This document shows, piece by piece, positions 1-64,000 of a DNA stretch of 64,000 nucleotides. The position numbers were made by a program, and so were the translations under genes. Origin of the DNA: Terrimicrobiaceae bacterium (GTDB lineage Bacteria; Verrucomicrobiota; Verrucomicrobiia; Chthoniobacterales; Terrimicrobiaceae); the NCBI GenBank assembly GCA_041746635.1, contig JBGTGQ010000034.1:17309-81308 (forward strand), read 5' to 3'. Position 1 is the first letter of the stretch; each line of letters opens with the position of its first letter. The notes under the pieces are model-generated. The model was given only the letters and a program-made list of their open reading frames with translations, was not told the DNA's origin and did no database searches.

Positions 1-608
1 TCAAGGGCATGGGTGCCCAAGTCATCGTGACCGAAATTGACCCGGTTTGCGCCCTGCAAGCCGCCATGGCCGGCCATCGCGTAATGCCCATCGAGGACAC
101 TCTCGGCATCGGCGACATCTACGTCACCACCACCGGCAACCGTGACATCATCACCACCGATCACATGGTCAAAATGAAAGACCAGGCCATCGTCTGCAAC
201 ATCGGCCACTTCGACAACGAGATCCAAGTGGACAAGCTCGAAAAAATTGCCGGCATCAAAAAGCTGAACATCAAGCCCCAGGTGGACAAATACACCTTCC
301 CGGCCGGCAACAGCATCTACATGCTGGCCGAAGGACGCCTGGTGAACCTCGGCTGCGCCACCGGTCATCCGAGCTTCGTCATGAGCAACAGCTTCACCAA
401 CCAGACCCTCGCCCAAATCGAACTCTGGGAAACCCGCGCGACCCGTCCCATCGGCGTCACCGTGTTGCCCAAAAAACTTGACGAGGAAGTCGCCCGCCTC
501 CACCTGGAAAAAATCGGAGTCAAACTCACCGTCCTTTCCAAGGCACAAGCCGACTACATCGGCGTGCCAGTGGATGGCCCTTACAAGCCCGACCACTACC
601 GCTACTAA
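1..608 (+). CDS. ahcY: adenosylhomocysteinase, C-terminal part (5' end lies outside the window)
   Basis: ORF 9..608 stays open to the window edge. Blocks [31 protein letters not shown] and the C-terminal KPDHYRY are typical of SAH hydrolase. Confidence 0.95.
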
Positions 609-683
609 GGAAGGACAGAGGGGGCCCGCGGCTCCTCATTCTCAACATCTTCGCCGCCGCAACGCGGCGACCCAGAGAAAAGG

Positions 684-711
684 CCGGACCGAAAGGTCCG
701 GTCTTTTTTTT
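684..711 (+). terminator. Rho-independent terminator downstream of ahcY
   Basis: Stem ccggacc (684-690), loop gaaa, stem ggtccgg (695-701), followed by a run of 8 T. It lies between the convergent ahcY and pheA-like genes. Confidence 0.75.
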
Positions 712-887
712 GCGCGCGCCTACGACGCCATTTACCCTGCAACGCGAAAACCCTTCCATCTCCGGTGTAGCAGGGGCCCATTTGCGCAGCGACCTTGAAC
801 GAGAAGTGGATGAACTGCCGGAACCGGAGATCGTAGGTCGGATTGGCCTGATCGTGCCGAAGGGTGGCGACGAATTTTTCCGAAGTC

Positions 888-1727
888 CTAAGCGGTGGCT
901 GTGGGATAGCTGCCAAGCACCTTGACTGCCCGGCAGCGTTTGGAGAGTTTCTGGTAGAGGTCCACCATCTGTAAATCGCGGGTGTGTCCGTCGGCCTCGA
1001 CAAAAAAGAAGATGTCCTGGCTGCCGCGCGAGGCGGGGCGGCTGGCGAAGTGGCTCAAGTTGATGCTGAGGGTTTTGAAAGGTTCCAACGCGGAAACCAG
1101 CGCGCCCGGTTTGTCCTCGATGCGCAGAATCAGCAGGGTCATGTCGTGACCCGAAGGCGGGTTGGAATTGCGACCGATGACGAAAAATCGGGCGGAGCTT
1201 TGCGCGTCGTCGCTGCCTTCGCTGGACAGGAAAATCTCGGCGCAAACGGAGAGGTGCTCGGTTTCGGCCAGTTGATCGAGGGTCTGGTTGGCCAGGCCGT
1301 AATCCGGATCGTTAATGGGAATTACGCCGCAATCCGCCTTGTCGCTCTTCACTTCGGCCAGCACCTCGGCGACGTCGGCAAAGAAAAGATAACGCACGCT
1401 GGAACCGAATTTGCTTTTGGCCGCCTGATGCGAGGGCGAGCCGGCCGGTCCCAGGCAGGCGATGGCGATGTCTTTTTCCAGAGCCAGCGAGGCCGACATG
1501 ATCTCGCGGTAAATGGCACGGATGGCCTCGGGTGTGAGCGGTCCATCGCTGCGTTCGACCAGGCTGCGCAGCACGCGGTTTTCCCGTTCCGGCGAATAGA
1601 TGGGCAGGCCGTCGCGATTTTTAATCGTGCCAATTTCCTTGGCCACCGTGGCCCGTTCGTTGAGCAGGCGCAGGAGTTCGGTATCGATGGCGTCAATTTT
1701 GGCGCGCAGGGGATCGAGGTCACTCAT
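888..1727 (-). CDS. pheA: chorismate mutase fused to a shortened prephenate-dehydratase/ACT module (PheA-like)
   Basis: N-terminal AroQ chorismate-mutase-like helices (IDAIDTELLRLLNERA). Followed by LGPAGSPSHQAA (PDT N-terminal motif) and an ACT-like end (LLILRIEDKPGALVSALEPF...ASRP). The PDT core is about 80 aa shorter than usual. Confidence 0.8.
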   Translation of the reverse strand: MSDLDPLRAKIDAIDTELLRLLNERATVAKEIGTIKNRDGLPIYSPERENRVLRSLVERSDGPLTPEAIRAIYREIMSASLALEKDIAIACLGPAGSPSHQAAKSKFGSSVRYLFFADVAEVLAEVKSDKADCGVIPINDPDYGLANQTLDQLAETEHLSVCAEIFLSSEGSDDAQSSARFFVIGRNSNPPSGHDMTLLILRIEDKPGALVSALEPFKTLSINLSHFASRPASRGSQDIFFFVEADGHTRDLQMVDLYQKLSKRCRAVKVLGSYPTATA

Positions 1728-1743
1728 GGCAGATGGTCAATCG

Positions 1744-2712
1744 TCACTGGTCAGTAGTCAATGGCTGGTCGGAAGCATTCGACTCCGCGGACTCCGGACT
1801 TTCCCCTTCATGGACGGGGACCCCCGGTTCCACGGGTGCTTCTTCTGCGACAGGAACAGGGGCTTCCGCTTCTGCGGGCCCCTCCTCCACAGCGGGCTCG
1901 GGGATTTCGGGTTGCGGCGGCGGTTCCTCCACCGACACCTCGGCTTTGGGCAGGTTGATTTTGCGAAGTTCGGTGGCGTTGGGCAGATCGTCGAGATCCT
2001 TCAAGCCAAAGTGTTCCATGAAATTTTGCGTCGTCTCGTAAAGCAGCGGCCGGCCGGGGATCTCGGCACGGCCGGCGATTTTGACCAGACCGCGGTCAAG
2101 GAGTGTTTGCATCACGCCGTCCACGGCCACGCCGCGCACGGCCTCGATGTCCGCGCGGGTGATGGGCTGGCGGTAGGCGATGATGGCCAGGGTTTCCAGC
2201 GCAGGGGCGCTGATGCGGGAGGGACGATTTTCGGGGTAGAGCTGACGGAGCCAGGGGGAATACTCGGGTTTGGTCACAAGTTGCCAGCCAGCGGCATTCT
2301 CACGCAGGTCATAGACATGCGACGGGTCGGCGCAGTCCGTCTCGATTTCCTCAATGGCGGCCTGGATGGCGGGCTCCTTCACCTTGGCAAAGGCGGCAAG
2401 GACGAGGTTTTCCTTGTCGGCGTCCGCGGCACCCTTGAGGACGGCGATGAGTTCCTTGGCCGAAACGGCTTTTTGCGAGGCAAACAGGATGGCCTCGATT
2501 ATCATCTTCAGCGGTTGGCCGGAATCATTGCTCTCACTTTCCGCTGGCGGGATGAAATCCTCCACGGCAATGGAAATCTGCTCCTCCGGCCCGGGAGAGG
2601 CGGACTCCTCCACGACCCGCGCGACGGCGTCGTCATTCTGCTCCACAACATCGGTCACCGCCTCTTCACTGACGGGTTCGGCGGAATTTTTTGGTGATTT
2701 CTTTTTGCTCAT
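1744..2712 (-). CDS. scpB: segregation and condensation protein B with acidic/Pro-rich N- and C-terminal extensions
   Basis: Core IIEAILFAS...LETLAIIAYRQPITRADIEAVRGV...LLDRGLV matches the ScpB winged-helix pair. ATGA overlap with scpA at 2709-2712. Confidence 0.85.
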   Translation of the reverse strand: MSKKKSPKNSAEPVSEEAVTDVVEQNDDAVARVVEESASPGPEEQISIAVEDFIPPAESESNDSGQPLKMIIEAILFASQKAVSAKELIAVLKGAADADKENLVLAAFAKVKEPAIQAAIEEIETDCADPSHVYDLRENAAGWQLVTKPEYSPWLRQLYPENRPSRISAPALETLAIIAYRQPITRADIEAVRGVAVDGVMQTLLDRGLVKIAGRAEIPGRPLLYETTQNFMEHFGLKDLDDLPNATELRKINLPKAEVSVEEPPPQPEIPEPAVEEGPAEAEAPVPVAEEAPVEPGVPVHEGESPESAESNASDQPLTTDQ

Positions 2713-3470
2713 GCCACCACTTCCTCCTCCCGTGGAGTCGCAGCGGCAGCGGTGCGTTCGATCCAGATTTCGTCGAAATGGGTCTCCTGGCGGACGCGAA
2801 GTTGTTTCAGACGGATGAGTTCAAGCATGGCAAGAAAAGTGACGACGATTTCAGTTCGGCTGGCGGCCTGGGCGAAGCATTCCTCGAAGCGCATCGAGAC
2901 GTTGCCCGCAGTGACCCGCAACAAGTAGTCGATCTTATCGGAAACGGTGAAGTTTTCCTCAAATATTTCCCGCAAATCTTCGGGTTTGTTTTTCTCCAGC
3001 CGCTTGAGGATTTTCTGGAAGGCATTGATGAGGTCGAAAATGCCTACCTCGCCGACGAGCAGGGTGTCGGCGGCGGGCAGGTCGGGCACGACCGGAAAAC
3101 GCGGGAAAAGCTGTTCCTGCAAGGCCTGGCGGCTGCGGAGTTGGTTGGCGGCCTCCTTGAATTTTTTGTACTCGATGAGCTGGCGGATCAGCTCCCAGCG
3201 CGGATCATCGTCCTCGGCGTCCTCCTCGGCCATCTGCTGGTCGCGGGGCAGGAGGGTGCGGCTCTTGATATAAAGCAAGTTCGCGGCCATGACGATGAAC
3301 TCGCCCGCGAGGTCAATGTTGAGAACCTGAAAGGCCGCCATGTATTCGAGGTATTGCTTCGTGATGCGCTCAATCGAAATCTCGTAGATGTCCACCTCAT
3401 CACGCTTGATGAGGTAGAGCAGGAGATCGAGCGGTCCTTCAAAGACCTCGAGTTTGACCTTGTAATCCAC
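2709..3470 (-). CDS. scpA: segregation and condensation protein A
   Basis: N-terminus FEGPLDLLLYLIKRDEVDIYEISI is the canonical ScpA signature. Lies directly upstream of scpB. Confidence 0.9.
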   Translation of the reverse strand: MDYKVKLEVFEGPLDLLLYLIKRDEVDIYEISIERITKQYLEYMAAFQVLNIDLAGEFIVMAANLLYIKSRTLLPRDQQMAEEDAEDDDPRWELIRQLIEYKKFKEAANQLRSRQALQEQLFPRFPVVPDLPAADTLLVGEVGIFDLINAFQKILKRLEKNKPEDLREIFEENFTVSDKIDYLLRVTAGNVSMRFEECFAQAASRTEIVVTFLAMLELIRLKQLRVRQETHFDEIWIERTAAAATPREEEVVA

Positions 3471-3484
3471 CAGCCCTGATTTCC

Positions 3485-3838
3485 CTAGCGGTGCGTGTAG
3501 CCCCGCTTGCGCCCCTCGCTGGCCAGACGCGTCACATGTTTTTTGTGGCTGGCGAGCTTGGTTTTGCGTTTGCGGAGTTGCTGGGAAAGTTTGGCCACCA
3601 CCTTGTCAATCGCCGCGTAGAGATCGTCCTCCGCGTCCTCGGCGTGGATGTCGGGGCCCGGAACAGCCAGGTGCACCTTGACCGTATGCTTCTTGGTCTT
3701 GGTCTCGTCGTGCAGCAGAACAACATGGGCAGCCAGGATCTCGTCGGTAATTTGCTCCAGGTGAGCAATTTTTTCCGCAACAAAGGAGTGGATCGCGGCG
3801 GTGAGGGTGAGATGGCGGGGGCTGAGGTGGATTTGCAT
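3485..3838 (-). CDS. hpf: ribosome hibernation promoting factor (short HPF/RaiA type)
   Basis: 117 aa. Has the HPF/sigma-54 modulation protein pattern (MQIHLSPRHLTLTAAIHSFVAEKI...DLYAAIDKVVAKLSQQLRK) and a basic tail. Confidence 0.85.
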   Translation of the reverse strand: MQIHLSPRHLTLTAAIHSFVAEKIAHLEQITDEILAAHVVLLHDETKTKKHTVKVHLAVPGPDIHAEDAEDDLYAAIDKVVAKLSQQLRKRKTKLASHKKHVTRLASEGRKRGYTHR

Positions 3839-3897
3839 AAAATAAGATAGTCGAATGGGAGACCCTTCGCGAGGGGAAGAACTCCCTAGGGGAAAAA

Positions 3898-4668
3898 TTA
3901 CCTGCGCCGGGGAATGATGGCTAGGTAATTTCGCACCGGCCCGTAAGCGGGAATGTCGATCACGGGTTTATCCCCGACCAAGGCCACAAGCATGGTCGAG
4001 GAACCGCCGTCCAGATTGAGAGCGTTTCGCGCCGTCCAACCGCTGAGGAGACCGGGGGCGAGAAGCAAATCCGCCGTCTCCGCCAAAGTGGCCGGAGACG
4101 TCGTCACGAGCGCCCAATTCCCTTTTCCGTCGCCCGCCACCAGCGTGCGGCGGGCCAACCGCACCGCATTGAGGCCGGGAATGGCTTCCCTGTTTTCCAC
4201 CAGCCACGGACCGGCCTGCAACGCTTCCCGCACGTCCGATCCCGGCTTGAAAGCTCCCGCGCGAACGAGTTCGATACGCTGGCCGCGCACGACCAAAATG
4301 CCACTGAGAAGCTTGGCCCGCTCGAAACCATGGAGGCTTTTTCCTCCCGTGATGACCAGTCCCAGCGGGGTGAAATCCGGATGAAAATATCCCCCGTTGA
4401 CCCCCGCAACCGCCCCACTCTCCCGCAAGACGGTGAGGAGGGGTTTGCGAGCCGAGGGATCGTTCTCCATCACGCGAAAAACACCCTCCTTCTCGTGGAA
4501 CGAAACTCCCCAGACACGAACCGTCCGGTCGCCCAGCGTCGCCGTGCTTTCCCAAGCCACCGCATTGCCCGCGAGCGCGCCAAGTTTCGTGAGTTTTCCC
4601 GCGGTCCAACCTGCCTCAACCCGGACCAGGACGACCAGGGCAAGGAAAGCGGTCAGGAGAATTCGCAT
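3898..4668 (-). CDS. secreted phosphodiester glycosidase family protein (DUF2233-like)
   Basis: Signal-peptide-like N-terminus. GVNGGYF and LNLDGGSSTML blocks are typical of the NAGPA/DUF2233 family. Confidence 0.65.
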   Translation of the reverse strand: MRILLTAFLALVVLVRVEAGWTAGKLTKLGALAGNAVAWESTATLGDRTVRVWGVSFHEKEGVFRVMENDPSARKPLLTVLRESGAVAGVNGGYFHPDFTPLGLVITGGKSLHGFERAKLLSGILVVRGQRIELVRAGAFKPGSDVREALQAGPWLVENREAIPGLNAVRLARRTLVAGDGKGNWALVTTSPATLAETADLLLAPGLLSGWTARNALNLDGGSSTMLVALVGDKPVIDIPAYGPVRNYLAIIPRRR

Positions 4669-4760
4669 GGCACTTGATGAAATGGGTTGCTCTCCCTACC
4701 GCAAGGGAAATCGCTGCAATCCAAACATGGAAAATCTTCCAAGCTGATCTATAAACGTCC

Positions 4761-5672
4761 ATGCCCCCGGCTGAAGACACCGACCTTTTCGACGCGGACT
4801 TCCTAGCCCGGCTGGAGCGGGTGCGTTTGCAGGTGCGACGGATTTTTGCCGGATCGCGGCGGGCGGAGCGGCGGTCGCGGCGCACGGGGGCAAGTTTGGA
4901 ATTTGCCGATTATCGCAACTATGTGTCGGGGGACGACCCGCGGCGGATTGATTGGAACATCTACGGGCGCATCGAACGCCTGATGATGAAACTGACCGAG
5001 GAGGAGGAAGACCTCGATGTGGCTATCCTGGTGGATTGCAGTGCGTCCATGCGCTGGCGGCCGGCACCGGCACAGGGGGCCTCGAAGTTGGCTTTGGCCC
5101 GGCAGTTGGCCGCGGCGCTGGCTTATTTGTCCCTGCACAATATGGACCGCGTGGGGTTGTGGTATTTCGATGCGACCTTGAAAGGCGAGAGCGGCTACCA
5201 GCGCGGGCGGGCGGCTTTTCACGACGCGCTGCGTTTTCTGCGGGCGGTGCCGGAGCAAGGCGGGACTACAAACCTGGCCGCGAGTCTGGGGCGGTTCGGA
5301 CGCAGACAACGGCGGCGAGGGCTGGCGCTGGTGTTAAGCGATTGTCTGGATCCCGCGGGTTTTGCCGACGGACTGGCGGCGGTGACGGGGCGGCATTTCG
5401 CCCTGCATTTGCTGCACGTGATGGACCCGGCGGAATGCGATCCGACAGCCAGCGGCGACCTGCTGCTGAGGGATTGCGAAGGCGCGGGCGAATTGGCGGT
5501 GACGGCGGGGCCGGGGATGTTAAATCTGTATCGCGAGGAGGTGAGGACGTTTCGGGAAAGCGTCAAATCCTGGTGTGCGAAACGCGGCGCGGGATATTCC
5601 TTCATTCTGGCGGATACGGCTTTTGACGAAGTGGTGCTGCGGATGTTCCGCCGGGATGGGCTTGTGCGATGA
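4761..5672 (+). CDS. DUF58 domain protein (MoxR/Bat-type aerotolerance operon component)
   Basis: GASLEFADYRNYVSGDDPRRIDWNIYGR followed by a VWA-like ILVDCSASM block, which is the classical DUF58 signature. Confidence 0.8.
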   Translation: MPPAEDTDLFDADFLARLERVRLQVRRIFAGSRRAERRSRRTGASLEFADYRNYVSGDDPRRIDWNIYGRIERLMMKLTEEEEDLDVAILVDCSASMRWRPAPAQGASKLALARQLAAALAYLSLHNMDRVGLWYFDATLKGESGYQRGRAAFHDALRFLRAVPEQGGTTNLAASLGRFGRRQRRRGLALVLSDCLDPAGFADGLAAVTGRHFALHLLHVMDPAECDPTASGDLLLRDCEGAGELAVTAGPGMLNLYREEVRTFRESVKSWCAKRGAGYSFILADTAFDEVVLRMFRRDGLVR

Positions 5673-5748
5673 AAGCGGTTGAGCGGATCACCTCGTCCAT
5701 TCCTTTGTCTTCCTCTCAACCCTCAACCTTCAACCCTCAACCTCCCCG

Positions 5749-7566
5749 ATGAGTTTTCTTTTTCCCGCCACGCTTTTTCTCGGCCTGGTCGCGCCGGTGG
5801 TTGTGGCCTTGTATCTGCACCGGCCCCGCCGGAGGGAACAAGAAGTTTCCTCGCTGCAATTTTGGCAAAAGGTTCTGGACCGTCAGCCCAACCGCCAATT
5901 TCTCGGTCGCCTGCGCAATCCGTTTTCCCTGCTGCTGCAATTGCTGATTTTTCTTCTCCTGCTCCTCGCCTTGGCACGCCCCGAGGCGAGTCGTCCGCCG
6001 GGCGGACGGAGCACGGTTGTGGTGCTGGATGCACGGGCGCGGATGCAGGCGGAGGAAGGCGGCATTTTTCGCGCGGCGGTCAACGCGGCGCAGGGGGTTG
6101 TCGGCCAAGCGGGTCCCGAGAACGAAATCGCCCTCCTCACCGCGGAGGGATCGTCGCGAATCGTCTCGCCGTTTTCGACCGATGGAAAAGATTTGCGCGG
6201 CAGGCTGGACGCGCTGGCCCCGTCCGATGCCGGCGGGGGCATGGAGGCCACGCTGGCTTTGGGCCGCCGGTTGCTGGCGGGAAAAGCGGGGGACAAGCGA
6301 TTAATCGTGATCACCGACCGGCCGCTGCCGGAGTTGTCCGATCTGGAGCAGATTCTGGTGGGTAAACCCGGCGACAATGCCGCGATTCTCGCCCTGGCGC
6401 AACGGGCGCTGCCGGCCAGCCCGCAATCGGCGGTGGTCTTTGCCAAGCTGGGAAATTTTTCCACTGCATCGCGGGATTTGGAGCTGGAGCTGGCACTGGA
6501 TGGACGTCCCTTTGACCTGCGGAAATTCCGGGTCGCCGGTGGGGGCGAGGCGGATTTTTCCACCGTGATTCCCGGGGAAATGTTGCGCAACGGCAGGGGA
6601 TTTCTCACCGCCCGGCTGGTTTCCTCCGACCTCCTCTCAGCGGATGACACCGCCCGCGTCGCGCTTGCCACCGGGCAAACTTTGCGCGTCCTGCTCATCA
6701 GCGACGGAAACCCTTTTTTAGAAGGGGCCTTGAAGGCCGATTCCGCCCTGGCGGTGGAAATCCTGCAACCCACGGCCTGGCGCGCGGGGATGGGAGAAAA
6801 TTTTGACGCCGTAATTTTTGATCAGTGGGTGCCGGAAAACTTCCCGGCCGAGCGCGGCGCATTTTTCTTCTTCGGACGCTCGCCCTTTGATGCCGGCGGA
6901 GAAAAACTGCCGGTGCTCGAGCTGGAAGTGACGGAACCGCAGAGTCCGCTTTTCTGGAATGTGGATGTGGCCGCCATCCGCTTCGGACCGGCGGGAAAAT
7001 TTTTCATCCCCGAAGGCTGGCGCATCTCGCGGCCCCTCGAAAGTGCGGGTGAACCCCTCGTGCTGGCGCTGGAAAAACCGGACGGCTCGCGGGTCGTGAC
7101 CACGGCATTCGACACGGGTTCCACGAATTTTCCGCTACGCGCCGGGTTTCCCTTGTTCGTCAGCAATGTGGTGCATTGGCTGGCGGGGCACGATCGGGCC
7201 GGGGAAGATGGGGTTTTAGCGGGACAGACGTTTGTCCCGGCGGAGGGAGAAAAAATTTCCCGTCACCCGCTATCAGGTGAGGAAACAGAGAGACCGGCGG
7301 ACGAAGCTCCGTCGCTGACAGAGGCGCCGCTCCGGCTGAAAAAAAATGGATTCTACGAAGTGCGGGACCCGCAGGGTTCACGCTGGATCGGAGTCAATAC
7401 AGCCAGCCGGGAAGAATCCGATCTGCGCAACGCGCAGGCAAACCGGAATTTGCCATTTTTGCGAAGCGGCTGGATCATCCTGCATCCTTGGCAATGGCTG
7501 GCGCTCGCCGGCCTTACGCTGACCCTCATCGAATGGCTCTTGCACCACCGACGGGTGACGGAATAG
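5749..7566 (+). CDS. BatA-like membrane protein (N-terminal double-transmembrane domain, VWA-like region, C-terminal TM)
   Basis: MSFLFPATLFLGLVAPVVVALYLHRPRR...LQFWQ matches the Bat N-terminal double-TM motif. 605 aa with a C-terminal hydrophobic helix. Directly follows the DUF58 gene. Confidence 0.7.
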   Translation: MSFLFPATLFLGLVAPVVVALYLHRPRRREQEVSSLQFWQKVLDRQPNRQFLGRLRNPFSLLLQLLIFLLLLLALARPEASRPPGGRSTVVVLDARARMQAEEGGIFRAAVNAAQGVVGQAGPENEIALLTAEGSSRIVSPFSTDGKDLRGRLDALAPSDAGGGMEATLALGRRLLAGKAGDKRLIVITDRPLPELSDLEQILVGKPGDNAAILALAQRALPASPQSAVVFAKLGNFSTASRDLELELALDGRPFDLRKFRVAGGGEADFSTVIPGEMLRNGRGFLTARLVSSDLLSADDTARVALATGQTLRVLLISDGNPFLEGALKADSALAVEILQPTAWRAGMGENFDAVIFDQWVPENFPAERGAFFFFGRSPFDAGGEKLPVLELEVTEPQSPLFWNVDVAAIRFGPAGKFFIPEGWRISRPLESAGEPLVLALEKPDGSRVVTTAFDTGSTNFPLRAGFPLFVSNVVHWLAGHDRAGEDGVLAGQTFVPAEGEKISRHPLSGEETERPADEAPSLTEAPLRLKKNGFYEVRDPQGSRWIGVNTASREESDLRNAQANRNLPFLRSGWIILHPWQWLALAGLTLTLIEWLLHHRRVTE

Positions 7567-7577
7567 GCGGCTAAAAC

Positions 7578-8090
7578 CTAAAAGCGGAACTTCGGCTTTT
7601 CCGGCGGAGGAGTCGGAGCCGTGGTGGCGGCAGGAACCTCTTCGGGAGCGATATTCAGATCAGGCGGCGGAACATTGCGATCGGGCAGGGGCGTGTCGTT
7701 CACTTGCTCGCCCCGATAGCGCGGGGCGGATGCACCGCGCTTCTTGTTTCCCGATCTCGCGCCCGTGTCAGCGGAGGCCAGGGATTCGCGGGGTTCCGGC
7801 GGACGAGGCGGGGCCACGGCCATGTAATCGTTGGCCACATAACCAGTGCGATCATCTTCCAATTGAACCCGGCTGTAGCCCATGTCCTGACTGAGCAGCT
7901 TAACCCGCGTTTGCGCGGGAAGCGAGGCATTGGGTCCGTTCCGCTGCATGGGACCGAAGCGATAGAAGGGCGTGTAATTGCGAATGATCATATACTCCGG
8001 AGCCTGATCCGGGGCAAACGTCTTGGGGGTCGCGCAGGACGTAAATGCACTGGCGATGCCCAAGGCAAGAATTGTTCGGAGTCCGATCAT
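7578..8090 (-). CDS. lipoprotein with SH3-like domain and Pro-rich tail; last gene of the glycan locus
   Basis: Lipobox-like LGIASAFTSC. The RVKLLSQDMGYSRVQLEDDRTGYVANDYM block resembles bacterial SH3. ATGA overlap (8087-8090) with the upstream GT4 gene. Confidence 0.6.
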   Translation of the reverse strand: MIGLRTILALGIASAFTSCATPKTFAPDQAPEYMIIRNYTPFYRFGPMQRNGPNASLPAQTRVKLLSQDMGYSRVQLEDDRTGYVANDYMAVAPPRPPEPRESLASADTGARSGNKKRGASAPRYRGEQVNDTPLPDRNVPPPDLNIAPEEVPAATTAPTPPPEKPKFRF

Positions 8091-9226
8091 CGAGGAGACG
8101 TTTTATCAGCGGGCGCACCATGCGCAATAGCGAGCTCTTCTCGATACACCGCTTCGACTTGGCCGATGGTGTGCGAGGCCGCATAGGCAACCTCGACCTT
8201 GCGCCGGGCAGCGTGGCCAAGCCGCTGGCGCAATTCGCTGGAACCGGTCAGCCGCGTCAAGTGTTGCGAGAAGGCCGTGAGGTCGCCCGCCCGAGCGAGC
8301 AACCCTTCCTTTTCGTCGGTCAGGGCCGACGCAATACCTTCTAGGCGCGAAGACAAAACCGGCACTCCCGAAGCCATCGCTTCCAACACGGCCATGGGTA
8401 ATCCTTCGTAAAGGGAGGGGAGAAGGAAAACATCCAGCGCCCGGTAAAAATCGGGGCGTTCAGAAATTGCTCCCAAAAAGCGAACCCGTTCCGCCACACC
8501 CAGACGCACCGTCTGGGCCAGAAGGGCCTCTTTTTCCGGGCCGGAACCGGCCACGACAAAATGAAGGTCCGGATGCCGCTTGGCCAGCTCGGGCACCAGG
8601 GCGAAATTTTTTTCCGGGGCCAGTCGGCCTATGCCACCGGCCACAAAAGCATCATGCTGGATGCCCCAGCGCTGCCGCGCGGCGATTTTTTCCGCCGCCG
8701 TGCCGGGACGAAAATCCGCGACATTGACGCCGTTGGCGATCACCTGAATGCGATCGCGAGGCACCGCTTCCCAACGAATGAGAAAATCCCGAACGCCTTC
8801 CGAGACGGCAATGACCCGCGAGGAAAAAAGGTGCGAAAACGCATCCGGTGCCAGCGAGGCCACGCCGCGGAATTTCAAATCGCCGCTGGTGTGGTCGTGC
8901 GCGATCCGGATCTCCTGTCCGGCCAGGGCGGCGAGTGGCTTTGCCAGCCAGTTCGCCGCCTGCAAATGAAAGTGCAGCACTTGGAAATTTCCCCGGCGAA
9001 GCAGCGCGAGAAGGCCCGGGATGTAAGCCGGAGGCCATTTTGTGGGTGAAAGAACATGCACCCGCAGCCCAATTTTTTCCAGTTCATCGGCGAAAGGCCC
9101 GCGTCCGTGCATGACCGCAACCTCAACGTCAAAATCCGCCTGATTGCGCATCTTCAACATGTCGAGAAGCGCGGTTTGCGCCCCGCCCAGACCCAGGTGA
9201 TCAATGACGTGCAGAACGCGGATCAT
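8087..9226 (-). CDS. glycosyltransferase family 4 (GT-B)
   Basis: N-terminus [18 protein letters not shown]-terminal E-x7-E block LLPSLYEGLPMAVLEAMASGVPVL. Confidence 0.85.
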   Translation of the reverse strand: MIRVLHVIDHLGLGGAQTALLDMLKMRNQADFDVEVAVMHGRGPFADELEKIGLRVHVLSPTKWPPAYIPGLLALLRRGNFQVLHFHLQAANWLAKPLAALAGQEIRIAHDHTSGDLKFRGVASLAPDAFSHLFSSRVIAVSEGVRDFLIRWEAVPRDRIQVIANGVNVADFRPGTAAEKIAARQRWGIQHDAFVAGGIGRLAPEKNFALVPELAKRHPDLHFVVAGSGPEKEALLAQTVRLGVAERVRFLGAISERPDFYRALDVFLLPSLYEGLPMAVLEAMASGVPVLSSRLEGIASALTDEKEGLLARAGDLTAFSQHLTRLTGSSELRQRLGHAARRKVEVAYAASHTIGQVEAVYREELAIAHGAPADKTSPR

Positions 9227-10308
9227 GACGGTAGGGCGGCCAGGAACGCCTGCAAGTTGGCCGTGTTATTGTGCCATTCGCGGACAAAGCGCGCGCATTC
9301 GTCTTGGGCGGCGCGGAGTGCAGGGGGATTTTCCAACAACTGTTTCGCCTGCTGAACCAACCGGTCAAAATTGCCGTCGGCACAAATCCCCGCGCCAAAC
9401 TGTTGAAACATTCCATCGGGATCCACCGCAAGAGAAAGAATGGCCGCATGTCCCAGACCGGAGTGGATAAAGGTATTCGGCACACCTTCGCGGTCCGATG
9501 TGTTGACGAAAATCGCCGCAGCGTCGAAGTGCCGTTGAATCTCCCGATAGGGCGCGGTTTCGAGAAACTCGACATGGGCCATCGCTTCGGCCCGGCGGCT
9601 CACTTCCTTCCACAACGCTTCGTCCTGTACGGAGCAAATCATGCGGCAGCGGGCCTTGGGGAAGCGTTCGGCCAGATCGAGGAAAAGATGAGGCCGTTTC
9701 ACGGAGTTGCAGCGGGCGACCCAGAGCAAATCAACCGGTTTGTCGGTTCCTTGATAAAACGTCGGCTTTTGCAAAAGCAGACGCGTCACCGCACAGGACA
9801 TGCCTTTTTTCCGGAAGAGCCGGGCCTGGTGTTCGGTGATTCCCAGCCGGGCGTCGGAAAGACGCATCCCTCGCTCGAACAAAAACCCGCGAACCGGATT
9901 GTCTTCGCGAAAACCGCCATCGATTTCCGCGTCGAGGGCGCAGACAAAGACAAGCCGAAACGGAATGAGCGCACGCAAATGACACAGCACGTACAGCCAC
10001 GCGGTCCAGCCATAAACCACCACGAAATCCGGACGCTCTTCGCGGAGAATCCCGAGAATTCTTGGCAGAGCCGCCACGCTATCCGCCGCCCCGCCGGTGT
10101 CGAAACGTTTTCCCGTGCGGATCGTGATGCCTTCCCAAACGACTCCATCCTGCAGACCGGTATCGGCCGCCAAAATTGTCGCCTGATGGCCCTGCCCGAC
10201 CAACTCACGCGCCAGAAGCGCCACCTGCAACTCCGCGCCGCCGGAGGCGCGCTGCGAGGAGGGATCAAGGGCCAGATGGGCGTGACCGGAAAGAAAAAGA
10301 AATTTCAC
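9223..10308 (-). CDS. glycosyltransferase family 4 (GT-B)
   Basis: [12 protein letters not shown]...GGAELQV N-terminus. C-terminal [29 protein letters not shown] overlap with the upstream gene (GTG start). Confidence 0.75.
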
Positions 10309-10790
10309 GCCGTCTTTTTTACCGAACGGGCCGGATTCCCCGCGACCACATCGCCGGGTGCAACATCGCGCAAAACCACGGAGCCCGCCCCGATCACCGC
10401 GCCCTCACCAACCTTCACCCCGCCGAGGATCACCACATTGCACCCCACGTCCACGTTGTCTCCCAGCACCGGGGCCGCGCCGCTTTTCTCCCCGAGCGTG
10501 GTGCAGTGCCGCAGCGTGCAGTTTTTTCCCACGACGCTTTTCTCATGCACAACCAGGCCCATGCCGTGATAAAGTCGCAAACCGGGGCCGAGGCGGGATT
10601 TCAGGTTTAACTCGATCCCCATCCCCCACTCGACCAACACCACATAAAGGGCTGTCACCGGAAGCCCCAGCCAGCGCAGCGGCACCGGTTCCTGCGACAA
10701 CGCTTGCGCCGCACGGTAAAGCAACAATGCGCCCTGGCTTTTCCAGTTGCCGCGGTTGGCTTCCCAGTCTTGCAGGATGGCATCTTTCAT
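10305..10790 (-). CDS. hexapeptide-repeat O-acetyltransferase (serine acetyltransferase-like)
   Basis: Left-handed beta-helix repeats ([46 protein letters not shown]). Confidence 0.8.
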
Positions 10791-10808
10791 TTAGCGTGCG
10801 GGAGTTTC

Positions 10809-11780
10809 ATGCAGGTCTCTTTCTATTTTCCGGAAAAGTATTTGCCGGATCCCGCCCGGCAGGAAGCTTGGAAAGAAGGGAAAATCACCCTCCTCGAACA
10901 CGGCGGGAAGATCGCCAGCGCGCAATCCTGGATTTATCAAACATGGGCGGCCTTGCAGCGCGCGGGAGTGGATGCCAAACTGACCGCCGAAATTCCCGGT
11001 GAAGGGATTTTGCTCGGGCTGAGCGGATTTTTCAACGACACCTTCCGCGCGCCCGAAGGGGTCTTTTTTGCGGGCATCGTGGCCGACTACCTGCCCCATC
11101 CCGGCGCGCACCTTCACATTCTGCAAAATCCCGCCTACGCCAAGCGTCTGGCTCACTCGGTCTATATGCCCCACTGGCCGCACCCGAATCTGATTCCGCG
11201 CGAGCCGGGCCGGGGCGATATTTTTGAGACCGTTTGCTTTTTTGGTGATGAGCAAAACCTCGCTCCGGAATTAAAAGACCCCGCTTGGATTCGACAACTC
11301 AATGACATGGGGCTTAAGTTGGAAGTTTGCAGTTCCGACCGCTGGCACGACTACAGCGACGCTGATTGTGTGATTGCCCTTCGGGGCTTTAGCAGCTCAC
11401 GTTACCTGCACAAACCGGCGACCAAACTTTACAACGCCTGGCTGGCCGGGGTTCCATTTATTGGCGGGAGGGATTCCGCCTACGCAGGCGATGGCCGGAT
11501 CGGAGTGGATTTTCTGCAAGCCGCTTCGCCCGCGGACCTGCTGGCCCAAATCCGTCGCCTGAAGGACGACGTCTTTTTGCGCCAGAAATTAGTGTCCGCC
11601 GGACACGAGGCCAGCCGGAACTTTAACTCATCCTCCATTCTTGAGCGCTGGAAAAAACTGCTCGATCAGGATCTTCCGATTCTCGCACAGCGATGGAGGG
11701 AACGCTCCGCATTTTCCCGGCGGGAGTTTTTCTTTTCACAAGCGACCACCGTGTGGCTTGATCGCAAACTCAGGCGTTGA
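10809..11780 (+). CDS. hypothetical protein; C-terminal half resembles a GT-B-type transferase; only plus-strand gene inside the locus
   Basis: Protein-like composition from the ATG at 10809 (MQVSFYFPEKY). The longer ORF from 10704 overlaps the divergent gene. Block DCVIALRGF...KPATKLYNAWLAGVPFIGG. Confidence 0.55.
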   Translation: MQVSFYFPEKYLPDPARQEAWKEGKITLLEHGGKIASAQSWIYQTWAALQRAGVDAKLTAEIPGEGILLGLSGFFNDTFRAPEGVFFAGIVADYLPHPGAHLHILQNPAYAKRLAHSVYMPHWPHPNLIPREPGRGDIFETVCFFGDEQNLAPELKDPAWIRQLNDMGLKLEVCSSDRWHDYSDADCVIALRGFSSSRYLHKPATKLYNAWLAGVPFIGGRDSAYAGDGRIGVDFLQAASPADLLAQIRRLKDDVFLRQKLVSAGHEASRNFNSSSILERWKKLLDQDLPILAQRWRERSAFSRREFFFSQATTVWLDRKLRR

Positions 11781-12765
11781 GATAGCGTGCCGCCAGCCAG
11801 CCCACGGTTGAAAAAAAGTCGCTTTGCAACGCTACGCCAATTTCTCGCAGGGCGGAACTTTTGTTCTGGGCCAGGAGCGAACCGGCCGCTTTGAGATGAT
11901 GCAGGGCTACCGTTCGGGAAAGATCGCTGGTTGACGAACCCGGGAACTTCCTTCGTTCCGTATCATAGAGGTTCCAAAACGCATCGCGGTTTTCAGGATC
12001 AAGTCCCTCGCGAAAACAAGCCAGCAGCCGGTGTTCGGACGGATCGAGTTTCCTGCCGAAAACGCGTTCGCTTTCCCGCCGGGAAATTTGTTCCGCCTCG
12101 GCAAAAGCGCGTTCGCGGCCGGTCTTGGACAACGAACTTGCCAAATGGCGATAGCCCACCAGTCTTTGTGGAAGGTTGGCGGTTTGATGTCTCGCCACCA
12201 CCCGGGTCCAGAGGTCGTAATCCTGCGCGATGCGGAAGTGTTCGTCGTAACCGCCAAATTCATCGCGGACGACCTGCGGGCGGAACATCACCGAAGTGTG
12301 CATGAAGGGATTGAGAAATGGCGCGGTCCATTCGATGGCTCCGTGGGTGAGTGGCGCATCCAGCAGCCCGACCAGGCGGTCCTGGTCGTCAATGATGCGG
12401 CCGTTGGTTCCAAGCAAGACCACATCGGGATGAATGGTGGTGAATTGATGCTGCTCCGAAAGCCGCAGCGGATGCGAAAGATCGTCCGCGTCCTGCCGGG
12501 CGATCCATTTGCCCCGGGCCAGACGCAATCCCTGATTCAGACACGGGGTCTGGCCTTTGTTCGTTTCATTGCGAATCAGACGGATGCGAGGGTCCTGGCG
12601 CGCCCACTTTTCCACCACCGCAACCGAACCGTCGGTCGAGGCGTCATCCACGATGAGAAATTCAAAATTCCGAAAGGCCTGCCCGGTGATGCTGCGAATC
12701 GAGGGATCGAGAAAACGACCGGCATTAAAAACCGTCATCAACACCGTGATGGCCGGATCGCTCAT
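11770..12765 (-). CDS. glycosyltransferase family 2
   Basis: ITVLMTVFNAGRFLDPSIRSITGQAFRNFEFLIVDDASTDGS and a DADD motif. The ATG at 12765 forms an ATGA overlap with the upstream stop (the longest ORF runs to 12807). Confidence 0.85.
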   Translation of the reverse strand: MSDPAITVLMTVFNAGRFLDPSIRSITGQAFRNFEFLIVDDASTDGSVAVVEKWARQDPRIRLIRNETNKGQTPCLNQGLRLARGKWIARQDADDLSHPLRLSEQHQFTTIHPDVVLLGTNGRIIDDQDRLVGLLDAPLTHGAIEWTAPFLNPFMHTSVMFRPQVVRDEFGGYDEHFRIAQDYDLWTRVVARHQTANLPQRLVGYRHLASSLSKTGRERAFAEAEQISRRESERVFGRKLDPSEHRLLACFREGLDPENRDAFWNLYDTERRKFPGSSTSDLSRTVALHHLKAAGSLLAQNKSSALREIGVALQSDFFSTVGWLAARYLNA

Positions 12766-13847
12766 GAAAGCAGATTTTGAAATATCTCCCGATGACGGGC
12801 CAACCACTTCTCGCCATCGAAGGTTTTCTCCGCATGCCGTCGCGCCGCTTGGGAAAACTCGGAGAGGCGCGGAAGAATTTCGGTCACGGCGGTGGCAAGT
12901 TCGTCCGGGCGCGGAGTGAGCAATTTATCCCAGTTCACTGAAGAAGGGATCAGTACTCCGCAATCCGACGGAACCATTTCCGGCAGACCGCCCGTGCCGG
13001 AGCCAACCACGGGCAGGCCGCTGGCCAGAGCCTCGATCACAACCGTGGGACAGGGATCGAGGTATTTGGGATGAAGCAAAATGTGATGCGTGCGATAAAA
13101 TTCCGCCGCCTCATCCTGGGTGAAGGCGGGATGAAGTTTCACGAAATCACGCAGTCCCAGACTCTCCACATATCGGGCAATGGCCTGATCAGCCTTCGGC
13201 CAAAGCAGGCGGCCGGCCACGGTGAGAGTGACCGCGGTGCCGGCATCGCGCAGGATCTTCACGCACTCGATGGCGGAAAGTACCCGGTGCGAATAATTCT
13301 GCGTGCCCAAAGCCAGCAGGCGCACCGGCGCGGGGGGAAGAGGGGTTGTCCCCGGGCGGAATTTTTGTAAATCGACCGGATTGAAAAGCACGGTCTGGGG
13401 TTGCGAACCGGGTCCAAGGAATTTTTCCGCGGAGGTGCGGCAAAATTCGCTTTGGTGGATGACAAAATCCGCCTGCGCGCGCAGCCGCCGCATGGGCACG
13501 TTGTGGCGCTCCGTCTCCCGCCCGGCCCAGGCCGGATAACCGACGCCGTTTTGGTTCCAAACAAAACGAATCCCCCGGGCTCGGCAGATGCGCACTAGAT
13601 CAGCGGCAAAATCTGGTTGGGAACTGCTGACCAGGTAAAGAAGGTTAAAGCGGGTTTCGTTCCCGGCGAATGCTTCCCGCAAGTGGAGCAATTTCACCGC
13701 GCCGCCGTGAACCAATCCCCCGTGATCCAAGACGCCGCCAAAGGATAGAACAGGCTGCGGGTCGTCCGAGCGTTCGATTGCGGCGATGACCTGGGCATGA
13801 CGAGCCCGGCGGGGAGCATCCAGGATCGCGCGGAGGAAGCTGCGCAT
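12762..13847 (-). CDS. glycosyltransferase family 4 (GT-B)
   Basis: C-terminal LHPKYLDPCPTVVIEALASGLPVVGSGTGGLPEMV block. Confidence 0.8.
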   Translation of the reverse strand: MRSFLRAILDAPRRARHAQVIAAIERSDDPQPVLSFGGVLDHGGLVHGGAVKLLHLREAFAGNETRFNLLYLVSSSQPDFAADLVRICRARGIRFVWNQNGVGYPAWAGRETERHNVPMRRLRAQADFVIHQSEFCRTSAEKFLGPGSQPQTVLFNPVDLQKFRPGTTPLPPAPVRLLALGTQNYSHRVLSAIECVKILRDAGTAVTLTVAGRLLWPKADQAIARYVESLGLRDFVKLHPAFTQDEAAEFYRTHHILLHPKYLDPCPTVVIEALASGLPVVGSGTGGLPEMVPSDCGVLIPSSVNWDKLLTPRPDELATAVTEILPRLSEFSQAARRHAEKTFDGEKWLARHREIFQNLLS

Positions 13848-14728
13848 CAGGAAAGCTCGGCCCGGATGAGGTTTTCAATAGCAGCCCGCACATCCTGTCG
13901 CGCCCGCCAACCGGTGGCGGCGAACAGCTTTTTGGCCGAAAGCAGGGTGCGCTCGACATCCCAGGAAAAATGCGGCGTTTCATTCACCGCCAGCGTTTTT
14001 CCGGCGATCCGCTCGACCAGGCCGATGATCTCGCGCAGGGAAAGCGATTCTTCCGAGGACACATTGAATGTTCCGGTCAGTCGGTGGTCCAGAACCACCC
14101 GAATGGCCGCAAAAAAATCGGCACTAAAAAGGTAATCCTTGGTAGCCGTGCCGTCGCCCCAGATGGGAAGAGGCCGGCCGGAATGCGCGGCCTCGCAAAG
14201 ACGTGGGATGATGCCCTGCGGTTTGGGGGAGTGATCGGGAAATCCGAAAACATTCGAGATTCTCAGTACGCAATTCGGCAATGGGGAGAGCGCGGCGGCC
14301 GCTTCACGAAGCAAATCTTCGGCCCGGAGTTTCGCCGCTGCGTATTGGCCCCGCGGAGAACAGGGCGTCTCTTCCGAGGCAGGCTGGTCGCAATTTCCAT
14401 AAACCGCCGTTGTGGAAAAAAAGACGAAATGGGGAGAATGCGGAACCTTTCTTAGTGTTTCCACCAGCCGGCGGAGAAACGGAATATCCCTTTCTTCCTC
14501 ACCGCCGGGATTTTGCTCGGAGGTCAACGGTACACTGCTCCACGCCAGGTGAAGGATGGCATCGAAGCTGGTGACGAGGTCCGGCTCCGTCAGGCTGGCG
14601 ATGGCGGAATGACCGTCTCCTTCGCTGCGCGAAAAGCTGGTCACCGCGCATCCCTGCGCGCGCAAGTCGGCGGCGATTAAGGGCGCTAGTCTGCCGCGTC
14701 CTCCGGTGATGGCAATTTTTCGCATCAT
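13847..14728 (-). CDS. NAD-dependent epimerase/dehydratase (SDR)
   Basis: Rossmann motif KIAITGGRGRLAP and a YAAAK catalytic motif. The ATG at 14728 forms an ATGA overlap (the longest ORF starts at a TTG at 14740). Confidence 0.8.
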   Translation of the reverse strand: MMRKIAITGGRGRLAPLIAADLRAQGCAVTSFSRSEGDGHSAIASLTEPDLVTSFDAILHLAWSSVPLTSEQNPGGEEERDIPFLRRLVETLRKVPHSPHFVFFSTTAVYGNCDQPASEETPCSPRGQYAAAKLRAEDLLREAAAALSPLPNCVLRISNVFGFPDHSPKPQGIIPRLCEAAHSGRPLPIWGDGTATKDYLFSADFFAAIRVVLDHRLTGTFNVSSEESLSLREIIGLVERIAGKTLAVNETPHFSWDVERTLLSAKKLFAATGWRARQDVRAAIENLIRAELS

Positions 14729-15918
14729 CCGCGAAACCAAGCAATGTCGGCCGCACTGCGTGTGAGCGCATCCCGGTCGAGGCCGGGGGCGAGCGGGGTT
14801 CCGACCGGCAGAATGCCGGCAGGGGGCTCACATTTCCGCACTTGGGCCTCGGCGGCGGGTGTTTCCGCCCAGCGGGTTTTGAGTTGATGAAACACCGCGT
14901 GGGTGCCGCTGCGCAGAATGGAAGACACCTTCACTCCGCCCTTGGGAAGAGTCGCGTAAGCAGCGAGCAGACCGTCTTTCACGTGTTCCAAGGAATAATC
15001 CCGCAAGGCCCTTTCGCGGATGGATTCCGCCAGGGGTTTCACCGCTTCCGCCCGCCCCACCGCCTCCTCCACCGAACGATAAAGAGCATCCTCCGGGAGG
15101 GCGTCGCGGGACATGCCCACCGGAGTGCTGAGCACGGGGCGACCGGCGAAAAGCGCTTCGATGACCGAATAGGGTCCGCCTTCCCAGCGCGAGGAAATCA
15201 CGCAAACGTCCAAGGCTTGATAGAGGCGATTGAGTTGTTTGCGATCGAGAATGTTGGTCTCGTAATCGTCGCCTTCCCGAACCTGACCGATGAAACGATA
15301 GGGAATATCGGCGCGCTCAAGTTCACGACGCAGCCAGTGACGACGCGGACCCGCCAGCAAAACCATGGTGCGCGGCCGGCGGCGATGCAGCTCGCGGGCG
15401 ATCTCAAAAAAAATGTCGGGACCTTTCTGCGCCTTGGGTTTTCCCAGGTTGCCACCTTCGGAATCGCGATGAAAATTCCCGATCACGAAGGCGTCATCAG
15501 GAAGTCCGCATTCGCGGCGGATGGAAGCCTGGTCAGGCAGCGGCCGAAAAACCTGCGGGTCAATGCAGTAGGGAACTTGAGCCACCCTCAACCCGAGAGA
15601 GGCGAACTGACCTGCGGCCTCCCGCGAACGCGCAATCCAGAGATCAACCCGGCGGGCGGCCCAGGCGAAACCCGGCTGGGTCAGATAAAGTGCCGGAGGA
15701 TTGTCGGCAAAACACACCACGGTTTTGCCCGCCAGGGCCGCGTCCCCGATGGCCGCGAGCGCCGGCCACCAGGCGGCATGCACGATGCGCGCGGAAGCCA
15801 GACCGGTCTCACGGATTTTTCCCGCCAGCGCCTCCCGCGCCCAGCGTAAATCTTCATCGAGTGCCCAGGCAACTTTCTGCCCCCCGGCAAAGTGGACATG
15901 CCAGCGCGGGCCGTTCAC
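14725..15918 (-). CDS. glycosyltransferase family 4-like (GT-B)
   Basis: SSRWEGGPYSVIEALFAGRPVLSTPVG block. The GTG at 15918 forms a GTGA overlap with the upstream stop. The Arg-rich 72-codon extension to 16134 overlaps the upstream gene and is rejected. Confidence 0.75.
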   Translation of the reverse strand: MNGPRWHVHFAGGQKVAWALDEDLRWAREALAGKIRETGLASARIVHAAWWPALAAIGDAALAGKTVVCFADNPPALYLTQPGFAWAARRVDLWIARSREAAGQFASLGLRVAQVPYCIDPQVFRPLPDQASIRRECGLPDDAFVIGNFHRDSEGGNLGKPKAQKGPDIFFEIARELHRRRPRTMVLLAGPRRHWLRRELERADIPYRFIGQVREGDDYETNILDRKQLNRLYQALDVCVISSRWEGGPYSVIEALFAGRPVLSTPVGMSRDALPEDALYRSVEEAVGRAEAVKPLAESIRERALRDYSLEHVKDGLLAAYATLPKGGVKVSSILRSGTHAVFHQLKTRWAETPAAEAQVRKCEPPAGILPVGTPLAPGLDRDALTRSAADIAWFRG

Positions 15919-16889
15919 GGGGTGCAAAGGAGCGATTGCACGATGCGGCGGTATTGCACGGCCATCAGGTCGCCGGAGGGAGCCTCGCGCAAAACCCGGT
16001 TTCTTAACTCTCGGTAACGGCGCTTCATCTCCTCGACCGCAGCGGGTAGATCGTCGCGAAAGGACACGCCAAATTTTTCCCCGAGCTCTACCGTTCCCCC
16101 GGTGTCTGCGTGATAAAGCAAGGGCATGCCGCATTGCATGGACTCGACGGGATGCATCGCTCCCGGCTCAAAGCGCGAGGCGGTGATGCCGACGTGACAT
16201 TGCCGCAGGAGCGCGGCCAGGGCGTGTCCGGAGACCGCAGGAAAGGTGCGGGCGGTGCGCCAGGAAATCTCCTTGGGCCAACGGCCCACGATCCAGAGTT
16301 CGACATCGCGAATGACACCGTCCGCGATCAAGCCATCGAGTTGGGCATAAACATCGAAACCCTTGCCGGGGTTGTCCGACCAATGATGGGTGACCAGCCG
16401 CAATGGTTCCGCGCCGGACCAGTGGGCCGCTCCGACCGGATGAAAGACGGCGGGATCGGCTCCATTGCTGATGACGGTGTGGGGTTTGGCGGGATCGAAC
16501 CAGCGGGACGCGTGATAATCGCGCAGCCAGGCGGAAACAAAAACCGTATGGTCGGCGGCGCGGTTGGACTCCGCGAGCAGACGGTCCATTTCCCCGGTGC
16601 CCTTGCGGGCATCGTTGTCGTTGATGCGCTGAATGCAAACGAGACGGGGATTGCGCTCTTTGGCACGAAGAACATCGTCGTAGGAAAAGGTGAGTCCGTT
16701 GCTGAGTCCGACATGGGTGCCCAACACGCAATCAACCCGTGGGGTCAACTCGTGGGCCACGGCATATCCGGAGCGCGCCAAATACGGGGAAACCTGCATC
16801 AGCCATTGGTTGCCCCCGCCATAGGGTCCCTTTTTGGGCTTCATGTTAAAAGCCACGGTGGCTAAAGATTTGGGTTGGGAAAAAATCAT
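15915..16889 (-). CDS. glycosyltransferase, GT4-like (GT-B)
   Basis: ITASRFEPGAMHPVESMQCGMPLL (E-x7-E-like). ATGA overlap at 16886-16889. Confidence 0.7.
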   Translation of the reverse strand: MIFSQPKSLATVAFNMKPKKGPYGGGNQWLMQVSPYLARSGYAVAHELTPRVDCVLGTHVGLSNGLTFSYDDVLRAKERNPRLVCIQRINDNDARKGTGEMDRLLAESNRAADHTVFVSAWLRDYHASRWFDPAKPHTVISNGADPAVFHPVGAAHWSGAEPLRLVTHHWSDNPGKGFDVYAQLDGLIADGVIRDVELWIVGRWPKEISWRTARTFPAVSGHALAALLRQCHVGITASRFEPGAMHPVESMQCGMPLLYHADTGGTVELGEKFGVSFRDDLPAAVEEMKRRYRELRNRVLREAPSGDLMAVQYRRIVQSLLCTP

Positions 16890-17848
16890 GTCGTCGCTGG
16901 AAGAATCTCGCTCACCACGGTGGTGTTCATGCTGGCCTTGAGCATATTCCCGTCCGCATCAAGCGGAAGTTGGAAACCAACCGGACGCACCCAGTTTTCA
17001 AAGCAAAGCGGGAAGCCGTTTTCTCCGGGGGGAAGGTTTTCCTCGCGCAGAATTTCATAATAAAAATCTCCGGTCGGAGGGGTGTATTTTCCGTAACGTT
17101 TCCCACCGCGCACCTTGGCCTTGCAGCCAAGTTCGTCGTTGATAATGTCAGCCGCGACCGGCTTCATCAGAGCGGCTTGCTGCCAGTTTTGTCCGCTACA
17201 TTGGAAACGATGGATCATGTCATCCTCCGCGCCGAGGGAGGAATCAATCAGGCTCGATTCCGCCTTGGTTTTCCAGGGACCGAGGGTTCTCCAATGATCG
17301 AGGCGGGTGAGGGAGGGAATGCCCGAACCGATCACACCGGGCAGCCGCCAGCCGAAGGTTCTTAAGGTGCCGCGGGTTTGCGGAAAACGAAACCCGAGCG
17401 GGCGGCGACGGAGTTCTCCCACGATGGGAAACATGTCGGATCTTTGCAGGGGCCCATGGAGACGAAGGTTGGTTTTCCGGCGAAGAAAGTTCAGGCCGAC
17501 CGAGCCAATCCAAGGGGCGCCTTCCAGCGTTTCGATCAGGCGAACGAGCCAATCTCCCTCGACCACAAACTGGACGTCCTCGGGCCAGAGCAGGAGGTAC
17601 TTGCCGGTGGCACGGGCGACGATTTCGTTCATCGCCTCGGCATGGGTCTGGGTGCGAAACCATTTGTGCGCGATCCCCTCGAGGGACGTGATGTACTCGC
17701 GCAGGCCGGGCTCGATGGATTCGTTATCGCTGATGATCCATTCGAGGTCGGGGTGACGCAGACAGCGCCGGGCGGACTCCACCGTCGCGCGCAAATAATG
17801 CAGACGGTTCCAACTCAGAATCGCCACGGTGGCACGCGGCGTGCTCAT
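16886..17848 (-). CDS. glycosyltransferase family 2-like (GT-A)
   Basis: ATVAILSWNRLHYLRATVESARRCL...WIISDNES. The ATG at 17848 forms an ATGA overlap. The upstream 78-codon R/P-rich extension is rejected. Confidence 0.7.
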   Translation of the reverse strand: MSTPRATVAILSWNRLHYLRATVESARRCLRHPDLEWIISDNESIEPGLREYITSLEGIAHKWFRTQTHAEAMNEIVARATGKYLLLWPEDVQFVVEGDWLVRLIETLEGAPWIGSVGLNFLRRKTNLRLHGPLQRSDMFPIVGELRRRPLGFRFPQTRGTLRTFGWRLPGVIGSGIPSLTRLDHWRTLGPWKTKAESSLIDSSLGAEDDMIHRFQCSGQNWQQAALMKPVAADIINDELGCKAKVRGGKRYGKYTPPTGDFYYEILREENLPPGENGFPLCFENWVRPVGFQLPLDADGNMLKASMNTTVVSEILPATT

Positions 17849-18636
17849 GGAAAAAACGATCCGGTCTCCACGTTGAGTAGCGGACCCTGGCAGTAATGAT
17901 CTCTTTTCCAACGGGACGGGGTACCCCGACCTCGCAGGCGATTGACCAGGTGGCGGAGTTTTCCGCGCAGGCCGCCCCGGTGGATTTCCATGATGTTTTC
18001 TCGCACGGCCGCGCCGGCGTATTCCCGGCTGCTGCGGGGCAGAAAACACAAATGCAGGCAACGCAGCGGCGATGCGTCCCACTCCAATTCGTCCTGAAGG
18101 TTACGTTTCATCGCGTCATGGAATCCGGGTTGAAAGCGAATCGTTCCCCCATGGAGACGTTCGACCGTGTCGCCGTCCCAGGAGGCAATGGCGGCAAAGT
18201 TATAAAGCTTGGTGATGCTGCGGCTGGGCGGGGCGGCGTGTCCCCGGGCGCGTCCGGCCTCCAATTCCAGACAATGCAGGACATTACCCTTCATGCGCCA
18301 GATCGTATCGAACTCCCCGGCGAGCAAGCGTTCGCGAAAAATGCCAAGCCCGGACGGGTCATAAATTTCGTCGCCATCCACGCCGAAAATCCAAGTTCGT
18401 GTGCCAACAAACGGCTTCAACAATTCGTGGGACTGCGACGGATGGGTGAGCGGATGAAACGAAGCGTGGGGAATTTCCTCCGCCAATCCCCGCAGGACAT
18501 CGGCCGTGCGGTCGTCGGAACGGTCGTCGCAGAGCATAAGGGTGTCGCAAAAGGCGGCGACGTTGCGCACGGCGCGCGCCACAAATACATCCTCGTTGCG
18601 AACCAGGACAATGCCGACAATGCGGGGAGGTTCCAA
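17845..18636 (-). CDS. glycosyltransferase family 2-like (GT-A)
   Basis: IVGIVLVRNEDVFVARAV...CDDRSDDRT...FGVDGDEIY (DxD). Apparent TTG start 2 nt after the upstream stop. Confidence 0.65.
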   Translation of the reverse strand: MEPPRIVGIVLVRNEDVFVARAVRNVAAFCDTLMLCDDRSDDRTADVLRGLAEEIPHASFHPLTHPSQSHELLKPFVGTRTWIFGVDGDEIYDPSGLGIFRERLLAGEFDTIWRMKGNVLHCLELEAGRARGHAAPPSRSITKLYNFAAIASWDGDTVERLHGGTIRFQPGFHDAMKRNLQDELEWDASPLRCLHLCFLPRSSREYAGAAVRENIMEIHRGGLRGKLRHLVNRLRGRGTPSRWKRDHYCQGPLLNVETGSFFP

Positions 18637-18638
18637 AT

Positions 18639-19184
18639 TCAGTAGCCGATCATGCGCTGAATCTCATCCGGCTCGATCGCCCGGATGATCTTTGCGGGGT
18701 TGCCCGCGGCGAGCGAGTTGGACGGGATGTCCGTATTCACCAGGCTGCCTGCGCCGATGATGACATTGTCCCCGATGGAAATCGCGCCGAGAACGATCGC
18801 GCCGGTGCCAAGGAAAACGTTCTTTCCAATTCGCGGACGTCCGGTCCGGTATTCGTGGCCAATGGTGACATTGTGGAAAACGTAAAGATTTTCCCCGATT
18901 TCCTCGGCATTGAGCACAATCCGTCCCCAGTGCGGCATGATCACGCCGCCGCCCAAGCGTGGAGTGAGAATTTCCAACCCCGAACGCAGGGCGCTGCGCC
19001 GGTGGATGTCCTCACAAAACCGCCGCAGAAGGCCCGGGTTCGCCTCGACCAGACGATACCAGACGAGGGTGCGATATTGCGGATGCCCGAGGTAAAACCT
19101 CAGTTTCCACCACCACGAACGATCGTGGGATTTTTTCAGGCGGCGATCAACGTCGGCGCGCAAAGCGGGCGGAAACAAATCCAT
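18639..19184 (-). CDS. hexapeptide-repeat O-acetyltransferase (WcaB/CysE-like)
   Basis: Beta-helix repeats IGKNVFLGTGAIVLGAISIGDNVIIGAGSLVNTDIPSNSLAAGNPA. Confidence 0.8.
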   Translation of the reverse strand: MDLFPPALRADVDRRLKKSHDRSWWWKLRFYLGHPQYRTLVWYRLVEANPGLLRRFCEDIHRRSALRSGLEILTPRLGGGVIMPHWGRIVLNAEEIGENLYVFHNVTIGHEYRTGRPRIGKNVFLGTGAIVLGAISIGDNVIIGAGSLVNTDIPSNSLAAGNPAKIIRAIEPDEIQRMIGY

Positions 19185-19187
19185 GGT

Positions 19188-20063
19188 TCAGGCGAGGCGC
19201 TGCCGCCAAAACGTCAGCGCGCCCTCGGTAAAAAGCGCATCATTTTTGAAGGCTCCCACATAGTGCCGGCACACGGCGGAGCGGCGGCGAAAGTTTGTCC
19301 AACTGATTTCGTATTCCCTCGGCAGCAAACCTCCGCCTTGTTTCCAGGCGGAACCGAAAACGCAAAAGAGAGTTTGTTCGAGAAAGCAATACTCGCGGGC
19401 CGTCGGCGCACAGCGTTGGAGAAACTTTTCGGCCAGGGTCAGATCAGCCGCCGCTTTGGGCATGAGGTCAAGGCCGCTATTGGCCCGTTCCCAGAGGGGA
19501 AAACCCATGTCTTTTTCCAAGTCGGCCCGGGCGGCGGAATACTTTTCGCGCGTGTCTTCCATCAGCCAGAGGGTCTCATCATTACGGGCCATCCATTGCA
19601 AAAGAAAATCCGGCCGCCGAAAGAAGACGATGTCGCTATCAAGGACAATATACCGCTCATGCGGAGCATAGTGGCGCGTGTCGAAGACTTTGAGAAACCA
19701 ATGGTGCTTGAGGCGGTTTTCGCGACAGACCGGATGCTCCCGCAAGCCTTCCGAGACAGCCTGATCCGCCTCCGCACGACGGATCACCCTTGCGTCCGGA
19801 AAATGCGACAGCAACTCGCGCGCGTCGTCGTCAGTCAGGGAACCGTCGTCGTGAAAAATGGGGGCCCAATGCTGACGGGTATGAAACTCCAGACTGCGCA
19901 TCGCGAGCAACCCCATCAGAAGCATGTCGTGCGAAATGACCATGTGCAGCGAGACAGCAGCTGGTGGCGAGCTAAGGGACTCTCGCCGGCGGACGGCGTG
20001 GCGGGCGGCCCGCCGGCCAAGGTTGATCCAGCCCCGACGGACAAAAGCAGGGAGGATTTTCAT
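19188..20063 (-). CDS. hypothetical protein, possible GT-A/GT8-like nucleotide-sugar transferase
   Basis: Protein-like composition. RYIVLDSDIVFF looks like a DxD block. ATGA overlap with the upstream gene. Confidence 0.45.
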   Translation of the reverse strand: MKILPAFVRRGWINLGRRAARHAVRRRESLSSPPAAVSLHMVISHDMLLMGLLAMRSLEFHTRQHWAPIFHDDGSLTDDDARELLSHFPDARVIRRAEADQAVSEGLREHPVCRENRLKHHWFLKVFDTRHYAPHERYIVLDSDIVFFRRPDFLLQWMARNDETLWLMEDTREKYSAARADLEKDMGFPLWERANSGLDLMPKAAADLTLAEKFLQRCAPTAREYCFLEQTLFCVFGSAWKQGGGLLPREYEISWTNFRRRSAVCRHYVGAFKNDALFTEGALTFWRQRLA

Positions 20064-20986
20064 CCGGCGTGCTGACGGGCGGCGGCGGCGATTTCGAGAA
20101 ATTCGGGCGGCGGATTCGGCTGCCGATCCAGGTAGCGCAAGAAGGCCGGGCTCACCCGGCCCCGCGCCATCACCCCGGAATAAAACATCGGGAAGGGTCC
20201 GTTGTAAAAAAAGTTATCGAAGCCCAGCGTGTCCCAAAATGTCATGCCGAGGCCGACTTTGTTGAGGAGCGGAAAAAGATTCATCGCCCGGTGATAGAAC
20301 CAACGTTCCGCCGTGCGGCCGGCGTGTTGACCGGCGGAAGGTTTTTCCAGCGCGAGGTCTTCTCCAAAAATCTGTTGGCAATGCGCCTTGAATTCCTCCG
20401 GCAAAGCCGCATCCATTTTGTCGTTCAGCTTTTCAAATCCCCAAGGATTTGGCCGGGCGCTGGCGGCGAGATTTTCCAGGCAGGCGACCAAGGCCTCCAT
20501 GCGAAAAAGCGATGGATGCAGGTGGAAACGGGGAGCCTGCTGGGCGGTGAGATGCATCATGCGATGCGGGCCCCCGATCGGGCCGCCCCGCGTGGCGAAG
20601 CGGCGGTTGTCCCAGCCCATGAGGGCAATGTAGGAAGCGGGCAGTTCATTCAAGGCGCGGGGCAGCGTGTGGTTTAGGTTCTCTTGGTGACACGGCGCCA
20701 GCGGGGGATGATCCTCGAGCAAAAAATAACAGGCTTCAAAACCCCCCGCCTGCAACTCACGCGCGGCGGTCAGGGCAAAATCCGCCCAGACGCGCGGCAA
20801 AGCGGAATCCGGCCAGGCAATATGCGGCAAATCACCCGCTTCCTCCGCAGTAAGTCCGCAAAAAAACAACGGCGGGTGATTCGGCCAAAAACGGTCCAGC
20901 AGACGCCGGGTCAGCGGCGCCACCCAACGGTAGGGGTGATACACCGTGACCAGCAGGCACAGGCGGGAGGGATCAATCGGCTTCAT
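20060..20986 (-). CDS. hypothetical protein (no family recognised)
   Basis: 308-aa ORF, ATGA-coupled at both ends (20060-20063 and 20983-20986). Composition is coding-like. Confidence 0.5.
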   Translation of the reverse strand: MKPIDPSRLCLLVTVYHPYRWVAPLTRRLLDRFWPNHPPLFFCGLTAEEAGDLPHIAWPDSALPRVWADFALTAARELQAGGFEACYFLLEDHPPLAPCHQENLNHTLPRALNELPASYIALMGWDNRRFATRGGPIGGPHRMMHLTAQQAPRFHLHPSLFRMEALVACLENLAASARPNPWGFEKLNDKMDAALPEEFKAHCQQIFGEDLALEKPSAGQHAGRTAERWFYHRAMNLFPLLNKVGLGMTFWDTLGFDNFFYNGPFPMFYSGVMARGRVSPAFLRYLDRQPNPPPEFLEIAAAARQHAG

Positions 20987-22131
20987 GAGGCAGACCGCAA
21001 CAAGCCGGCTTTGCGCATCTCTTTGAGGGAGAAATCAAAGCGCTCATTGGCGGCTGCGCTTCCGCCCTCGGCTGCGACCCAGTCGGTGAAAGTTTTTACG
21101 CCGGGAGCAAGCGGGATAAAATCGTGGGCTCCGAACGTTGCGTTTAGCACCCGAAGATCGGCCGCCGCATGGCGAATGTCACCCACACGAAATTGTCCAC
21201 TGATTTTCGTCCGGCCGGGGCGTTCCAATCCGGCCGCGATCGCCTCCGCCAGATCGTTAAGCGTGGTACGAACGCCCGAGCCGACGTTGCAAACGGCGGC
21301 ACCGGGAGTTTCAGAGTTCAGGGCCCGCAGATTGTATTCCACCACATCATCCACGTGCACGAAATCGCGCGTCGGCAGAGCGTCTTCAAAAAGATTGATC
21401 TCCCGGCCGGCAAGCACGAGCTGGGTAAATATTCCCAGAATGCCGGTATAAGGATTTTGCAACGACTGACCGGGTCCGTAAACATTCTGGTAGCGGAAAA
21501 CCGTGCAGGGCAGTCCGAGTCCGGCAGTGGTCGTGGCGATGATTTGTTCCTGCGCAAGCTTGGTGATTCCGTAAATCGAAAGCGGCAGAAACGGATCATC
21601 TTCCCGCGAGGCCTCGGGTTGAACCCGTTTCGCGCAGTGAGGGCAGGATGTTTCAAAACGCCCGGCTTCAAGATCGGCCAAAGAGCGAGCTTTGGGAAAA
21701 ACGCGTCCATGTTCCCCGCAAAAGGCCGCACCCTCGCCATAAACCGCCCGGGTGGAACTCACGATCACGCGCCTGAGCGTTCCCGCATGCGCGGCAAGCG
21801 CCTCGGCAAAAACGCCGGCCCCACGGGCATTGGTGTCGCAGTATTTCTCGATCTGATACATCGACTGCCCCGTACCGGTTCCAGCCGGAAAATAATACAC
21901 CGCTTCGACGCCACTGAGGGCAGACCCCAGGGCGGCGGCATCGCGCGTGTCGCCCCGGCGCACTTCCATGGCTCCAAAAAGCCCGCGGCAGGTGGGCGAG
22001 GCGGAGGGATCAGGGCCGTGAATTTGGGGTTCGAACGAATCCAGCACCACCGGTTCGTGACCTTCCATCAGGAGCCGGAGGGCCGTGCCTGAGCCAATAA
22101 AACCGCCGCCGCCGATAAGAAGAACTTTCAT
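20983..22131 (-). CDS. NAD-dependent sugar epimerase/dehydratase (extended SDR) with Cys/His-rich insertion
   Basis: KVLLIGGGGFIGS Rossmann motif and SIYGITK (YxxxK). The ATG at 22131 forms an ATGA overlap (the longest ORF to 22257 overlaps the upstream gene). Confidence 0.85.
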   Translation of the reverse strand: MKVLLIGGGGFIGSGTALRLLMEGHEPVVLDSFEPQIHGPDPSASPTCRGLFGAMEVRRGDTRDAAALGSALSGVEAVYYFPAGTGTGQSMYQIEKYCDTNARGAGVFAEALAAHAGTLRRVIVSSTRAVYGEGAAFCGEHGRVFPKARSLADLEAGRFETSCPHCAKRVQPEASREDDPFLPLSIYGITKLAQEQIIATTTAGLGLPCTVFRYQNVYGPGQSLQNPYTGILGIFTQLVLAGREINLFEDALPTRDFVHVDDVVEYNLRALNSETPGAAVCNVGSGVRTTLNDLAEAIAAGLERPGRTKISGQFRVGDIRHAAADLRVLNATFGAHDFIPLAPGVKTFTDWVAAEGGSAAANERFDFSLKEMRKAGLLRSAS

Positions 22132-23090
22132 GAGGTTGCGGGGGAGTTTTGCGATGGCAGCCAGTTTTTGTAAATCTCCCGGCAGTATTCCGGCGGGGCG
22201 GGAGCGCGCCCCGTGAGGCGCAGCGAGGCGACAGTCAGGCGTGCGCGCCAACACCATGGCGTGGAGACCCCCTCACGGCGGGCCTGAGCCAGAATCGGAG
22301 CCAGCAGGGCGAGATCTCCCTGACGATAGGCGCGCGTCAGTGCATGGTTGATGATTTGGGCCGGGCCAGTTTTTAGAAAAGACGTGTCGATCTTGCGATG
22401 GCGGCACCAGAGCAGAAACTTCAACTGCAATTGGAGCCGGAACCAAACACTTCTGGCCTGCTGCTGACCAAGCGAGGAGGGAGAATAGCCTTTATCGAGG
22501 ACGATCTGGTCGCAATGCGCGAAGGGTGCCGTCACTCCGCAACGCAGCCAGTATTCGCAATCTTCAACCTGACGAAAACTTTCATCGAAGCCGCCCACGG
22601 CGTCGTTCAACGAACGCCGAACCAGGGCGGACCCTGCGGTGTTGATCGCCGTCCACCAAAACTGCGCCAGAGCCGGTGCAGGCGGAGCGCCCACGGCATA
22701 GGGCAGGCTGGCCAGGCGTGTCTCGATGGCGGGTTCGCGGCGCTGCAGGACAAAGCCATAAACCACCCCGGCATCGGTGTTTTTTGCCGTTTCCTCCAAC
22801 GCCGCCAGAGCTTGGGGATAGAGCATATCGTCCGCGTCCAGGGACAAAAACCAATCACCCCGGCTCAATGCCAATGCGGTGTTCCTCGCGGCGGAGAGAC
22901 CACCATTTTCCCGACGCACATAGCGCACGCTGTCGGCGTAAGCCCGGCAAACCTCGGCCGTATTGTCCGTGCTGCCATCGTCCACCACAATCACCTCATC
23001 CGCCGGACGAGTTTGGGTCAGCACGCTCTCGATGGAGCGCGGTAGCCAACGAGCCGCGTTGTAAGCCGGAATGATAACGCTGATGGTCAT
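22128..23090 (-). CDS. glycosyltransferase family 2
   Basis: MTISVIIPAYNAARWLPRSIESVLTQT...VIVVDDGSTDNT and LSLDADD. Confidence 0.9.
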   Translation of the reverse strand: MTISVIIPAYNAARWLPRSIESVLTQTRPADEVIVVDDGSTDNTAEVCRAYADSVRYVRRENGGLSAARNTALALSRGDWFLSLDADDMLYPQALAALEETAKNTDAGVVYGFVLQRREPAIETRLASLPYAVGAPPAPALAQFWWTAINTAGSALVRRSLNDAVGGFDESFRQVEDCEYWLRCGVTAPFAHCDQIVLDKGYSPSSLGQQQARSVWFRLQLQLKFLLWCRHRKIDTSFLKTGPAQIINHALTRAYRQGDLALLAPILAQARREGVSTPWCWRARLTVASLRLTGRAPAPPEYCREIYKNWLPSQNSPATS

Positions 23091-24298
23091 GCGTCGGCGG
23101 CAAGCAGGCGATGAATGATGTTCACGTACTCTTGATAAACCGCCTTGTGATCAAAGGACTGCACGAACTGCCAGCCGCCCGCCGCCAAGTGCGCTCGCTC
23201 TGCGAGGCTATCGCGCAGTCGCAGCAGGATTTGGGGATACCCGGCCAAATCATCGCAAAGGATTCCGTGTTTCCCCGAGACGATGTCGTAGCCGCGCACA
23301 CCAAAATTCGTGGAGAGAAGAACTTTTTTGCGCACCAAGGCTTCGAGCACCTTGAGCGAGGAGCCACTGCCCGATGTCACAGGTGCCAGGGCTACTTCGC
23401 TCAAATGATAAAGACGACCCAGTTCCTCCTCGGAAACCGGGCCGAGTGAGACCAAATTTTCTCCGAATGTTTGGGGTCCGCAGCATGCTCCGGCCACCAC
23501 AAAAAAAATCCCCCGCTCATTCGCCAGGTGGTGCGCCATCTGTTGGATCGCCTCCACCGCGTCGCGGTTCGGTTGCAGGCTGCTACCGACAAAAAGACAA
23601 ACCATGTCGCCCGCACTATGGCTGCTCTCCACTCGCGCCAGTTTCGGGTAGGTGCCTTCGCTGACCGGCACCGCCAGGTCGAACCCCGGTGGCACAAAGC
23701 GGGCATCAATCCCCTCTCCTCTCAACCGCGCATGATCGGCCGGCGAATGACAAACGACCGCCTGCGCACGGCGGCAGGCCCGAAGTTCGTTTCGCCATAT
23801 ACGGGATTTCAGCCACGGAGAAACCACGATTTCCGAAAGCAGATCGTGGATGGTCATAATGACGGGCTTTTTGCCCCCCCGGGGCAGGAAGGACGACCAA
23901 AAAGGATACTCCAAGACCACCGCATCCGCGCGTTCCACCACGCCATGAATCGCCCGTTGCAGTGAAGGCTGAAAGAGCGGCTGAAGATAATGCCACCATT
24001 GCCGCCGCTGGCGAATATCGATCCGGCGGCGCGAGGCATGATGCGTGAGACCGTCGAAAACTTTGTAAGCGAAACTTGTCAAATTCCTCTCCTCCGCCGG
24101 GAATTCGTGCGCGATATACCGGATGTTTCCATGTCGGATGTCCTCCCCGCTGCCCGGCGAGAGAACTTCCACTTCGCGGAAATGACCGGCCAGCACCTCA
24201 ACCATCGGCCTCACCCGCCGGGCAGCCCCGCGATCCACGGCAGGCAGCCCCGGCCAAGGGAACAATACGGCCACGCGTCCCTCACCGCGATTCATCAT
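23087..24298 (-). CDS. glycosyltransferase family 4 (GT-B)
   Basis: RVAVLFPWPG N-terminus and a C-terminal TSGSGSSLKVLEALVRKKVLLS block. The start is uncertain (ATG at 24298 or 24295, GTG at 24274; the longest ORF starts at a TTG at 24352). Confidence 0.7.
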   Translation of the reverse strand: MMNRGEGRVAVLFPWPGLPAVDRGAARRVRPMVEVLAGHFREVEVLSPGSGEDIRHGNIRYIAHEFPAEERNLTSFAYKVFDGLTHHASRRRIDIRQRRQWWHYLQPLFQPSLQRAIHGVVERADAVVLEYPFWSSFLPRGGKKPVIMTIHDLLSEIVVSPWLKSRIWRNELRACRRAQAVVCHSPADHARLRGEGIDARFVPPGFDLAVPVSEGTYPKLARVESSHSAGDMVCLFVGSSLQPNRDAVEAIQQMAHHLANERGIFFVVAGACCGPQTFGENLVSLGPVSEEELGRLYHLSEVALAPVTSGSGSSLKVLEALVRKKVLLSTNFGVRGYDIVSGKHGILCDDLAGYPQILLRLRDSLAERAHLAAGGWQFVQSFDHKAVYQEYVNIIHRLLAADA

Positions 24299-25472
24299 CG
24301 GCGATACGGACGAGGTTCCTGACAAAATTTTGCCCGCTGAATTCCTGCTCAAAGTGGGCCGCCAGGCTCAGGGATTTCTCCACCACGACGGGATATTCGC
24401 TCACAGCCCGGGTGACAACCGCCGCCAAGGCCGCCGCGTTGCGCTCAGGGACGAGCCACCCCACCCCGGACGCCGCCGTTTCCAAACTCATCCAGGAATT
24501 TTCCGTGGTAATGACCGGTTTTCCCGCCACCAAGGCTTCGCAGAAGATGCCGCTGGTGCGGTCACCGTGCTTATCGAGATGATAGGGGACAAACATCACA
24601 TCCGCCGCTTCCAGCCGGGCCAGATAATCATCACGCGTGAGCAATCCTTCAATCAACTCCACATTTGGCAGCGCGGCATTTTTTAGTCGCGCCACGCTGT
24701 CCGCGCAGGCCGCGTCCGGACTGACGACCTGCAATACAAAACGCACTCCCGTGCCGGACAGTTGCTCCACCGCCGCGGCGATTTCGACGAAGCCTTTTTC
24801 GCGTCGCGGATTTCCCAGATAGCAGAATGTAACCGGGCGGCCCGACGGGCGATTTCTTCGCACGCCGATTCCCGGCGGAACGACGTGCGGTAACACCTGG
24901 ACCGGGCGTTGAAGAAAATTCTCGTATTGTCGGGCCAGCGGTTCGCTGTCGGAAATCAAATGAACTTTTGAAGCGAGCCCGGCTGTTTTCGCCCGCTCAA
25001 AGCCGAGCTTTATGCCTGCATCGTCGGCAAACCGATACGGATTATAGCCGAGATGCACTGCCAGAGCCGGCGCACACTCCGGGGGAAGTCCGCCCAGCCA
25101 ATGCAACCACCCGGCCAGATGGCGCGGAGCCAGCATCTGAGCAAAGATGACATCCCGCGCGCTCAGTCTGGAGGGAGGCAGACCGCGCCGCAGATCGGTC
25201 AAAAACCGCCGCCGCGCCATCCTTTCCAAAAGATCAAGGGCCCGGCGCGAACGCACGGCCCAACCCGGCGGGCGGGCTCGCCAATCGCGCCGGAAAAACT
25301 CTTCCATTTCCGTGCCATCAAGAGGCTCGAAGAGATAATTTTTCTGGCAGAGGACGACAGGATTTATTCCCTCCGCTTTCGCACCGGATGCCAGGGAGCA
25401 ATTGTAAAAAAGATGATGCCCGATTCGGTCAACCAACTCGTGATCTGCCAGCCATAAAGTGCATTTGCTCAT
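24282..25472 (-). CDS. glycosyltransferase, GT-B fold (GT1/GT4-like)
   Basis: C-terminal DRTSGIFCEALVAGKPVITT block. The ATG at 25472 forms an ATGA overlap with the upstream stop. Confidence 0.65.
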   Translation of the reverse strand: MSKCTLWLADHELVDRIGHHLFYNCSLASGAKAEGINPVVLCQKNYLFEPLDGTEMEEFFRRDWRARPPGWAVRSRRALDLLERMARRRFLTDLRRGLPPSRLSARDVIFAQMLAPRHLAGWLHWLGGLPPECAPALAVHLGYNPYRFADDAGIKLGFERAKTAGLASKVHLISDSEPLARQYENFLQRPVQVLPHVVPPGIGVRRNRPSGRPVTFCYLGNPRREKGFVEIAAAVEQLSGTGVRFVLQVVSPDAACADSVARLKNAALPNVELIEGLLTRDDYLARLEAADVMFVPYHLDKHGDRTSGIFCEALVAGKPVITTENSWMSLETAASGVGWLVPERNAAALAAVVTRAVSEYPVVVEKSLSLAAHFEQEFSGQNFVRNLVRIADDESR

Positions 25473-26596
25473 TCCGGGAGATTGAGAAATTTGCGAACAT
25501 CCGGCCACCGCGCTTCCATCGTATGGCTCGCGCGGGTGATTTCCAGGCACCGCTTGCTCATTTCCTCCAGTCGTCCGGGTGATTGATAAATCTCGAGGAG
25601 GGCATCAGCCATCAACTCCGGCTTGATTTCACTCGTGATAACTCCGTTGTAACCCTGCTGGATAAATTCCCAAGGCCCGTTCATATCAAAACAGATTGGC
25701 ACCGTCCCGCAGGCCATGGCTTCCTGTGGCGTCATCGGCCCGCCCTCGCCCCAGAGCGGGCTTTTGCCGATGTTGAGCGCGAGAAAAACCGCGCAGGTCT
25801 GCATTTGGGAAATGATCTCCGGTTCGCCACCTTGCAAACGGAAGAAATCGAGGGTTAGTCCGGCAGCGGCGGTTCGTTCGCTAATGCGGCCGATATAATC
25901 CTCGCCGTGTTCCCCTTCGTCGAAATATCCCACTCGCAGCCTTTGACGGCGGCTTTCGTCCGGCTTCCAGTATTTTTCGTCCACTAGTTGCCGAAGAACG
26001 GCGGCTTCTGTCTCAAAGACCGCGCGATGCCAGGCCTGCACTGTGCGATTGACCCCCGCGGTGCGGATGATGCGGCCTTGGCCCATCATCCGGGCCAGCA
26101 CGGGAAAATGACTTCGCGCCGAAGCCCCGAGTTCCTGATCCCAAAAATAGAATGCCCCGCAGTGGTCAAGGAAAGCGCGAGCCTTGATCCAGGAAGTAAC
26201 ACAGCGTGACCCCGGCGCGTCGCGCCGCCTCTCCCGAAATTCCTCAACCGAAAGAAAGGGTGCGTGTTCGGCCAGCCAATCGGAGTTTTTTCCATCCAGG
26301 CTTACCATGTAGGCTTCGTACCCATGGCGTTTGAGCAAAAGCACGAGATTGTTCAGGAGCTTTTCGCCCCCACAATAGCGATGGCTTCCGGTCTGATTCT
26401 CATCTGCGGCGTAAGAGGCAAAAATCACCGGTTTCAACACCGCCTCGACATGGGGCGTGATTCGCTTTGGAGCCGGTATTCGGCACCTGCGTTTGATGGC
26501 ATAACCGCCATCGTTGATTAGCGACCGCAGCAGATTTCGCCAGGCCACCCTCAGACGGGACCACGCTATCAGGCTTTGTTTAAACATGGCGTTCAC
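25469..26596 (-). CDS. glycosyltransferase family 4-like (GT-B)
   Basis: LWGEGGPMTPQEAMACGTVPICF block. GTG at 26596 (GTGA overlap), or ATG at 26587. Confidence 0.65.
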   Translation of the reverse strand: MNAMFKQSLIAWSRLRVAWRNLLRSLINDGGYAIKRRCRIPAPKRITPHVEAVLKPVIFASYAADENQTGSHRYCGGEKLLNNLVLLLKRHGYEAYMVSLDGKNSDWLAEHAPFLSVEEFRERRRDAPGSRCVTSWIKARAFLDHCGAFYFWDQELGASARSHFPVLARMMGQGRIIRTAGVNRTVQAWHRAVFETEAAVLRQLVDEKYWKPDESRRQRLRVGYFDEGEHGEDYIGRISERTAAAGLTLDFFRLQGGEPEIISQMQTCAVFLALNIGKSPLWGEGGPMTPQEAMACGTVPICFDMNGPWEFIQQGYNGVITSEIKPELMADALLEIYQSPGRLEEMSKRCLEITRASHTMEARWPDVRKFLNLPE

Positions 26597-27520
26597 CGGG
26601 GATGATCGTTTGATGGAGCTTCCCCTTGACCGGTAAATTCCGCGACCACCGCGCGGCAGGCCGAGGCCCAGTTGAGCTCAGTCGCGTATCTTTCATAACA
26701 CCGCATCCTGGCTTCGGCGTATTGCCCGGGATCGGAAGTAAGATTTTGAATCGAACGCGCGTAACCGGCAGGAGATTCTTCGAGAGGATGGATGCGTTCC
26801 TTGGGAACAAGATCCGGCAACCCACCGACGTCCGAAGTGCAGGCAATCAACCCATACGAATAAGACTCCGCGATCACCACGGGGGCACAGTCCGCCAAAG
26901 CTGGAAGGAGAAATACGTGGGCATCCTGAAACAACCGATCCATGGTGCGGCGGCCCTCCGGAGTGGCTTTGGACACCATGCCATGCACCGTCGCCCATGG
27001 CGGGAGGGGCGTGGGCGGGGTGCAACCCACAATATCAATGGTGGCATCCCAGCCGCCCTCTCTCAGCTTCTCGACGACCGACGTGGCGGTCGCCCCGCCT
27101 TTTCTGTGCCACTCCTTCGCCACAAAAAGCAGGCGCAAACGGCCGGATTTCTAAACCACCAAATGTTCCGTCCGACCAAAGGATGACCGGTTTTTCGGTC
27201 TTCAAGAAAGCCAATGGCCAGGAACCCGTGCAAACAATCGCGTCTGGGGCTGGATCGAGCCGGGCAAGAAGCTCCGATCCCTGCCGCCCAAAGGTTTTGA
27301 GAACTTTCGGTTCACACTCGTGGGAATAATTCTTTCCCAGCCGCTTGTAGATTTTCCACTTCCAATCATAGAGCTTCGACCAATGCCAGCGAAGCGGACC
27401 GAGCAAGGACACCCGCAAACCGATCTGCTGGAAACCACGCGACATATAGAAAGGAATGCCCGACCATTTCGACACATCCGTCGGATCATGAACGCTCAAG
27501 AATGCAATGTGCAGGCTCAT
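26593..27520 (-). pseudogene. disrupted GT4 glycosyltransferase (internal deletion plus frame change)
   Basis: ORF 27035..27553 encodes only a GT4 N-terminal half (MSLHIAFLSVHDPTDVSKWSGIPFYM...ILWSDGTFGG). ORF 26593..27138, in another frame, starts abruptly at the C-terminal half (RLLFVAKEWHRKGG...). The roughly 100 aa normally between them are absent. Confidence 0.55.
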
Positions 27521-27525
27521 GGCGA

Positions 27526-28782
27526 TCAATCCGGACATCCCCTGCCTGCCCATGCGCGAATTTTCAAACCGATGGCGTCGAGCAAATTTTTCGGGCGGCT
27601 GCGGGCGAGTTCCTTACGCCGGGATTCTTGGGCCAGCCGGGCATATTGCAGGGATGCAGCGCGGGCGATCTGGGGAAGCAGACGTTGATCCAGAGGGGAT
27701 TCCAGAATTTTGAGTCCCTGTGTTCCTCCCGACTGCAACACCCGCCAGCCTTGCAGCGCCAGATCAAACGGGACATTGCGGATGCAATACGGTTCGTCGT
27801 GGGGACAATGAAAGTTCGAACCCCGGCAGGGCCAGTCCTGCGCCACCACCACGCCATTTTCGGTCGCAGGAAGAAACCGCCCCCAATGACCAGCCCCAAA
27901 GACGGCAAACACCGGCCGTCCCGTCGCTGCCGTCATGTGCATGATGCCTGAGTCCCGCCCCACATAACCGGCCGAGAGAGCGCAAATGGCCAGCGAGACA
28001 CCAACTTCCGGGGGATTGTCGGCCAGATTCACGCTGGCTGGCAAGTCACGCCGGATGCGTTCAATCGATGCCCATTCTTTGGTGTTACCGAGAAAAACAA
28101 TTTTGTGGTTTGCCATGGCCTGCGGAAAAAAGGCTGTCCAGTTTTCCTCGCCCCAGTCCTTCATCAAAAGTCCAGCCCTGGACCCGACACAACCAACCCA
28201 GAATTTGCCCTCCTCAAGGCCTTGCCGAGCCAAGAGATCGCGGGCTTGCGCGAGCGCCTGTTTAGAGGGAGTAAGCTCCGGTCGCGACAGAACGACCTCC
28301 TTCTCCAGTATGGCGGAGGCCAGCCGCTGGTTCTTTTCAATTTCTGGCAAATCCACCGGCACCTCCACGACCCGATCAAATTGTTTCGCAAGTTCCTCGG
28401 GATCACAGGTCGTCTCGCTCGGACGGAATGCATCCGTCGTGGAAAATCCGACAACCTTGATTTTGGGCCGACCATGTTCGATCCAGACCTGGTCGAAAAA
28501 ATTCAGGTGAAACAAAGCCGCCACGTAGAGGTCGGGCTGAAATTTGCGAATCGCCTGATGCTCGGGGTGAAAGGGATTGATCTGCTGTCTGGTCGCGGGG
28601 AAATAAGGATCCAAGCCGATGATCTGAATGTCGGCTTCCGGGAAAACTTCTCGGGCCAGATCCGCCGCTGGGGGGCGCATAAATAGCTGCAGATGATGTC
28701 CGTTGTCCCGCAGAGCGCGCAAAAGCGGACCGCGCAAAATGAAATCCCCTAAACCGTCGGGACTGCTGATGGTGATTCTCAA
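27526..28782 (-). CDS. glycosyltransferase family 9 (heptosyltransferase-like) with C-terminal extension
   Basis: MRITISSPDGLGDFILRGPLLRAL N-terminus and GRDSGIMHMTAATGRPVFAVFG, which are GT9 hallmarks. Confidence 0.75.
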   Translation of the reverse strand: MRITISSPDGLGDFILRGPLLRALRDNGHHLQLFMRPPAADLAREVFPEADIQIIGLDPYFPATRQQINPFHPEHQAIRKFQPDLYVAALFHLNFFDQVWIEHGRPKIKVVGFSTTDAFRPSETTCDPEELAKQFDRVVEVPVDLPEIEKNQRLASAILEKEVVLSRPELTPSKQALAQARDLLARQGLEEGKFWVGCVGSRAGLLMKDWGEENWTAFFPQAMANHKIVFLGNTKEWASIERIRRDLPASVNLADNPPEVGVSLAICALSAGYVGRDSGIMHMTAATGRPVFAVFGAGHWGRFLPATENGVVVAQDWPCRGSNFHCPHDEPYCIRNVPFDLALQGWRVLQSGGTQGLKILESPLDQRLLPQIARAASLQYARLAQESRRKELARSRPKNLLDAIGLKIRAWAGRGCPD

Positions 28783-28796
28783 AATGGTAAAACCCG

Positions 28797-29477
28797 TTAA
28801 CGATCCCCGCTTCCGAACCGCCAGGATCTTTGCCGTCCGGTCACATAGCGGAACAAGTCTGTCACCGGCGACAAAGATTCGCCGATCAGCGGCAGGCTAA
28901 CCCTTTGCTCGAACAGTCCCGCGCCCTGGCGTCGGGCCCAGCGGTTATATTCCCGTATGTTGTGGCGATAGTAAGGATTGCTGCGCTTTTTTGACGCCCC
29001 GGACTCTAGGTGAGAGGGATGATCGATATATCCCACATGAGCTTGATAGACTCCGGCCAAAGCGGCGGCACGAGTCAGCCACCAATCAATGTGCGTCGTG
29101 CCGCACCAGAGGTCCGGGATATCTTTGGAGAGAAGTTCATCCCAAAGGCGATTGGGAATAAGATACATGTCTTCTCCCCCGCAGATCTCTCCACCGGGAA
29201 TTTCCCGACGATGAAATCCATGAACCTTGGTGAGATCGTTTGTCTCATAGGGATCGCGCGTGAGGATGACATCGGAATTGCACCAAAGAAAAGCCTCGCC
29301 TACGGAGTGCTCACGGGCAAACCGAAGCACATCGGCAAATTTGACCATGGCGGGACCACAGCCAAAACAAACAGGCTTTAACCCTATCTCCATCACACTT
29401 TCCTTCAATTGCCCTTGCGCCCGCTCCAGACGGGCATTGGGACAGGGATCTATCCAAAGAAATGTGATGGTATTCAC
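28797..29477 (-). CDS. hypothetical protein, possibly GT-A-like
   Basis: 226-aa ORF with coding-like composition. Contains a WCNSDVIL block. No family recognised. Confidence 0.45.
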   Translation of the reverse strand: MNTITFLWIDPCPNARLERAQGQLKESVMEIGLKPVCFGCGPAMVKFADVLRFAREHSVGEAFLWCNSDVILTRDPYETNDLTKVHGFHRREIPGGEICGGEDMYLIPNRLWDELLSKDIPDLWCGTTHIDWWLTRAAALAGVYQAHVGYIDHPSHLESGASKKRSNPYYRHNIREYNRWARRQGAGLFEQRVSLPLIGESLSPVTDLFRYVTGRQRSWRFGSGDR

Positions 29478-29485
29478 TGGCTTTT

Positions 29486-30322
29486 TTACCGCGTGATCCA
29501 GCGACCCGCGCTCTCGTCAAACTTGAAGACCCTGGCTTTGGATTGGCCAAGAGTATGTGGCCATAACAATCCCTTGAGGATCGCCGGACAATCGAACTCC
29601 CAATAGCGCGTGATCGCTTCTTGCCGCGTTTCCGCCCGGATCATGGCCTGAGTTTCCCTTTGATACCCTCCGGCATCTTCACTCAGTTGCCCCGCGTGAA
29701 CTTGGAAGGCTCCGAGGATGCTACGGACGGAATGCAAATCGGTCTGGGTGGCGAAATGGGTCCAAAGAAAATAATCTCCGGCCAACCGGCAGGCGCTGAA
29801 TTGTTCCCACTTCATCCCCTGCAACAATCCACGCCGAAAAAATGTGCCTTCCTGTTGAATGTTCGGATGAGGATAACCCCGCACGTAGGTACCATTAAGG
29901 ACATACTCGCGCCGAAACCGCGGTGGCTTCCAAAAATCAATGATTTCACCGGCTTCGTTGATCTTGCAATTGCTGCCGGTCAGCCAGTTGATCTCCTTAT
30001 CCTCCATGAAGAGCTTCACCAGATGAAAGGCTTCGGAGTGCAGGACATCACCGGCATTGAGATAAGTTAGGACATCACCCGTGCTGCGTTGCAGCCCTTT
30101 GGCGACTGCATCGTACAACCCCGCATCGGGTTCGGAAATAAATGTCAGATCGGATCGGGTTTTGACCAGATCTGCCGTTCCGTCCGAAGAGGCCCCGTCG
30201 ATGATGAAGTATTCCAACTCGACCGAACCGTCCGATAAGGCGGACTGTTCCAGCACGGAGCGTATCGTACGGGGCAGCTGGTGCGCGGCGTTTCGACAAG
30301 GGGTGACGACGGAGATCTTCAT
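29486..30322 (-). CDS. glycosyltransferase family 2
   Basis: MKISVVTPCRNAAHQLPRTIRSVLEQS...YFIIDGASSDGT. ATGA overlap at 30319-30322. Confidence 0.85.
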   Translation of the reverse strand: MKISVVTPCRNAAHQLPRTIRSVLEQSALSDGSVELEYFIIDGASSDGTADLVKTRSDLTFISEPDAGLYDAVAKGLQRSTGDVLTYLNAGDVLHSEAFHLVKLFMEDKEINWLTGSNCKINEAGEIIDFWKPPRFRREYVLNGTYVRGYPHPNIQQEGTFFRRGLLQGMKWEQFSACRLAGDYFLWTHFATQTDLHSVRSILGAFQVHAGQLSEDAGGYQRETQAMIRAETRQEAITRYWEFDCPAILKGLLWPHTLGQSKARVFKFDESAGRWITR

Positions 30323-31509
30323 CGTTGACCGGCAAGGTCATGATCTCGGATCTGCCTCGCTTCCCGGCATATTTCCCAAAGTGAGTGTCCATAAGATGAG
30401 ACGGCTGCTCGCTCCATCGTCAGAGCCGCCTGTTCTTTGCTCTCGTCCCAGGCAAAGTTCAAAGAATTCCACTCTTCCTCCATGATGTCCGCCAACTTTT
30501 GGAAATCATCGGTCGGAAAAAACCGGGCTTGGGGGGCTTGTTCGCGGTGGGTTGGAATGTCCGAGCAAATCAAGGGGCGGCCCAGAGCCTTGGCATCCTG
30601 AACCGTCGTGCTCCATCCTTCAAAGCGAGACGGCTGGATGATCGCGCCGGCATGCCGCAGTAGGCTGACCAAGTCGTCTCCCGCGACACGGCCTAACATC
30701 CGGACCATGCCATCAAGGTTGTTACGAGAAAGGCTCTGCAAAATTTCCGACGCCACGCATCGGTCATTTTTGCGGTGATCAACCATATTGCCCACCATGA
30801 CGACGCAAAGGTTCCCATGGCGGCGACGAATCTCAGACAGCGCCCGGATCACAATGTCATGATTTTTGTGAGCCCAAAATTGGTTTGCGACCAAAAGGTA
30901 TTTCTCGGGCACCCCGAGACGAGTTCTAAAATCCTGGGCGGGCTTGGGCAGAATCCCAAGGGCCAGAGAGGAGGGAAAGGGAAGAACCCGGGCTTTGCCT
31001 GCATACTCCGGCAACTCGCTGACAAAATCCCGGCGCACGGCTTCGCTGGAGAGCAAGACCACATCGTTCCAATGGGCGCAGCGGCGGCACGCGTCTCTGC
31101 GTTCCTGGATTTCCGATGGATCAAAAAATTCGGGGAGAAAAGCGTGTTGGAAGTCGGGAATCCAGCCCACGGTGGCACAGCGTCCGCGGGGCACCATATC
31201 ATATTGCGCGGTCGGATAGATGACCGGCAGCAGCACATCCATTCCATGCTCGTCTGCGGTGAACGGAAGGCGTGCGGGTTTTAGACGACCGGTCAGCTTG
31301 CGGAGAAAATATTCCCCGCGACCGTAGCGGGCCTTGCGAGTGCGAATCCGGGGAAGATCACCGGCAGGGCCAAGATTTTCGGAGGAGGATATCAGCGCAA
31401 CCCTGCCCGATGGATCCCGGCATTGCTGCAAGGTCTGCGCCACAAGAGTGCTGAAGACGCCCCCGGCCGTCCAACCACCCGATGCCAGGTCAATGACACC
31501 AATATTCAT
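30319..31509 (-). CDS. glycosyltransferase family 4 (paralogue of 40418..41605)
   Basis: RFEGWSTTVQDAKALGRPLICSDIPTHREQAP block. ATG at 31509 (a GTG at 31521 is also possible). Confidence 0.8.
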   Translation of the reverse strand: MNIGVIDLASGGWTAGGVFSTLVAQTLQQCRDPSGRVALISSSENLGPAGDLPRIRTRKARYGRGEYFLRKLTGRLKPARLPFTADEHGMDVLLPVIYPTAQYDMVPRGRCATVGWIPDFQHAFLPEFFDPSEIQERRDACRRCAHWNDVVLLSSEAVRRDFVSELPEYAGKARVLPFPSSLALGILPKPAQDFRTRLGVPEKYLLVANQFWAHKNHDIVIRALSEIRRRHGNLCVVMVGNMVDHRKNDRCVASEILQSLSRNNLDGMVRMLGRVAGDDLVSLLRHAGAIIQPSRFEGWSTTVQDAKALGRPLICSDIPTHREQAPQARFFPTDDFQKLADIMEEEWNSLNFAWDESKEQAALTMERAAVSSYGHSLWEICREARQIRDHDLAGQR

Positions 31510-31545
31510 GAAAGGGACCACCCGGCGGCGGTGGCCAGGGATGGA

Positions 31546-33459
31546 TTATTTTGCAATTGTTTCCGCGAAGCGTGCGGCCAGGCCGGCTGCATCCAGGCGA
31601 TAAAAAGCGAGGATTTCATCGTTCTGACCGCAGCGAGGAACGTCCTCCAACCCAATGGGTGTCCATTGGATTGGCAGACCAAGCCGGGCACAAGCGGCGG
31701 CGATTTTTTCCCCCTGCCCGCCGGCAATTAAATGGTTATCGAGGGTGATAACTTTTTTTGTGGAACCCACAGCCTTCTTGAGCCAATCGAGATCAATGCG
31801 ATTGAGCCAGGGTAGATTGATCAGCCGGACCTTCTTGCCATGCGAACTCTCCAGAGCCTTGGCCGCCTGCCAGGCTTCGGGAAGTAACACCGGGCCATAG
31901 CCGAATACAACCGCATCTTCTCCTTCGAGAAGCGTAACGCCCCGGCCTTTGATTATCTGATAATCCGAAGGCAACTCGAAGGGAATTGCCCGGGGAATGG
32001 AAACGAGGCGGAGATAGAAGTTTTCCTCCTGTCCGTTCACACAATAATCGAAAAGCAACTCGACTTCCCGTTCACAGGATGGCTCAGCCATGGCCAGACG
32101 GGCTATCCCGCCGACGGAACTGATATCCCGAACGCATTGGTGGGAATGCCCTGGTCCCGAAGGAAGCAGTCCAGCCAGCGAACCAGCATAGCCGACCTGG
32201 GTTCCCTCGGTGGCATTGTTGAAGATCTGCTCATTGGGCCGGGTCGAGAGAAAACAGGAGAACGAATGGACAATCGGCAGCAAGCCCTTCAAGGCCATTC
32301 CCCCCGCTTGGGAAACCATGTCCTGCTCCGCAATTCCGCATTCAAAGAAGCGTTCGGGGAAGCGCTTTTCAAATTCCAGCACACCGCAGTCCAGTGCCAG
32401 GTCACCGTCCAATGCGACAAGGTGCTCATTCTTTTCCGCTGCGGCGACCAAGGCACGAGAGTACGCCTCGATAAGTTTGTCCGGCTTCTCAGGCAGCACG
32501 CGTGTCGGACGTTCCTTGGTTTCGAGCGCCAACGGGGCGGCACCCAAAAGAGCAAGCTGGGCATTGGCAGAATCAATTAACTCTCCAAGCGCGGCCAGAT
32601 AGGTCGCCTGGTCCGGCGCGCCACTGTGAAACGAATAAAGCCGCGGATTTTTCATGGCAGCTGGTTCCATGAAGCTTACGCCGCACCCCTTCTTGGTATC
32701 CGCAATAAGCACCTTGGGCCGGTCGGCTATCGTTCTAAAACGCCCGAATACACCCGCCAGGGCTTCAAAATCATGACCGTCGCATCGGGCCACCTCCCAA
32801 CCGAACGCCTGAAATCTTGCTTCGAGGTTGCCCAAATCACTCACGTCCGTAACGAACGTGTCGGATTGAAGTTTATTGTGATCCACAATAACGGTGATTT
32901 CGCCGAGCTCGTCATTGGCGGCTGGCTGCAAGGATTCCCAAAACTGGCCCTCCTGCAACTCGCCGTCACCAGTCAGAACATAGATGGCTTGCTTGCGACC
33001 GTGCAGCCGGTTGGCGATGACCATGCCATGGGCCTTGGAAACCCCCATCCCCAGTGATCCCGTATTGGTTTGAACCTGAGGTATGGTTTTTACGTCCGGA
33101 TGCCCGGGCAGACCACCCAATCGGCGCAGCCTGTCGATTGACTCAAACGGGAGAATCCCCAATCCAATCATCACCGAATATAATCCGGGTGCATCATGTC
33201 CTTTGGAGGAAAAATAGATGTCGGAAACTGTACGCGGGTCAGCGGCGTTATCGCGTTGCAGCTCGTTGAGAAACAGCCAGGACACAATATCCATCGCGCT
33301 AAAACTGCTGCCCAAATGACCAGAGCCCGCCCGTGCGACCAGGGAGAGGGTGTTGATGCGGCAAGCCGTGGCGAAAAGTTGGGCTACCGGAATCGCCGGA
33401 CTCTGAGCGAGGATACGCTGCAATTCAGAAAAGGGCACATCGGAGAGGGTATTATTCAT
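31546..33459 (-). CDS. transketolase-family ThDP enzyme (N- and C-terminal halves fused, 637 aa)
   Basis: SGHLGSSFSAMDIV and GDGELQEGQFWES (ThDP/Mg site), then FECGIAEQDMVSQAGGMA (pyrimidine-binding domain). Confidence 0.85.
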   Translation of the reverse strand: MNNTLSDVPFSELQRILAQSPAIPVAQLFATACRINTLSLVARAGSGHLGSSFSAMDIVSWLFLNELQRDNAADPRTVSDIYFSSKGHDAPGLYSVMIGLGILPFESIDRLRRLGGLPGHPDVKTIPQVQTNTGSLGMGVSKAHGMVIANRLHGRKQAIYVLTGDGELQEGQFWESLQPAANDELGEITVIVDHNKLQSDTFVTDVSDLGNLEARFQAFGWEVARCDGHDFEALAGVFGRFRTIADRPKVLIADTKKGCGVSFMEPAAMKNPRLYSFHSGAPDQATYLAALGELIDSANAQLALLGAAPLALETKERPTRVLPEKPDKLIEAYSRALVAAAEKNEHLVALDGDLALDCGVLEFEKRFPERFFECGIAEQDMVSQAGGMALKGLLPIVHSFSCFLSTRPNEQIFNNATEGTQVGYAGSLAGLLPSGPGHSHQCVRDISSVGGIARLAMAEPSCEREVELLFDYCVNGQEENFYLRLVSIPRAIPFELPSDYQIIKGRGVTLLEGEDAVVFGYGPVLLPEAWQAAKALESSHGKKVRLINLPWLNRIDLDWLKKAVGSTKKVITLDNHLIAGGQGEKIAAACARLGLPIQWTPIGLEDVPRCGQNDEILAFYRLDAAGLAARFAETIAK

Positions 33460-33471
33460 CGGAAGCAGGTA

Positions 33472-34398
33472 TTAAAAAATGATGCGGCCGGTTTGGAGCG
33501 GGAATGACCTGCCTTTGCCGGAAATTGCGGAAAGTGAAAAGAAAACCAGATCTCCAAAAGTCGTCACCAAACGAAACACAAGCGCTGCCGAAAGCACAGC
33601 AGATTCGCCCATTTTTCCTCCAAGTAGAGCCACGAGGGTGACTTCTCGAATGCCTAAACCGCCTGGCGCGCCAGGTGTGATGAAGCCCGCGCTCCATGAA
33701 AACGCATAAGCTCCAATGATAAGCAGCCAATTTTTTGCCACAATGCTGTCGCTGCCTTCAAAAAAAGCGCAAATTCCAAGGAACAGGAGTGCGCTGATAA
33801 ACACATAAAGACTGTAGGCGACCTGCGCTTCAAGCAAACACCTCCATCGTTCAGGCGATATTATTTTCCGAATTCCTCTGTACCAAATAATCAAAGCCAT
33901 CGCAACAACGAGACAAAACCCGGCAGCGAGGTAAAAGAAAGATCGCGAACCTAGCTGGCCCAGAAGTGGAAGAGCATTAAGCGGAGTAAAGACACTCAAC
34001 ATACCTGCAAAGGCGAGAATCATTGCCATCTCGATTCCGGTCGCGCAGGCTAGCGCAGCATCCGAAATTCCTCTTTTGCGGGCGTGAACATGTCGGCTGG
34101 CCAGGTGAAAGATATTTCCTGGAAGATATTTGGCGATCTGAGTCTTCGCGTAGAGCCGCCACGCATGCGACCAGGAAAGTCTGTGCTTTTCAAGGCCGTT
34201 GAGAGTCATCCACCATCCCCGAGCCAGTAACATGTTCGCCATGGCATAAAAAATGGAAAATGCCGCCACCCCAACCAAAACCACCGGGCTCAGGGGTTTG
34301 CTAAAGATGGGGCCGGCATGATCCCGCAAGCGCCATCCGATAAAGCCAAGGCTTACAACTACAAGGATGCGACCAAACCAGCGGAGCAAGCCGTGCAT
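33472..34398 (-). CDS. flippase-like polytopic membrane protein (lysyl-PG synthase TM-region/UPF0104 family)
   Basis: About 8 hydrophobic helices and a C-terminal GAPGGLGIRE block typical of the family. The ATG at 34398 lies 2 nt after the upstream stop. Confidence 0.65.
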   Translation of the reverse strand: MHGLLRWFGRILVVVSLGFIGWRLRDHAGPIFSKPLSPVVLVGVAAFSIFYAMANMLLARGWWMTLNGLEKHRLSWSHAWRLYAKTQIAKYLPGNIFHLASRHVHARKRGISDAALACATGIEMAMILAFAGMLSVFTPLNALPLLGQLGSRSFFYLAAGFCLVVAMALIIWYRGIRKIISPERWRCLLEAQVAYSLYVFISALLFLGICAFFEGSDSIVAKNWLLIIGAYAFSWSAGFITPGAPGGLGIREVTLVALLGGKMGESAVLSAALVFRLVTTFGDLVFFSLSAISGKGRSFPLQTGRIIF

Positions 34399-34400
34399 AG

Positions 34401-35072
34401 CTATTGATTCCGCGCACGACAGAGCACCATGGTCCAGGGAAGCGGACGCTCGATTGCTTGAACGTGAAATTGCTCTTTCAAAAACCCTACAAAAGCTTTC
34501 GTTGACCAATGTTGAATATGGCCAGGTGTATTCCCTGCATTAGAGATATAAGCACCACGCATGAGGTTTAATATTCTCCATATCGGTTCGCGTGGAACGC
34601 TTATTAAGAGGTAAGGACGCGCCAAGGATGCGAGAATAGCGAGGGCCCGGGGGGGATCCACCAAGTGTTCCATCACCTCACAGCAGACAATCAAGGAGGC
34701 CGAGTCTTCAGAAGGCACCAAATCATAGATGCTCGCAGTCCGAAATGGGATGGTGAACCCGCGTGCGGCAGCATTTTCGCTGGCGATTTCAATCACCTCC
34801 GGCGCAATGTCAAAACTACGAACCGTCAAACCCATGTCAGCAAGCCGGAACGTCAGATTACCCTCCCCGCATCCTACTTCATGGGCATCGCGAGCTCCTG
34901 TTATTCTCACCAGTCTGTCAAAGGTTTTCAGAAATCGCCGCATCAGATGCTTTTCGATAATATTCCGGCTTTGATACTTGTCGTAGAAATTGCCCGCGGG
35001 CTGGATTTGAGATTTGTTCACTTGTCCGTTTTTTTCACTCCTTATCGCGAGGCGGTTCCAGCTCAAGAACAA
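34401..35072 (-). CDS. class I SAM-dependent methyltransferase
   Basis: EVGCGEGNLTFRLA (motif I) and CCEVMEHLVDP. An alternative GTG start at 35021 would avoid the 38-nt overlap with the upstream gene. Confidence 0.8.
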   Translation of the reverse strand: MFLSWNRLAIRSEKNGQVNKSQIQPAGNFYDKYQSRNIIEKHLMRRFLKTFDRLVRITGARDAHEVGCGEGNLTFRLADMGLTVRSFDIAPEVIEIASENAAARGFTIPFRTASIYDLVPSEDSASLIVCCEVMEHLVDPPRALAILASLARPYLLISVPREPIWRILNLMRGAYISNAGNTPGHIQHWSTKAFVGFLKEQFHVQAIERPLPWTMVLCRARNQ

Positions 35073-35601
35073 AGAGCTGGTTTACCCGAAACAGGAACCT
35101 TTTCATCCTTTCGATATGGAGGCCTGCTTGTAAGGCAACATCTCGCATTTTCACCTCGTCAAACAATATTTCGTGTTCATCGGCGGCATCCCGGCTAAAC
35201 AAACCGATGTGACTGCCTGCTCGGTGCACGGACTCCATACGAAGATGAGGTGTGGTCAAAACGATTTTGCCCTTGGGGGCTAGCCGGAGTTTCAATGATT
35301 CCAGCCACTCTATTGGATCCTTGACATGCTCGATGATTGCCAGTCCGACAATAGTGTCGAATTTTTCGTTAGCCGGCAGTTCGTTGGAGAAGCGACATTC
35401 GGGATGTCGTGTCCGCGCAACGGCAAGTGATTCCACATCGATATCTACACCACAATACCCGCGACACCCACACCATTTGGCGAGTTCTCCTGTGCCGCAA
35501 CCGACATCCAAAACCTGACCCTTGATATGGGGAAGAGCCGCATGAATGCGGGCCCGTCGGAGTAACGGTGAGAGGAGTCCTCCTGCAACTTGGTCAGGCA
35601 T
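35035..35601 (-). CDS. class I SAM-dependent methyltransferase
   Basis: VLDVGCGTGELAKW (motif I) and GLAIIEHVKDP. 1-nt TAATG overlap with the upstream GT2. Confidence 0.8.
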   Translation of the reverse strand: MPDQVAGGLLSPLLRRARIHAALPHIKGQVLDVGCGTGELAKWCGCRGYCGVDIDVESLAVARTRHPECRFSNELPANEKFDTIVGLAIIEHVKDPIEWLESLKLRLAPKGKIVLTTPHLRMESVHRAGSHIGLFSRDAADEHEILFDEVKMRDVALQAGLHIERMKRFLFRVNQLFVLELEPPRDKE

Positions 35602-36554
35602 TATTTGTTTTGATCATTTTCTTTGAGTTCAAAGAGCTGCAAGCGAATTTCTTCAAGCAGCCGCCGATTTACCGCTATAAGGTCTGCTAAAATTCCAGCC
35701 AGACACAGGAAAACCGCTATCGTGAGCAGGGCCGTTCCAATAGTAAGCGACTGAACAAATCCCGCGCCATATCCAGTTGCATATTTTAGCAAAAACCTGA
35801 AAATTAGGATCAGGCCAGGAATTCCGGTCACCGCGGCAACAACCAGGAAAAATCTTAGAGGGCGATAAATGGTATAAATTCGGATCATGGTAATCACAGA
35901 TCTCCGAACGTAATCACCCATGCTCTTGACCAGACGAGAGGGGCGAAGAGGCGTGTTCGTCCGTATCGGAACCGATACAACCCGCAGATTTTGCAGGCCT
36001 GCCTGAATAATGGTTTCAATCGTGTAGGTGTAGCGATTGTAGACAAACAATCTTTTGCCAGCCTCCCTGCTCACGGCCCGAAAACCGCTTGGGGCATCGA
36101 GAGTTGTCGTGTTACTTAAACGCCGAACCATCCAACTGCCAAAATATTGAAGTGCTTTTTTGATTTGGGAAAAATGCTCGATGTCTTGTATTGGCCGTGC
36201 GCCAATTACGATGTCCGCCTGGTTATTCATAATGGGATCAACCAGCTTTGCGATATCAGCCGAGACATATTGATTATCGGCATCGGTGTTGACGATAATA
36301 TCCGCTCCAAGTTCGAGTGCTTTCTTCAGTCCGGTGACATATGCCGCCGCCAGGCCGCGATTGCACGGGTGAACAACGATATGCTCAACGCCATTGGCAC
36401 GGGCGACCCCTGACGTCCCATCGCACGAGCCATCATCAATAACCAGCCACTCTAATTTAGAAATGCCAGGCAGAGTTTTTGGCAATTCTGATAGTACAAT
36501 CCCCAGCGTTTCCGCTTCATTGTAGCAGGGAATTTGGATAATTACATAAGACAT
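35601..36554 (-). CDS. membrane-anchored GT2, polyprenyl-phosphate sugar synthase type (GtrB/ArnC/DPM1-like)
   Basis: VIIQIPCYNEAETL...VIDDGSCDGT...NTDADNQY plus two C-terminal TM helices. ATG at 36554 (the longest ORF to 36617 overlaps the upstream gene). Confidence 0.8.
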   Translation of the reverse strand: MSYVIIQIPCYNEAETLGIVLSELPKTLPGISKLEWLVIDDGSCDGTSGVARANGVEHIVVHPCNRGLAAAYVTGLKKALELGADIIVNTDADNQYVSADIAKLVDPIMNNQADIVIGARPIQDIEHFSQIKKALQYFGSWMVRRLSNTTTLDAPSGFRAVSREAGKRLFVYNRYTYTIETIIQAGLQNLRVVSVPIRTNTPLRPSRLVKSMGDYVRRSVITMIRIYTIYRPLRFFLVVAAVTGIPGLILIFRFLLKYATGYGAGFVQSLTIGTALLTIAVFLCLAGILADLIAVNRRLLEEIRLQLFELKENDQNK

Positions 36555-36574
36555 GACTGACGTGACCTTCGGTT

Positions 36575-38974
36575 TTACTTCGGAATTAAGGAAATCGTCC
36601 AAGGGACTTCGAAACACATCACATTAGGGAAATCGTTATCTCCTTTAAGCATGAGGGAGACATTTTTATTAAAGTAAATTTTGCAGACTTGCAGCGCAAA
36701 ACTATCGCAAATTACTTCTTTTGGAATTACAAATTCAAGTTTGTCATTCTTTTGCAGAAATAGGATTTTCTGCGAGTTGCACGTAATTTTCGAAATCATC
36801 CCGGGCAAGAAGGACTTGTCCAACGGGATAATGACTTGAATATCTGTATAGACATCAGAAAGCAGGCCCCGTGGCAAAAAAAACAGAATACAATCGCGGG
36901 AATCCACGCTGGTCGGCCAGAGCTGATGAACTGTGGAGAAAGTCTCAATCGCCTTGGCGTTCAGCGTCATCAAGTCACGCCCAGGTTGTACGGAAATTCC
37001 GTAATCCTCTAGATTTTTTAAAAGAATAGCGTTTGGATTTCGCACATATATCGATTGCTTGGGTTGTAGTATTGTCCCCGGCAGCGGCAAAGCTGCTGAA
37101 GCATCCACTGCAGCGCTTTCCACAATCGCAGCATCTACCCGTCCCGATGCCAGCGATGATTTGATTTCATCCGGGCGCAAGAGAATATAAGAATAGCCGG
37201 GGAGCTCCCGCGGAAGGACGAAAGCCCACGAGTCGAGCCGACCGGAATAGCCTATCGATTTCCCGGGCGTTACCGCCGACTTCAATATGTCCACTTGCGA
37301 CATCCACCTGCCACCAAGATATAACTGCAACGGACTTCTGGTGTTTTTCGCTGCAAGAAAATGTGCCTTGCGAGAGGGCTCCAAGGCAATACAAAAGAGC
37401 ATAACCCAAAGAGCAAGCAACGAGCAAAATGTACAAAATATCGCGCGAGCCCAAGCCGGCGTGCAAAAAGCACAAATAACGGGCGGAACCAGAAGTGGAA
37501 TAAATTGAATTAAATACCTCGCGCGTGTCGGCCCCCAGGGTGCATTGAAACAGAATAGAATCAACGAAGACAACCCGAGAATGACTAAAGAAACTAACAA
37601 AAGATTTTCGAAATTGCGGGTACGAAAAAATCGGCGAAGACTGATTATTCCGACTATGGGTGCCGACAACAATATTAAGAAACCCAGAATGCCGTAGCCA
37701 GCCCTATTCTCATCTGTAAATAATTCTGTAAGATTACTGTCATTGTTAAATTTTGCTAGTTTATCTAGTCCGAGATTGATTTTTCGATCAATCGCCCATA
37801 TTATTTTCCGCTGAATGACAGGTCCGATTTCCGACGGCTTGGATTGTAGACCATGCCAGCTGAGTGTTTGGTAGGCTGACAGGACGATATTCGGCAGGGG
37901 TGAATAAACTTCTGGAGGCAACTTTGCCAAAATATTATTTGACGCTTCACTAAGCGCAAACGAACCGTGATCCTGAAAATTTTGCACATACCCGTATGAG
38001 CCCAAGAGGGCGGTGCCAATAGTTCCCGCAAGGAGAAGGCTTATAATCCTCGCGAGCCAGTTTTTCCAACCCAGAAAGACAAGTGTTCCGATTGAGAAAA
38101 TAGCCAACGCGGGTAAGGTCAAAAGAAAAGTCAACTTTGTTCCAACGCCTATACCAAGTGAGATTCCGGCACAAATTGATGAACGGCGCACGCAAGCTAT
38201 CCCGACTTTTGGATGAAGCGACTGCGCGAGGAAGACAACGCAGCTTACAATGAGACCTCCGACTATTAAGTCATTCCCTGACGTTCCCATTTGGTAAATT
38301 GTCGCGGGAAACCCGATGCAAATCACGGCTACACAGGTCGCGGCCAGCCTATTACCCGAACAAAGTATGGTCAAACGATAGACTCCCAGCGCGATCATGA
38401 TGGCCCCTAACACCTGGGGAAGGTGCATCCACTCGTAACCAATACCCAGTGCCATCATCCACATCAGAATAATTGAGGAATTCGGAGGGAATTCAGTCCA
38501 ACGGAAATCATCGATTGGAAGATAGTGGAGATTACCTTGCTGCAACCAATAGTAAGCTCGCGGCAAATGGTAGGATAGAGCATCCTTGTTCATCGAAGGG
38601 GCCGACCGGTAAAAATTAACATTGATAGCCAGCAGGATTATTACGGCGGCGACCAGTGCAAGCGTGATCCAGATGGTTTTTTGGCCCGGTTGGCCGAACT
38701 TTTGCCAAAAGCCAGCCAAGCCGGGCAACCCCGGTCTTCCCTTACGGTTCCAAACAAAGGCGGCAATTCCCACCATAACAAACTGTCCGAGGACGAGGGT
38801 TTTGGGGCTAATGCCGAAGGACTCGGAAAGGCAGAGGGCGAGAAGGATAATTTGCCCGAGGCCATAGTTGCAAAAGGCCAGCATATTCTCGGTGGCAGAT
38901 GGGAAAGGATACGCGGCAACTACCATCCATGAAGCGGCCAACAGCAAGCCCACTGCAAAAATAGTCATCATCAA
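36575..38974 (-). CDS. GT-C fold membrane glycosyltransferase (ArnT/PMT-like) with a C-terminal soluble domain of about 280 aa
   Basis: 799 aa with more than 10 predicted TM helices. Early loop DALSYHLPRAYYW. Sits directly after a polyprenyl-P sugar synthase gene. Markedly AT-richer DNA. Confidence 0.6.
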   Translation of the reverse strand: MMMTIFAVGLLLAASWMVVAAYPFPSATENMLAFCNYGLGQIILLALCLSESFGISPKTLVLGQFVMVGIAAFVWNRKGRPGLPGLAGFWQKFGQPGQKTIWITLALVAAVIILLAINVNFYRSAPSMNKDALSYHLPRAYYWLQQGNLHYLPIDDFRWTEFPPNSSIILMWMMALGIGYEWMHLPQVLGAIMIALGVYRLTILCSGNRLAATCVAVICIGFPATIYQMGTSGNDLIVGGLIVSCVVFLAQSLHPKVGIACVRRSSICAGISLGIGVGTKLTFLLTLPALAIFSIGTLVFLGWKNWLARIISLLLAGTIGTALLGSYGYVQNFQDHGSFALSEASNNILAKLPPEVYSPLPNIVLSAYQTLSWHGLQSKPSEIGPVIQRKIIWAIDRKINLGLDKLAKFNNDSNLTELFTDENRAGYGILGFLILLSAPIVGIISLRRFFRTRNFENLLLVSLVILGLSSLILFCFNAPWGPTRARYLIQFIPLLVPPVICAFCTPAWARAIFCTFCSLLALWVMLFCIALEPSRKAHFLAAKNTRSPLQLYLGGRWMSQVDILKSAVTPGKSIGYSGRLDSWAFVLPRELPGYSYILLRPDEIKSSLASGRVDAAIVESAAVDASAALPLPGTILQPKQSIYVRNPNAILLKNLEDYGISVQPGRDLMTLNAKAIETFSTVHQLWPTSVDSRDCILFFLPRGLLSDVYTDIQVIIPLDKSFLPGMISKITCNSQKILFLQKNDKLEFVIPKEVICDSFALQVCKIYFNKNVSLMLKGDNDFPNVMCFEVPWTISLIPK

Positions 38975-39199
38975 TTTTCGACTCGAAACTACCCGGTCGT
39001 TACATCGCGGGATATGGGACTCAGCTCAATTCCTGAAGCCCAAAGGATTAGGTTTCATAAAGGCGTTGGCCAAAAGCAATGAACGGAGAGACCGCAAGCC
39101 TCACCGCCGAATCACAACATACCTCAGAAGGGATTGCCTCCTGAAGCGAAAACAATAGTCTACACTCAATGCAACGACTTGCGCTGCAACTACCAAGAT

Positions 39200-39526
39200 T
39201 CACTTGGCGGGGATTTTCACACCAGAAACAGGTTCGCCATCAATGTTGACGCCGGACACCTCTTTTCCGGTGGCCGACAATTTCAGAGTATCTTTCCGAC
39301 CGCTCGGCCAGATGATGGAAAATTCGTGCTTCGCTTCATCAATCCACTTCCAAGCTCCAATTTGTTTGTTATTTCCCCAGACAGTCAAATCCTCTTTCAG
39401 CTCGATTGTATCGTTATTGATCCATTTCCAAGAACCAACCGGGCTGCCTGGGGACGATGCTTGCACGTTCAACAAGGTGACAAAGAGAATGAGGAGGGCA
39501 GGGATAATGAGACGAGATTTTTTCAT
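39200..39526 (-). CDS. small secreted protein (signal peptide, internal WKWI repeat)
   Basis: MKKSRLIIPALLILFVTLLNVQA signal peptide. GSWKWINNDT / GAWKWIDEAK duplicated motif. Both antisense ORFs are low-complexity. Confidence 0.55.
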   Translation of the reverse strand: MKKSRLIIPALLILFVTLLNVQASSPGSPVGSWKWINNDTIELKEDLTVWGNNKQIGAWKWIDEAKHEFSIIWPSGRKDTLKLSATGKEVSGVNIDGEPVSGVKIPAK

Positions 39527-39633
39527 AGGTAGTCGCAGGAAACTCTAAGGCAAAAACCGATCGTTGCAACAAAAGATGCAAAAAAGTTTGCCTACAATCG
39601 AGTGTTCGATGATGGCTTCATGCCAAGATAAAT

Positions 39634-40404
39634 TTACACTGGGAGCTCGCCCGAAAAAGCTATGGCGTCAATGAGCGGGAGAGCGATCGTTTGATTCTCC
39701 AAAAGGTAGTTTACATACTGCCAATCGCCTTCATTGTTGACGTCAACCCCTTCGGAATCCCTAGTCAAAAACGGACAGACGGTATTTCCCGATATAGTCC
39801 CCGATTCAAGCACTCTGCTCCACGCGATCTCCAGGCTGGCATTTTGTACATAGACTTCGGGCAGAGCCGCGTATTGAGAACTATGCCAGGGCGTTTCGCC
39901 GTTGAAGTACGGCAAAATGGGCGTCATGATACTCCCGCGAATCACCCACATTTTTCCTGGATGCTGGGCGCATTTTTCCACCGCCCGCAGGGAATCGATG
40001 CCCTCTTGGGCCAGAAACTCAGCCCAAGCCCGTCGAATGGTTTCCGGAAGACGAAAGGGACTTGTCGGCCGAAGGATGCTGAAGCAATCGAAATGCCGTT
40101 CCTCTTGGGCAAAACTCTGCAAGGCGTGCCCGATCCACTCAACATCGGGCGATCTGTCGCCGGAAAACTCCGCTGGGCGCAAGAAGGGAACTTCGGCGCC
40201 GTAGTGGCGGGCGATTTCCGCGTACTGGGCCGAATCGGTTGAGACCACCACCCGCTGGAAGATGCCGGAATCGATGGCGGCGCGGATGGTGTAGGCGATC
40301 ATCGGATGACCGCGGAGGGGGCGGATATTTTTGTCCGTTACGCGTTTCGAGCCCGAACGCGCCGGGATGAGGGCGATGGCGGCGGGGGACAAGGGATTCG
40401 GCAT
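39634..40404 (-). CDS. acylneuraminate (nonulosonate) cytidylyltransferase
   Basis: IALIPARSGSKRVTDKNIRPLRGHPMIAYTI... and LRPTSPFR, the CMP-sugar synthetase (NeuA/KdsB superfamily) signatures. Confidence 0.8.
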   Translation of the reverse strand: MPNPLSPAAIALIPARSGSKRVTDKNIRPLRGHPMIAYTIRAAIDSGIFQRVVVSTDSAQYAEIARHYGAEVPFLRPAEFSGDRSPDVEWIGHALQSFAQEERHFDCFSILRPTSPFRLPETIRRAWAEFLAQEGIDSLRAVEKCAQHPGKMWVIRGSIMTPILPYFNGETPWHSSQYAALPEVYVQNASLEIAWSRVLESGTISGNTVCPFLTRDSEGVDVNNEGDWQYVNYLLENQTIALPLIDAIAFSGELPV

Positions 40405-40417
40405 GGAGGAAACTTAG

Positions 40418-41605
40418 TTAACGACAGGAGATCTCGTGCGCTTTTTGACAAATGGCAATGAACCGTTGGGCATAGAATCTTCCGCGTTTGGTGTTTTCGG
40501 CGAGCAGGGTGGCGGTATCGATTTCCGCAGGTTTGGCCGCCACGATTTCCTGCCATTTCGCACGCAGCGCATCGGCCAGAGAGCTGGAGTTCCCGTCGCG
40601 AAAAAAGAGCCCCTCGGGGGGAGCCTGCTCCCGGTGCGTGGCGATATCGGATAGGACAATGGGCTTATGCAGGGTGCGCGCCTCCTCGACCGTAGTGCTC
40701 CAGCCTTCAAAACGGGAGGGTTGTACCAGTAGAGCGGCTTGACGATAGACTTGGATCTGTTCCCGGCGTGGAACGATGCCCAGAAAAGTGATTTGGCTTT
40801 CGAGATTCAGGGCTTTGATTTTTGCGATCATGGCCTGTCGGAATTCGTCGGTTCGATAATCTTCCAGAGATCCGGTGCTGACCAAGGGGATCACAAGACC
40901 CTGTTCTTTCAGTTGGGCCAGCGCATCGAAAAGCACATCGTGGCCCTTGTGCTGCCACATTTGATTCGCGCAATATAAAAACCGTTGCGGCAGCCGCCGA
41001 TGCTCCAGGGCCTGGCACGGATCGGGGGCAAGGTCGGACTCTTCCATGATTGCGTGGAAGGAAAGCACCTCGACCGGCAGATGCCGGAAGTTGGGAAAAA
41101 AAGTATGAAAATCCTTCCGGGCGGACTCGCTGCTTAGAACGAGAAGGCGGCACGATTGGAGTAGCTGATCGTAGCCGGCATCGCGCTGATTGCGTTCCTC
41201 CAAGGTAAAATATTCGGGATAATGTTTGTATTGAAAGTCCGGTATCCAATGGATCGCCAGCGGGTGCGCGGCGGCATCGCCGCCTTTCTGAGGGAAGGCC
41301 ACGGTGCAGTCATCAGAGAGCCACCCCGTGGCCATTCCATCCTGCTTGGTCCATCGAGCGGTCATCCGATCGACCCGGACTATTTCGGATTCCCTGACCA
41401 GGGCTTCCAGACCGGTCACATCCCGCTTGCGTGAGACCCGCAAAAAGACAGGCGGACACTTTTTGGGCGAAATCATGTTTAACGCCAGGATCAGGTTTCG
41501 GGCATATTGGGCCCCGCCCAGCCAGTGGGAATCACCAGTGAGATAGAGAAGAATACCCATGGGCTTTTCCGGCCGGCGAAAAATCTTCCTGAAAAACTCT
41601 TTCAT
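40418..41605 (-). CDS. glycosyltransferase family 4 (paralogue of 30319..31509)
   Basis: RFEGWSTTVEEARTLHKPIVLSDIATHREQAP. ATG at 41605 (MKEFF...). The upstream 83 codons overlap the methyltransferase gene. Confidence 0.8.
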   Translation of the reverse strand: MKEFFRKIFRRPEKPMGILLYLTGDSHWLGGAQYARNLILALNMISPKKCPPVFLRVSRKRDVTGLEALVRESEIVRVDRMTARWTKQDGMATGWLSDDCTVAFPQKGGDAAAHPLAIHWIPDFQYKHYPEYFTLEERNQRDAGYDQLLQSCRLLVLSSESARKDFHTFFPNFRHLPVEVLSFHAIMEESDLAPDPCQALEHRRLPQRFLYCANQMWQHKGHDVLFDALAQLKEQGLVIPLVSTGSLEDYRTDEFRQAMIAKIKALNLESQITFLGIVPRREQIQVYRQAALLVQPSRFEGWSTTVEEARTLHKPIVLSDIATHREQAPPEGLFFRDGNSSSLADALRAKWQEIVAAKPAEIDTATLLAENTKRGRFYAQRFIAICQKAHEISCR

Positions 41606-41630
41606 CAACAAGTGTGCGCGGGAAACCGAC

Positions 41631-42398
41631 TCAGAGACGCTGACGGATGGCAAAACCGATCCCGTAGCCCAGTTCAGAAAAGCGATAGCAGGTGAAGCGC
41701 TGGTCGCTCTCCACCACTGACTTCCAAACTTCGACAAGGTGGGGATGCTTGCGGTGGGCAATATCATCGAACACCAATGCACCGCCCACGGACACCCGCG
41801 GCAAAACCTCCCTGAGATCCTGGGCCGCGCCTTCCGCCGTGTGATCCCCATCAACCGTTACAATGTCAAAATAGAGGTCGGGATTCGCATCCAGATGCTT
41901 TTGCAGAACCTGATGGGAGTCGCCAATAACGAAATGACGCTCGCCTTTGTGACCAACCCGTTCCAGTTCCCTGCGGACGAGGTCCGGACCGGGATTCTCC
42001 ATATCCGCATAATTTTTTTTCTTCCACCGATCCAGCAAGGTCAGCTCACAACGCGGTGCAAACCTTCCCACTGCGCAGGCGCTCCGGCCCCGCCGGACCC
42101 CGATCTCCAGATAGGTCCGCGGCTTCAAGAGCTCGGCCAGGGTAACCAAAACTGTGATGATATCCGCATATTTCCACTTCTTCCCGAAGCGTTTGAGGCC
42201 GGCATCGTAATAGCCCTTCAAATAGAGAGTGTAGTCGTCATCCGATAATAACCCATAAAGCTTTCGCGCTTTGACCACCTGCTCGGCATTTAAGAGCACC
42301 GAGGAGATGGTGTTGATCCCGATGATCGTCGGGTCATAATAATCAGACCCGGCTTTTTCAGGAAGGAAGGTCGTAAAGGGATTGTAGATGGGACTCAT
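41631..42398 (-). CDS. class I SAM-dependent methyltransferase (Methyltransf_24-like)
   Basis: LEIGVRRGRSA...VTVDGDHTAEGAAQDL...GGALVFDDI. Confidence 0.7.
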   Translation of the reverse strand: MSPIYNPFTTFLPEKAGSDYYDPTIIGINTISSVLLNAEQVVKARKLYGLLSDDDYTLYLKGYYDAGLKRFGKKWKYADIITVLVTLAELLKPRTYLEIGVRRGRSACAVGRFAPRCELTLLDRWKKKNYADMENPGPDLVRRELERVGHKGERHFVIGDSHQVLQKHLDANPDLYFDIVTVDGDHTAEGAAQDLREVLPRVSVGGALVFDDIAHRKHPHLVEVWKSVVESDQRFTCYRFSELGYGIGFAIRQRL

Positions 42399-42430
42399 GA
42401 ATTTCTGTAAGATGGGATAATGTGAACTGA

Positions 42431-43138
42431 TTAAAGAGTTCTCACGGAGAGAGGGGCATGTGAATAGGCCACTGAGTCAGCAGGAACGTCCTTGGTTACG
42501 ACAGAACCGGCCCCGACAATGCTGTGATCCCCGATCGTGCACCCCTTGAAGATGAATGCTCCGGCGGCAATCCAGCAATAGTCCCCGATCGAAATGGGCG
42601 CGGAGCTGATGCGGGGAACGGGGGCTTTGACTTTCCTGATCATGCAATCAAGCTCGGTTTGGCGAAGAGTCCAGTCCTTGTGATGCGTATCATTATCGTA
42701 GAGATTTACATCATGGGCAATCATGACACCGGTGCCGATTTCAATGTGGTTGACGCTATAAATGATCGTATTGTCGCCGATGTAAACGCCCTCGCCTATG
42801 TGAATTTTTCCCCCGCGGCTGGCATGCAGAATGCCACGGACAATGCTGTTGGCCCCGATCGTGACGTTTTCCGGGGGACCGTCGTTGTTAATCTGGAAGC
42901 CGTAACCAAGGCGCACAGTGGGATCAAGCTGGCACTGGCTAGCCGCCCGTTTCCAAATCATTCTTCCAAACACAGAGGATACCTTATGCAGCAAGTGCCG
43001 CAGTAAGGAATCCAGCCAGCCTCCGGCCTCCGCGTCCTTTGCCTCAATCAACGCCCCGCTGCCAAAGGCGTGGGAAAACGCCTTGAGAAGCTGGGTATCC
43101 CGACAGGGCGAAGCCGGAGGTTTCGGCGGGGGCTTCAT
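42431..43138 (-). CDS. hexapeptide-repeat acyl/acetyltransferase
   Basis: Beta-helix repeats (IGANSIVRGIL..., IGDYCWIAAGAFIFKGCTIGDHSIVGAGSVVTKDVP). Confidence 0.8.
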   Translation of the reverse strand: MKPPPKPPASPCRDTQLLKAFSHAFGSGALIEAKDAEAGGWLDSLLRHLLHKVSSVFGRMIWKRAASQCQLDPTVRLGYGFQINNDGPPENVTIGANSIVRGILHASRGGKIHIGEGVYIGDNTIIYSVNHIEIGTGVMIAHDVNLYDNDTHHKDWTLRQTELDCMIRKVKAPVPRISSAPISIGDYCWIAAGAFIFKGCTIGDHSIVGAGSVVTKDVPADSVAYSHAPLSVRTL

Positions 43139-43180
43139 GAGCGGAGGCGCTTTTTGCCGTATGCGGACATCCTATCCATT

Positions 43181-44656
43181 TTAGATAGTGCTGGCACTTA
43201 GCGTGGAAAAATAGAGGTCCTTAAGGTTGGAGTAGATATCAAGGGCCTCGCAGCCTGGCTCCCGGCTGCCGTTGCCCGATGCTTTGACGCCGCCAAAGGG
43301 CATGTGCGGCTCGCTTCCATAGGTTCCCGCGTTGACCACTGCCACGCCCGATTCCACCAGCCGCGTGAACTCCATGGCGCGATCGAAGTTCTTCGTATGG
43401 ATGCAAGCGGTCAGTCCGTAAGGAGACTTATTAGCCAGACTAAGGGCTTCCGCGAAACCGGACACCTTGTAAAGGCAGGCCACCGGCCCAAATAATTCAT
43501 GCTGGGAAATTTCGGCGTCCGGGTGCGCATTCTCAAGGAAGGTCGGTGCCATATAGAAACCGGAGGCATGTCCGGGACCAGTCAGGCGGTTTCCTCCGGT
43601 CAAAACCGTGGCACCTTCCAGCCGAGCCTTGCCCACCGCATCGAGCATGCGTTGAAGCTGGCGGGCGTTGATCACAGGACCAAAGTCGTCCGCATCGTCG
43701 GGACCCACTTTTTGCGTTTCCGCGCCCTTCACGAGTTTCTCGCGCAGGGCCTCGTAAATTGAATCGAAAATGATGATACGGCTGGCGGCGGCACAGCGCT
43801 GGCCGGCGTTGCTGAACGCAGATAACAAAATCCACTTGGCGGCATTATCCAGGTCGGCATCGTCACAGACGACGAGGGGGTTTTTGCCACCCAATTCCAA
43901 GGAAACCTTGGCCAGCCGGCGACCGGCCACCTCAGCAATAAGCCTTCCGACCGCGGAGGATCCGGTGAAACTAATCACGCCGACCCGTTCATCGGCAACC
44001 AAGGCCGCGCCTGCTTCCACTCCCAAACCTTGCATAATATTCAAGACGCCATCCGGCAATCCGGCGGCCTTGGCAAGGCGCGCGAAAACAATCGCGGTGG
44101 CCGGTGTATCTTCAGCCGCCTTGAGCACGGCCGTATTTCCGCAAATCAGTGCCGGAAAAACCTTCCAAGCCACGTTTGCAATCGGCGTATTGGCGGCAAT
44201 GATCAGTCCGGCCAGGCCAACGGGCTGACGAACGGTCATGGCCCACTTATTGGGCGTTCCGCTGGTGGTTGTTTTGCCGTAAAGGCGCTGACCTTCGCCT
44301 GCGTAGAAAAATCCCAAGGCGGCCGCGCCTTCGACTTCTCCCAAGGCATTGGCTAAGGACTTGCCGGTTTCAAGCGCCACGATACGGGCCACTTCTTCCC
44401 GGTGGTCGAGCAAGGCGGCGGCAATCCCGCGAAGGATATCGCCCCGTTTGACAGCGGGCACTTCGGCCCAAGCCGGTTGGACACTCCGCGCTGTCTCGAT
44501 GGCGGCTGAAACATCCTGGGCATCGGATCGCGACACCTCGAACAACACGGTGCCATCGTGAGGATTGAGTTTTTCCAGAATCCTTCCCTTTAGGGCAGCC
44601 TGCTCTTTTCCTGCGATGAAGTTTAAAACTTCCTTGAAACTCGTAAGATCGTTCAT
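43181..44656 (-). CDS. NAD(P)-dependent aldehyde dehydrogenase
   Basis: FTGSSAVG, SLELGGKNP and SNAGQRCAA (catalytic Cys) motifs. ATG at 44656 (MNDLTSFKE). The longer ORF overlaps the upstream gene. Confidence 0.85.
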   Translation of the reverse strand: MNDLTSFKEVLNFIAGKEQAALKGRILEKLNPHDGTVLFEVSRSDAQDVSAAIETARSVQPAWAEVPAVKRGDILRGIAAALLDHREEVARIVALETGKSLANALGEVEGAAALGFFYAGEGQRLYGKTTTSGTPNKWAMTVRQPVGLAGLIIAANTPIANVAWKVFPALICGNTAVLKAAEDTPATAIVFARLAKAAGLPDGVLNIMQGLGVEAGAALVADERVGVISFTGSSAVGRLIAEVAGRRLAKVSLELGGKNPLVVCDDADLDNAAKWILLSAFSNAGQRCAAASRIIIFDSIYEALREKLVKGAETQKVGPDDADDFGPVINARQLQRMLDAVGKARLEGATVLTGGNRLTGPGHASGFYMAPTFLENAHPDAEISQHELFGPVACLYKVSGFAEALSLANKSPYGLTACIHTKNFDRAMEFTRLVESGVAVVNAGTYGSEPHMPFGGVKASGNGSREPGCEALDIYSNLKDLYFSTLSASTI

Positions 44657-44669
44657 TGGTAGATAGCTA

Positions 44670-45611
44670 TCAGTGATTCCCTGCCCTTGAGAACTCGGAT
44701 TTCCAATCCAAAGCACATTCCGCCACAGCGTGGGCCAGCGCTGGGGCTTTGAGCGGGCCGGCCAATTGTTCCAACAGCGTCGTGTCAGCCCTCCACCGAA
44801 CCGGATCCCCCGGAGGAGAGCTGTCCGCAACTTTCAGCGGCTTGGAACACCCGACAGCATCCATGACCTGCCGGGCCAGTTCAGCGACGGAAGTTTCCAC
44901 ACCGCTGGCAAGATTCACGGCGGTGAACCGGCCCGGCAAGGAGGGATTTTCCATAAGTCGGAACAGCCGCTCCATGCAGTCCCGGACAGGCAGGTAATCC
45001 CGCGTCTCTTCTCCCGTCCCATGGATGACCAATTGCGGGTCGTCCGCAAGCACCCGCTGCACCAGCTCCCACAAAAGAAGCCGACGTTGCTCGCGGCCGA
45101 AAACAGAAAACAGCCTCACCGCCAGGACGGAGATGCCATAACAGACATTAAACTCCCGCGCCAGAAGCTCGCAAGCCAGTTTGTGAAAACCATACGGCGA
45201 GATGGGCTGGAGGGGGGCATCTTCCGCAATCGGAAGAGTCGGGGGGTTGCCATAGACAGCGGCGCTGGAGGGGAAAACAACCAGGGCTTGTGATTTCGCC
45301 TCGCGAACTCCTTCCAGGAGATTGGCAAAAGTAAGAACTGAGGCCTTGAGGTCATCCAGGGGGGATAACAAGGAGCGTCCCACCGAGGCCGAACCGGCGG
45401 CATGAACCACCACATCCGGCGCAAAGTCTTCGATGATTGGGGACAGCCGCGACGTGGCCACGTCAACACTGAGGTACTCGTACTCGCCCGTCATTTTCAA
45501 GGAGGGCTGAGCGGAACGGGCCAGGCCGAGAACGTCGTGTCCTCGCGCAGACGCATCCGCGGCCACACTTCCGCCCACGAATCCGCCGCAGCCGGTAACG
45601 AGAATTTTCAT
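44670..45611 (-). CDS. NAD-dependent sugar epimerase/dehydratase (SDR)
   Basis: MKILVTGCGGFVGG and SPYGFHK (YxxxK). ATGA overlap at 45608-45611. Confidence 0.85.
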   Translation of the reverse strand: MKILVTGCGGFVGGSVAADASARGHDVLGLARSAQPSLKMTGEYEYLSVDVATSRLSPIIEDFAPDVVVHAAGSASVGRSLLSPLDDLKASVLTFANLLEGVREAKSQALVVFPSSAAVYGNPPTLPIAEDAPLQPISPYGFHKLACELLAREFNVCYGISVLAVRLFSVFGREQRRLLLWELVQRVLADDPQLVIHGTGEETRDYLPVRDCMERLFRLMENPSLPGRFTAVNLASGVETSVAELARQVMDAVGCSKPLKVADSSPPGDPVRWRADTTLLEQLAGPLKAPALAHAVAECALDWKSEFSRAGNH

Positions 45612-47329
45612 GCGGGTTGCGGGGCGGCGGCCGCCATGTTTTCTGCCTCATCTTCTGCGCGATACACGAAGGGCGCTCCCTCGATGATCCCGCGGCAAAT
45701 GACACCAAGTCCCGGGTCGGCTTTGTCGGAAAAACTTTCCAGCGAATCGGCCACCATGGTGAAGGGGCGCTTTGTTTTGGGTATTTGCTCCACCACGCGC
45801 AGTGGAATCATCCGGCGGAAGAAGAAATGATAGGCGTACTTCAGCGCGCGCATTTTGGTTACTTCCGGCAAGCGTTGTAGCTTGGGGAGCGCATCGAGCA
45901 AACGAAAGTAAGATTCCGGAGAAGTGGCATCATCGGTCAGACCCTTGTTGCGAATCCACGCTTCCCCGGCCACGATCACCGGAATGCCGATGCTGGTGAG
46001 TTCGACTCCGGTTTTGGTGCCGTAAATGATGGCGGTGTCGCAATCCAACGCCAGCGCATACGTGCTCACGTCTTTCTCGGGACCGATAATCCGGATGTTC
46101 TCAGGGAGCGCGGGAAACAGCCTTGCTATTTCCTCTGCCATCAACTGCCGGGACGGAATACCTCCACGGATCTCCGCCGGATGAACCCTGATGATCAAAT
46201 TCAAGTCCGGCCGTTTGGAAAAATAACGGATGGTCTGCTCGATCCAGTCAAGCATGTTCAAAAATGCATTCGCGCGATAATGCAACTGGGCATCCCAAAT
46301 CACGTTGGTAAGCAGAAGAATGCTTGGCTGGCTTTTTTCAAAATGCAGCTCTTGCCGGATCCGCTCGATATCCTCGGTGGGGTTCTCGTGGAAATAGATC
46401 CAATCCTGGGATCCCTGCCAGCGGCTCTTGAGGTATTCCATGGCCTGTTGCTGAATTTTTTCCGTCCAACTTATCGAATCCCACGTACCGACCGGTTCAT
46501 CGACCAAGGTATGATGATACGTGTCGCCGTGGCTGAAGATAAATCGTTGCTTCCTGTAGGCCACCACCCAGTTGGCGATTCGCACCCCCGACTGACGCGC
46601 GACCTCGCCAATGATTCCCTGCGGAATATAGATCCCGTGATGAAAACTGAGGCAACGAAAGGAACGTGAAGCCAACAGCCGACCCATGGCCATGGCGGTG
46701 AGAAGTGAAGCTTCAAAATAACGCCGCAGAACCGGTTCCGCCGTTTCCTCCTGGCTCAAATCGCCCCGCGCGAAAAAACGCAAGGCCCCCGCGGCGGCGT
46801 GTTCCCCGGCGGACAATCCCCGGAATTTGAAGTCGGGGATGTCGGCCATCGGCGTCTTCTGGGCCAGACGAGACGCAGACTTTTTGTCTCCCTTGGTAAG
46901 GAAGTCGGAATACTTCAAAACCGGCAGCCCGAGTGCTCCATAAGTGCTGTCTCCGGCGCCGAAGCAAGCCTGACAATGATTGGACGGACCCGCTTCCACG
47001 AACTGCCACGGGCTTTTGAACATTTTGAAGGTGCATTGCTCGCAGGCTGTCAGCGCACCGTCACAGAGAAGAAAACTTACCCTTGCCCCCCGCAGGGTCA
47101 GCGCGATGGCGAGCACCATGTCCAATTCGCGCACAGCTGCGTGACCACCCACACTAGACGCCAGTAAAATCTCCGGGCCACTCTGCGCAGCCCGAACGGC
47201 TTTTCGCCACTTATCCCCCTCGCGTTCGAGAAAATCCGCGAGGTGTTTAGGCGGGGGCTGACGCGGTGCGGCCACCGGTCTTTTCGGTGGCAAGAATTTC
47301 CTGAGAAAGGAAAACAGTTCCATTACCAT
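45608..47329 (-). CDS. capsule-biosynthesis (KpsS/KpsC, Capsule_synth)-like GT-B protein with N-terminal Cys cluster
   Basis: 573 aa. LNLIIRVHPAE and AIIYGTKTGVELTSIGIPVIVAGEAW resemble the KpsS/KpsC/LipB family. N-terminal C-x6-C-x2-C ... C-x2-C cluster. The assignment is from motif memory only. Confidence 0.5.
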   Translation of the reverse strand: MVMELFSFLRKFLPPKRPVAAPRQPPPKHLADFLEREGDKWRKAVRAAQSGPEILLASSVGGHAAVRELDMVLAIALTLRGARVSFLLCDGALTACEQCTFKMFKSPWQFVEAGPSNHCQACFGAGDSTYGALGLPVLKYSDFLTKGDKKSASRLAQKTPMADIPDFKFRGLSAGEHAAAGALRFFARGDLSQEETAEPVLRRYFEASLLTAMAMGRLLASRSFRCLSFHHGIYIPQGIIGEVARQSGVRIANWVVAYRKQRFIFSHGDTYHHTLVDEPVGTWDSISWTEKIQQQAMEYLKSRWQGSQDWIYFHENPTEDIERIRQELHFEKSQPSILLLTNVIWDAQLHYRANAFLNMLDWIEQTIRYFSKRPDLNLIIRVHPAEIRGGIPSRQLMAEEIARLFPALPENIRIIGPEKDVSTYALALDCDTAIIYGTKTGVELTSIGIPVIVAGEAWIRNKGLTDDATSPESYFRLLDALPKLQRLPEVTKMRALKYAYHFFFRRMIPLRVVEQIPKTKRPFTMVADSLESFSDKADPGLGVICRGIIEGAPFVYRAEDEAENMAAAAPQPA

Positions 47330-48120
47330 GCGGTCCAGCCACCATCCACCACCACATCGGAACCCGTCATGTATTTTGAAGCCTCGGAAAGCAACAGCAC
47401 GACGGGACCGAAATAATCCTCCGCCGTGGCCATGCGCCCCATGGGCATGCGGTTGAGATAGCCTTTCAGAAACTTTTCATCCTGACCGTCGGAAACTCCA
47501 GCGAGAGTGAGGGTGTTGACCCGCACCCCTTGGGATGCCCAATAAGTGGAAAGATATCTCGTAAGATTGTAAAGAGCCGACTTTGAAGCCGAATAAGCAA
47601 CGGGTTTAAAAAAAGCATTCCCGTCGTTTTCCCGATAAGTGTAGATTCTCTGATCCGGAGAAACCGCGCCATAGATCGAACTAATGTTGATAATGGATCC
47701 GCGGCCGGCCTGCGCCATGGCTCCGCCAAAGACCTGGCAGCAGAGAAACACGCCCTTGACGTTGACATCCATGACCGCATCCCATGATTTTTCCGGGTAG
47801 GTTTCAAACGGCCCGTTTTCTTCCGCCGGGCTGTTGGGAGGTGAGTCGAGAGCGGCATTATTGATTAGGCCGAAAGGCACCTCCCATCGACGGGTGATCA
47901 ACGCCAACGCGGCTTCCAATTCGGATCGCACCAGCACATTGGCGGCCACATGCAGAATCTCATCGTTGGAAACCGCATTTTTCACCGCATCCGCCCGGTC
48001 GATCACCGCCAGTCTCGCACCGCGATCAACCAAACATCTGCTGTATTCGCGGCCAAGGCGGCCCATTCCCCCGGTCACCACCACAACTTTGTTTTCCAGA
48101 GAAAACAGCGGATCATTCAT
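47323..48120 (-). CDS. SDR family oxidoreductase (classical short-chain type)
   Basis: VVVVTGGMGRLG, NNAA and a YSASK catalytic motif. Confidence 0.85.
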   Translation of the reverse strand: MNDPLFSLENKVVVVTGGMGRLGREYSRCLVDRGARLAVIDRADAVKNAVSNDEILHVAANVLVRSELEAALALITRRWEVPFGLINNAALDSPPNSPAEENGPFETYPEKSWDAVMDVNVKGVFLCCQVFGGAMAQAGRGSIINISSIYGAVSPDQRIYTYRENDGNAFFKPVAYSASKSALYNLTRYLSTYWASQGVRVNTLTLAGVSDGQDEKFLKGYLNRMPMGRMATAEDYFGPVVLLLSEASKYMTGSDVVVDGGWTAW

Positions 48121-49091
48121 TAGTAATTTGCTTTCTTTTCATATCCGATGGCTATTTCGCGACAATGTTCGTAAATCCCGCGGCAGTGAGCCTCCATGAA
48201 GGCCGCGTCCTCCGGGGCAACATGGCTCGAGCGGTCGAGCGCATCGGCCAGAATGCCCGGATTGGGGGCCGCGAAAGATGTATCCGCCCGAATTGGCATT
48301 CCGTTAAAGGTCGGGGTCAGAAGCTTTTCGGAAAACGCGATACCCAGATCGCAGCAAAGTGCCGTCATGATCTCGCGGGGGCGGGCAACCAAATCCTCAA
48401 AGATGACGACAAGGACATTCCGGCCCGACTTTTGTAATTGGAGGGCGGCAAGCGTGGAGGCTTGCCAGAGAAAGGCCGCTTCAACGCGATCTCCATAGAC
48501 CTTCGGATCATGCCGTTTGGCCGATGCCAGCCAGGAAACAGGGTCTCTTACCATCGTAATCAAGGCACCATCTGGATAATCGGAAAAAAATCGCTCCGGT
48601 TCACCCGGCATCATGGAAAGCCGGGCGGAAAATGCACACCAGCATTTTACCTCCGCAGGAAAACCATAGTCCGACCAAGCTTGGAAATAACTCCAGACGA
48701 ACCGATCAAGCAAGTTTCGGGGCAAAGGCACGGTGAGCCCCTCACACGCGTCGAGAAAAAGTTGACGATGCTCCCGCACATCCAGCTTGAAATCAAACCG
48801 ATCGGGCGCCGTCACAGCTGCCGGCGAGGCCTTGACATATCCTTTTTGAGCTAATTTCTCCACCAGCGGATCCTCCAGCTGATTGAAGGTCTCATCCGGC
48901 CCAACATAGGAAGGCAAGGCCGCCCAAAAATGCTTGAGACGCGATCCGAATCTCAACTCAGAGTGTCGCACAAGCATTTGAGGATGGCCGTCAAAAAGCT
49001 GGGTTAAGAACGTGCCCCCGCTTCTTTGCACCTGGGAAATCAAGACAAGCGGAGGCGAAAAATCGCTTGGAAATGCCGTATAATTCTCCAT
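48120..49091 (-). CDS. sulfotransferase family protein
   Basis: ISQVQRSGGTFLTQL (5'-PSB-like loop) and ITMVRDPVSWLAS (3'-PB-like RDP motif). ATG at 49091 (MENYTAF). The longer ORF overlaps the upstream gene. Confidence 0.6.
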   Translation of the reverse strand: MENYTAFPSDFSPPLVLISQVQRSGGTFLTQLFDGHPQMLVRHSELRFGSRLKHFWAALPSYVGPDETFNQLEDPLVEKLAQKGYVKASPAAVTAPDRFDFKLDVREHRQLFLDACEGLTVPLPRNLLDRFVWSYFQAWSDYGFPAEVKCWCAFSARLSMMPGEPERFFSDYPDGALITMVRDPVSWLASAKRHDPKVYGDRVEAAFLWQASTLAALQLQKSGRNVLVVIFEDLVARPREIMTALCCDLGIAFSEKLLTPTFNGMPIRADTSFAAPNPGILADALDRSSHVAPEDAAFMEAHCRGIYEHCREIAIGYEKKANY

Positions 49092-49104
49092 CAGGAAATC
49101 CAGA

Positions 49105-49623
49105 TTATTGATGGCTTTGTAGGCGCCAAACGAGATCACAGAATTCGCGCACAGCCCCATGGCCACCGGGCCGCAAGGTCCGAAACCGCGCCAAGGAGAC
49201 CACTTCCTCGACGGCGTCGGCGACCACCACCGGCAAACCCACGACCCGAAGACAGGCCGCATCGTTGACATCGTTGCCCAGAAAAGACGTTTCCTCCATT
49301 TTGAGGTGTTTTTCGGCCAGGAACGAACTCAAGGCCCCCGCCTTGTCTTCACAACCTTGCACGCAGGGTAACTTCAACTTGCGACAGCGCGCGCTCACCA
49401 CCGGATTAACCTCCGTGGAAATAACAACGGCAGAAATGCCGATTGAGCGCAACCGTTCGAGGCCTATGCCATCCGCCCGGCTGCAGCGAACGGATTCCTC
49501 TCCAGTTTCGGAGACATAGACCGCATTGTCGGTAAAAACCCCGTCGAAGTCGAAGGCGGCGCAGCGCAATCGACCCAGCAGCGCGAGATCGGCCTCCGCC
49601 AGGGACGAATACAACTCGCTCAC
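49105..49623 (-). CDS. HAD-superfamily KdsC-type (C0) phosphatase, candidate nonulosonate-9-phosphate phosphatase
   Basis: FDFDGVFTDN (motif I) and GNDVND (motif IV), 172 aa. GTGA overlap with the synthase gene. Confidence 0.8.
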   Translation of the reverse strand: MSELYSSLAEADLALLGRLRCAAFDFDGVFTDNAVYVSETGEESVRCSRADGIGLERLRSIGISAVVISTEVNPVVSARCRKLKLPCVQGCEDKAGALSSFLAEKHLKMEETSFLGNDVNDAACLRVVGLPVVVADAVEEVVSLARFRTLRPGGHGAVREFCDLVWRLQSHQ

Positions 49624-50672
49624 GCCAGATTATCATCCGTGAAAAAATCGTCTTCCGCAAGGGCAGCCTTCAATTTTTTCCCGATAAGTGAATCGATCTC
49701 GTAAGGAGGCATACCTCCCGCAGGCACCTTAATCGCGACGTGCTCGCTGGTGATCACGGTTCCGGCGGGAAGATCCCGCGCGGCGAAGAGGCTCTTGCCC
49801 ATCTTGGTGATGGCGGGGATTTCCTGGGGCAAAACCTGCTTCTCCGGGCTGCCCAGCGCTTCGCGGGCACGCTCCAGATCGCGCACCATCTTGTGCATGC
49901 CGATCGGCTCAAGGGAAAGGGCATGATCCGTTCCCTTCCAAGTATGATTAAGGGTGAAATGCTTCTCGATCACGCGAGCTCCGAGAACATAAGCCGCCAC
50001 GGTCAGGGAGATGCCGTTGAAGTGATCGGAAAGACCGATGACGACATCAGGAAAAGCCTCACGCAGGGTGGGAATGACGCGCAGGTGCATATCCCTCGCC
50101 TCCGTCGGATAAGTCGCCGTGCATTGCAGGAAGCAAAGCTGGGGATTGATCGGAGCGATCTCCTCGTAAACCCGTTTGACATCGTCGAGGGACCCGCCGC
50201 CGGAACTGATAATCATGGGCTTCTTGAACCCGGCAACATGCTTGAGGAGCGGGAGATTCTTCAGATCGGCCGAGGCAATTTTGTACAGCGGCAGGTCGAG
50301 GTCCGCGAGAAAGTCTGCGCTGGCATGATCGAAAGCCGTGGCGAAAAAGTGGATGTCCAGTTCCTTGGCCAGTTGTTGGAATTCGAGATAGTCCTTTTTG
50401 CCAAACTCCAGAAATTCGCGGTGTTCTCCATACGTCTTGCCGAAGCTGTTTTCGTTTTCGTAGGGTTTGTTATAAGCGGCTTTGGTGAAGAGCGTTTTGT
50501 TTTCGCGTTTCTGGAGCTTCACGGCCTGCACACCGGCCATCTTCGCGGCCCGGATGAGGTCGAGAGTTTTCTCCACGTCGCCTTGTCCGTTGTTGCCCAG
50601 TTCGGCAATGACATAACAGTTGCTGTCGTCATCGATGCGGGTGCCTTGAATGGTGAGGTGTCGGTCTTTCAT
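49620..50672 (-). CDS. neuB: nonulosonic acid (sialic acid/KDN) synthase, NeuB family, NANS-like subtype with SAF domain
   Basis: CYVIAELGNNGQGD, GKTYGEHREFLEF, FLQCTATYP, GLSDH, TWKGTDHALSLEP and a C-terminal SAF-like domain. Confidence 0.85.
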   Translation of the reverse strand: MKDRHLTIQGTRIDDDSNCYVIAELGNNGQGDVEKTLDLIRAAKMAGVQAVKLQKRENKTLFTKAAYNKPYENENSFGKTYGEHREFLEFGKKDYLEFQQLAKELDIHFFATAFDHASADFLADLDLPLYKIASADLKNLPLLKHVAGFKKPMIISSGGGSLDDVKRVYEEIAPINPQLCFLQCTATYPTEARDMHLRVIPTLREAFPDVVIGLSDHFNGISLTVAAYVLGARVIEKHFTLNHTWKGTDHALSLEPIGMHKMVRDLERAREALGSPEKQVLPQEIPAITKMGKSLFAARDLPAGTVITSEHVAIKVPAGGMPPYEIDSLIGKKLKAALAEDDFFTDDNLA

Positions 50673-50814
50673 GTATGATGTATGGGTTTTTGATTTTAGA
50701 AATTGAGTTTTTTTGCTAAAACAACGGTTGCAGTGTTTGGGGGTCGGAGCGTTTGAGCGAAGAATGGCGAGGGATGGTTTGTTTCTGACGGAAAATTGCA
50801 GGCTAGACGGAATT

Positions 50815-52176
50815 TCAAGCCCGGTCAGCCAGATTTATTTTCAACTCACGAGCACGCCGCGTGATTTTGGGAATCAATTTGCGGCGGAGCGCTCCCTCGT
50901 CCGATATATACTGCGCCAGTTTGAATAGACGCTTCGGCGTGACGGAGATCGTCATCTCGCGCGATCTCCGCTGGGTGCGAGTGAGAATGTACCTGACCCA
51001 CCATTTGGTCAGCGTTTTTCCAAGGAACAGGCGGGCAGACCAAAGGGAAGCCTGTCGCAACTTGAGATCGAGGACTTCGATCTCCTCGATCTGTCGATCT
51101 CTGGCGGACTTTTCCGTGGGGATCGGTCCGAATCCAGCGCACACCCTTTCGAGGGTTTCGAGACGATATTGCAAAATCTGCCTCAACTGGCGCGCTTCGT
51201 TCAAAAACTCCATTTGCCCACCTTCGGTTCCGCAACCAAAAGAGGAATCCGCCTGCGGCGCTTGAAATTCAAGCAACCTCTCGGAAATATGCTGACGCAA
51301 ACAAACCCCCGCTTCGCGATCACGTTCCTTCTTGTGAGTCTCAATGAACTCCGAAAAGACTTCGCAACCCCATTCGCGTTCTTCGGACGGCACTTCCTCG
51401 GTGAATTTGGCGTGAAAAGATCGCAAGGGATGACGCTCCGGACTCAGATGACGCCGGAGAAAGCTTCCCTGCATCGCGCTCCAAACAGAATGGAGCAAAA
51501 GCTTTTCATATCTGGCTTCGTAAAGGCGCTTGTTTCGCGCGATGCGCTCCTTCCTTTCCTTGCCTCCAATCCAGGAATCACCCTCATGATGACGGAAATG
51601 ATCAATGGCGATCTTCTTGGAAAAAACGACATCCAAGCCAGCCAGCAAGACCCGGGTGGTCAGATCATTGTCAATGAAGTAGTCGCGTAAGTTTTCGTCA
51701 AAGCCTCCCAATTCCCGAAAGACGCTGGTGCGTAATACGCCTTGATTACAATTGAGAACTCCGGTGGTTCCCACGGTGCCAATGAAGGGAAGATGCGCGG
51801 AGGGACCAGTCACATCCTTCACCTTCAAGCTGACTAAACCTATGGAGGAATCCTGGTCGAGAACCTGGACAGCATGCCGCAAGGCACCCGGACGAATGAC
51901 ATTATCATCACTCAACCAGCACAGATAGTCCGTTTTGGCTTGGTCCGCCGCGCGGTTCAAGGCCCACGCCTGACCATTGCGCTCTTTTTCCAAAACGACC
52001 TGAACGTCGGTTTGCGTCTGGAGATACTCCCTCGTTCCATCCGTTGATCCCGCATCGATTACCACAATCGATACAAAATCATAACCTTCGCCGCGCACTA
52101 AAGCAAGACAGCGTTCGAAAAGCGCCTTGCGATTGCAGGTGCCTATCACCACGGTGATACGAGGTCCGTTAGCCAT
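50815..52176 (-). CDS. GT2 glycosyltransferase with a helical C-terminal extension of about 200 aa (paralogue of 58618..59892)
   Basis: ITVVIGTCNRKALFERCL...VIDAGSTDGT...WLSDDN. ATG at 52176 (MANGPR). The tail contains heptad-like stretches (FLNEARQLRQILQYRLETLERV). Confidence 0.75.
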   Translation of the reverse strand: MANGPRITVVIGTCNRKALFERCLALVRGEGYDFVSIVVIDAGSTDGTREYLQTQTDVQVVLEKERNGQAWALNRAADQAKTDYLCWLSDDNVIRPGALRHAVQVLDQDSSIGLVSLKVKDVTGPSAHLPFIGTVGTTGVLNCNQGVLRTSVFRELGGFDENLRDYFIDNDLTTRVLLAGLDVVFSKKIAIDHFRHHEGDSWIGGKERKERIARNKRLYEARYEKLLLHSVWSAMQGSFLRRHLSPERHPLRSFHAKFTEEVPSEEREWGCEVFSEFIETHKKERDREAGVCLRQHISERLLEFQAPQADSSFGCGTEGGQMEFLNEARQLRQILQYRLETLERVCAGFGPIPTEKSARDRQIEEIEVLDLKLRQASLWSARLFLGKTLTKWWVRYILTRTQRRSREMTISVTPKRLFKLAQYISDEGALRRKLIPKITRRARELKINLADRA

Positions 52177-54466
52177 GTTCTGCGGGAAGACTTGCGCGAT
52201 CATTGGACAGACCGTCTGGCGGAAAGACCGAGCTTTTCCACTCCTCAATGTGGCAGGTAAAATCTGTGATGCATGGCGTGAAGGCGGCCGGGGTCAGGAA
52301 ACCGGTTCCATAATAATCCCCTTCCTCAACCAGCAAGAATTCCGGCGGTTTCAGGGTGTCCATTAACTCCCCGTTTATCATGAGTGAGAGAGAAAATGAA
52401 TAGCTCCCCGCCACTAGGGGAAGCTTGGGGAGCATAAAGCAAACTGCTGCCTGATCCGGGAACGGTTCCAGGCTCCCCCCAACCATCCTGCTATCCAATC
52501 CCAAGACACGAACGCCCTCTTTGTTAAGAATCAGGAGCTTGATTTTGGCTTTAGAGATTTCCGCAGCCAACGGGAAAGTTTTCACGCATTTGACGACCAG
52601 GCGGCAGGTCTCTCCGGTGCGAAAGCTGCTGGTCGCACGGTTATGGATATCGCGGGTTTCCAGACTCTGGATCTTGTAGGCGGGAATCTCCTCACCCTCC
52701 AAGTAGCCTCGCATCGGAGGATGCAAGCCTTTCCGCCCCTCAAGGTAACAGATGAATTCCACACAGACAGGAGCAAAAAAGGGCAGGGCGGCACGACAAA
52801 ATCCATAAAAATCACCATCCTCGACAGTAAGCGGGACGTCGGGAACATATTCATCAATCAGTTCCGCATTCATGAAGAGGGAAATCACAAAGGAATATGT
52901 GCCCGCCGCCAAGGGGAGCTTCGGTAACTCAAAATAAATCGTGTCCGCATCAGGAAACGGAACGAACAGAGGCTTCACTAGGCTGCTATCCATTCCAATC
53001 ACGCGGATGCCTTTGTCATTCACAATTGACAGGCGCAGGGTAACCTTCCGAATTTCTTCATTCAGCGGGAAGTTTTTTGCATATTTCACGGCGATGCAAC
53101 ACGGCTCAGCCGTGCGAAAGCTGCTCGTCGCACGGTTATGGATATCGCGGGTTTCCAGACTCAGAATCTTGTAGGCGGGATTTCGCTCACCCTCCAAATA
53201 GCAAGTGAAATCCACGCAAAGAGGAGTAAAGGAAGGGGAGGCCGCGCGACCGGTGCCGTAGAAGTCTCCGTCCTCCACCAAAAAAAAGGCGTCCGGAATA
53301 ACTTTGTCTATCAACTCACCATTCACCGAGAGGGCAAGCGAGAAAGAATACGTGCCCTCCATGAGGGGAAGCTTCGGAATGACGAAACATACCGCACCTG
53401 TGTCGGGAAAAGGAATAAGCTTGGGTTTTACCAAACTGCTATCTAATCCTATAAGGCGATTGCCTTGTTCATTAAGAATCGACAGCCGCAATGTGACTTT
53501 GTCGATGGCTTGCTCTAGGTGGAAGTTATTGGAGTACTTCACGGCGATGCGGCAGGGTTCCCCCGTGCGAAACCTGCCGGCGGGTCGTCCCTGGCCGTCG
53601 CGGGTTTCAACCGCGAGAATTTTATAAGCGGAGTTTTTCGATTCACCCGCCAAGTGAAGGGCTGCGGAGTGCGAGGGAGAATGAACTGCCAGCTTGATAA
53701 TCTGCGCTTTACGATATTCCTCGCAGACCACATCCGTGTCACCGTCCATGCGTACGGTTCCCTTTTCCAACCAGATGACCCGGCTGCACAAGCGTGAAAC
53801 ATGGCCAATACTGTGGCTGACAAAGAGCCCGGTTTGCCCTCCCGAAGCCAGCACCTCAATGCGGTGCAGGCATTTTTCCCGGAAGCCTAGATCACCGACA
53901 GCCAGGACTTCATCGAGAATCATAATTTCGGGCTCGATAATAGCCGCGACGGAGAAAGCCAGGCGCACCCTCATACCGCTGGAATAGCGCTTTACCGGGG
54001 TGTCAATAAATTGATGCAGCTCCGCAAAGTCCAGAATCTCATCAAACTTGCTCTCAATTTCCCCCCGGCTCATACCCAGAACCGCGCCATTGAGAAAAAC
54101 GTTGTCGCGGCCGGTTAGTTCAGGGTGAAATCCTGATCCTACTTCCAGGAGAGTGCCCACCCGGCCATTGATGGTCATTTCCCCTGTTGTGGGGGTCGTG
54201 ACACGGGCGAGAAGCTTCAGCAGGGTGGACTTGCCAGCTCCATTTGTGCCGATGAGTCCGACGGTTTCCCCCTTTTTGATGTCGAAGGAGATGTCTTTGA
54301 GTGCCCAGAATTCCGGCGTGGCGGCGGGCGGAGCCGCAGCGGCTGGTTTACCGCGACGGAAAACACGGTCCCGCCAGCCTCGTAGGTCATCCAGCATCAT
54401 GCGCTGATTCACCGTTCCCAAACGGTATCGTTTGGAAATATTACGGAGGGAGATGGCGATTGGCAT
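52169..54466 (-). CDS. wzt: polysaccharide ABC exporter ATP-binding protein (Wzt/TagH type) with three tandem C-terminal modules
   Basis: Walker A GTNGAGKST, signature YSSGM, Walker B MILDEV. Directly downstream of an ABC-2 permease gene. aa 280-745 form three homologous repeats. Confidence 0.9.
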   Translation of the reverse strand: MPIAISLRNISKRYRLGTVNQRMMLDDLRGWRDRVFRRGKPAAAAPPAATPEFWALKDISFDIKKGETVGLIGTNGAGKSTLLKLLARVTTPTTGEMTINGRVGTLLEVGSGFHPELTGRDNVFLNGAVLGMSRGEIESKFDEILDFAELHQFIDTPVKRYSSGMRVRLAFSVAAIIEPEIMILDEVLAVGDLGFREKCLHRIEVLASGGQTGLFVSHSIGHVSRLCSRVIWLEKGTVRMDGDTDVVCEEYRKAQIIKLAVHSPSHSAALHLAGESKNSAYKILAVETRDGQGRPAGRFRTGEPCRIAVKYSNNFHLEQAIDKVTLRLSILNEQGNRLIGLDSSLVKPKLIPFPDTGAVCFVIPKLPLMEGTYSFSLALSVNGELIDKVIPDAFFLVEDGDFYGTGRAASPSFTPLCVDFTCYLEGERNPAYKILSLETRDIHNRATSSFRTAEPCCIAVKYAKNFPLNEEIRKVTLRLSIVNDKGIRVIGMDSSLVKPLFVPFPDADTIYFELPKLPLAAGTYSFVISLFMNAELIDEYVPDVPLTVEDGDFYGFCRAALPFFAPVCVEFICYLEGRKGLHPPMRGYLEGEEIPAYKIQSLETRDIHNRATSSFRTGETCRLVVKCVKTFPLAAEISKAKIKLLILNKEGVRVLGLDSRMVGGSLEPFPDQAAVCFMLPKLPLVAGSYSFSLSLMINGELMDTLKPPEFLLVEEGDYYGTGFLTPAAFTPCITDFTCHIEEWKSSVFPPDGLSNDRASLPAEHG
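52232..52681 (-). repeat. Wzt C-terminal module copy 3 (aa 596-745)
   Basis: AYKIQSLETRDIHNRATSSFRTGETCRLVVKC...LPLVAGSYSFSLSLMINGELMD...VEEGDYYG...DFTCHIEE. Shares a stretch of about 90 nt, near-identical, with copy 2 (495-nt period). Confidence 0.8.
52682..53176 (-). repeat. Wzt C-terminal module copy 2 (aa 431-595)
   Basis: AYKILSLETRDIHNRATSSFRTAEPCCIAVKY...LPLAAGTYSFVISLFMNAELID...VEDGDFYG...EFICYLEG. Confidence 0.8.
53177..53629 (-). repeat. Wzt C-terminal module copy 1 (aa 280-430)
   Basis: AYKILAVETRD...FRTGEPCRIAVKY...LPLMEGTYSFSLALSVNGELID...VEDGDFYG...DFTCYLEG. Confidence 0.8.
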
Positions 54467-54497
54467 GGTTGAGGGTAATCCGACTTGCGTCAGGAAA

Positions 54498-55346
54498 TTA
54501 AATCGTGTCGGCGAAGTTCTCCTCCGCCCGTTTAAAGGCCCACAGGCCTACGACGAGAAGGATGAGAGTAATGGCCAGGCTAACGAACCATTGCCAGATT
54601 TCAACATCACCCTGTCCCATTAGCGCGAAGCGGAAACTTTCCACAATGGGCACGACGGGATTGATATTCATCAACCACTGGTATTGTTCACCCACCATGG
54701 AGCGGGGAAAGAAAATACAACTGCCATACATCCATAATTGAATGGCAGGAGACACCACCATTTGCAAATCACGGAAGCGCGTCGTGAGCGCCGCTATCAG
54801 ACATCCTACCCCCATGCCCAGTAAAGCCGTTTGAAGAATTAGGGCCGGAATAATAATGACGCGATAACTCGGATGAAGGGGAGCTCCATTCCAATAAAAA
54901 TAGGCATAAAACCCGAGAAAAATGATAAACTGCACCAGAGACAGCCAAAGATTTAGAATAGTCTGGGCGATGGGAATGGTCAGCCTAGGAAAGTAGATCT
55001 TGGTGATCAGAGAGGAGTTGGAAGTGAAAGTTAGCGAGGTCTTAGAAAGACAACTGGAAAAGAAATACCAAACGACAATTCCCGACATGTAAAAGAGAAA
55101 AGGCGGAATCTTATCGGTGGGCAGATTGGCAATGCCTTGGAAGACCAGGGTGAAAGCCACGGTCGTTATCAGGGGCTGGATGAAGTACCATAATGGACCC
55201 ATGACCGTCTGCGAATTAACGGCAATGAAGTCCCGGCGCACGGAAAGCGCGATCAGGTCACGATACTGCCAGATCTCGCGCAATCCGGCCATGATCGAGC
55301 CACGGTTGGTCGTATATTTCCAACTCACAGAGGATGGTTCAGACAT
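54498..55346 (-). CDS. wzm: polysaccharide ABC exporter permease (ABC-2 type, Wzm/TagG/KpsM-like)
   Basis: Six hydrophobic helices. Has ITKIYFPR, RFRD and NPVVP blocks typical of ABC-2 permeases. Confidence 0.9.
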   Translation of the reverse strand: MSEPSSVSWKYTTNRGSIMAGLREIWQYRDLIALSVRRDFIAVNSQTVMGPLWYFIQPLITTVAFTLVFQGIANLPTDKIPPFLFYMSGIVVWYFFSSCLSKTSLTFTSNSSLITKIYFPRLTIPIAQTILNLWLSLVQFIIFLGFYAYFYWNGAPLHPSYRVIIIPALILQTALLGMGVGCLIAALTTRFRDLQMVVSPAIQLWMYGSCIFFPRSMVGEQYQWLMNINPVVPIVESFRFALMGQGDVEIWQWFVSLAITLILLVVGLWAFKRAEENFADTI

Positions 55347-55361
55347 CTTTATCAGTCTTGG

Positions 55362-56336
55362 TTAATGCTTTGCCGAGTCAAGGGAGCGGATTTCAGAAAG
55401 GCCTCGCCCGCGAAGTTTACGGACATAAAGCAGAAATATTCCGACCAGATTCCCGAGTTTGGCGGCGCTGCGAGAGACGGCGAGGGCGTAGTCACGCTCA
55501 GCGGGCTGCTTCCTGCCCCGTTCGCGGAGTAAGGCCGTGAGGAGATTCCGGGGCAGCCACAGAATTTCCTTCACGAACTCGCCGGGGGAAGGATAGGGCA
55601 GCCCAAGTTCAAAACGAATCATGGTATTGGAAAAGGCCGATACATAATACCGGTAGAGAAAATAGGGGAAGCTAAGTTTTCTGGGATCGACATGATGGAA
55701 AACGGGGCATTCCAGTGAGTAATAGATCTTCTGCAAGTTCTCCGGAACGATGTGGCGGTACGTATCGAGCACTTTGCGCTCATCACCGATGACATACTTC
55801 TTGCCCTGCATGCCTCGGGCCGGATCAAAATAGCCCACCTGTCCAAGCACTGCCTTGCGAATGATGAAATTGGCCCCGGTCAACCGGGTCTGACGATAAA
55901 AACCCGACACTTCCACGAATTTTTTGGTTTCATAGGTATCTCGAAACCAACCCGGTCGAGCCGTGGTGTAATAGGGATAGACGGGACCGCCCATGAGGTC
56001 GGGAGTGTGGGTGAGCAGGCACAAAGCCACATTGCAAAGATAATCCTGCGGGATTTTGGCGTCATCATCCAGATAAACCAGATAGTCACCCTGCGCGTGA
56101 TGGCATCCATGGTTGCGCGCCAGGGAGAGGTTGCGGTCCTTAATGCACTCGAACCGGAGGTTTTTGCTTTTGCCCTGGTATTTTTGCACGACCACCGGGG
56201 TTTCGTCGTCGGAATGATTGTCCACGACAAGGATTTCCCAGTCACAGGATGGCGGTGTTGCCGTGCTCAGACTTTCCAGGCAGATCTCCAGCAGGGCGGC
56301 TCGATTAAAAGTGCAAATGATGACCGAAAACAACAT
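55362..56336 (-). CDS. glycosyltransferase family 2 (tandem paralogue B)
   Basis: MLFSVIICTFNRAALLEICLESL...VVDNHSDDET...YLDDDA. ATG at 56336. The 111-codon upstream extension overlaps the neighbouring gene. Confidence 0.85.
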   Translation of the reverse strand: MLFSVIICTFNRAALLEICLESLSTATPPSCDWEILVVDNHSDDETPVVVQKYQGKSKNLRFECIKDRNLSLARNHGCHHAQGDYLVYLDDDAKIPQDYLCNVALCLLTHTPDLMGGPVYPYYTTARPGWFRDTYETKKFVEVSGFYRQTRLTGANFIIRKAVLGQVGYFDPARGMQGKKYVIGDERKVLDTYRHIVPENLQKIYYSLECPVFHHVDPRKLSFPYFLYRYYVSAFSNTMIRFELGLPYPSPGEFVKEILWLPRNLLTALLRERGRKQPAERDYALAVSRSAAKLGNLVGIFLLYVRKLRGRGLSEIRSLDSAKH

Positions 56337-56341
56337 TGCCT

Positions 56342-57304
56342 TCACTGTCTGGGGCTCAGGGGAAATCCGCAGCGAGCGGCGATCGACCGGAGATGCAAGG
56401 TGCACGTTTGCACCAGTTCCCCCAGATTCAGCGCTGCGAGGGCACAAACCATGGCATAATCCCTGTCGTCCCGCTTGCGTTCCTCGAGGAGCCTTCGGGC
56501 AAAGCGGAGGGGCATTCCTGCCATTTCCCTCACCACGATTCGCAACGGAAGCGGTTTCTCTCCAAGTTCCTGACTTATGGCCTTGGTTGAGAACCCGCTG
56601 ACATAATAGCGATACAGAAAATAGGTAAACCGTAATTTGCGAGTATCCACATGGTGCCGCACATGACAATCCAACGCGTAAAATACTTTCTGCTCATCCG
56701 CGGGAGTCAGACGGCGGTAGGCGTCCACCACCTTTCGCTCATCACCAATGACATATTTGTCCGCTTGCATGCCCCACTTGGGGTCAAAGCCTCCCACGTT
56801 CTCGAGGACACTTTTCTTCACGATGAAGTTCGCGCCCGTGGCAATGCGGGGTTGAAGGGAAAAGCCTGAGGCGGAGGCGAACAGCTTTGTCTCATAAGTG
56901 TCGCGAAACCAGGCGGGCTTTCTGGTGGAATAATAGGGATAGACCGGCCCGCTCATGATGTCGGGGGAGTGGTCGTCCAATCGTCGGGCAAGGTTCGCAA
57001 GATAATCGGCCGGGATTTGGGCGTCATCATCGAGATAGACCAAATATTCGCCGCGGGCCTGCCTGCAGCCACGGTTGCGAGCGATGCACAGGTTGCGCTC
57101 CGTCACTTGTTCAAGGCGAAGGCAGTCGAGTCTTGGCTTAAATCTTTGCAGAAGCTGCGGAGTTTCATCCGCAGAATCATTATCCACCACCAAAACCTCC
57201 CACTCGCACGATGGCCGCGCGGCCTGGACGATGCTTTCCAGACAGATCTCCAGCAACCTGGCGCGGTTGTAGGTGCAGATAATGAGCGAGAAAGCGAAAC
57301 TCAT
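56342..57304 (-). CDS. glycosyltransferase family 2 (tandem paralogue A)
   Basis: FSLIICTYNRARLLEICLESI...VVDNDSADET...YLDDDA. Collinear with 55362..56336 over the whole length. Confidence 0.85.
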   Translation of the reverse strand: MSFAFSLIICTYNRARLLEICLESIVQAARPSCEWEVLVVDNDSADETPQLLQRFKPRLDCLRLEQVTERNLCIARNRGCRQARGEYLVYLDDDAQIPADYLANLARRLDDHSPDIMSGPVYPYYSTRKPAWFRDTYETKLFASASGFSLQPRIATGANFIVKKSVLENVGGFDPKWGMQADKYVIGDERKVVDAYRRLTPADEQKVFYALDCHVRHHVDTRKLRFTYFLYRYYVSGFSTKAISQELGEKPLPLRIVVREMAGMPLRFARRLLEERKRDDRDYAMVCALAALNLGELVQTCTLHLRSIAARCGFPLSPRQ

Positions 57305-57330
57305 GGCTGGCGCTCCCGGCGCTTCGGCAT

Positions 57331-58608
57331 TCAGCCGAGAACCTTTGCCCAACGAGCCGTTTTCTGGTCCACCATCTCCTGATCGAAAATGTCGTTCTCG
57401 TGGGTTGACTCGTTGAAGTATTTTTTTTCCTTACCCGTGGCGGCATCTTTGATCCAGCGTTGGGGCCGGGGCCCGGAAGACAACCTCTCCAGCCAAGTGG
57501 CGCGGCGAACCGGCGGATGGGAGGCGAGTTGGCAGATGTAAGAGGTCAGATTTTCAATGGGATCGCCGTAAGCCAGCATCTGCTTCATGGCCCACAAGCG
57601 TAAGCGATCCGACGATCCGCTGGTGCTGGAACTGCTTAGAGCCAGGAACTCCTCCCGGCTAACAATCCGTGGAATATACTGATAGAAGTCGCAATCGAGT
57701 GCCTCAGGCAGGGCGATTGGTTCGACCATGGCGATTTCTTTGCCGGCGATGGAGGCTTCAATCATGGTGGTGCTGAAGGAGGATACCACTGTGTCGCTGG
57801 CCAGAATCCACTCGCGGGCAGATTCATCCTTCAAAATTCGCAAGCGGGGACTGAGAGAGCCGACATGCTCGGCGGCAAAAGCCGCGATTTGTGCGGTGTT
57901 TGTCGCGGGACGGGGACGGAAAATCACCTCCGCATTTCCTTCCCCGGCCAAGTCGCTGCACCATTGAAGAATCAACACCAACGAATCGTGGCAAAACTTC
58001 CTCATGGCCAGAAACTGGCTGGCCTCGGCGCCGCGGGAGATCCAGCGGTCAATCTTACTTTGGGTGACAAAGGCCCAGCGGTAGTTCTCCGGAAAGAAGA
58101 TCCATTTTTTGGCAGGATCCAGATTGTATTTCTCCGCCAGTTCCTCGCGTCCTGTGAAGTAGGACGCATAAGGCGGGCGATAGAGCTGATAAGTTGGGTT
58201 GCCGTTCAAAAAGATATGCTCCTCGGGAACACCGTGCGCAAGAAGGTAGTCTTTCCCGAAATCTCCCCAGGCGTGATGAATGACCTGTTGACGGGCAAAA
58301 TCGTCGGATGGGGCCTTGATGGTCACGTGTGCGTTGTAATGAATCTGCTCCCACGAGAGGTTGAAGTAACGGGCATCCGGCCACGTCGCGATGAAGTCGT
58401 CGTAAGCGAGATCCGAGGTCGTGTAAAAAAAAGGCAGAATAACGGTCTGCGGATTGGCCGTCTGCATCAGCTCCTTGGCATGATAATACAGATTCCGGAT
58501 TTCCAAATCGACACCATGGCGTTGCCGGGCCAGGTGGCGGACCGCGCACGCCACGTCTAATTCCCGTGCAACGTGCTCGATCAGCCAGAGGAAAGGTTTT
58601 TTTTGCAT
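57331..58608 (-). CDS. putative surface-carbohydrate biosynthesis protein (GT-B-like, TagF/KpsS-like C-terminal half)
   Basis: 425 aa. IEHVARELDVACAV N-terminus. C-terminal VVSSFSTTMIEASIAGKEIAMV block. Family assignment is tentative. Confidence 0.45.
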   Translation of the reverse strand: MQKKPFLWLIEHVARELDVACAVRHLARQRHGVDLEIRNLYYHAKELMQTANPQTVILPFFYTTSDLAYDDFIATWPDARYFNLSWEQIHYNAHVTIKAPSDDFARQQVIHHAWGDFGKDYLLAHGVPEEHIFLNGNPTYQLYRPPYASYFTGREELAEKYNLDPAKKWIFFPENYRWAFVTQSKIDRWISRGAEASQFLAMRKFCHDSLVLILQWCSDLAGEGNAEVIFRPRPATNTAQIAAFAAEHVGSLSPRLRILKDESAREWILASDTVVSSFSTTMIEASIAGKEIAMVEPIALPEALDCDFYQYIPRIVSREEFLALSSSSTSGSSDRLRLWAMKQMLAYGDPIENLTSYICQLASHPPVRRATWLERLSSGPRPQRWIKDAATGKEKKYFNESTHENDIFDQEMVDQKTARWAKVLG

Positions 58609-58617
58609 CCGCGTTCG

Positions 58618-59892
58618 TTAGGAGGCAGAAGCCAATCCGGCATATTCGGATAAATAGGAGTCAAGAAGCTGCCTGCATTTTTTTTGAGTGTGAATATCCT
58701 TGACTACTTGATGGGCCTCAATTTCGTCGAGACCACCCAAACCCCGAATGGCATGCAACAACCGATCCGGCCTTTTGTTGCGGCTATGAAGAAAGCGAAG
58801 TAGCCGATATTTCACAAATGCCTTGGCCCAACTCCGATCGTGATTGTACAACACACTCAGGACATCGAACTCGGCGCAATAAGCACGAAAAAGACTTTTG
58901 TTAATTCGCGTAACAAGGGCCGAGATGTCCCGATTTTGTTCCGAAGCCGGAATTTGGCGGGCCAGCGACATCGCTCCTTGTTTGGGAAGGGCTTGGCGAA
59001 GGCAATAGAATGATCCGGGAGAATTAACTTCACTTTTGTCCACGAATGCCGCTCGGAGGAAAAGATGATAGGCCCGTATGGCCTGACAGGCTGATTCGGC
59101 ATCTCTTCTCCAGGGATTAAGCGCCAGTTTCACAATCTCCCATTTGCGCAACCGTTCCTTTTCCCCGATGTTCTTCAGTAAAATATCCAAGGCTAATCGA
59201 GAAAGCGCGGCGTAACGCTCAAAATAGATTTTTTGATTTTTGGACATGCGCTCCTGGCGTGATGCGCTTGTGATCCAGGACGTGGCCTCATGGTCGCGAT
59301 AATGCTCAATGGCAATTTTTCTGGTTAAGGCTATCTCCCACCCACCCAGAAGCACTTTGGTGGTGAGATCATTATCGATCATGTAATCCCGCAAATCCTC
59401 ATCGAACCCTCCCACTGATTCAAAGACCTGCCGTCGAATGATGCCCTGGTTGCAGTTGAGAACGCCCGTTTCCGAAACTCCCCCGATGAAAGGAAGCGTG
59501 GAATAGGGCCCTGTCCTATCCTTGACTTTTAGTCCGAGCATGCCGAGACGGTGGTCGCCTTGCAGACAATGCACCGCATCGGTCAGAATATGAGGTCTAA
59601 CAACATTGTCATCGCTGATCCAACATAGAAATTCGGTTTGCACTTGACCGGCCGCCTCGTTCAAGGCTTTGGCTTGGCCGCGTTTCTCCGTTTCAAAGAT
59701 GACCCGCAAATCTTTTTGTGCTTCAAGATAAATTCGAGAACCGTCGGTCGAGCCGGCGTCGGAAACAACGATCTCCAAAAAGTCCCTCGGATATTCCCGC
59801 AAAGCATCCAGGCATCGTTGAAGATGCTCAATGCGATTGCACGTTCCAACAAGAACGGTAAGAGGCTTGAAGCCTGGCTTGCTATTGTTCAT
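58618..59892 (-). CDS. GT2 glycosyltransferase with helical C-terminal extension (paralogue of 50815..52176)
   Basis: LTVLVGTCNRIEHLQRCL...VSDAGSTDGS...WISDDN. The catalytic domain is collinear with the 50815..52176 product. Confidence 0.8.
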   Translation of the reverse strand: MNNSKPGFKPLTVLVGTCNRIEHLQRCLDALREYPRDFLEIVVSDAGSTDGSRIYLEAQKDLRVIFETEKRGQAKALNEAAGQVQTEFLCWISDDNVVRPHILTDAVHCLQGDHRLGMLGLKVKDRTGPYSTLPFIGGVSETGVLNCNQGIIRRQVFESVGGFDEDLRDYMIDNDLTTKVLLGGWEIALTRKIAIEHYRDHEATSWITSASRQERMSKNQKIYFERYAALSRLALDILLKNIGEKERLRKWEIVKLALNPWRRDAESACQAIRAYHLFLRAAFVDKSEVNSPGSFYCLRQALPKQGAMSLARQIPASEQNRDISALVTRINKSLFRAYCAEFDVLSVLYNHDRSWAKAFVKYRLLRFLHSRNKRPDRLLHAIRGLGGLDEIEAHQVVKDIHTQKKCRQLLDSYLSEYAGLASAS

Positions 59893-59911
59893 CTTAGAGT
59901 CTGTCTGAAAA
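59893..59911. repeat. left arm of a 19-nt imperfect inverted repeat
   Basis: cttagagtctgtctgaaaa abuts the GT2 start codon (59890-59892). 17 of 19 positions are complementary to 60142..60160. Confidence 0.7.
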
Positions 59912-60141
59912 CGAGCGAAAGTAAGTCAAGAGATTCTGCGGAGCATGAGACAAGCTAGGGCCAAGAAAATCCAAGCGCGGGCGCTGCGGGCGGTTTTTGC
60001 AAAAGGCGTTTTGCATCGCCTAAAAAGGCCTGCGGGTAGGAATGGCCAACCGCCTCTTTCGCCTTTGTCAAGCCTATGGGTAACATCCTCTCTGTTTTTT
60101 TGTCACCTATTATGAAATCTTCAAACTTATATCCGAGACCA

Positions 60142-60160
60142 TTTTCAGACAGGCTCTTAG
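60142..60160. repeat. right arm of a 19-nt imperfect inverted repeat
   Basis: ttttcagacaggctcttag lies 33 nt beyond the stop (60193-60195) of the methyltransferase gene. Confidence 0.7.
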
Positions 60161-60192
60161 CAACTTTGAACCGCTTTTCTTATCCAGTCCCC

Positions 60193-61320
60193 CTACAGTC
60201 GAATAAGCAGACATTGCGCACTTTGTAGATCCCAACGGAGGAATGTTCCGGGATTCGACGAGTCAAACTCATCAATAGCCTGCTTGATGCCCGGGCAAGT
60301 TTTCTTGTCGTAATCATCAACAATCAGAATCGCACCCACGGGCATCTTATCGGCGAAATATGCCATCGCCCAAAGAGTGGGAGCGTAAAGGTCCATGTCC
60401 AGATGAACGAAGTGAAAGGTTTCTGCCGGCAAAGTCGCCGCGACATCCTGAATCCGACCCTTTCTAACCGTAGCGAAAGAGAAGGAATCGAGAAGCTTAT
60501 GTACTGCAGCTTCAGAGGTGTCAGCGAAGAGGCCACTGCGGTTAGCGCCCTCGGTTTCATTCGGCAAATCGAGATTACTGTGTCCCTCGAAAGTATCTAT
60601 GGCAAAAAAGAGGGTTCGGGACCGGGTATCCTGTGCCAGGAGGTGACAAAGAAACTCGCTGGTCTTCCCGCGAAATACACCAGCCTCCACGCAGACCAAA
60701 GATTCACTTTGAAAACGGGCCGATACTGTTTGTAACGCCTGATAAAGGTGGTAGAGTCTGTCATAATTCAGCAAACCGTCAGGCGATTCCACCACCGCCT
60801 TCGCCTTTGTCGCAAAAGGCTCCTTGTTCCTGATATCAGTCAAGTGATGCCAAGAAGCACCGACGTGCCGGGGAACCGAATGAAATTCAGACGTCAGGTT
60901 TTGATTGCTTTGGATATAGGATACAAAACTCTCTAAATCTTTTGGCTGCGCGGTGCCCAAAAAATAAGCCAGCCTACCTGATTTTGTATTCACTCCAAAA
61001 TCCTTGCGCAAAAAATTGAGTGCCAACTGGGAAAGAAGCATCCAGTTCATTCTTTTCGCCAGCAAGGCAATCAATAGCTCTTCTGCGTACGTCTTCTTCA
61101 AGAAGTGAACAAGCTCCACCCGATTTGCCTTTGTTCTCCAAAGCCATGTAAGAAACGATTCAGCGGCTTGGAATCTGACCGGCGATTTCCAAAGATGTTT
61201 GAGGATTTTTCGATTCTCCGACTTTGCAAAAAACAGAGTCAAAGACTCGTTTTCTGCGAAGAGGCGCAGGATCTTGAGTGCCAGGACGCGGTTTTGGATG
61301 ATCCAACGGAGGAGTTTCAT
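60193..61320 (-). CDS. TylF/MycF-like class I O-methyltransferase with an N-terminal extension of about 170 aa
   Basis: VEAGVFRGKTSEFL and FVHLDMDLYAPTLWAMAYFADKMPVGAILIVDDY resemble macrocin-O-methyltransferase family motifs. AT-richer DNA. Confidence 0.7.
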   Translation of the reverse strand: MKLLRWIIQNRVLALKILRLFAENESLTLFFAKSENRKILKHLWKSPVRFQAAESFLTWLWRTKANRVELVHFLKKTYAEELLIALLAKRMNWMLLSQLALNFLRKDFGVNTKSGRLAYFLGTAQPKDLESFVSYIQSNQNLTSEFHSVPRHVGASWHHLTDIRNKEPFATKAKAVVESPDGLLNYDRLYHLYQALQTVSARFQSESLVCVEAGVFRGKTSEFLCHLLAQDTRSRTLFFAIDTFEGHSNLDLPNETEGANRSGLFADTSEAAVHKLLDSFSFATVRKGRIQDVAATLPAETFHFVHLDMDLYAPTLWAMAYFADKMPVGAILIVDDYDKKTCPGIKQAIDEFDSSNPGTFLRWDLQSAQCLLIRL

Positions 61321-61441
61321 AGGGAGATCCGGAAAACAGGCAAGCTGCCGCCCTTGGTCGCTCGCGAAATTTCACGAAACCAATTCGGCAAATTCGGGGA
61401 TGTGGGGTGCCGCATCGTGATGCAGCGCGTCGGGCGGGGGC

Positions 61442-61960
61442 TTAGCGCACGAGAAATTTCAAAATCCAGGGAATCATCTTCTGGCCTTTTTCCAGCCAAT
61501 GCTTGAGCCGCTCGATTTTTATGTGAGCGGACTTGCGGTCCTTAGGGGTCATTTCGTTGGAGAGTTCCTCCATCCGCTTAATGCGATCCAGGGCGCGATT
61601 CATGCGCGGACGCAGCTCTTCCTTCAGGAAAACCGTGGCGAAATTGCTCAGATCGAGATCGGCCACATAATGGTCCCGTCGATCGCCGGGAACATAGGTG
61701 ACTTTGATCGCCCCGAAGGATCGCAACAGCCGCAGGCCCTGGCTGGCCGCGCCGAGGCTGATATCCAGCCGGGTGATAATCTCATCCATGGCCAGCGGGC
61801 GGGGTGAGACAAACATCAGGCCATAGATTTCCCCCACAGACTTCGGTAGGCCGATCAATTTGAGGAAGTTGATGAAAAGCTCGATGGCCTCAACCTCAAG
61901 TTCGGAGAGACGGGGGCTGTCGCTTTTTTCACCGGCACGATTGTGAGCCTGAGTCAGCAT
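61442..61960 (-). CDS. GbsR/MarR-family winged-helix transcriptional regulator
   Basis: GLPKSVGEIYGLMFVSPRPLAMDEIITRLDISLGAASQGLRLLRSFGAIK (wHTH). 172 aa. Divergent from the plus-strand GT2 gene. Confidence 0.65.
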   Translation of the reverse strand: MLTQAHNRAGEKSDSPRLSELEVEAIELFINFLKLIGLPKSVGEIYGLMFVSPRPLAMDEIITRLDISLGAASQGLRLLRSFGAIKVTYVPGDRRDHYVADLDLSNFATVFLKEELRPRMNRALDRIKRMEELSNEMTPKDRKSAHIKIERLKHWLEKGQKMIPWILKFLVR

Positions 61961-62095
61961 CAGGTGGCATCATCCCCTCCACTTCATGGATTTCAAGAAA
62001 AAATGAAATGAATGATGCGGTTGATTTTCCCCCGTGATTCTGCTGACATCGAGCGTTCTGGTCAGCGGCCCAAGCGCCTGCCGGAGAAAACCGCC

Positions 62096-63055
62096 ATGAT
62101 TTCCCTATCAATTCCTGTGTTTAACGAGAAAGAAGCCTTGGGGCCGCTTTTTCAGAAGATCAAGCATGTCATGGATCGGCACGGGAAACCCTGGGAGATT
62201 ATTTTCGTCAACGACGGGAGCCAGGACGGCAGCGAGGAAGTCCTCGATGGGCTCGCGGCGGCGCACCGCGAGGTGAAGGTGGTGCATTTCCGGCGCAACT
62301 TCGGACAGACCGCCGCGATGATGGCGGGGTTCGATTTCGCCTCGGGCGAGGTGGTGATCCCGATGGATGGCGACGGGCAGAACGATCCCGAGGACATCCC
62401 AAAAATGTTGGCCCGGCTGGAGGAAGGTTACGATGTTTGTTCGGGCTGGCGGAAGGACCGACAGGACAACGCCCTGCAGCGCAACATCCCGAGCATCATG
62501 GCCAACAAGCTGATTTCCTGGGTTTCCGGGGTGAAGCTGCACGATTTTGGCTGTTCGCTCAAAGCCTACCGCGCGGAGTTCATCACAGGCGTGCGGCTTT
62601 ACGGAGAGATGCACCGTTTTCTGCCGGTCTATGCCAAATGGCACGGCGCGCGCATCACGGAAATCCCGGTCAACCATTACGCCCGCACTTCCGGTTCTTC
62701 GAAGTATGGACTGGAGCGCGTTTTGAAAGTCCTGATGGATCTGATGACAGTGAAGTTCCTCGACAAATACATGCTCAAGCCGATGTATCTTTTCGGGTTT
62801 TGGGGGGTGATGTTCTTTGGGGCCTCCTGCGGATTCACCCTCTGGGCGTTTTATATGCGCTATGTGGAGGGTTATTGGTTCACGCAGACGCCGCTTCCGA
62901 TGATGGCGGTTTTTTCCTTCATGACGGGCGTCATCTGCATCCTGATGGGTCTGCTGGCGGAAATGACCACGCGCACGTTCCACGAATCGCAGGGCAAATC
63001 GATCTACATGGTTCGCGAAACCCGGAACTTCGCCCCGTTCCCGAAAGCCGCCTGA
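62096..63055 (+). CDS. membrane-anchored GT2, polyprenyl-phosphate sugar synthase type (ArnC/GtrB-like)
   Basis: ISLSIPVFNEKEAL...IFVNDGSQDGS...PMDGDGQNDP and two C-terminal TM helices. ATG at 62096 (the longest ORF starts at 62012). Confidence 0.85.
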   Translation: MISLSIPVFNEKEALGPLFQKIKHVMDRHGKPWEIIFVNDGSQDGSEEVLDGLAAAHREVKVVHFRRNFGQTAAMMAGFDFASGEVVIPMDGDGQNDPEDIPKMLARLEEGYDVCSGWRKDRQDNALQRNIPSIMANKLISWVSGVKLHDFGCSLKAYRAEFITGVRLYGEMHRFLPVYAKWHGARITEIPVNHYARTSGSSKYGLERVLKVLMDLMTVKFLDKYMLKPMYLFGFWGVMFFGASCGFTLWAFYMRYVEGYWFTQTPLPMMAVFSFMTGVICILMGLLAEMTTRTFHESQGKSIYMVRETRNFAPFPKAA

Positions 63056-63056
63056 G

Positions 63057-64000
63057 ATGTGCGGCATCGCCGGATTTGTCGGCGAAGGCGGTCGGGCCGA
63101 TCTGGAGCGGATGACCGGTCGCCTGGCTCACCGCGGGCCGGATGCGGATGGTTTTTACACCGACGCAAAAAATGGCATCCATCTGGGCCACCGCCGCCTG
63201 GCCATCATTGATCTCGCGGGCGGTGCGCAGCCGATGCCCACGGCGGACGGGCGGCAGGTCATTGTTTTTAACGGCGAGATTTACAATCACCGCGAACTCC
63301 GAACCGACCTCCAGGCGCGGGGCTGCGTTTTTCAGTCCGATCATTCCGACACCGAGGTCCTCTTGCATGGCTATCGTGAGTATGGCGAATCGTTCGTGGA
63401 AAAACTCAATGGCATGTGGGCCTTTGCCATTTGGGATGCGGAACGACGCCGTCTGTTTCTCAGCCGGGATCGTTTCGGGAAAAAGCCGCTGTATTGGTTT
63501 TTTCAAAAAGGAACGTTCGCCTTTGCCTCCGAACTCACCGCCTTGTTGGAACATCCGCAATCGCCGCGGAGCGTTTCGCGCAAGGGCCTGCTGAAATTTT
63601 TTGCCTACGCCCTGATTCCCGCGCCGCACACGGCCATCGAGGGAATCTGGAAGCTGCCGGGCGGCCATAATCTCGTGCTGGAAATGGGCGCCGCCCCGGT
63701 CGTGAAACGCTACTGGCGCTATGAGCTGGAAGTGGATGACGCCTTGGTCCGACGCAGCGAAAGCAGCCTGGCGGAAGAGCTATTGGAGCGGCTGGACCGC
63801 GCGGTGAAACGTCGGCTGATGGCCGATGTGCCGCTGGGCGTTTTCCTGAGTGGCGGGGTGGATTCCACCGCCGTTGCGGCCCTTGCGGCCCGTCATGTGG
63901 GCGCGGGAACGCTGCGGACGTTCAGCATTGGATTCTCCGAGCCAAGCTTTGACGAGTCGGCCTTTGCCCTCAGGGCTGCGGAGTTTTTGCATACCAACCA
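63057..64000 (+). CDS. asnB: asparagine synthase (glutamine-hydrolysing) family amidotransferase, N-terminal part (3' end outside the window)
   Basis: Absent from the ORF track because it is open to the window end. I translated it by hand from the ATG at 63057: MCGIAGFVGEGG... (Ntn Cys2), RLAIIDLAGGAQPM, FNGEIYNH, and the PP-loop LSGGVDST near 63850. Confidence 0.9.
   Translation, partial: MCGIAGFVGEGGRADLERMTGRLAHRGPDADGFYTDAKNGIHLGHRRLAIIDLAGGAQPMPTADGRQVIVFNGEIYNHRELRTDLQARGCVFQSDHSDTEVLLHGYREYGESFVEKLNGMWAFAIWDAERRRLFLSRDRFGKKPLYWFFQKGTFAFASELTALLEHPQSPRSVSRKGLLKFFAYALIPAPHTAIEGIWKLPGGHNLVLEMGAAPVVKRYWRYELEVDDALVRRSESSLAEELLERLDRAVKRRLMADVPLGVFLSGGVDSTAVAALAARHVGAGTLRTFSIGFSEPSFDESAFALRAAEFLHTN

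Follow-up and report, generated by a model that had tools for sequence, protein, structure and literature searches.

A Wzt-type ABC exporter ATPase bearing three Wzt_C modules in tandem, encoded in a polysaccharide locus of a Verrucomicrobiota bacterium

The window analysed here, a stretch of 64,000 nucleotides from a Terrimicrobiaceae bacterium, carries a wzt gene that, as judged from its sequence, encodes the ATPase subunit of a Wzm/Wzt-type ABC exporter, with a predicted activity in the export of a lipid-linked polysaccharide, and in which the nucleotide-binding domain (NBD) is followed by three tandem Wzt_C modules, M1, M2, and M3. This three-reader Wzt represents a rare, conserved, and previously undescribed layout of an exporter whose reader domain normally occurs once. 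In a set of 1.84 billion representative proteins, those with at least three Wzt_C modules were confined to a single clade, the one that includes the window protein, and more than one module was found in 0 of the 132 unrelated Wzt-like open reading frames in the fetched loci. No description of a three-module Wzt was found in the literature consulted, where Wzt proteins are described with either none or one carbohydrate-binding module, as the preliminary description of this sequence had also stated for the characterized representatives.

The assignment to Wzt follows from the NBD and from the gene neighborhood (Table 1). The reading frame of the gene is intact, and a protein identical to the window Wzt is present in the NCBI-derived collection (P0001). 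Pfam ABC_tran is matched at aa 56–187 (86 bits), and the Walker A (GTNGAGKST), signature (YSSGM), Walker B (ILDE), and H-loop (SHS) motifs can all be read in the translation. Matches to the NBD in PDB are the Aquifex Wzt (6AMX, 7K2T, 8DKU) and TagH (7DD0), with E values of 1e-57 to 3e-59, and the NCBIfam models for the galactan (Wzt/RfbE) and the teichoic acid (TagH) exporter ATPases are matched with E ~1e-56, in both cases under the full-length equivalog cut-offs of these models, all indicative of an NBD that belongs to the Wzt/TagH/RfbE type and has retained its catalytic motifs. The gene for the permease partner, wzm, is positioned 31 nt upstream of wzt on the same strand, and its product is 82–95% identical across the loci of the clade. 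The C-terminal tail of the window Wzt, with pLDDT below 50 at residues 474–494 of the tri-module model, resembles the tail of a relative, P0004.

Table 1. Positions, in the window, of the wzt gene, its domains and the locus genes discussed in the text.
Feature	Position	Strand	Basis or remark
wzt (ABC exporter ATPase, 765 aa; Wzt_C modules M1–M3)	52169..54466	-	ORF and Pfam
wzt stop codon	52169..52171	-	
NBD, aa 1–255	53702..54466	-	PDB and NCBIfam matches, motifs
NBD-to-M1 connector, aa 256–278	53633..53701	-	Gap between end of NBD match and start of M1
M1, NBD-proximal Wzt_C domain, aa 279–426	53189..53632	-	Pfam, AF2, Foldseek
M1-M2 linker, 3 aa	53180..53188	-	Clade comparison
M2, aa 430–577	52736..53179	-	Pfam Wzt_C, identity to M1
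Gene-conversion tract, M2 copy (module aa 1–24)	53108..53179	-	Repeat D1, identity contrast
M2-M3 linker, 17 aa (GRKGLHPP...)	52685..52735	-	Homologous to C-terminal tail of two-module relatives
M3, aa 595–742	52241..52684	-	Pfam Wzt_C, orthology
Gene-conversion tract, M3 copy (module aa 1–24)	52613..52684	-	Repeat D1, identity contrast
C-terminal tail, aa 743–765 (EEWKSS..PP..)	52172..52240	-	Predicted disordered
wzm, ABC-2 permease partner	54498..55346	-	Pfam ABC2_membrane, 66.5 bits
Block upstream of wzm: GT2, TIGR04396-like 425-aa protein, GT2, GT2	55362..59892	-	
GT2 glycosyltransferase directly downstream of wzt	50815..52248	-	Absent from one-module L154
Conserved ulosonic-acid core	45608..50672	-	Kept even in one-module L154
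NeuB-type synthase	49620..50672	-	Ulosonic-acid core
KdsC/KDN-9-P-phosphatase-like HAD	49105..49623	-	Ulosonic-acid core
Sulfotransferase (ORF as listed; relatives 313 aa)	48120..49271	-	Pfam Sulfotransfer_3; variable in clade
SDR	47323..48120	-	Ulosonic-acid core
Capsule_synth (KpsC/KpsS-like) transferase, putative	45608..47329	-	Ulosonic-acid core; activity inferred
CMP-ulosonic acid synthetase (PseF/KdsB-like cytidylyltransferase)	39634..40404	-	
TylF-like O-methyltransferase	60193..61320	-	Candidate terminal-modification enzyme

When the whole protein is compared to Pfam Wzt_C (94.9 bits; gathering score 30.4), three stretches are matched behind a normal NBD, as expected from the preliminary description, and, when taken alone, M1, M2, and M3 score 45.9, 30.1, and 27.4 bits, the latter two falling just under the gathering score (E 5e-7 and 4e-6, respectively). 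A module profile matches the Aquifex carbohydrate-binding domain (CBD) among the PDB sequences (6O14, 8DKY, 7K2T; E ~3e-8). The AF2 model of M1 (pLDDT 93.7) finds exclusively Wzt CBDs as its best 17 Foldseek matches in PDB (TM 0.54–0.68), including 5HNO/5HNP and 2R5O, the latter being the E. coli O9a domain with which a comparison had been proposed. The tri-module model, whose pTM of 0.38 denotes low confidence for the domain arrangement, predicts one strand pattern three times over. These data support the identity of all three modules as true Wzt_C carbohydrate-binding domains of a predicted jelly-roll fold; for M2 and M3 the fold is assigned because they are 53–61% identical to M1 and share its strand pattern, the high-confidence model being that of M1. 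Of the 12 invariant or nearly invariant positions of the family, as read by eye from the alignments, all are kept in M1 and M2, whereas a single conservative substitution (F to Y) is present in M3. The modules had also been said to share their start and end motifs: AYKI indeed opens each of them (aa 280, 431, and 596), and a C-terminal strand of the DFTCY type is present in all three by sequence and model, but of the DF endings only those of M1 (DFTCY, aa 419) and M3 (DFTCH, aa 735) stand, M2 ending with EFICY (aa 570).

The three modules are shown by their sequences to be old and distinct paralogues, each under purifying selection. Their age is evident from amino acid identities of 61% for M1-M2 and 53% for both M1-M3 and M2-M3, along with saturation of the synonymous sites: M2 and M3 are 61% identical in nucleotides overall and 45% at third positions (pS 0.67). 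As M1 and M2 are the closest pair, the earlier view of copy 1 as the most diverged does not hold. Values of dN/dS are 0.02–0.08 for M1 against the orthologs of the window protein (up to ~0.11 between other clade members), 0.07–0.13 for M2, and 0.12–0.25 for M3. Against this background, a direct repeat (D1; 151 nt, 80% identity) connects M2 and M3 at a spacing of exactly 495 nt, and the first 60 nt of these modules are 93–97% identical, the probability of at least 57 matches in 60 at the background of 56% being ~1e-11. The period noted previously is thus exact, and the best 90-nt window reaches 86%. The tract copies are 92% identical in amino acids, versus 45% for the remainder of M2 and M3, and the shared SLETRDIHNRATSSFRT patch is absent from every M2 or M3 ortholog. 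By these sequence contrasts, the near-identical stretch is a gene-conversion tract of 60–70 nt specific to the lineage of the window, and the recent duplication that had been proposed from it is contradicted by the divergence and saturation outside of the patch, as well as by the lack of the patch in the orthologs.

The relatives of the window protein fall into seven clusters at 90% identity, from uncultured, Verrucomicrobiota-type organisms, with two, three, or four modules encoded in syntenic loci, and their modules form positional orthology groups across all seven. M1 is the most conserved (orthologs 64–93% identical) and is also the nearest to the CBD of the one-module outgroup (35–39%, versus 27–33% for the M2 and M3 types). 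The M2 orthologs are 72–79% identical, and M3 is orthologous to the third module of P0004 (68%) and to the fourth of P0002 (57%). The linker pattern is strictly conserved in 13 loci of the clade, with 3–4 aa between M1 and M2, 17–23 aa between M2 and M3, and 3 aa between M3 and M4. Module number may have grown from one to two, and then to three or four, by appending units behind the old C-terminal tail and by duplication of M2 along with its tail. Each orthology group maintains conserved motifs of its own, including at the strand and loop aligned to the cap pocket of Aquifex (T346/A348/H350/W362; PMC9445017), a low-confidence mapping at ~20% identity.

The wzm-wzt pair is part of a locus of ~45 glycan-synthesis genes, wzt directly following wzm, and its surroundings include no fewer than 16 glycosyltransferase genes, along with genes for sugar modification. 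The downstream GT2 reading frame runs, in its listed form, into the end of wzt; in the relatives this gene encodes 451 aa and overlaps the wzt stop by ~8 nt. The block upstream of wzm, found in every multi-module locus that covers the region, is missing from L154, the nearest locus with one module. The latter possesses the same ulosonic-acid core while lacking the sulfotransferase and five genes that flank wzm-wzt, four for GT2 glycosyltransferases and one unassigned, and this contrast between one and two or more modules, resting on one outgroup locus, amounts to a single evolutionary event. Wherever an M3-type module was seen, as in the window and L081/L088, the locus also had the sulfotransferase, a weak and partial association in which two independent M3 lineages were scorable. 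However, L089 encodes both the sulfotransferase and the TylF-like methyltransferase and yet has a two-module Wzt nearly identical to that of L082, which has no sulfotransferase, counting against a simple rule of one module per modification. The methyltransferase is also present in the window and in L153 and is absent from L082, the remaining loci of the clade either ending short of it or not allowing its presence to be judged. For the 573-aa Capsule_synth-like protein, no sequence match was found in PDB.

Of the known systems, the WzmWzt of Aquifex aeolicus (7K2T, 8DKU, 8DL0; CBD 6O14, 8DKY) is the best match in both sequence and fold, for the NBD as well as for the module, with its CBD occupying ranks 1–5 in the Foldseek search with M1. 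It shares with the window system the wzm-wzt gene pair and the NBD-connector-CBD order, but has one CBD per chain, compared to three per chain, and thus six per transporter, in the window system. Its two CBDs form one dimer, docked asymmetrically on one NBD, through exchange of C-terminal strands, as is canonical for these domains; the CBD binds 3-O-methyl-mannose weakly (~234 uM) and is able to act in trans, and the glycan pocket is at the CBD-NBD interface (PMC9445017). By HMM alignment, the window modules lack the four-residue trap-loop insertion and the cap-stacking Trp362 of Aquifex. Another example is the single CBD of the Klebsiella pneumoniae O12/Raoultella terrigena Wzt (5HNO, 5HNP), a reader of the beta-Kdo cap, of the same fold as M1 (Foldseek E ~1e-5, TM 0.64–0.68) and of marginal sequence similarity to a window module (E 0.8). 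A third is the single methyl-phosphate cap reader of E. coli O9a (2R5O), with the same jelly-roll (Foldseek E 7e-6, TM 0.65), which allows export of terminated chains only (PMC11231755), a gating logic that, by analogy, may also apply to the window exporter. In O9a, chains are terminated by WbdD, a kinase and methyltransferase to which no similar protein was identified in the window locus.

The best explanation at present, to which we give an even chance, is that the three modules form an array of differentiated readers. M1 would probably keep the canonical role that the Wzt proteins of Aquifex, E. coli O9a, and Klebsiella O12 exemplify, sitting on the NBD, forming a dimer with its counterpart in the second Wzt, and binding the non-reducing-end cap, to only let finished chains enter the channel. 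Conservation of the genes for NeuB, the phosphatase, the CMP-transferase, and the KpsC/S-like protein suggests that this cap is an ulosonic acid, which the presence of such a pathway and of a KpsC/KpsS-family transferase makes plausible by analogy with Klebsiella O12. M2 and M3 would be placed further out, with the core motifs of the family and with conserved surfaces of their own, and would most likely bind other features of the cargo, either terminal or near-terminal modifications that are alternative or additional to the cap or a second glycoform built by the extra glycosyltransferases, recruiting this cargo to the pump and handing it over to the M1/NBD site. The action of CBDs in trans and a pocket at the CBD-NBD interface fit such a combination of a proximal canonical site with distal capture modules, and group-specific signatures, as well as a module number that differs from one syntenic locus to the next, speak for different specificities. 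A more daring proposal, for which the odds are well under even, is of a combinatorial checkpoint, with M1 verifying the conserved, ulosonic-acid-type cap and M2/M3 recognizing additional or alternative marks, for instance termini that carry sulfate or a second glycoform due to the added GT2 genes. If this were true, a single exporter would give passage to several finished glycans of distinct chemistry, and the number of readers would follow the chemistry of the locus by module gain and loss.

Alternatively, and with a probability of perhaps one in four, all three modules may read the same cap or repeat unit, the six sites per dimer raising the capture of a scarce or weakly bound substrate. Tandem carbohydrate-binding modules of identical specificity are common in glycoside hydrolases, a precedent for such an avidity array, and retention of the conserved family motifs in all modules, as well as the occurrence of two-module Wzt proteins both with (L089) and without (L082) the sulfotransferase, which shows module number not to be tightly tied to the modification genes, are in line with it, as is the weak binding by single Wzt CBDs, of which Aquifex is the example (PMC9445017). 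However, the modules are only 53–61% identical, and each of their groups conserves a different sequence on the very strands to which the known cap pocket maps; moreover, if multivalency alone mattered, concerted evolution would be expected, while one conversion tract is seen.

A role for M2 and M3 other than reading appears rather improbable, though it has some points in its favor. These modules may have lost glycan binding and serve as a spacer, as a scaffold for dimerization, or as a platform on which biosynthetic or terminating enzymes dock, and the short-long-short linkers might reflect pairing within the chain (M1 with M2, M3 with M4), in imitation of the strand-swapped CBD dimer. The invariance of the linker pattern, the canonical mode of CBD dimerization (PMC9445017), and the Pfam scores of M2 and M3, lower than that of M1, agree with this. 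Nevertheless, a protein partner is without any support, the inter-module geometry comes from the low-pTM model, M3 would be left unpaired in the three-module forms, and strong purifying selection together with group-specific surface motifs fit ligand binding at least as well. As to the extra modules being functionless leftovers of duplication, or an artefact of assembly or annotation, misassembly can create intragenic repeats, and the 90% cluster of the window protein has a single member. However, this explanation is effectively refuted and retains a very slight probability: the frame is intact, each module has a pN/pS well under 1, and forms with two, three, and four modules are present in many independent assemblies and in syntenic loci. 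The 771-aa form (11 cluster members) and the 906-aa form (5 members) recur across independent assemblies from ENA, JGI, and Logan, on contigs of up to 108 kb. An assembly artefact is ruled out, as an assembler cannot confuse, and so collapse or expand, copies that differ at ~40% of their nucleotides.

Two further arrangements were noted outside of the clade. In the family of P0121 and P0134, ABC-ATPase-like proteins with two Wzt_C modules, the tandem arrangement occurs independently; ABC_tran is matched weakly (27.5 bits) or not at all, wzm is not adjacent in L151, and these may not be the same kind of transporter ATPase. In a Flavobacteriales MAG (L006), and also in L005, both unrelated to the window clade, one wzm is accompanied by two separate single-CBD wzt genes, thus offering more than one reader to apparently one permease, but on separate ATPase chains, an alternative route to a multi-reader exporter.

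In the exporter ATPase encoded by wzt of the window, three Wzt_C domains, conserved and distinct from one another, stand in tandem, which confirms the core observation of the preliminary description. Pfam searches of the entire protein place ABC_tran at aa 56-187 and Wzt_C (PF14524) in three stretches behind it (94.9 bits versus a gathering score of 30.4), and each of the modules, M1, M2, and M3, also matches alone (Table). The nucleotide-binding domain (NBD) is of the typical Wzt/TagH/RfbE type, matching the Aquifex Wzt and TagH structures (E 1e-57 to 3e-59) and the NCBIfam exporter-ATPase models (E about 1e-56), with the Walker A, signature, Walker B, and H-loop motifs complete, as read from the translation. 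A 23-aa connector joins the NBD to M1, linkers of 3 and 17 aa separate M1 from M2 and M2 from M3, and a 23-aa tail follows M3. As to the fold, a profile of the window modules and their relatives matches the Aquifex Wzt carbohydrate-binding domain (CBD) in the PDB (E about 3e-8), and, with an AlphaFold model of M1 (pLDDT 93.7, pTM 0.88) as the Foldseek query, the best 17 PDB matches are all Wzt CBDs (TM 0.54-0.68), including those of Aquifex (8DL0, 7K2T, 8DKY, 6O14), Escherichia coli O9a (2R5O), and the Kdo-cap reader (5HNO, 5HNP). The protein thus belongs to the Wzt family, and the modules to Wzt_C.

Coordinates of the features discussed, as window positions
Feature	Position	Strand	Protein or residues	Wzt_C on its own (bits)
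wzt	52169..54466	-	765 aa	
M1	53189..53632	-	aa 279-426	45.9
M2	52736..53179	-	aa 430-577	30.1
M3	52241..52684	-	aa 595-742	27.4
wzm (ABC-2 permease)	54498..55346			
Run of about 45 co-directional genes	8087..61960			
TIGR04396-like protein	57331..58608	-	425 aa	
Capsule_synth-like protein	45608..47329	-	573 aa	
Low-GC stretch	34000-40000			
ORF in low-GC stretch	36575..38974	-	799 aa	
Transketolase-like protein	31546..33459	-		

While the architecture described earlier stands, the age and the relationships proposed for the copies do not. From the stretch shared by M2 and M3, the preliminary description took at least one duplication to look recent, and it had M1 as the more diverged copy. Amino acid identities are 61% for M1-M2 and 53% for both M1-M3 and M2-M3, so the closest pair is M1-M2, not M2-M3; third-codon-position identity is down to 36-45%, with pS (0.67-0.75) saturated, and the modules are old paralogues. 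The near-identical M2/M3 stretch with a period of 495 nt does exist, but it covers only the first 24 residues (92% identical), the other 124 being 45% identical, and the shared SLETRDIHNRATSSFRT sequence was found in none of the M2 or M3 orthologs from other genomes. Restricted to the module start and absent from orthologs, this stretch is a short gene-conversion tract confined to the window lineage. Tandem Repeats Finder reported no repeat in wzt, as the copies are too diverged, and the repeat is detectable only at the protein level and as a single 151-nt patch. Recent duplication is therefore ruled out by module divergence, saturated pS, and the confinement of the tract. An assembly artefact is likewise ruled out, by the divergence of the copies and by recurrence of the long forms in many independent assemblies, and we regard it as very improbable that the extra modules are junk.

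How common are such proteins? Among the best 120 of 8000 homologs, 113 measure 420-480 aa and possess zero or one module, while seven clusters at 90% identity are longer, with two modules (P0005, P0006, and P0007, 600-601 aa), three modules (P0001, which is the window protein, P0003, and P0004, 765-771 aa), or four modules (P0002, 906 aa, on contigs of 6.2 kb or less). The MAGs behind two of these (P0005, P0006) carry the source names Terrimicrobiaceae and Verrucomicrobiota, on which the taxonomy is based, and a scan of GTDB species representatives found no close relative, the best being at about 45-60% in the NBD. A module profile, sensitive mainly to the Wzt_C subfamily of the window, which bounds the estimate of rarity, produced 4878 matches in 1.84 billion representative proteins; the best 150 of these, where every protein holding at least two good modules has to rank, include only four with multiple stretches (three stretches in the window cluster, two each in P0007, P0121, and P0134). 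None of 132 unrelated Wzt-like ORFs in the fetched loci has more than one module. When the module alignment served as a profile against the 90%-clustered database, the word index let through short single-module fragments only, and this search is of no use as a census. At a per-stretch E of at most 1e-5, Pfam Wzt_C recovers 3 of 4 modules in P0002, 2 of 3 in P0004, and 1 of 2 in P0006, so architecture surveys based on Pfam would miss tandem Wzt_C proteins, which have probably been overlooked in databases. Full-text literature searches found no description of a Wzt bearing more than one such domain. The three- and four-module proteins thus combine a known family and a known domain in an architecture that is new, rare, and evolutionarily maintained.

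One apparent further case, a 920-aa multi-module Wzt suggested by match length in locus L006 (Flavobacteriales MAG JBBQZU010000046.1, 4085-8220), turned out to be two separate genes: wzm is followed there by two wzt genes of one CBD each (419 and 423 aa), separated by a small 239-aa gene and providing two readers for one permease, in contrast to the tandem fusion of the window clade. Locus L005 also has two Wzt-like ATPase genes. P0121 (L151, 8001-9869) and P0134 represent a separate family, in which two tandem Wzt_C domains follow an ABC domain that is weak in P0121 (ABC_tran 27.5 bits) and undetectable in P0134. The P0121 gene in L151 has no wzm beside it, its neighbors being dTDP-sugar and aminotransferase genes, and this family may represent a non-transport glycan-binding ATPase-like protein.

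The modules fall into positional orthology groups. First modules are 64-93% identical to each other, window M2 clusters with the second modules of P0003, P0005, and P0006 (72-79%), and window M3 with the third module of P0004 (68%) and the fourth of P0002 (57%). The GRKGLHPP... linker that follows M2 and the C-terminal tail of two-module proteins are homologous; M3 was therefore added after an ancestral tail. The third module of P0003 is an independent duplication of M2 plus the GRKGLHPP-type tail. Nei-Gojobori dN/dS, from pairs including the window and, for the upper M3 value, the recent L081/L088 pair, is 0.03-0.05 for the NBD, 0.02-0.08 for M1, the slowest-evolving module, 0.07-0.13 for M2, and 0.12-0.25 for M3; dS is saturated in distant pairs, and pN is far below pS in all pairs. 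As judged from these substitution patterns, each of the modules is under purifying selection.

The carbohydrate-binding domain of Wzt is the textbook case of an ABC exporter checking the quality of its substrate, with one domain reading one cap. Three such domains in one protein invite several explanations. M1 is proximal to the NBD, evolves most slowly, and is nearest to the single CBD of the outgroup (35-39% identity versus 27-33% for the M2 and M3 types). Cap reading and docking, the canonical role, have probably stayed with M1, by analogy with Aquifex, whose CBD dimer docks on a single NBD, with the glycan pocket at the CBD-NBD interface and a CBD able to act in trans (PMC9445017). In M2 and M3 the family invariant motifs are retained, and the strands aligning with the Aquifex cap pocket bear a conserved signature particular to each module; these two probably recognize other cargo features and pass the cargo to the proximal site. 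We give about even odds to such a set of differentiated readers. Pure avidity, with all modules serving one ligand, is less likely, and still less probable is a non-reader role in scaffolding or pairing. The linkers, short, long, and short (3-4, 17-23, and 3 aa), are strictly kept in length in 13 of 13 loci, a pattern hinting that M1 may pair with M2 and M3 with M4. An AF2 run on all three modules, aimed at intramolecular pairing, repeated one strand pattern three times over, with no confident inter-domain geometry (pLDDT 65.6, pTM 0.38, from 6 sequences only).

Syntenic loci with one, two, three, and four readers make a natural series for testing substrate licensing: whether one exporter licenses several glycans, how cargo passes from distal readers to the composite NBD-CBD site, and how an Aquifex-type asymmetric CBD dimer copes with six domains. 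The readers, being modular, could also be exchanged to retarget glycan export in glycoengineering. To specialists the series should be a moderate surprise; the organisms are uncultured, and the function is predicted.

The window pair, wzm followed by wzt, whose end is overlapped by a downstream GT2 gene, lies within the co-directional run, which encodes at least 16 glycosyltransferases plus a GT9-family protein, five methyltransferases, two hexapeptide acyltransferases, one sulfotransferase, and an ulosonic-acid pathway (NeuB-type synthase, KdsC/KDN-9-P-phosphatase-like HAD, PseF-like CMP-transferase, and KpsC/KpsS-family transferase). The window holds no second Wzt-type ATPase. Loci of the multi-module clade are mutually syntenic, and the locus of the closest one-module relative, P0008 (L154), shares a core at 50-73% identity (orf172, wzm, wzt, NeuB, HAD, SDR, Capsule_synth-like, epimerase, aldehyde dehydrogenase, and CMP-transferase), while lacking the sulfotransferase and five genes that flank wzm-wzt in the clade, four for GT2 glycosyltransferases and one for a TIGR04396-like protein. 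The sulfotransferase is present in three loci with three modules (the window, L081, L088) and in two-module L089, and is absent from five two-module loci (L082, L083, L085, L086, L153). M3-type modules were thus seen only where it is present and the converse fails, in loci that are few, phylogenetically dependent, and too few for statistics; the idea of M3 as a sulfate reader, clean in the first five loci, was weakened by L089. The Wzt proteins of L082 and L089 are nearly identical (pN 0.003-0.018), yet L089 alone of the two has the sulfotransferase and a TylF-like methyltransferase: turnover is faster for modification genes than for the exporter.

Other genes of the locus deserve mention. The TIGR04396-like protein, encoded between GT2 genes just upstream of wzm, is 84-87% conserved in the clade and missing from L154; it has no Pfam match, resembles weakly TIGR04396 (surface carbohydrate biosynthesis protein) and the BFO_1060 glycosyltransferase family, and is a candidate polymerase or terminator. 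The Capsule_synth-like protein (a weak match to the KpsC/KpsS family; 84-85% conserved in the clade and 58% in P0008's locus, L154) is a candidate transferase for the ulosonic acid and may be the enzyme that adds the cap; it has no sequence relative in the PDB and no NCBIfam match, so its likeness to a beta-Kdo-transferase is put forward by analogy. The low-GC stretch (46-51% versus about 58% around it), including an ORF with no Pfam or NCBIfam match, may be a horizontally acquired sub-cluster. The full transketolase-like protein (N, pyrimidine-binding, and C domains), whose gene is also found at the edge of L154, may make a branched-chain or two-carbon-extended sugar.
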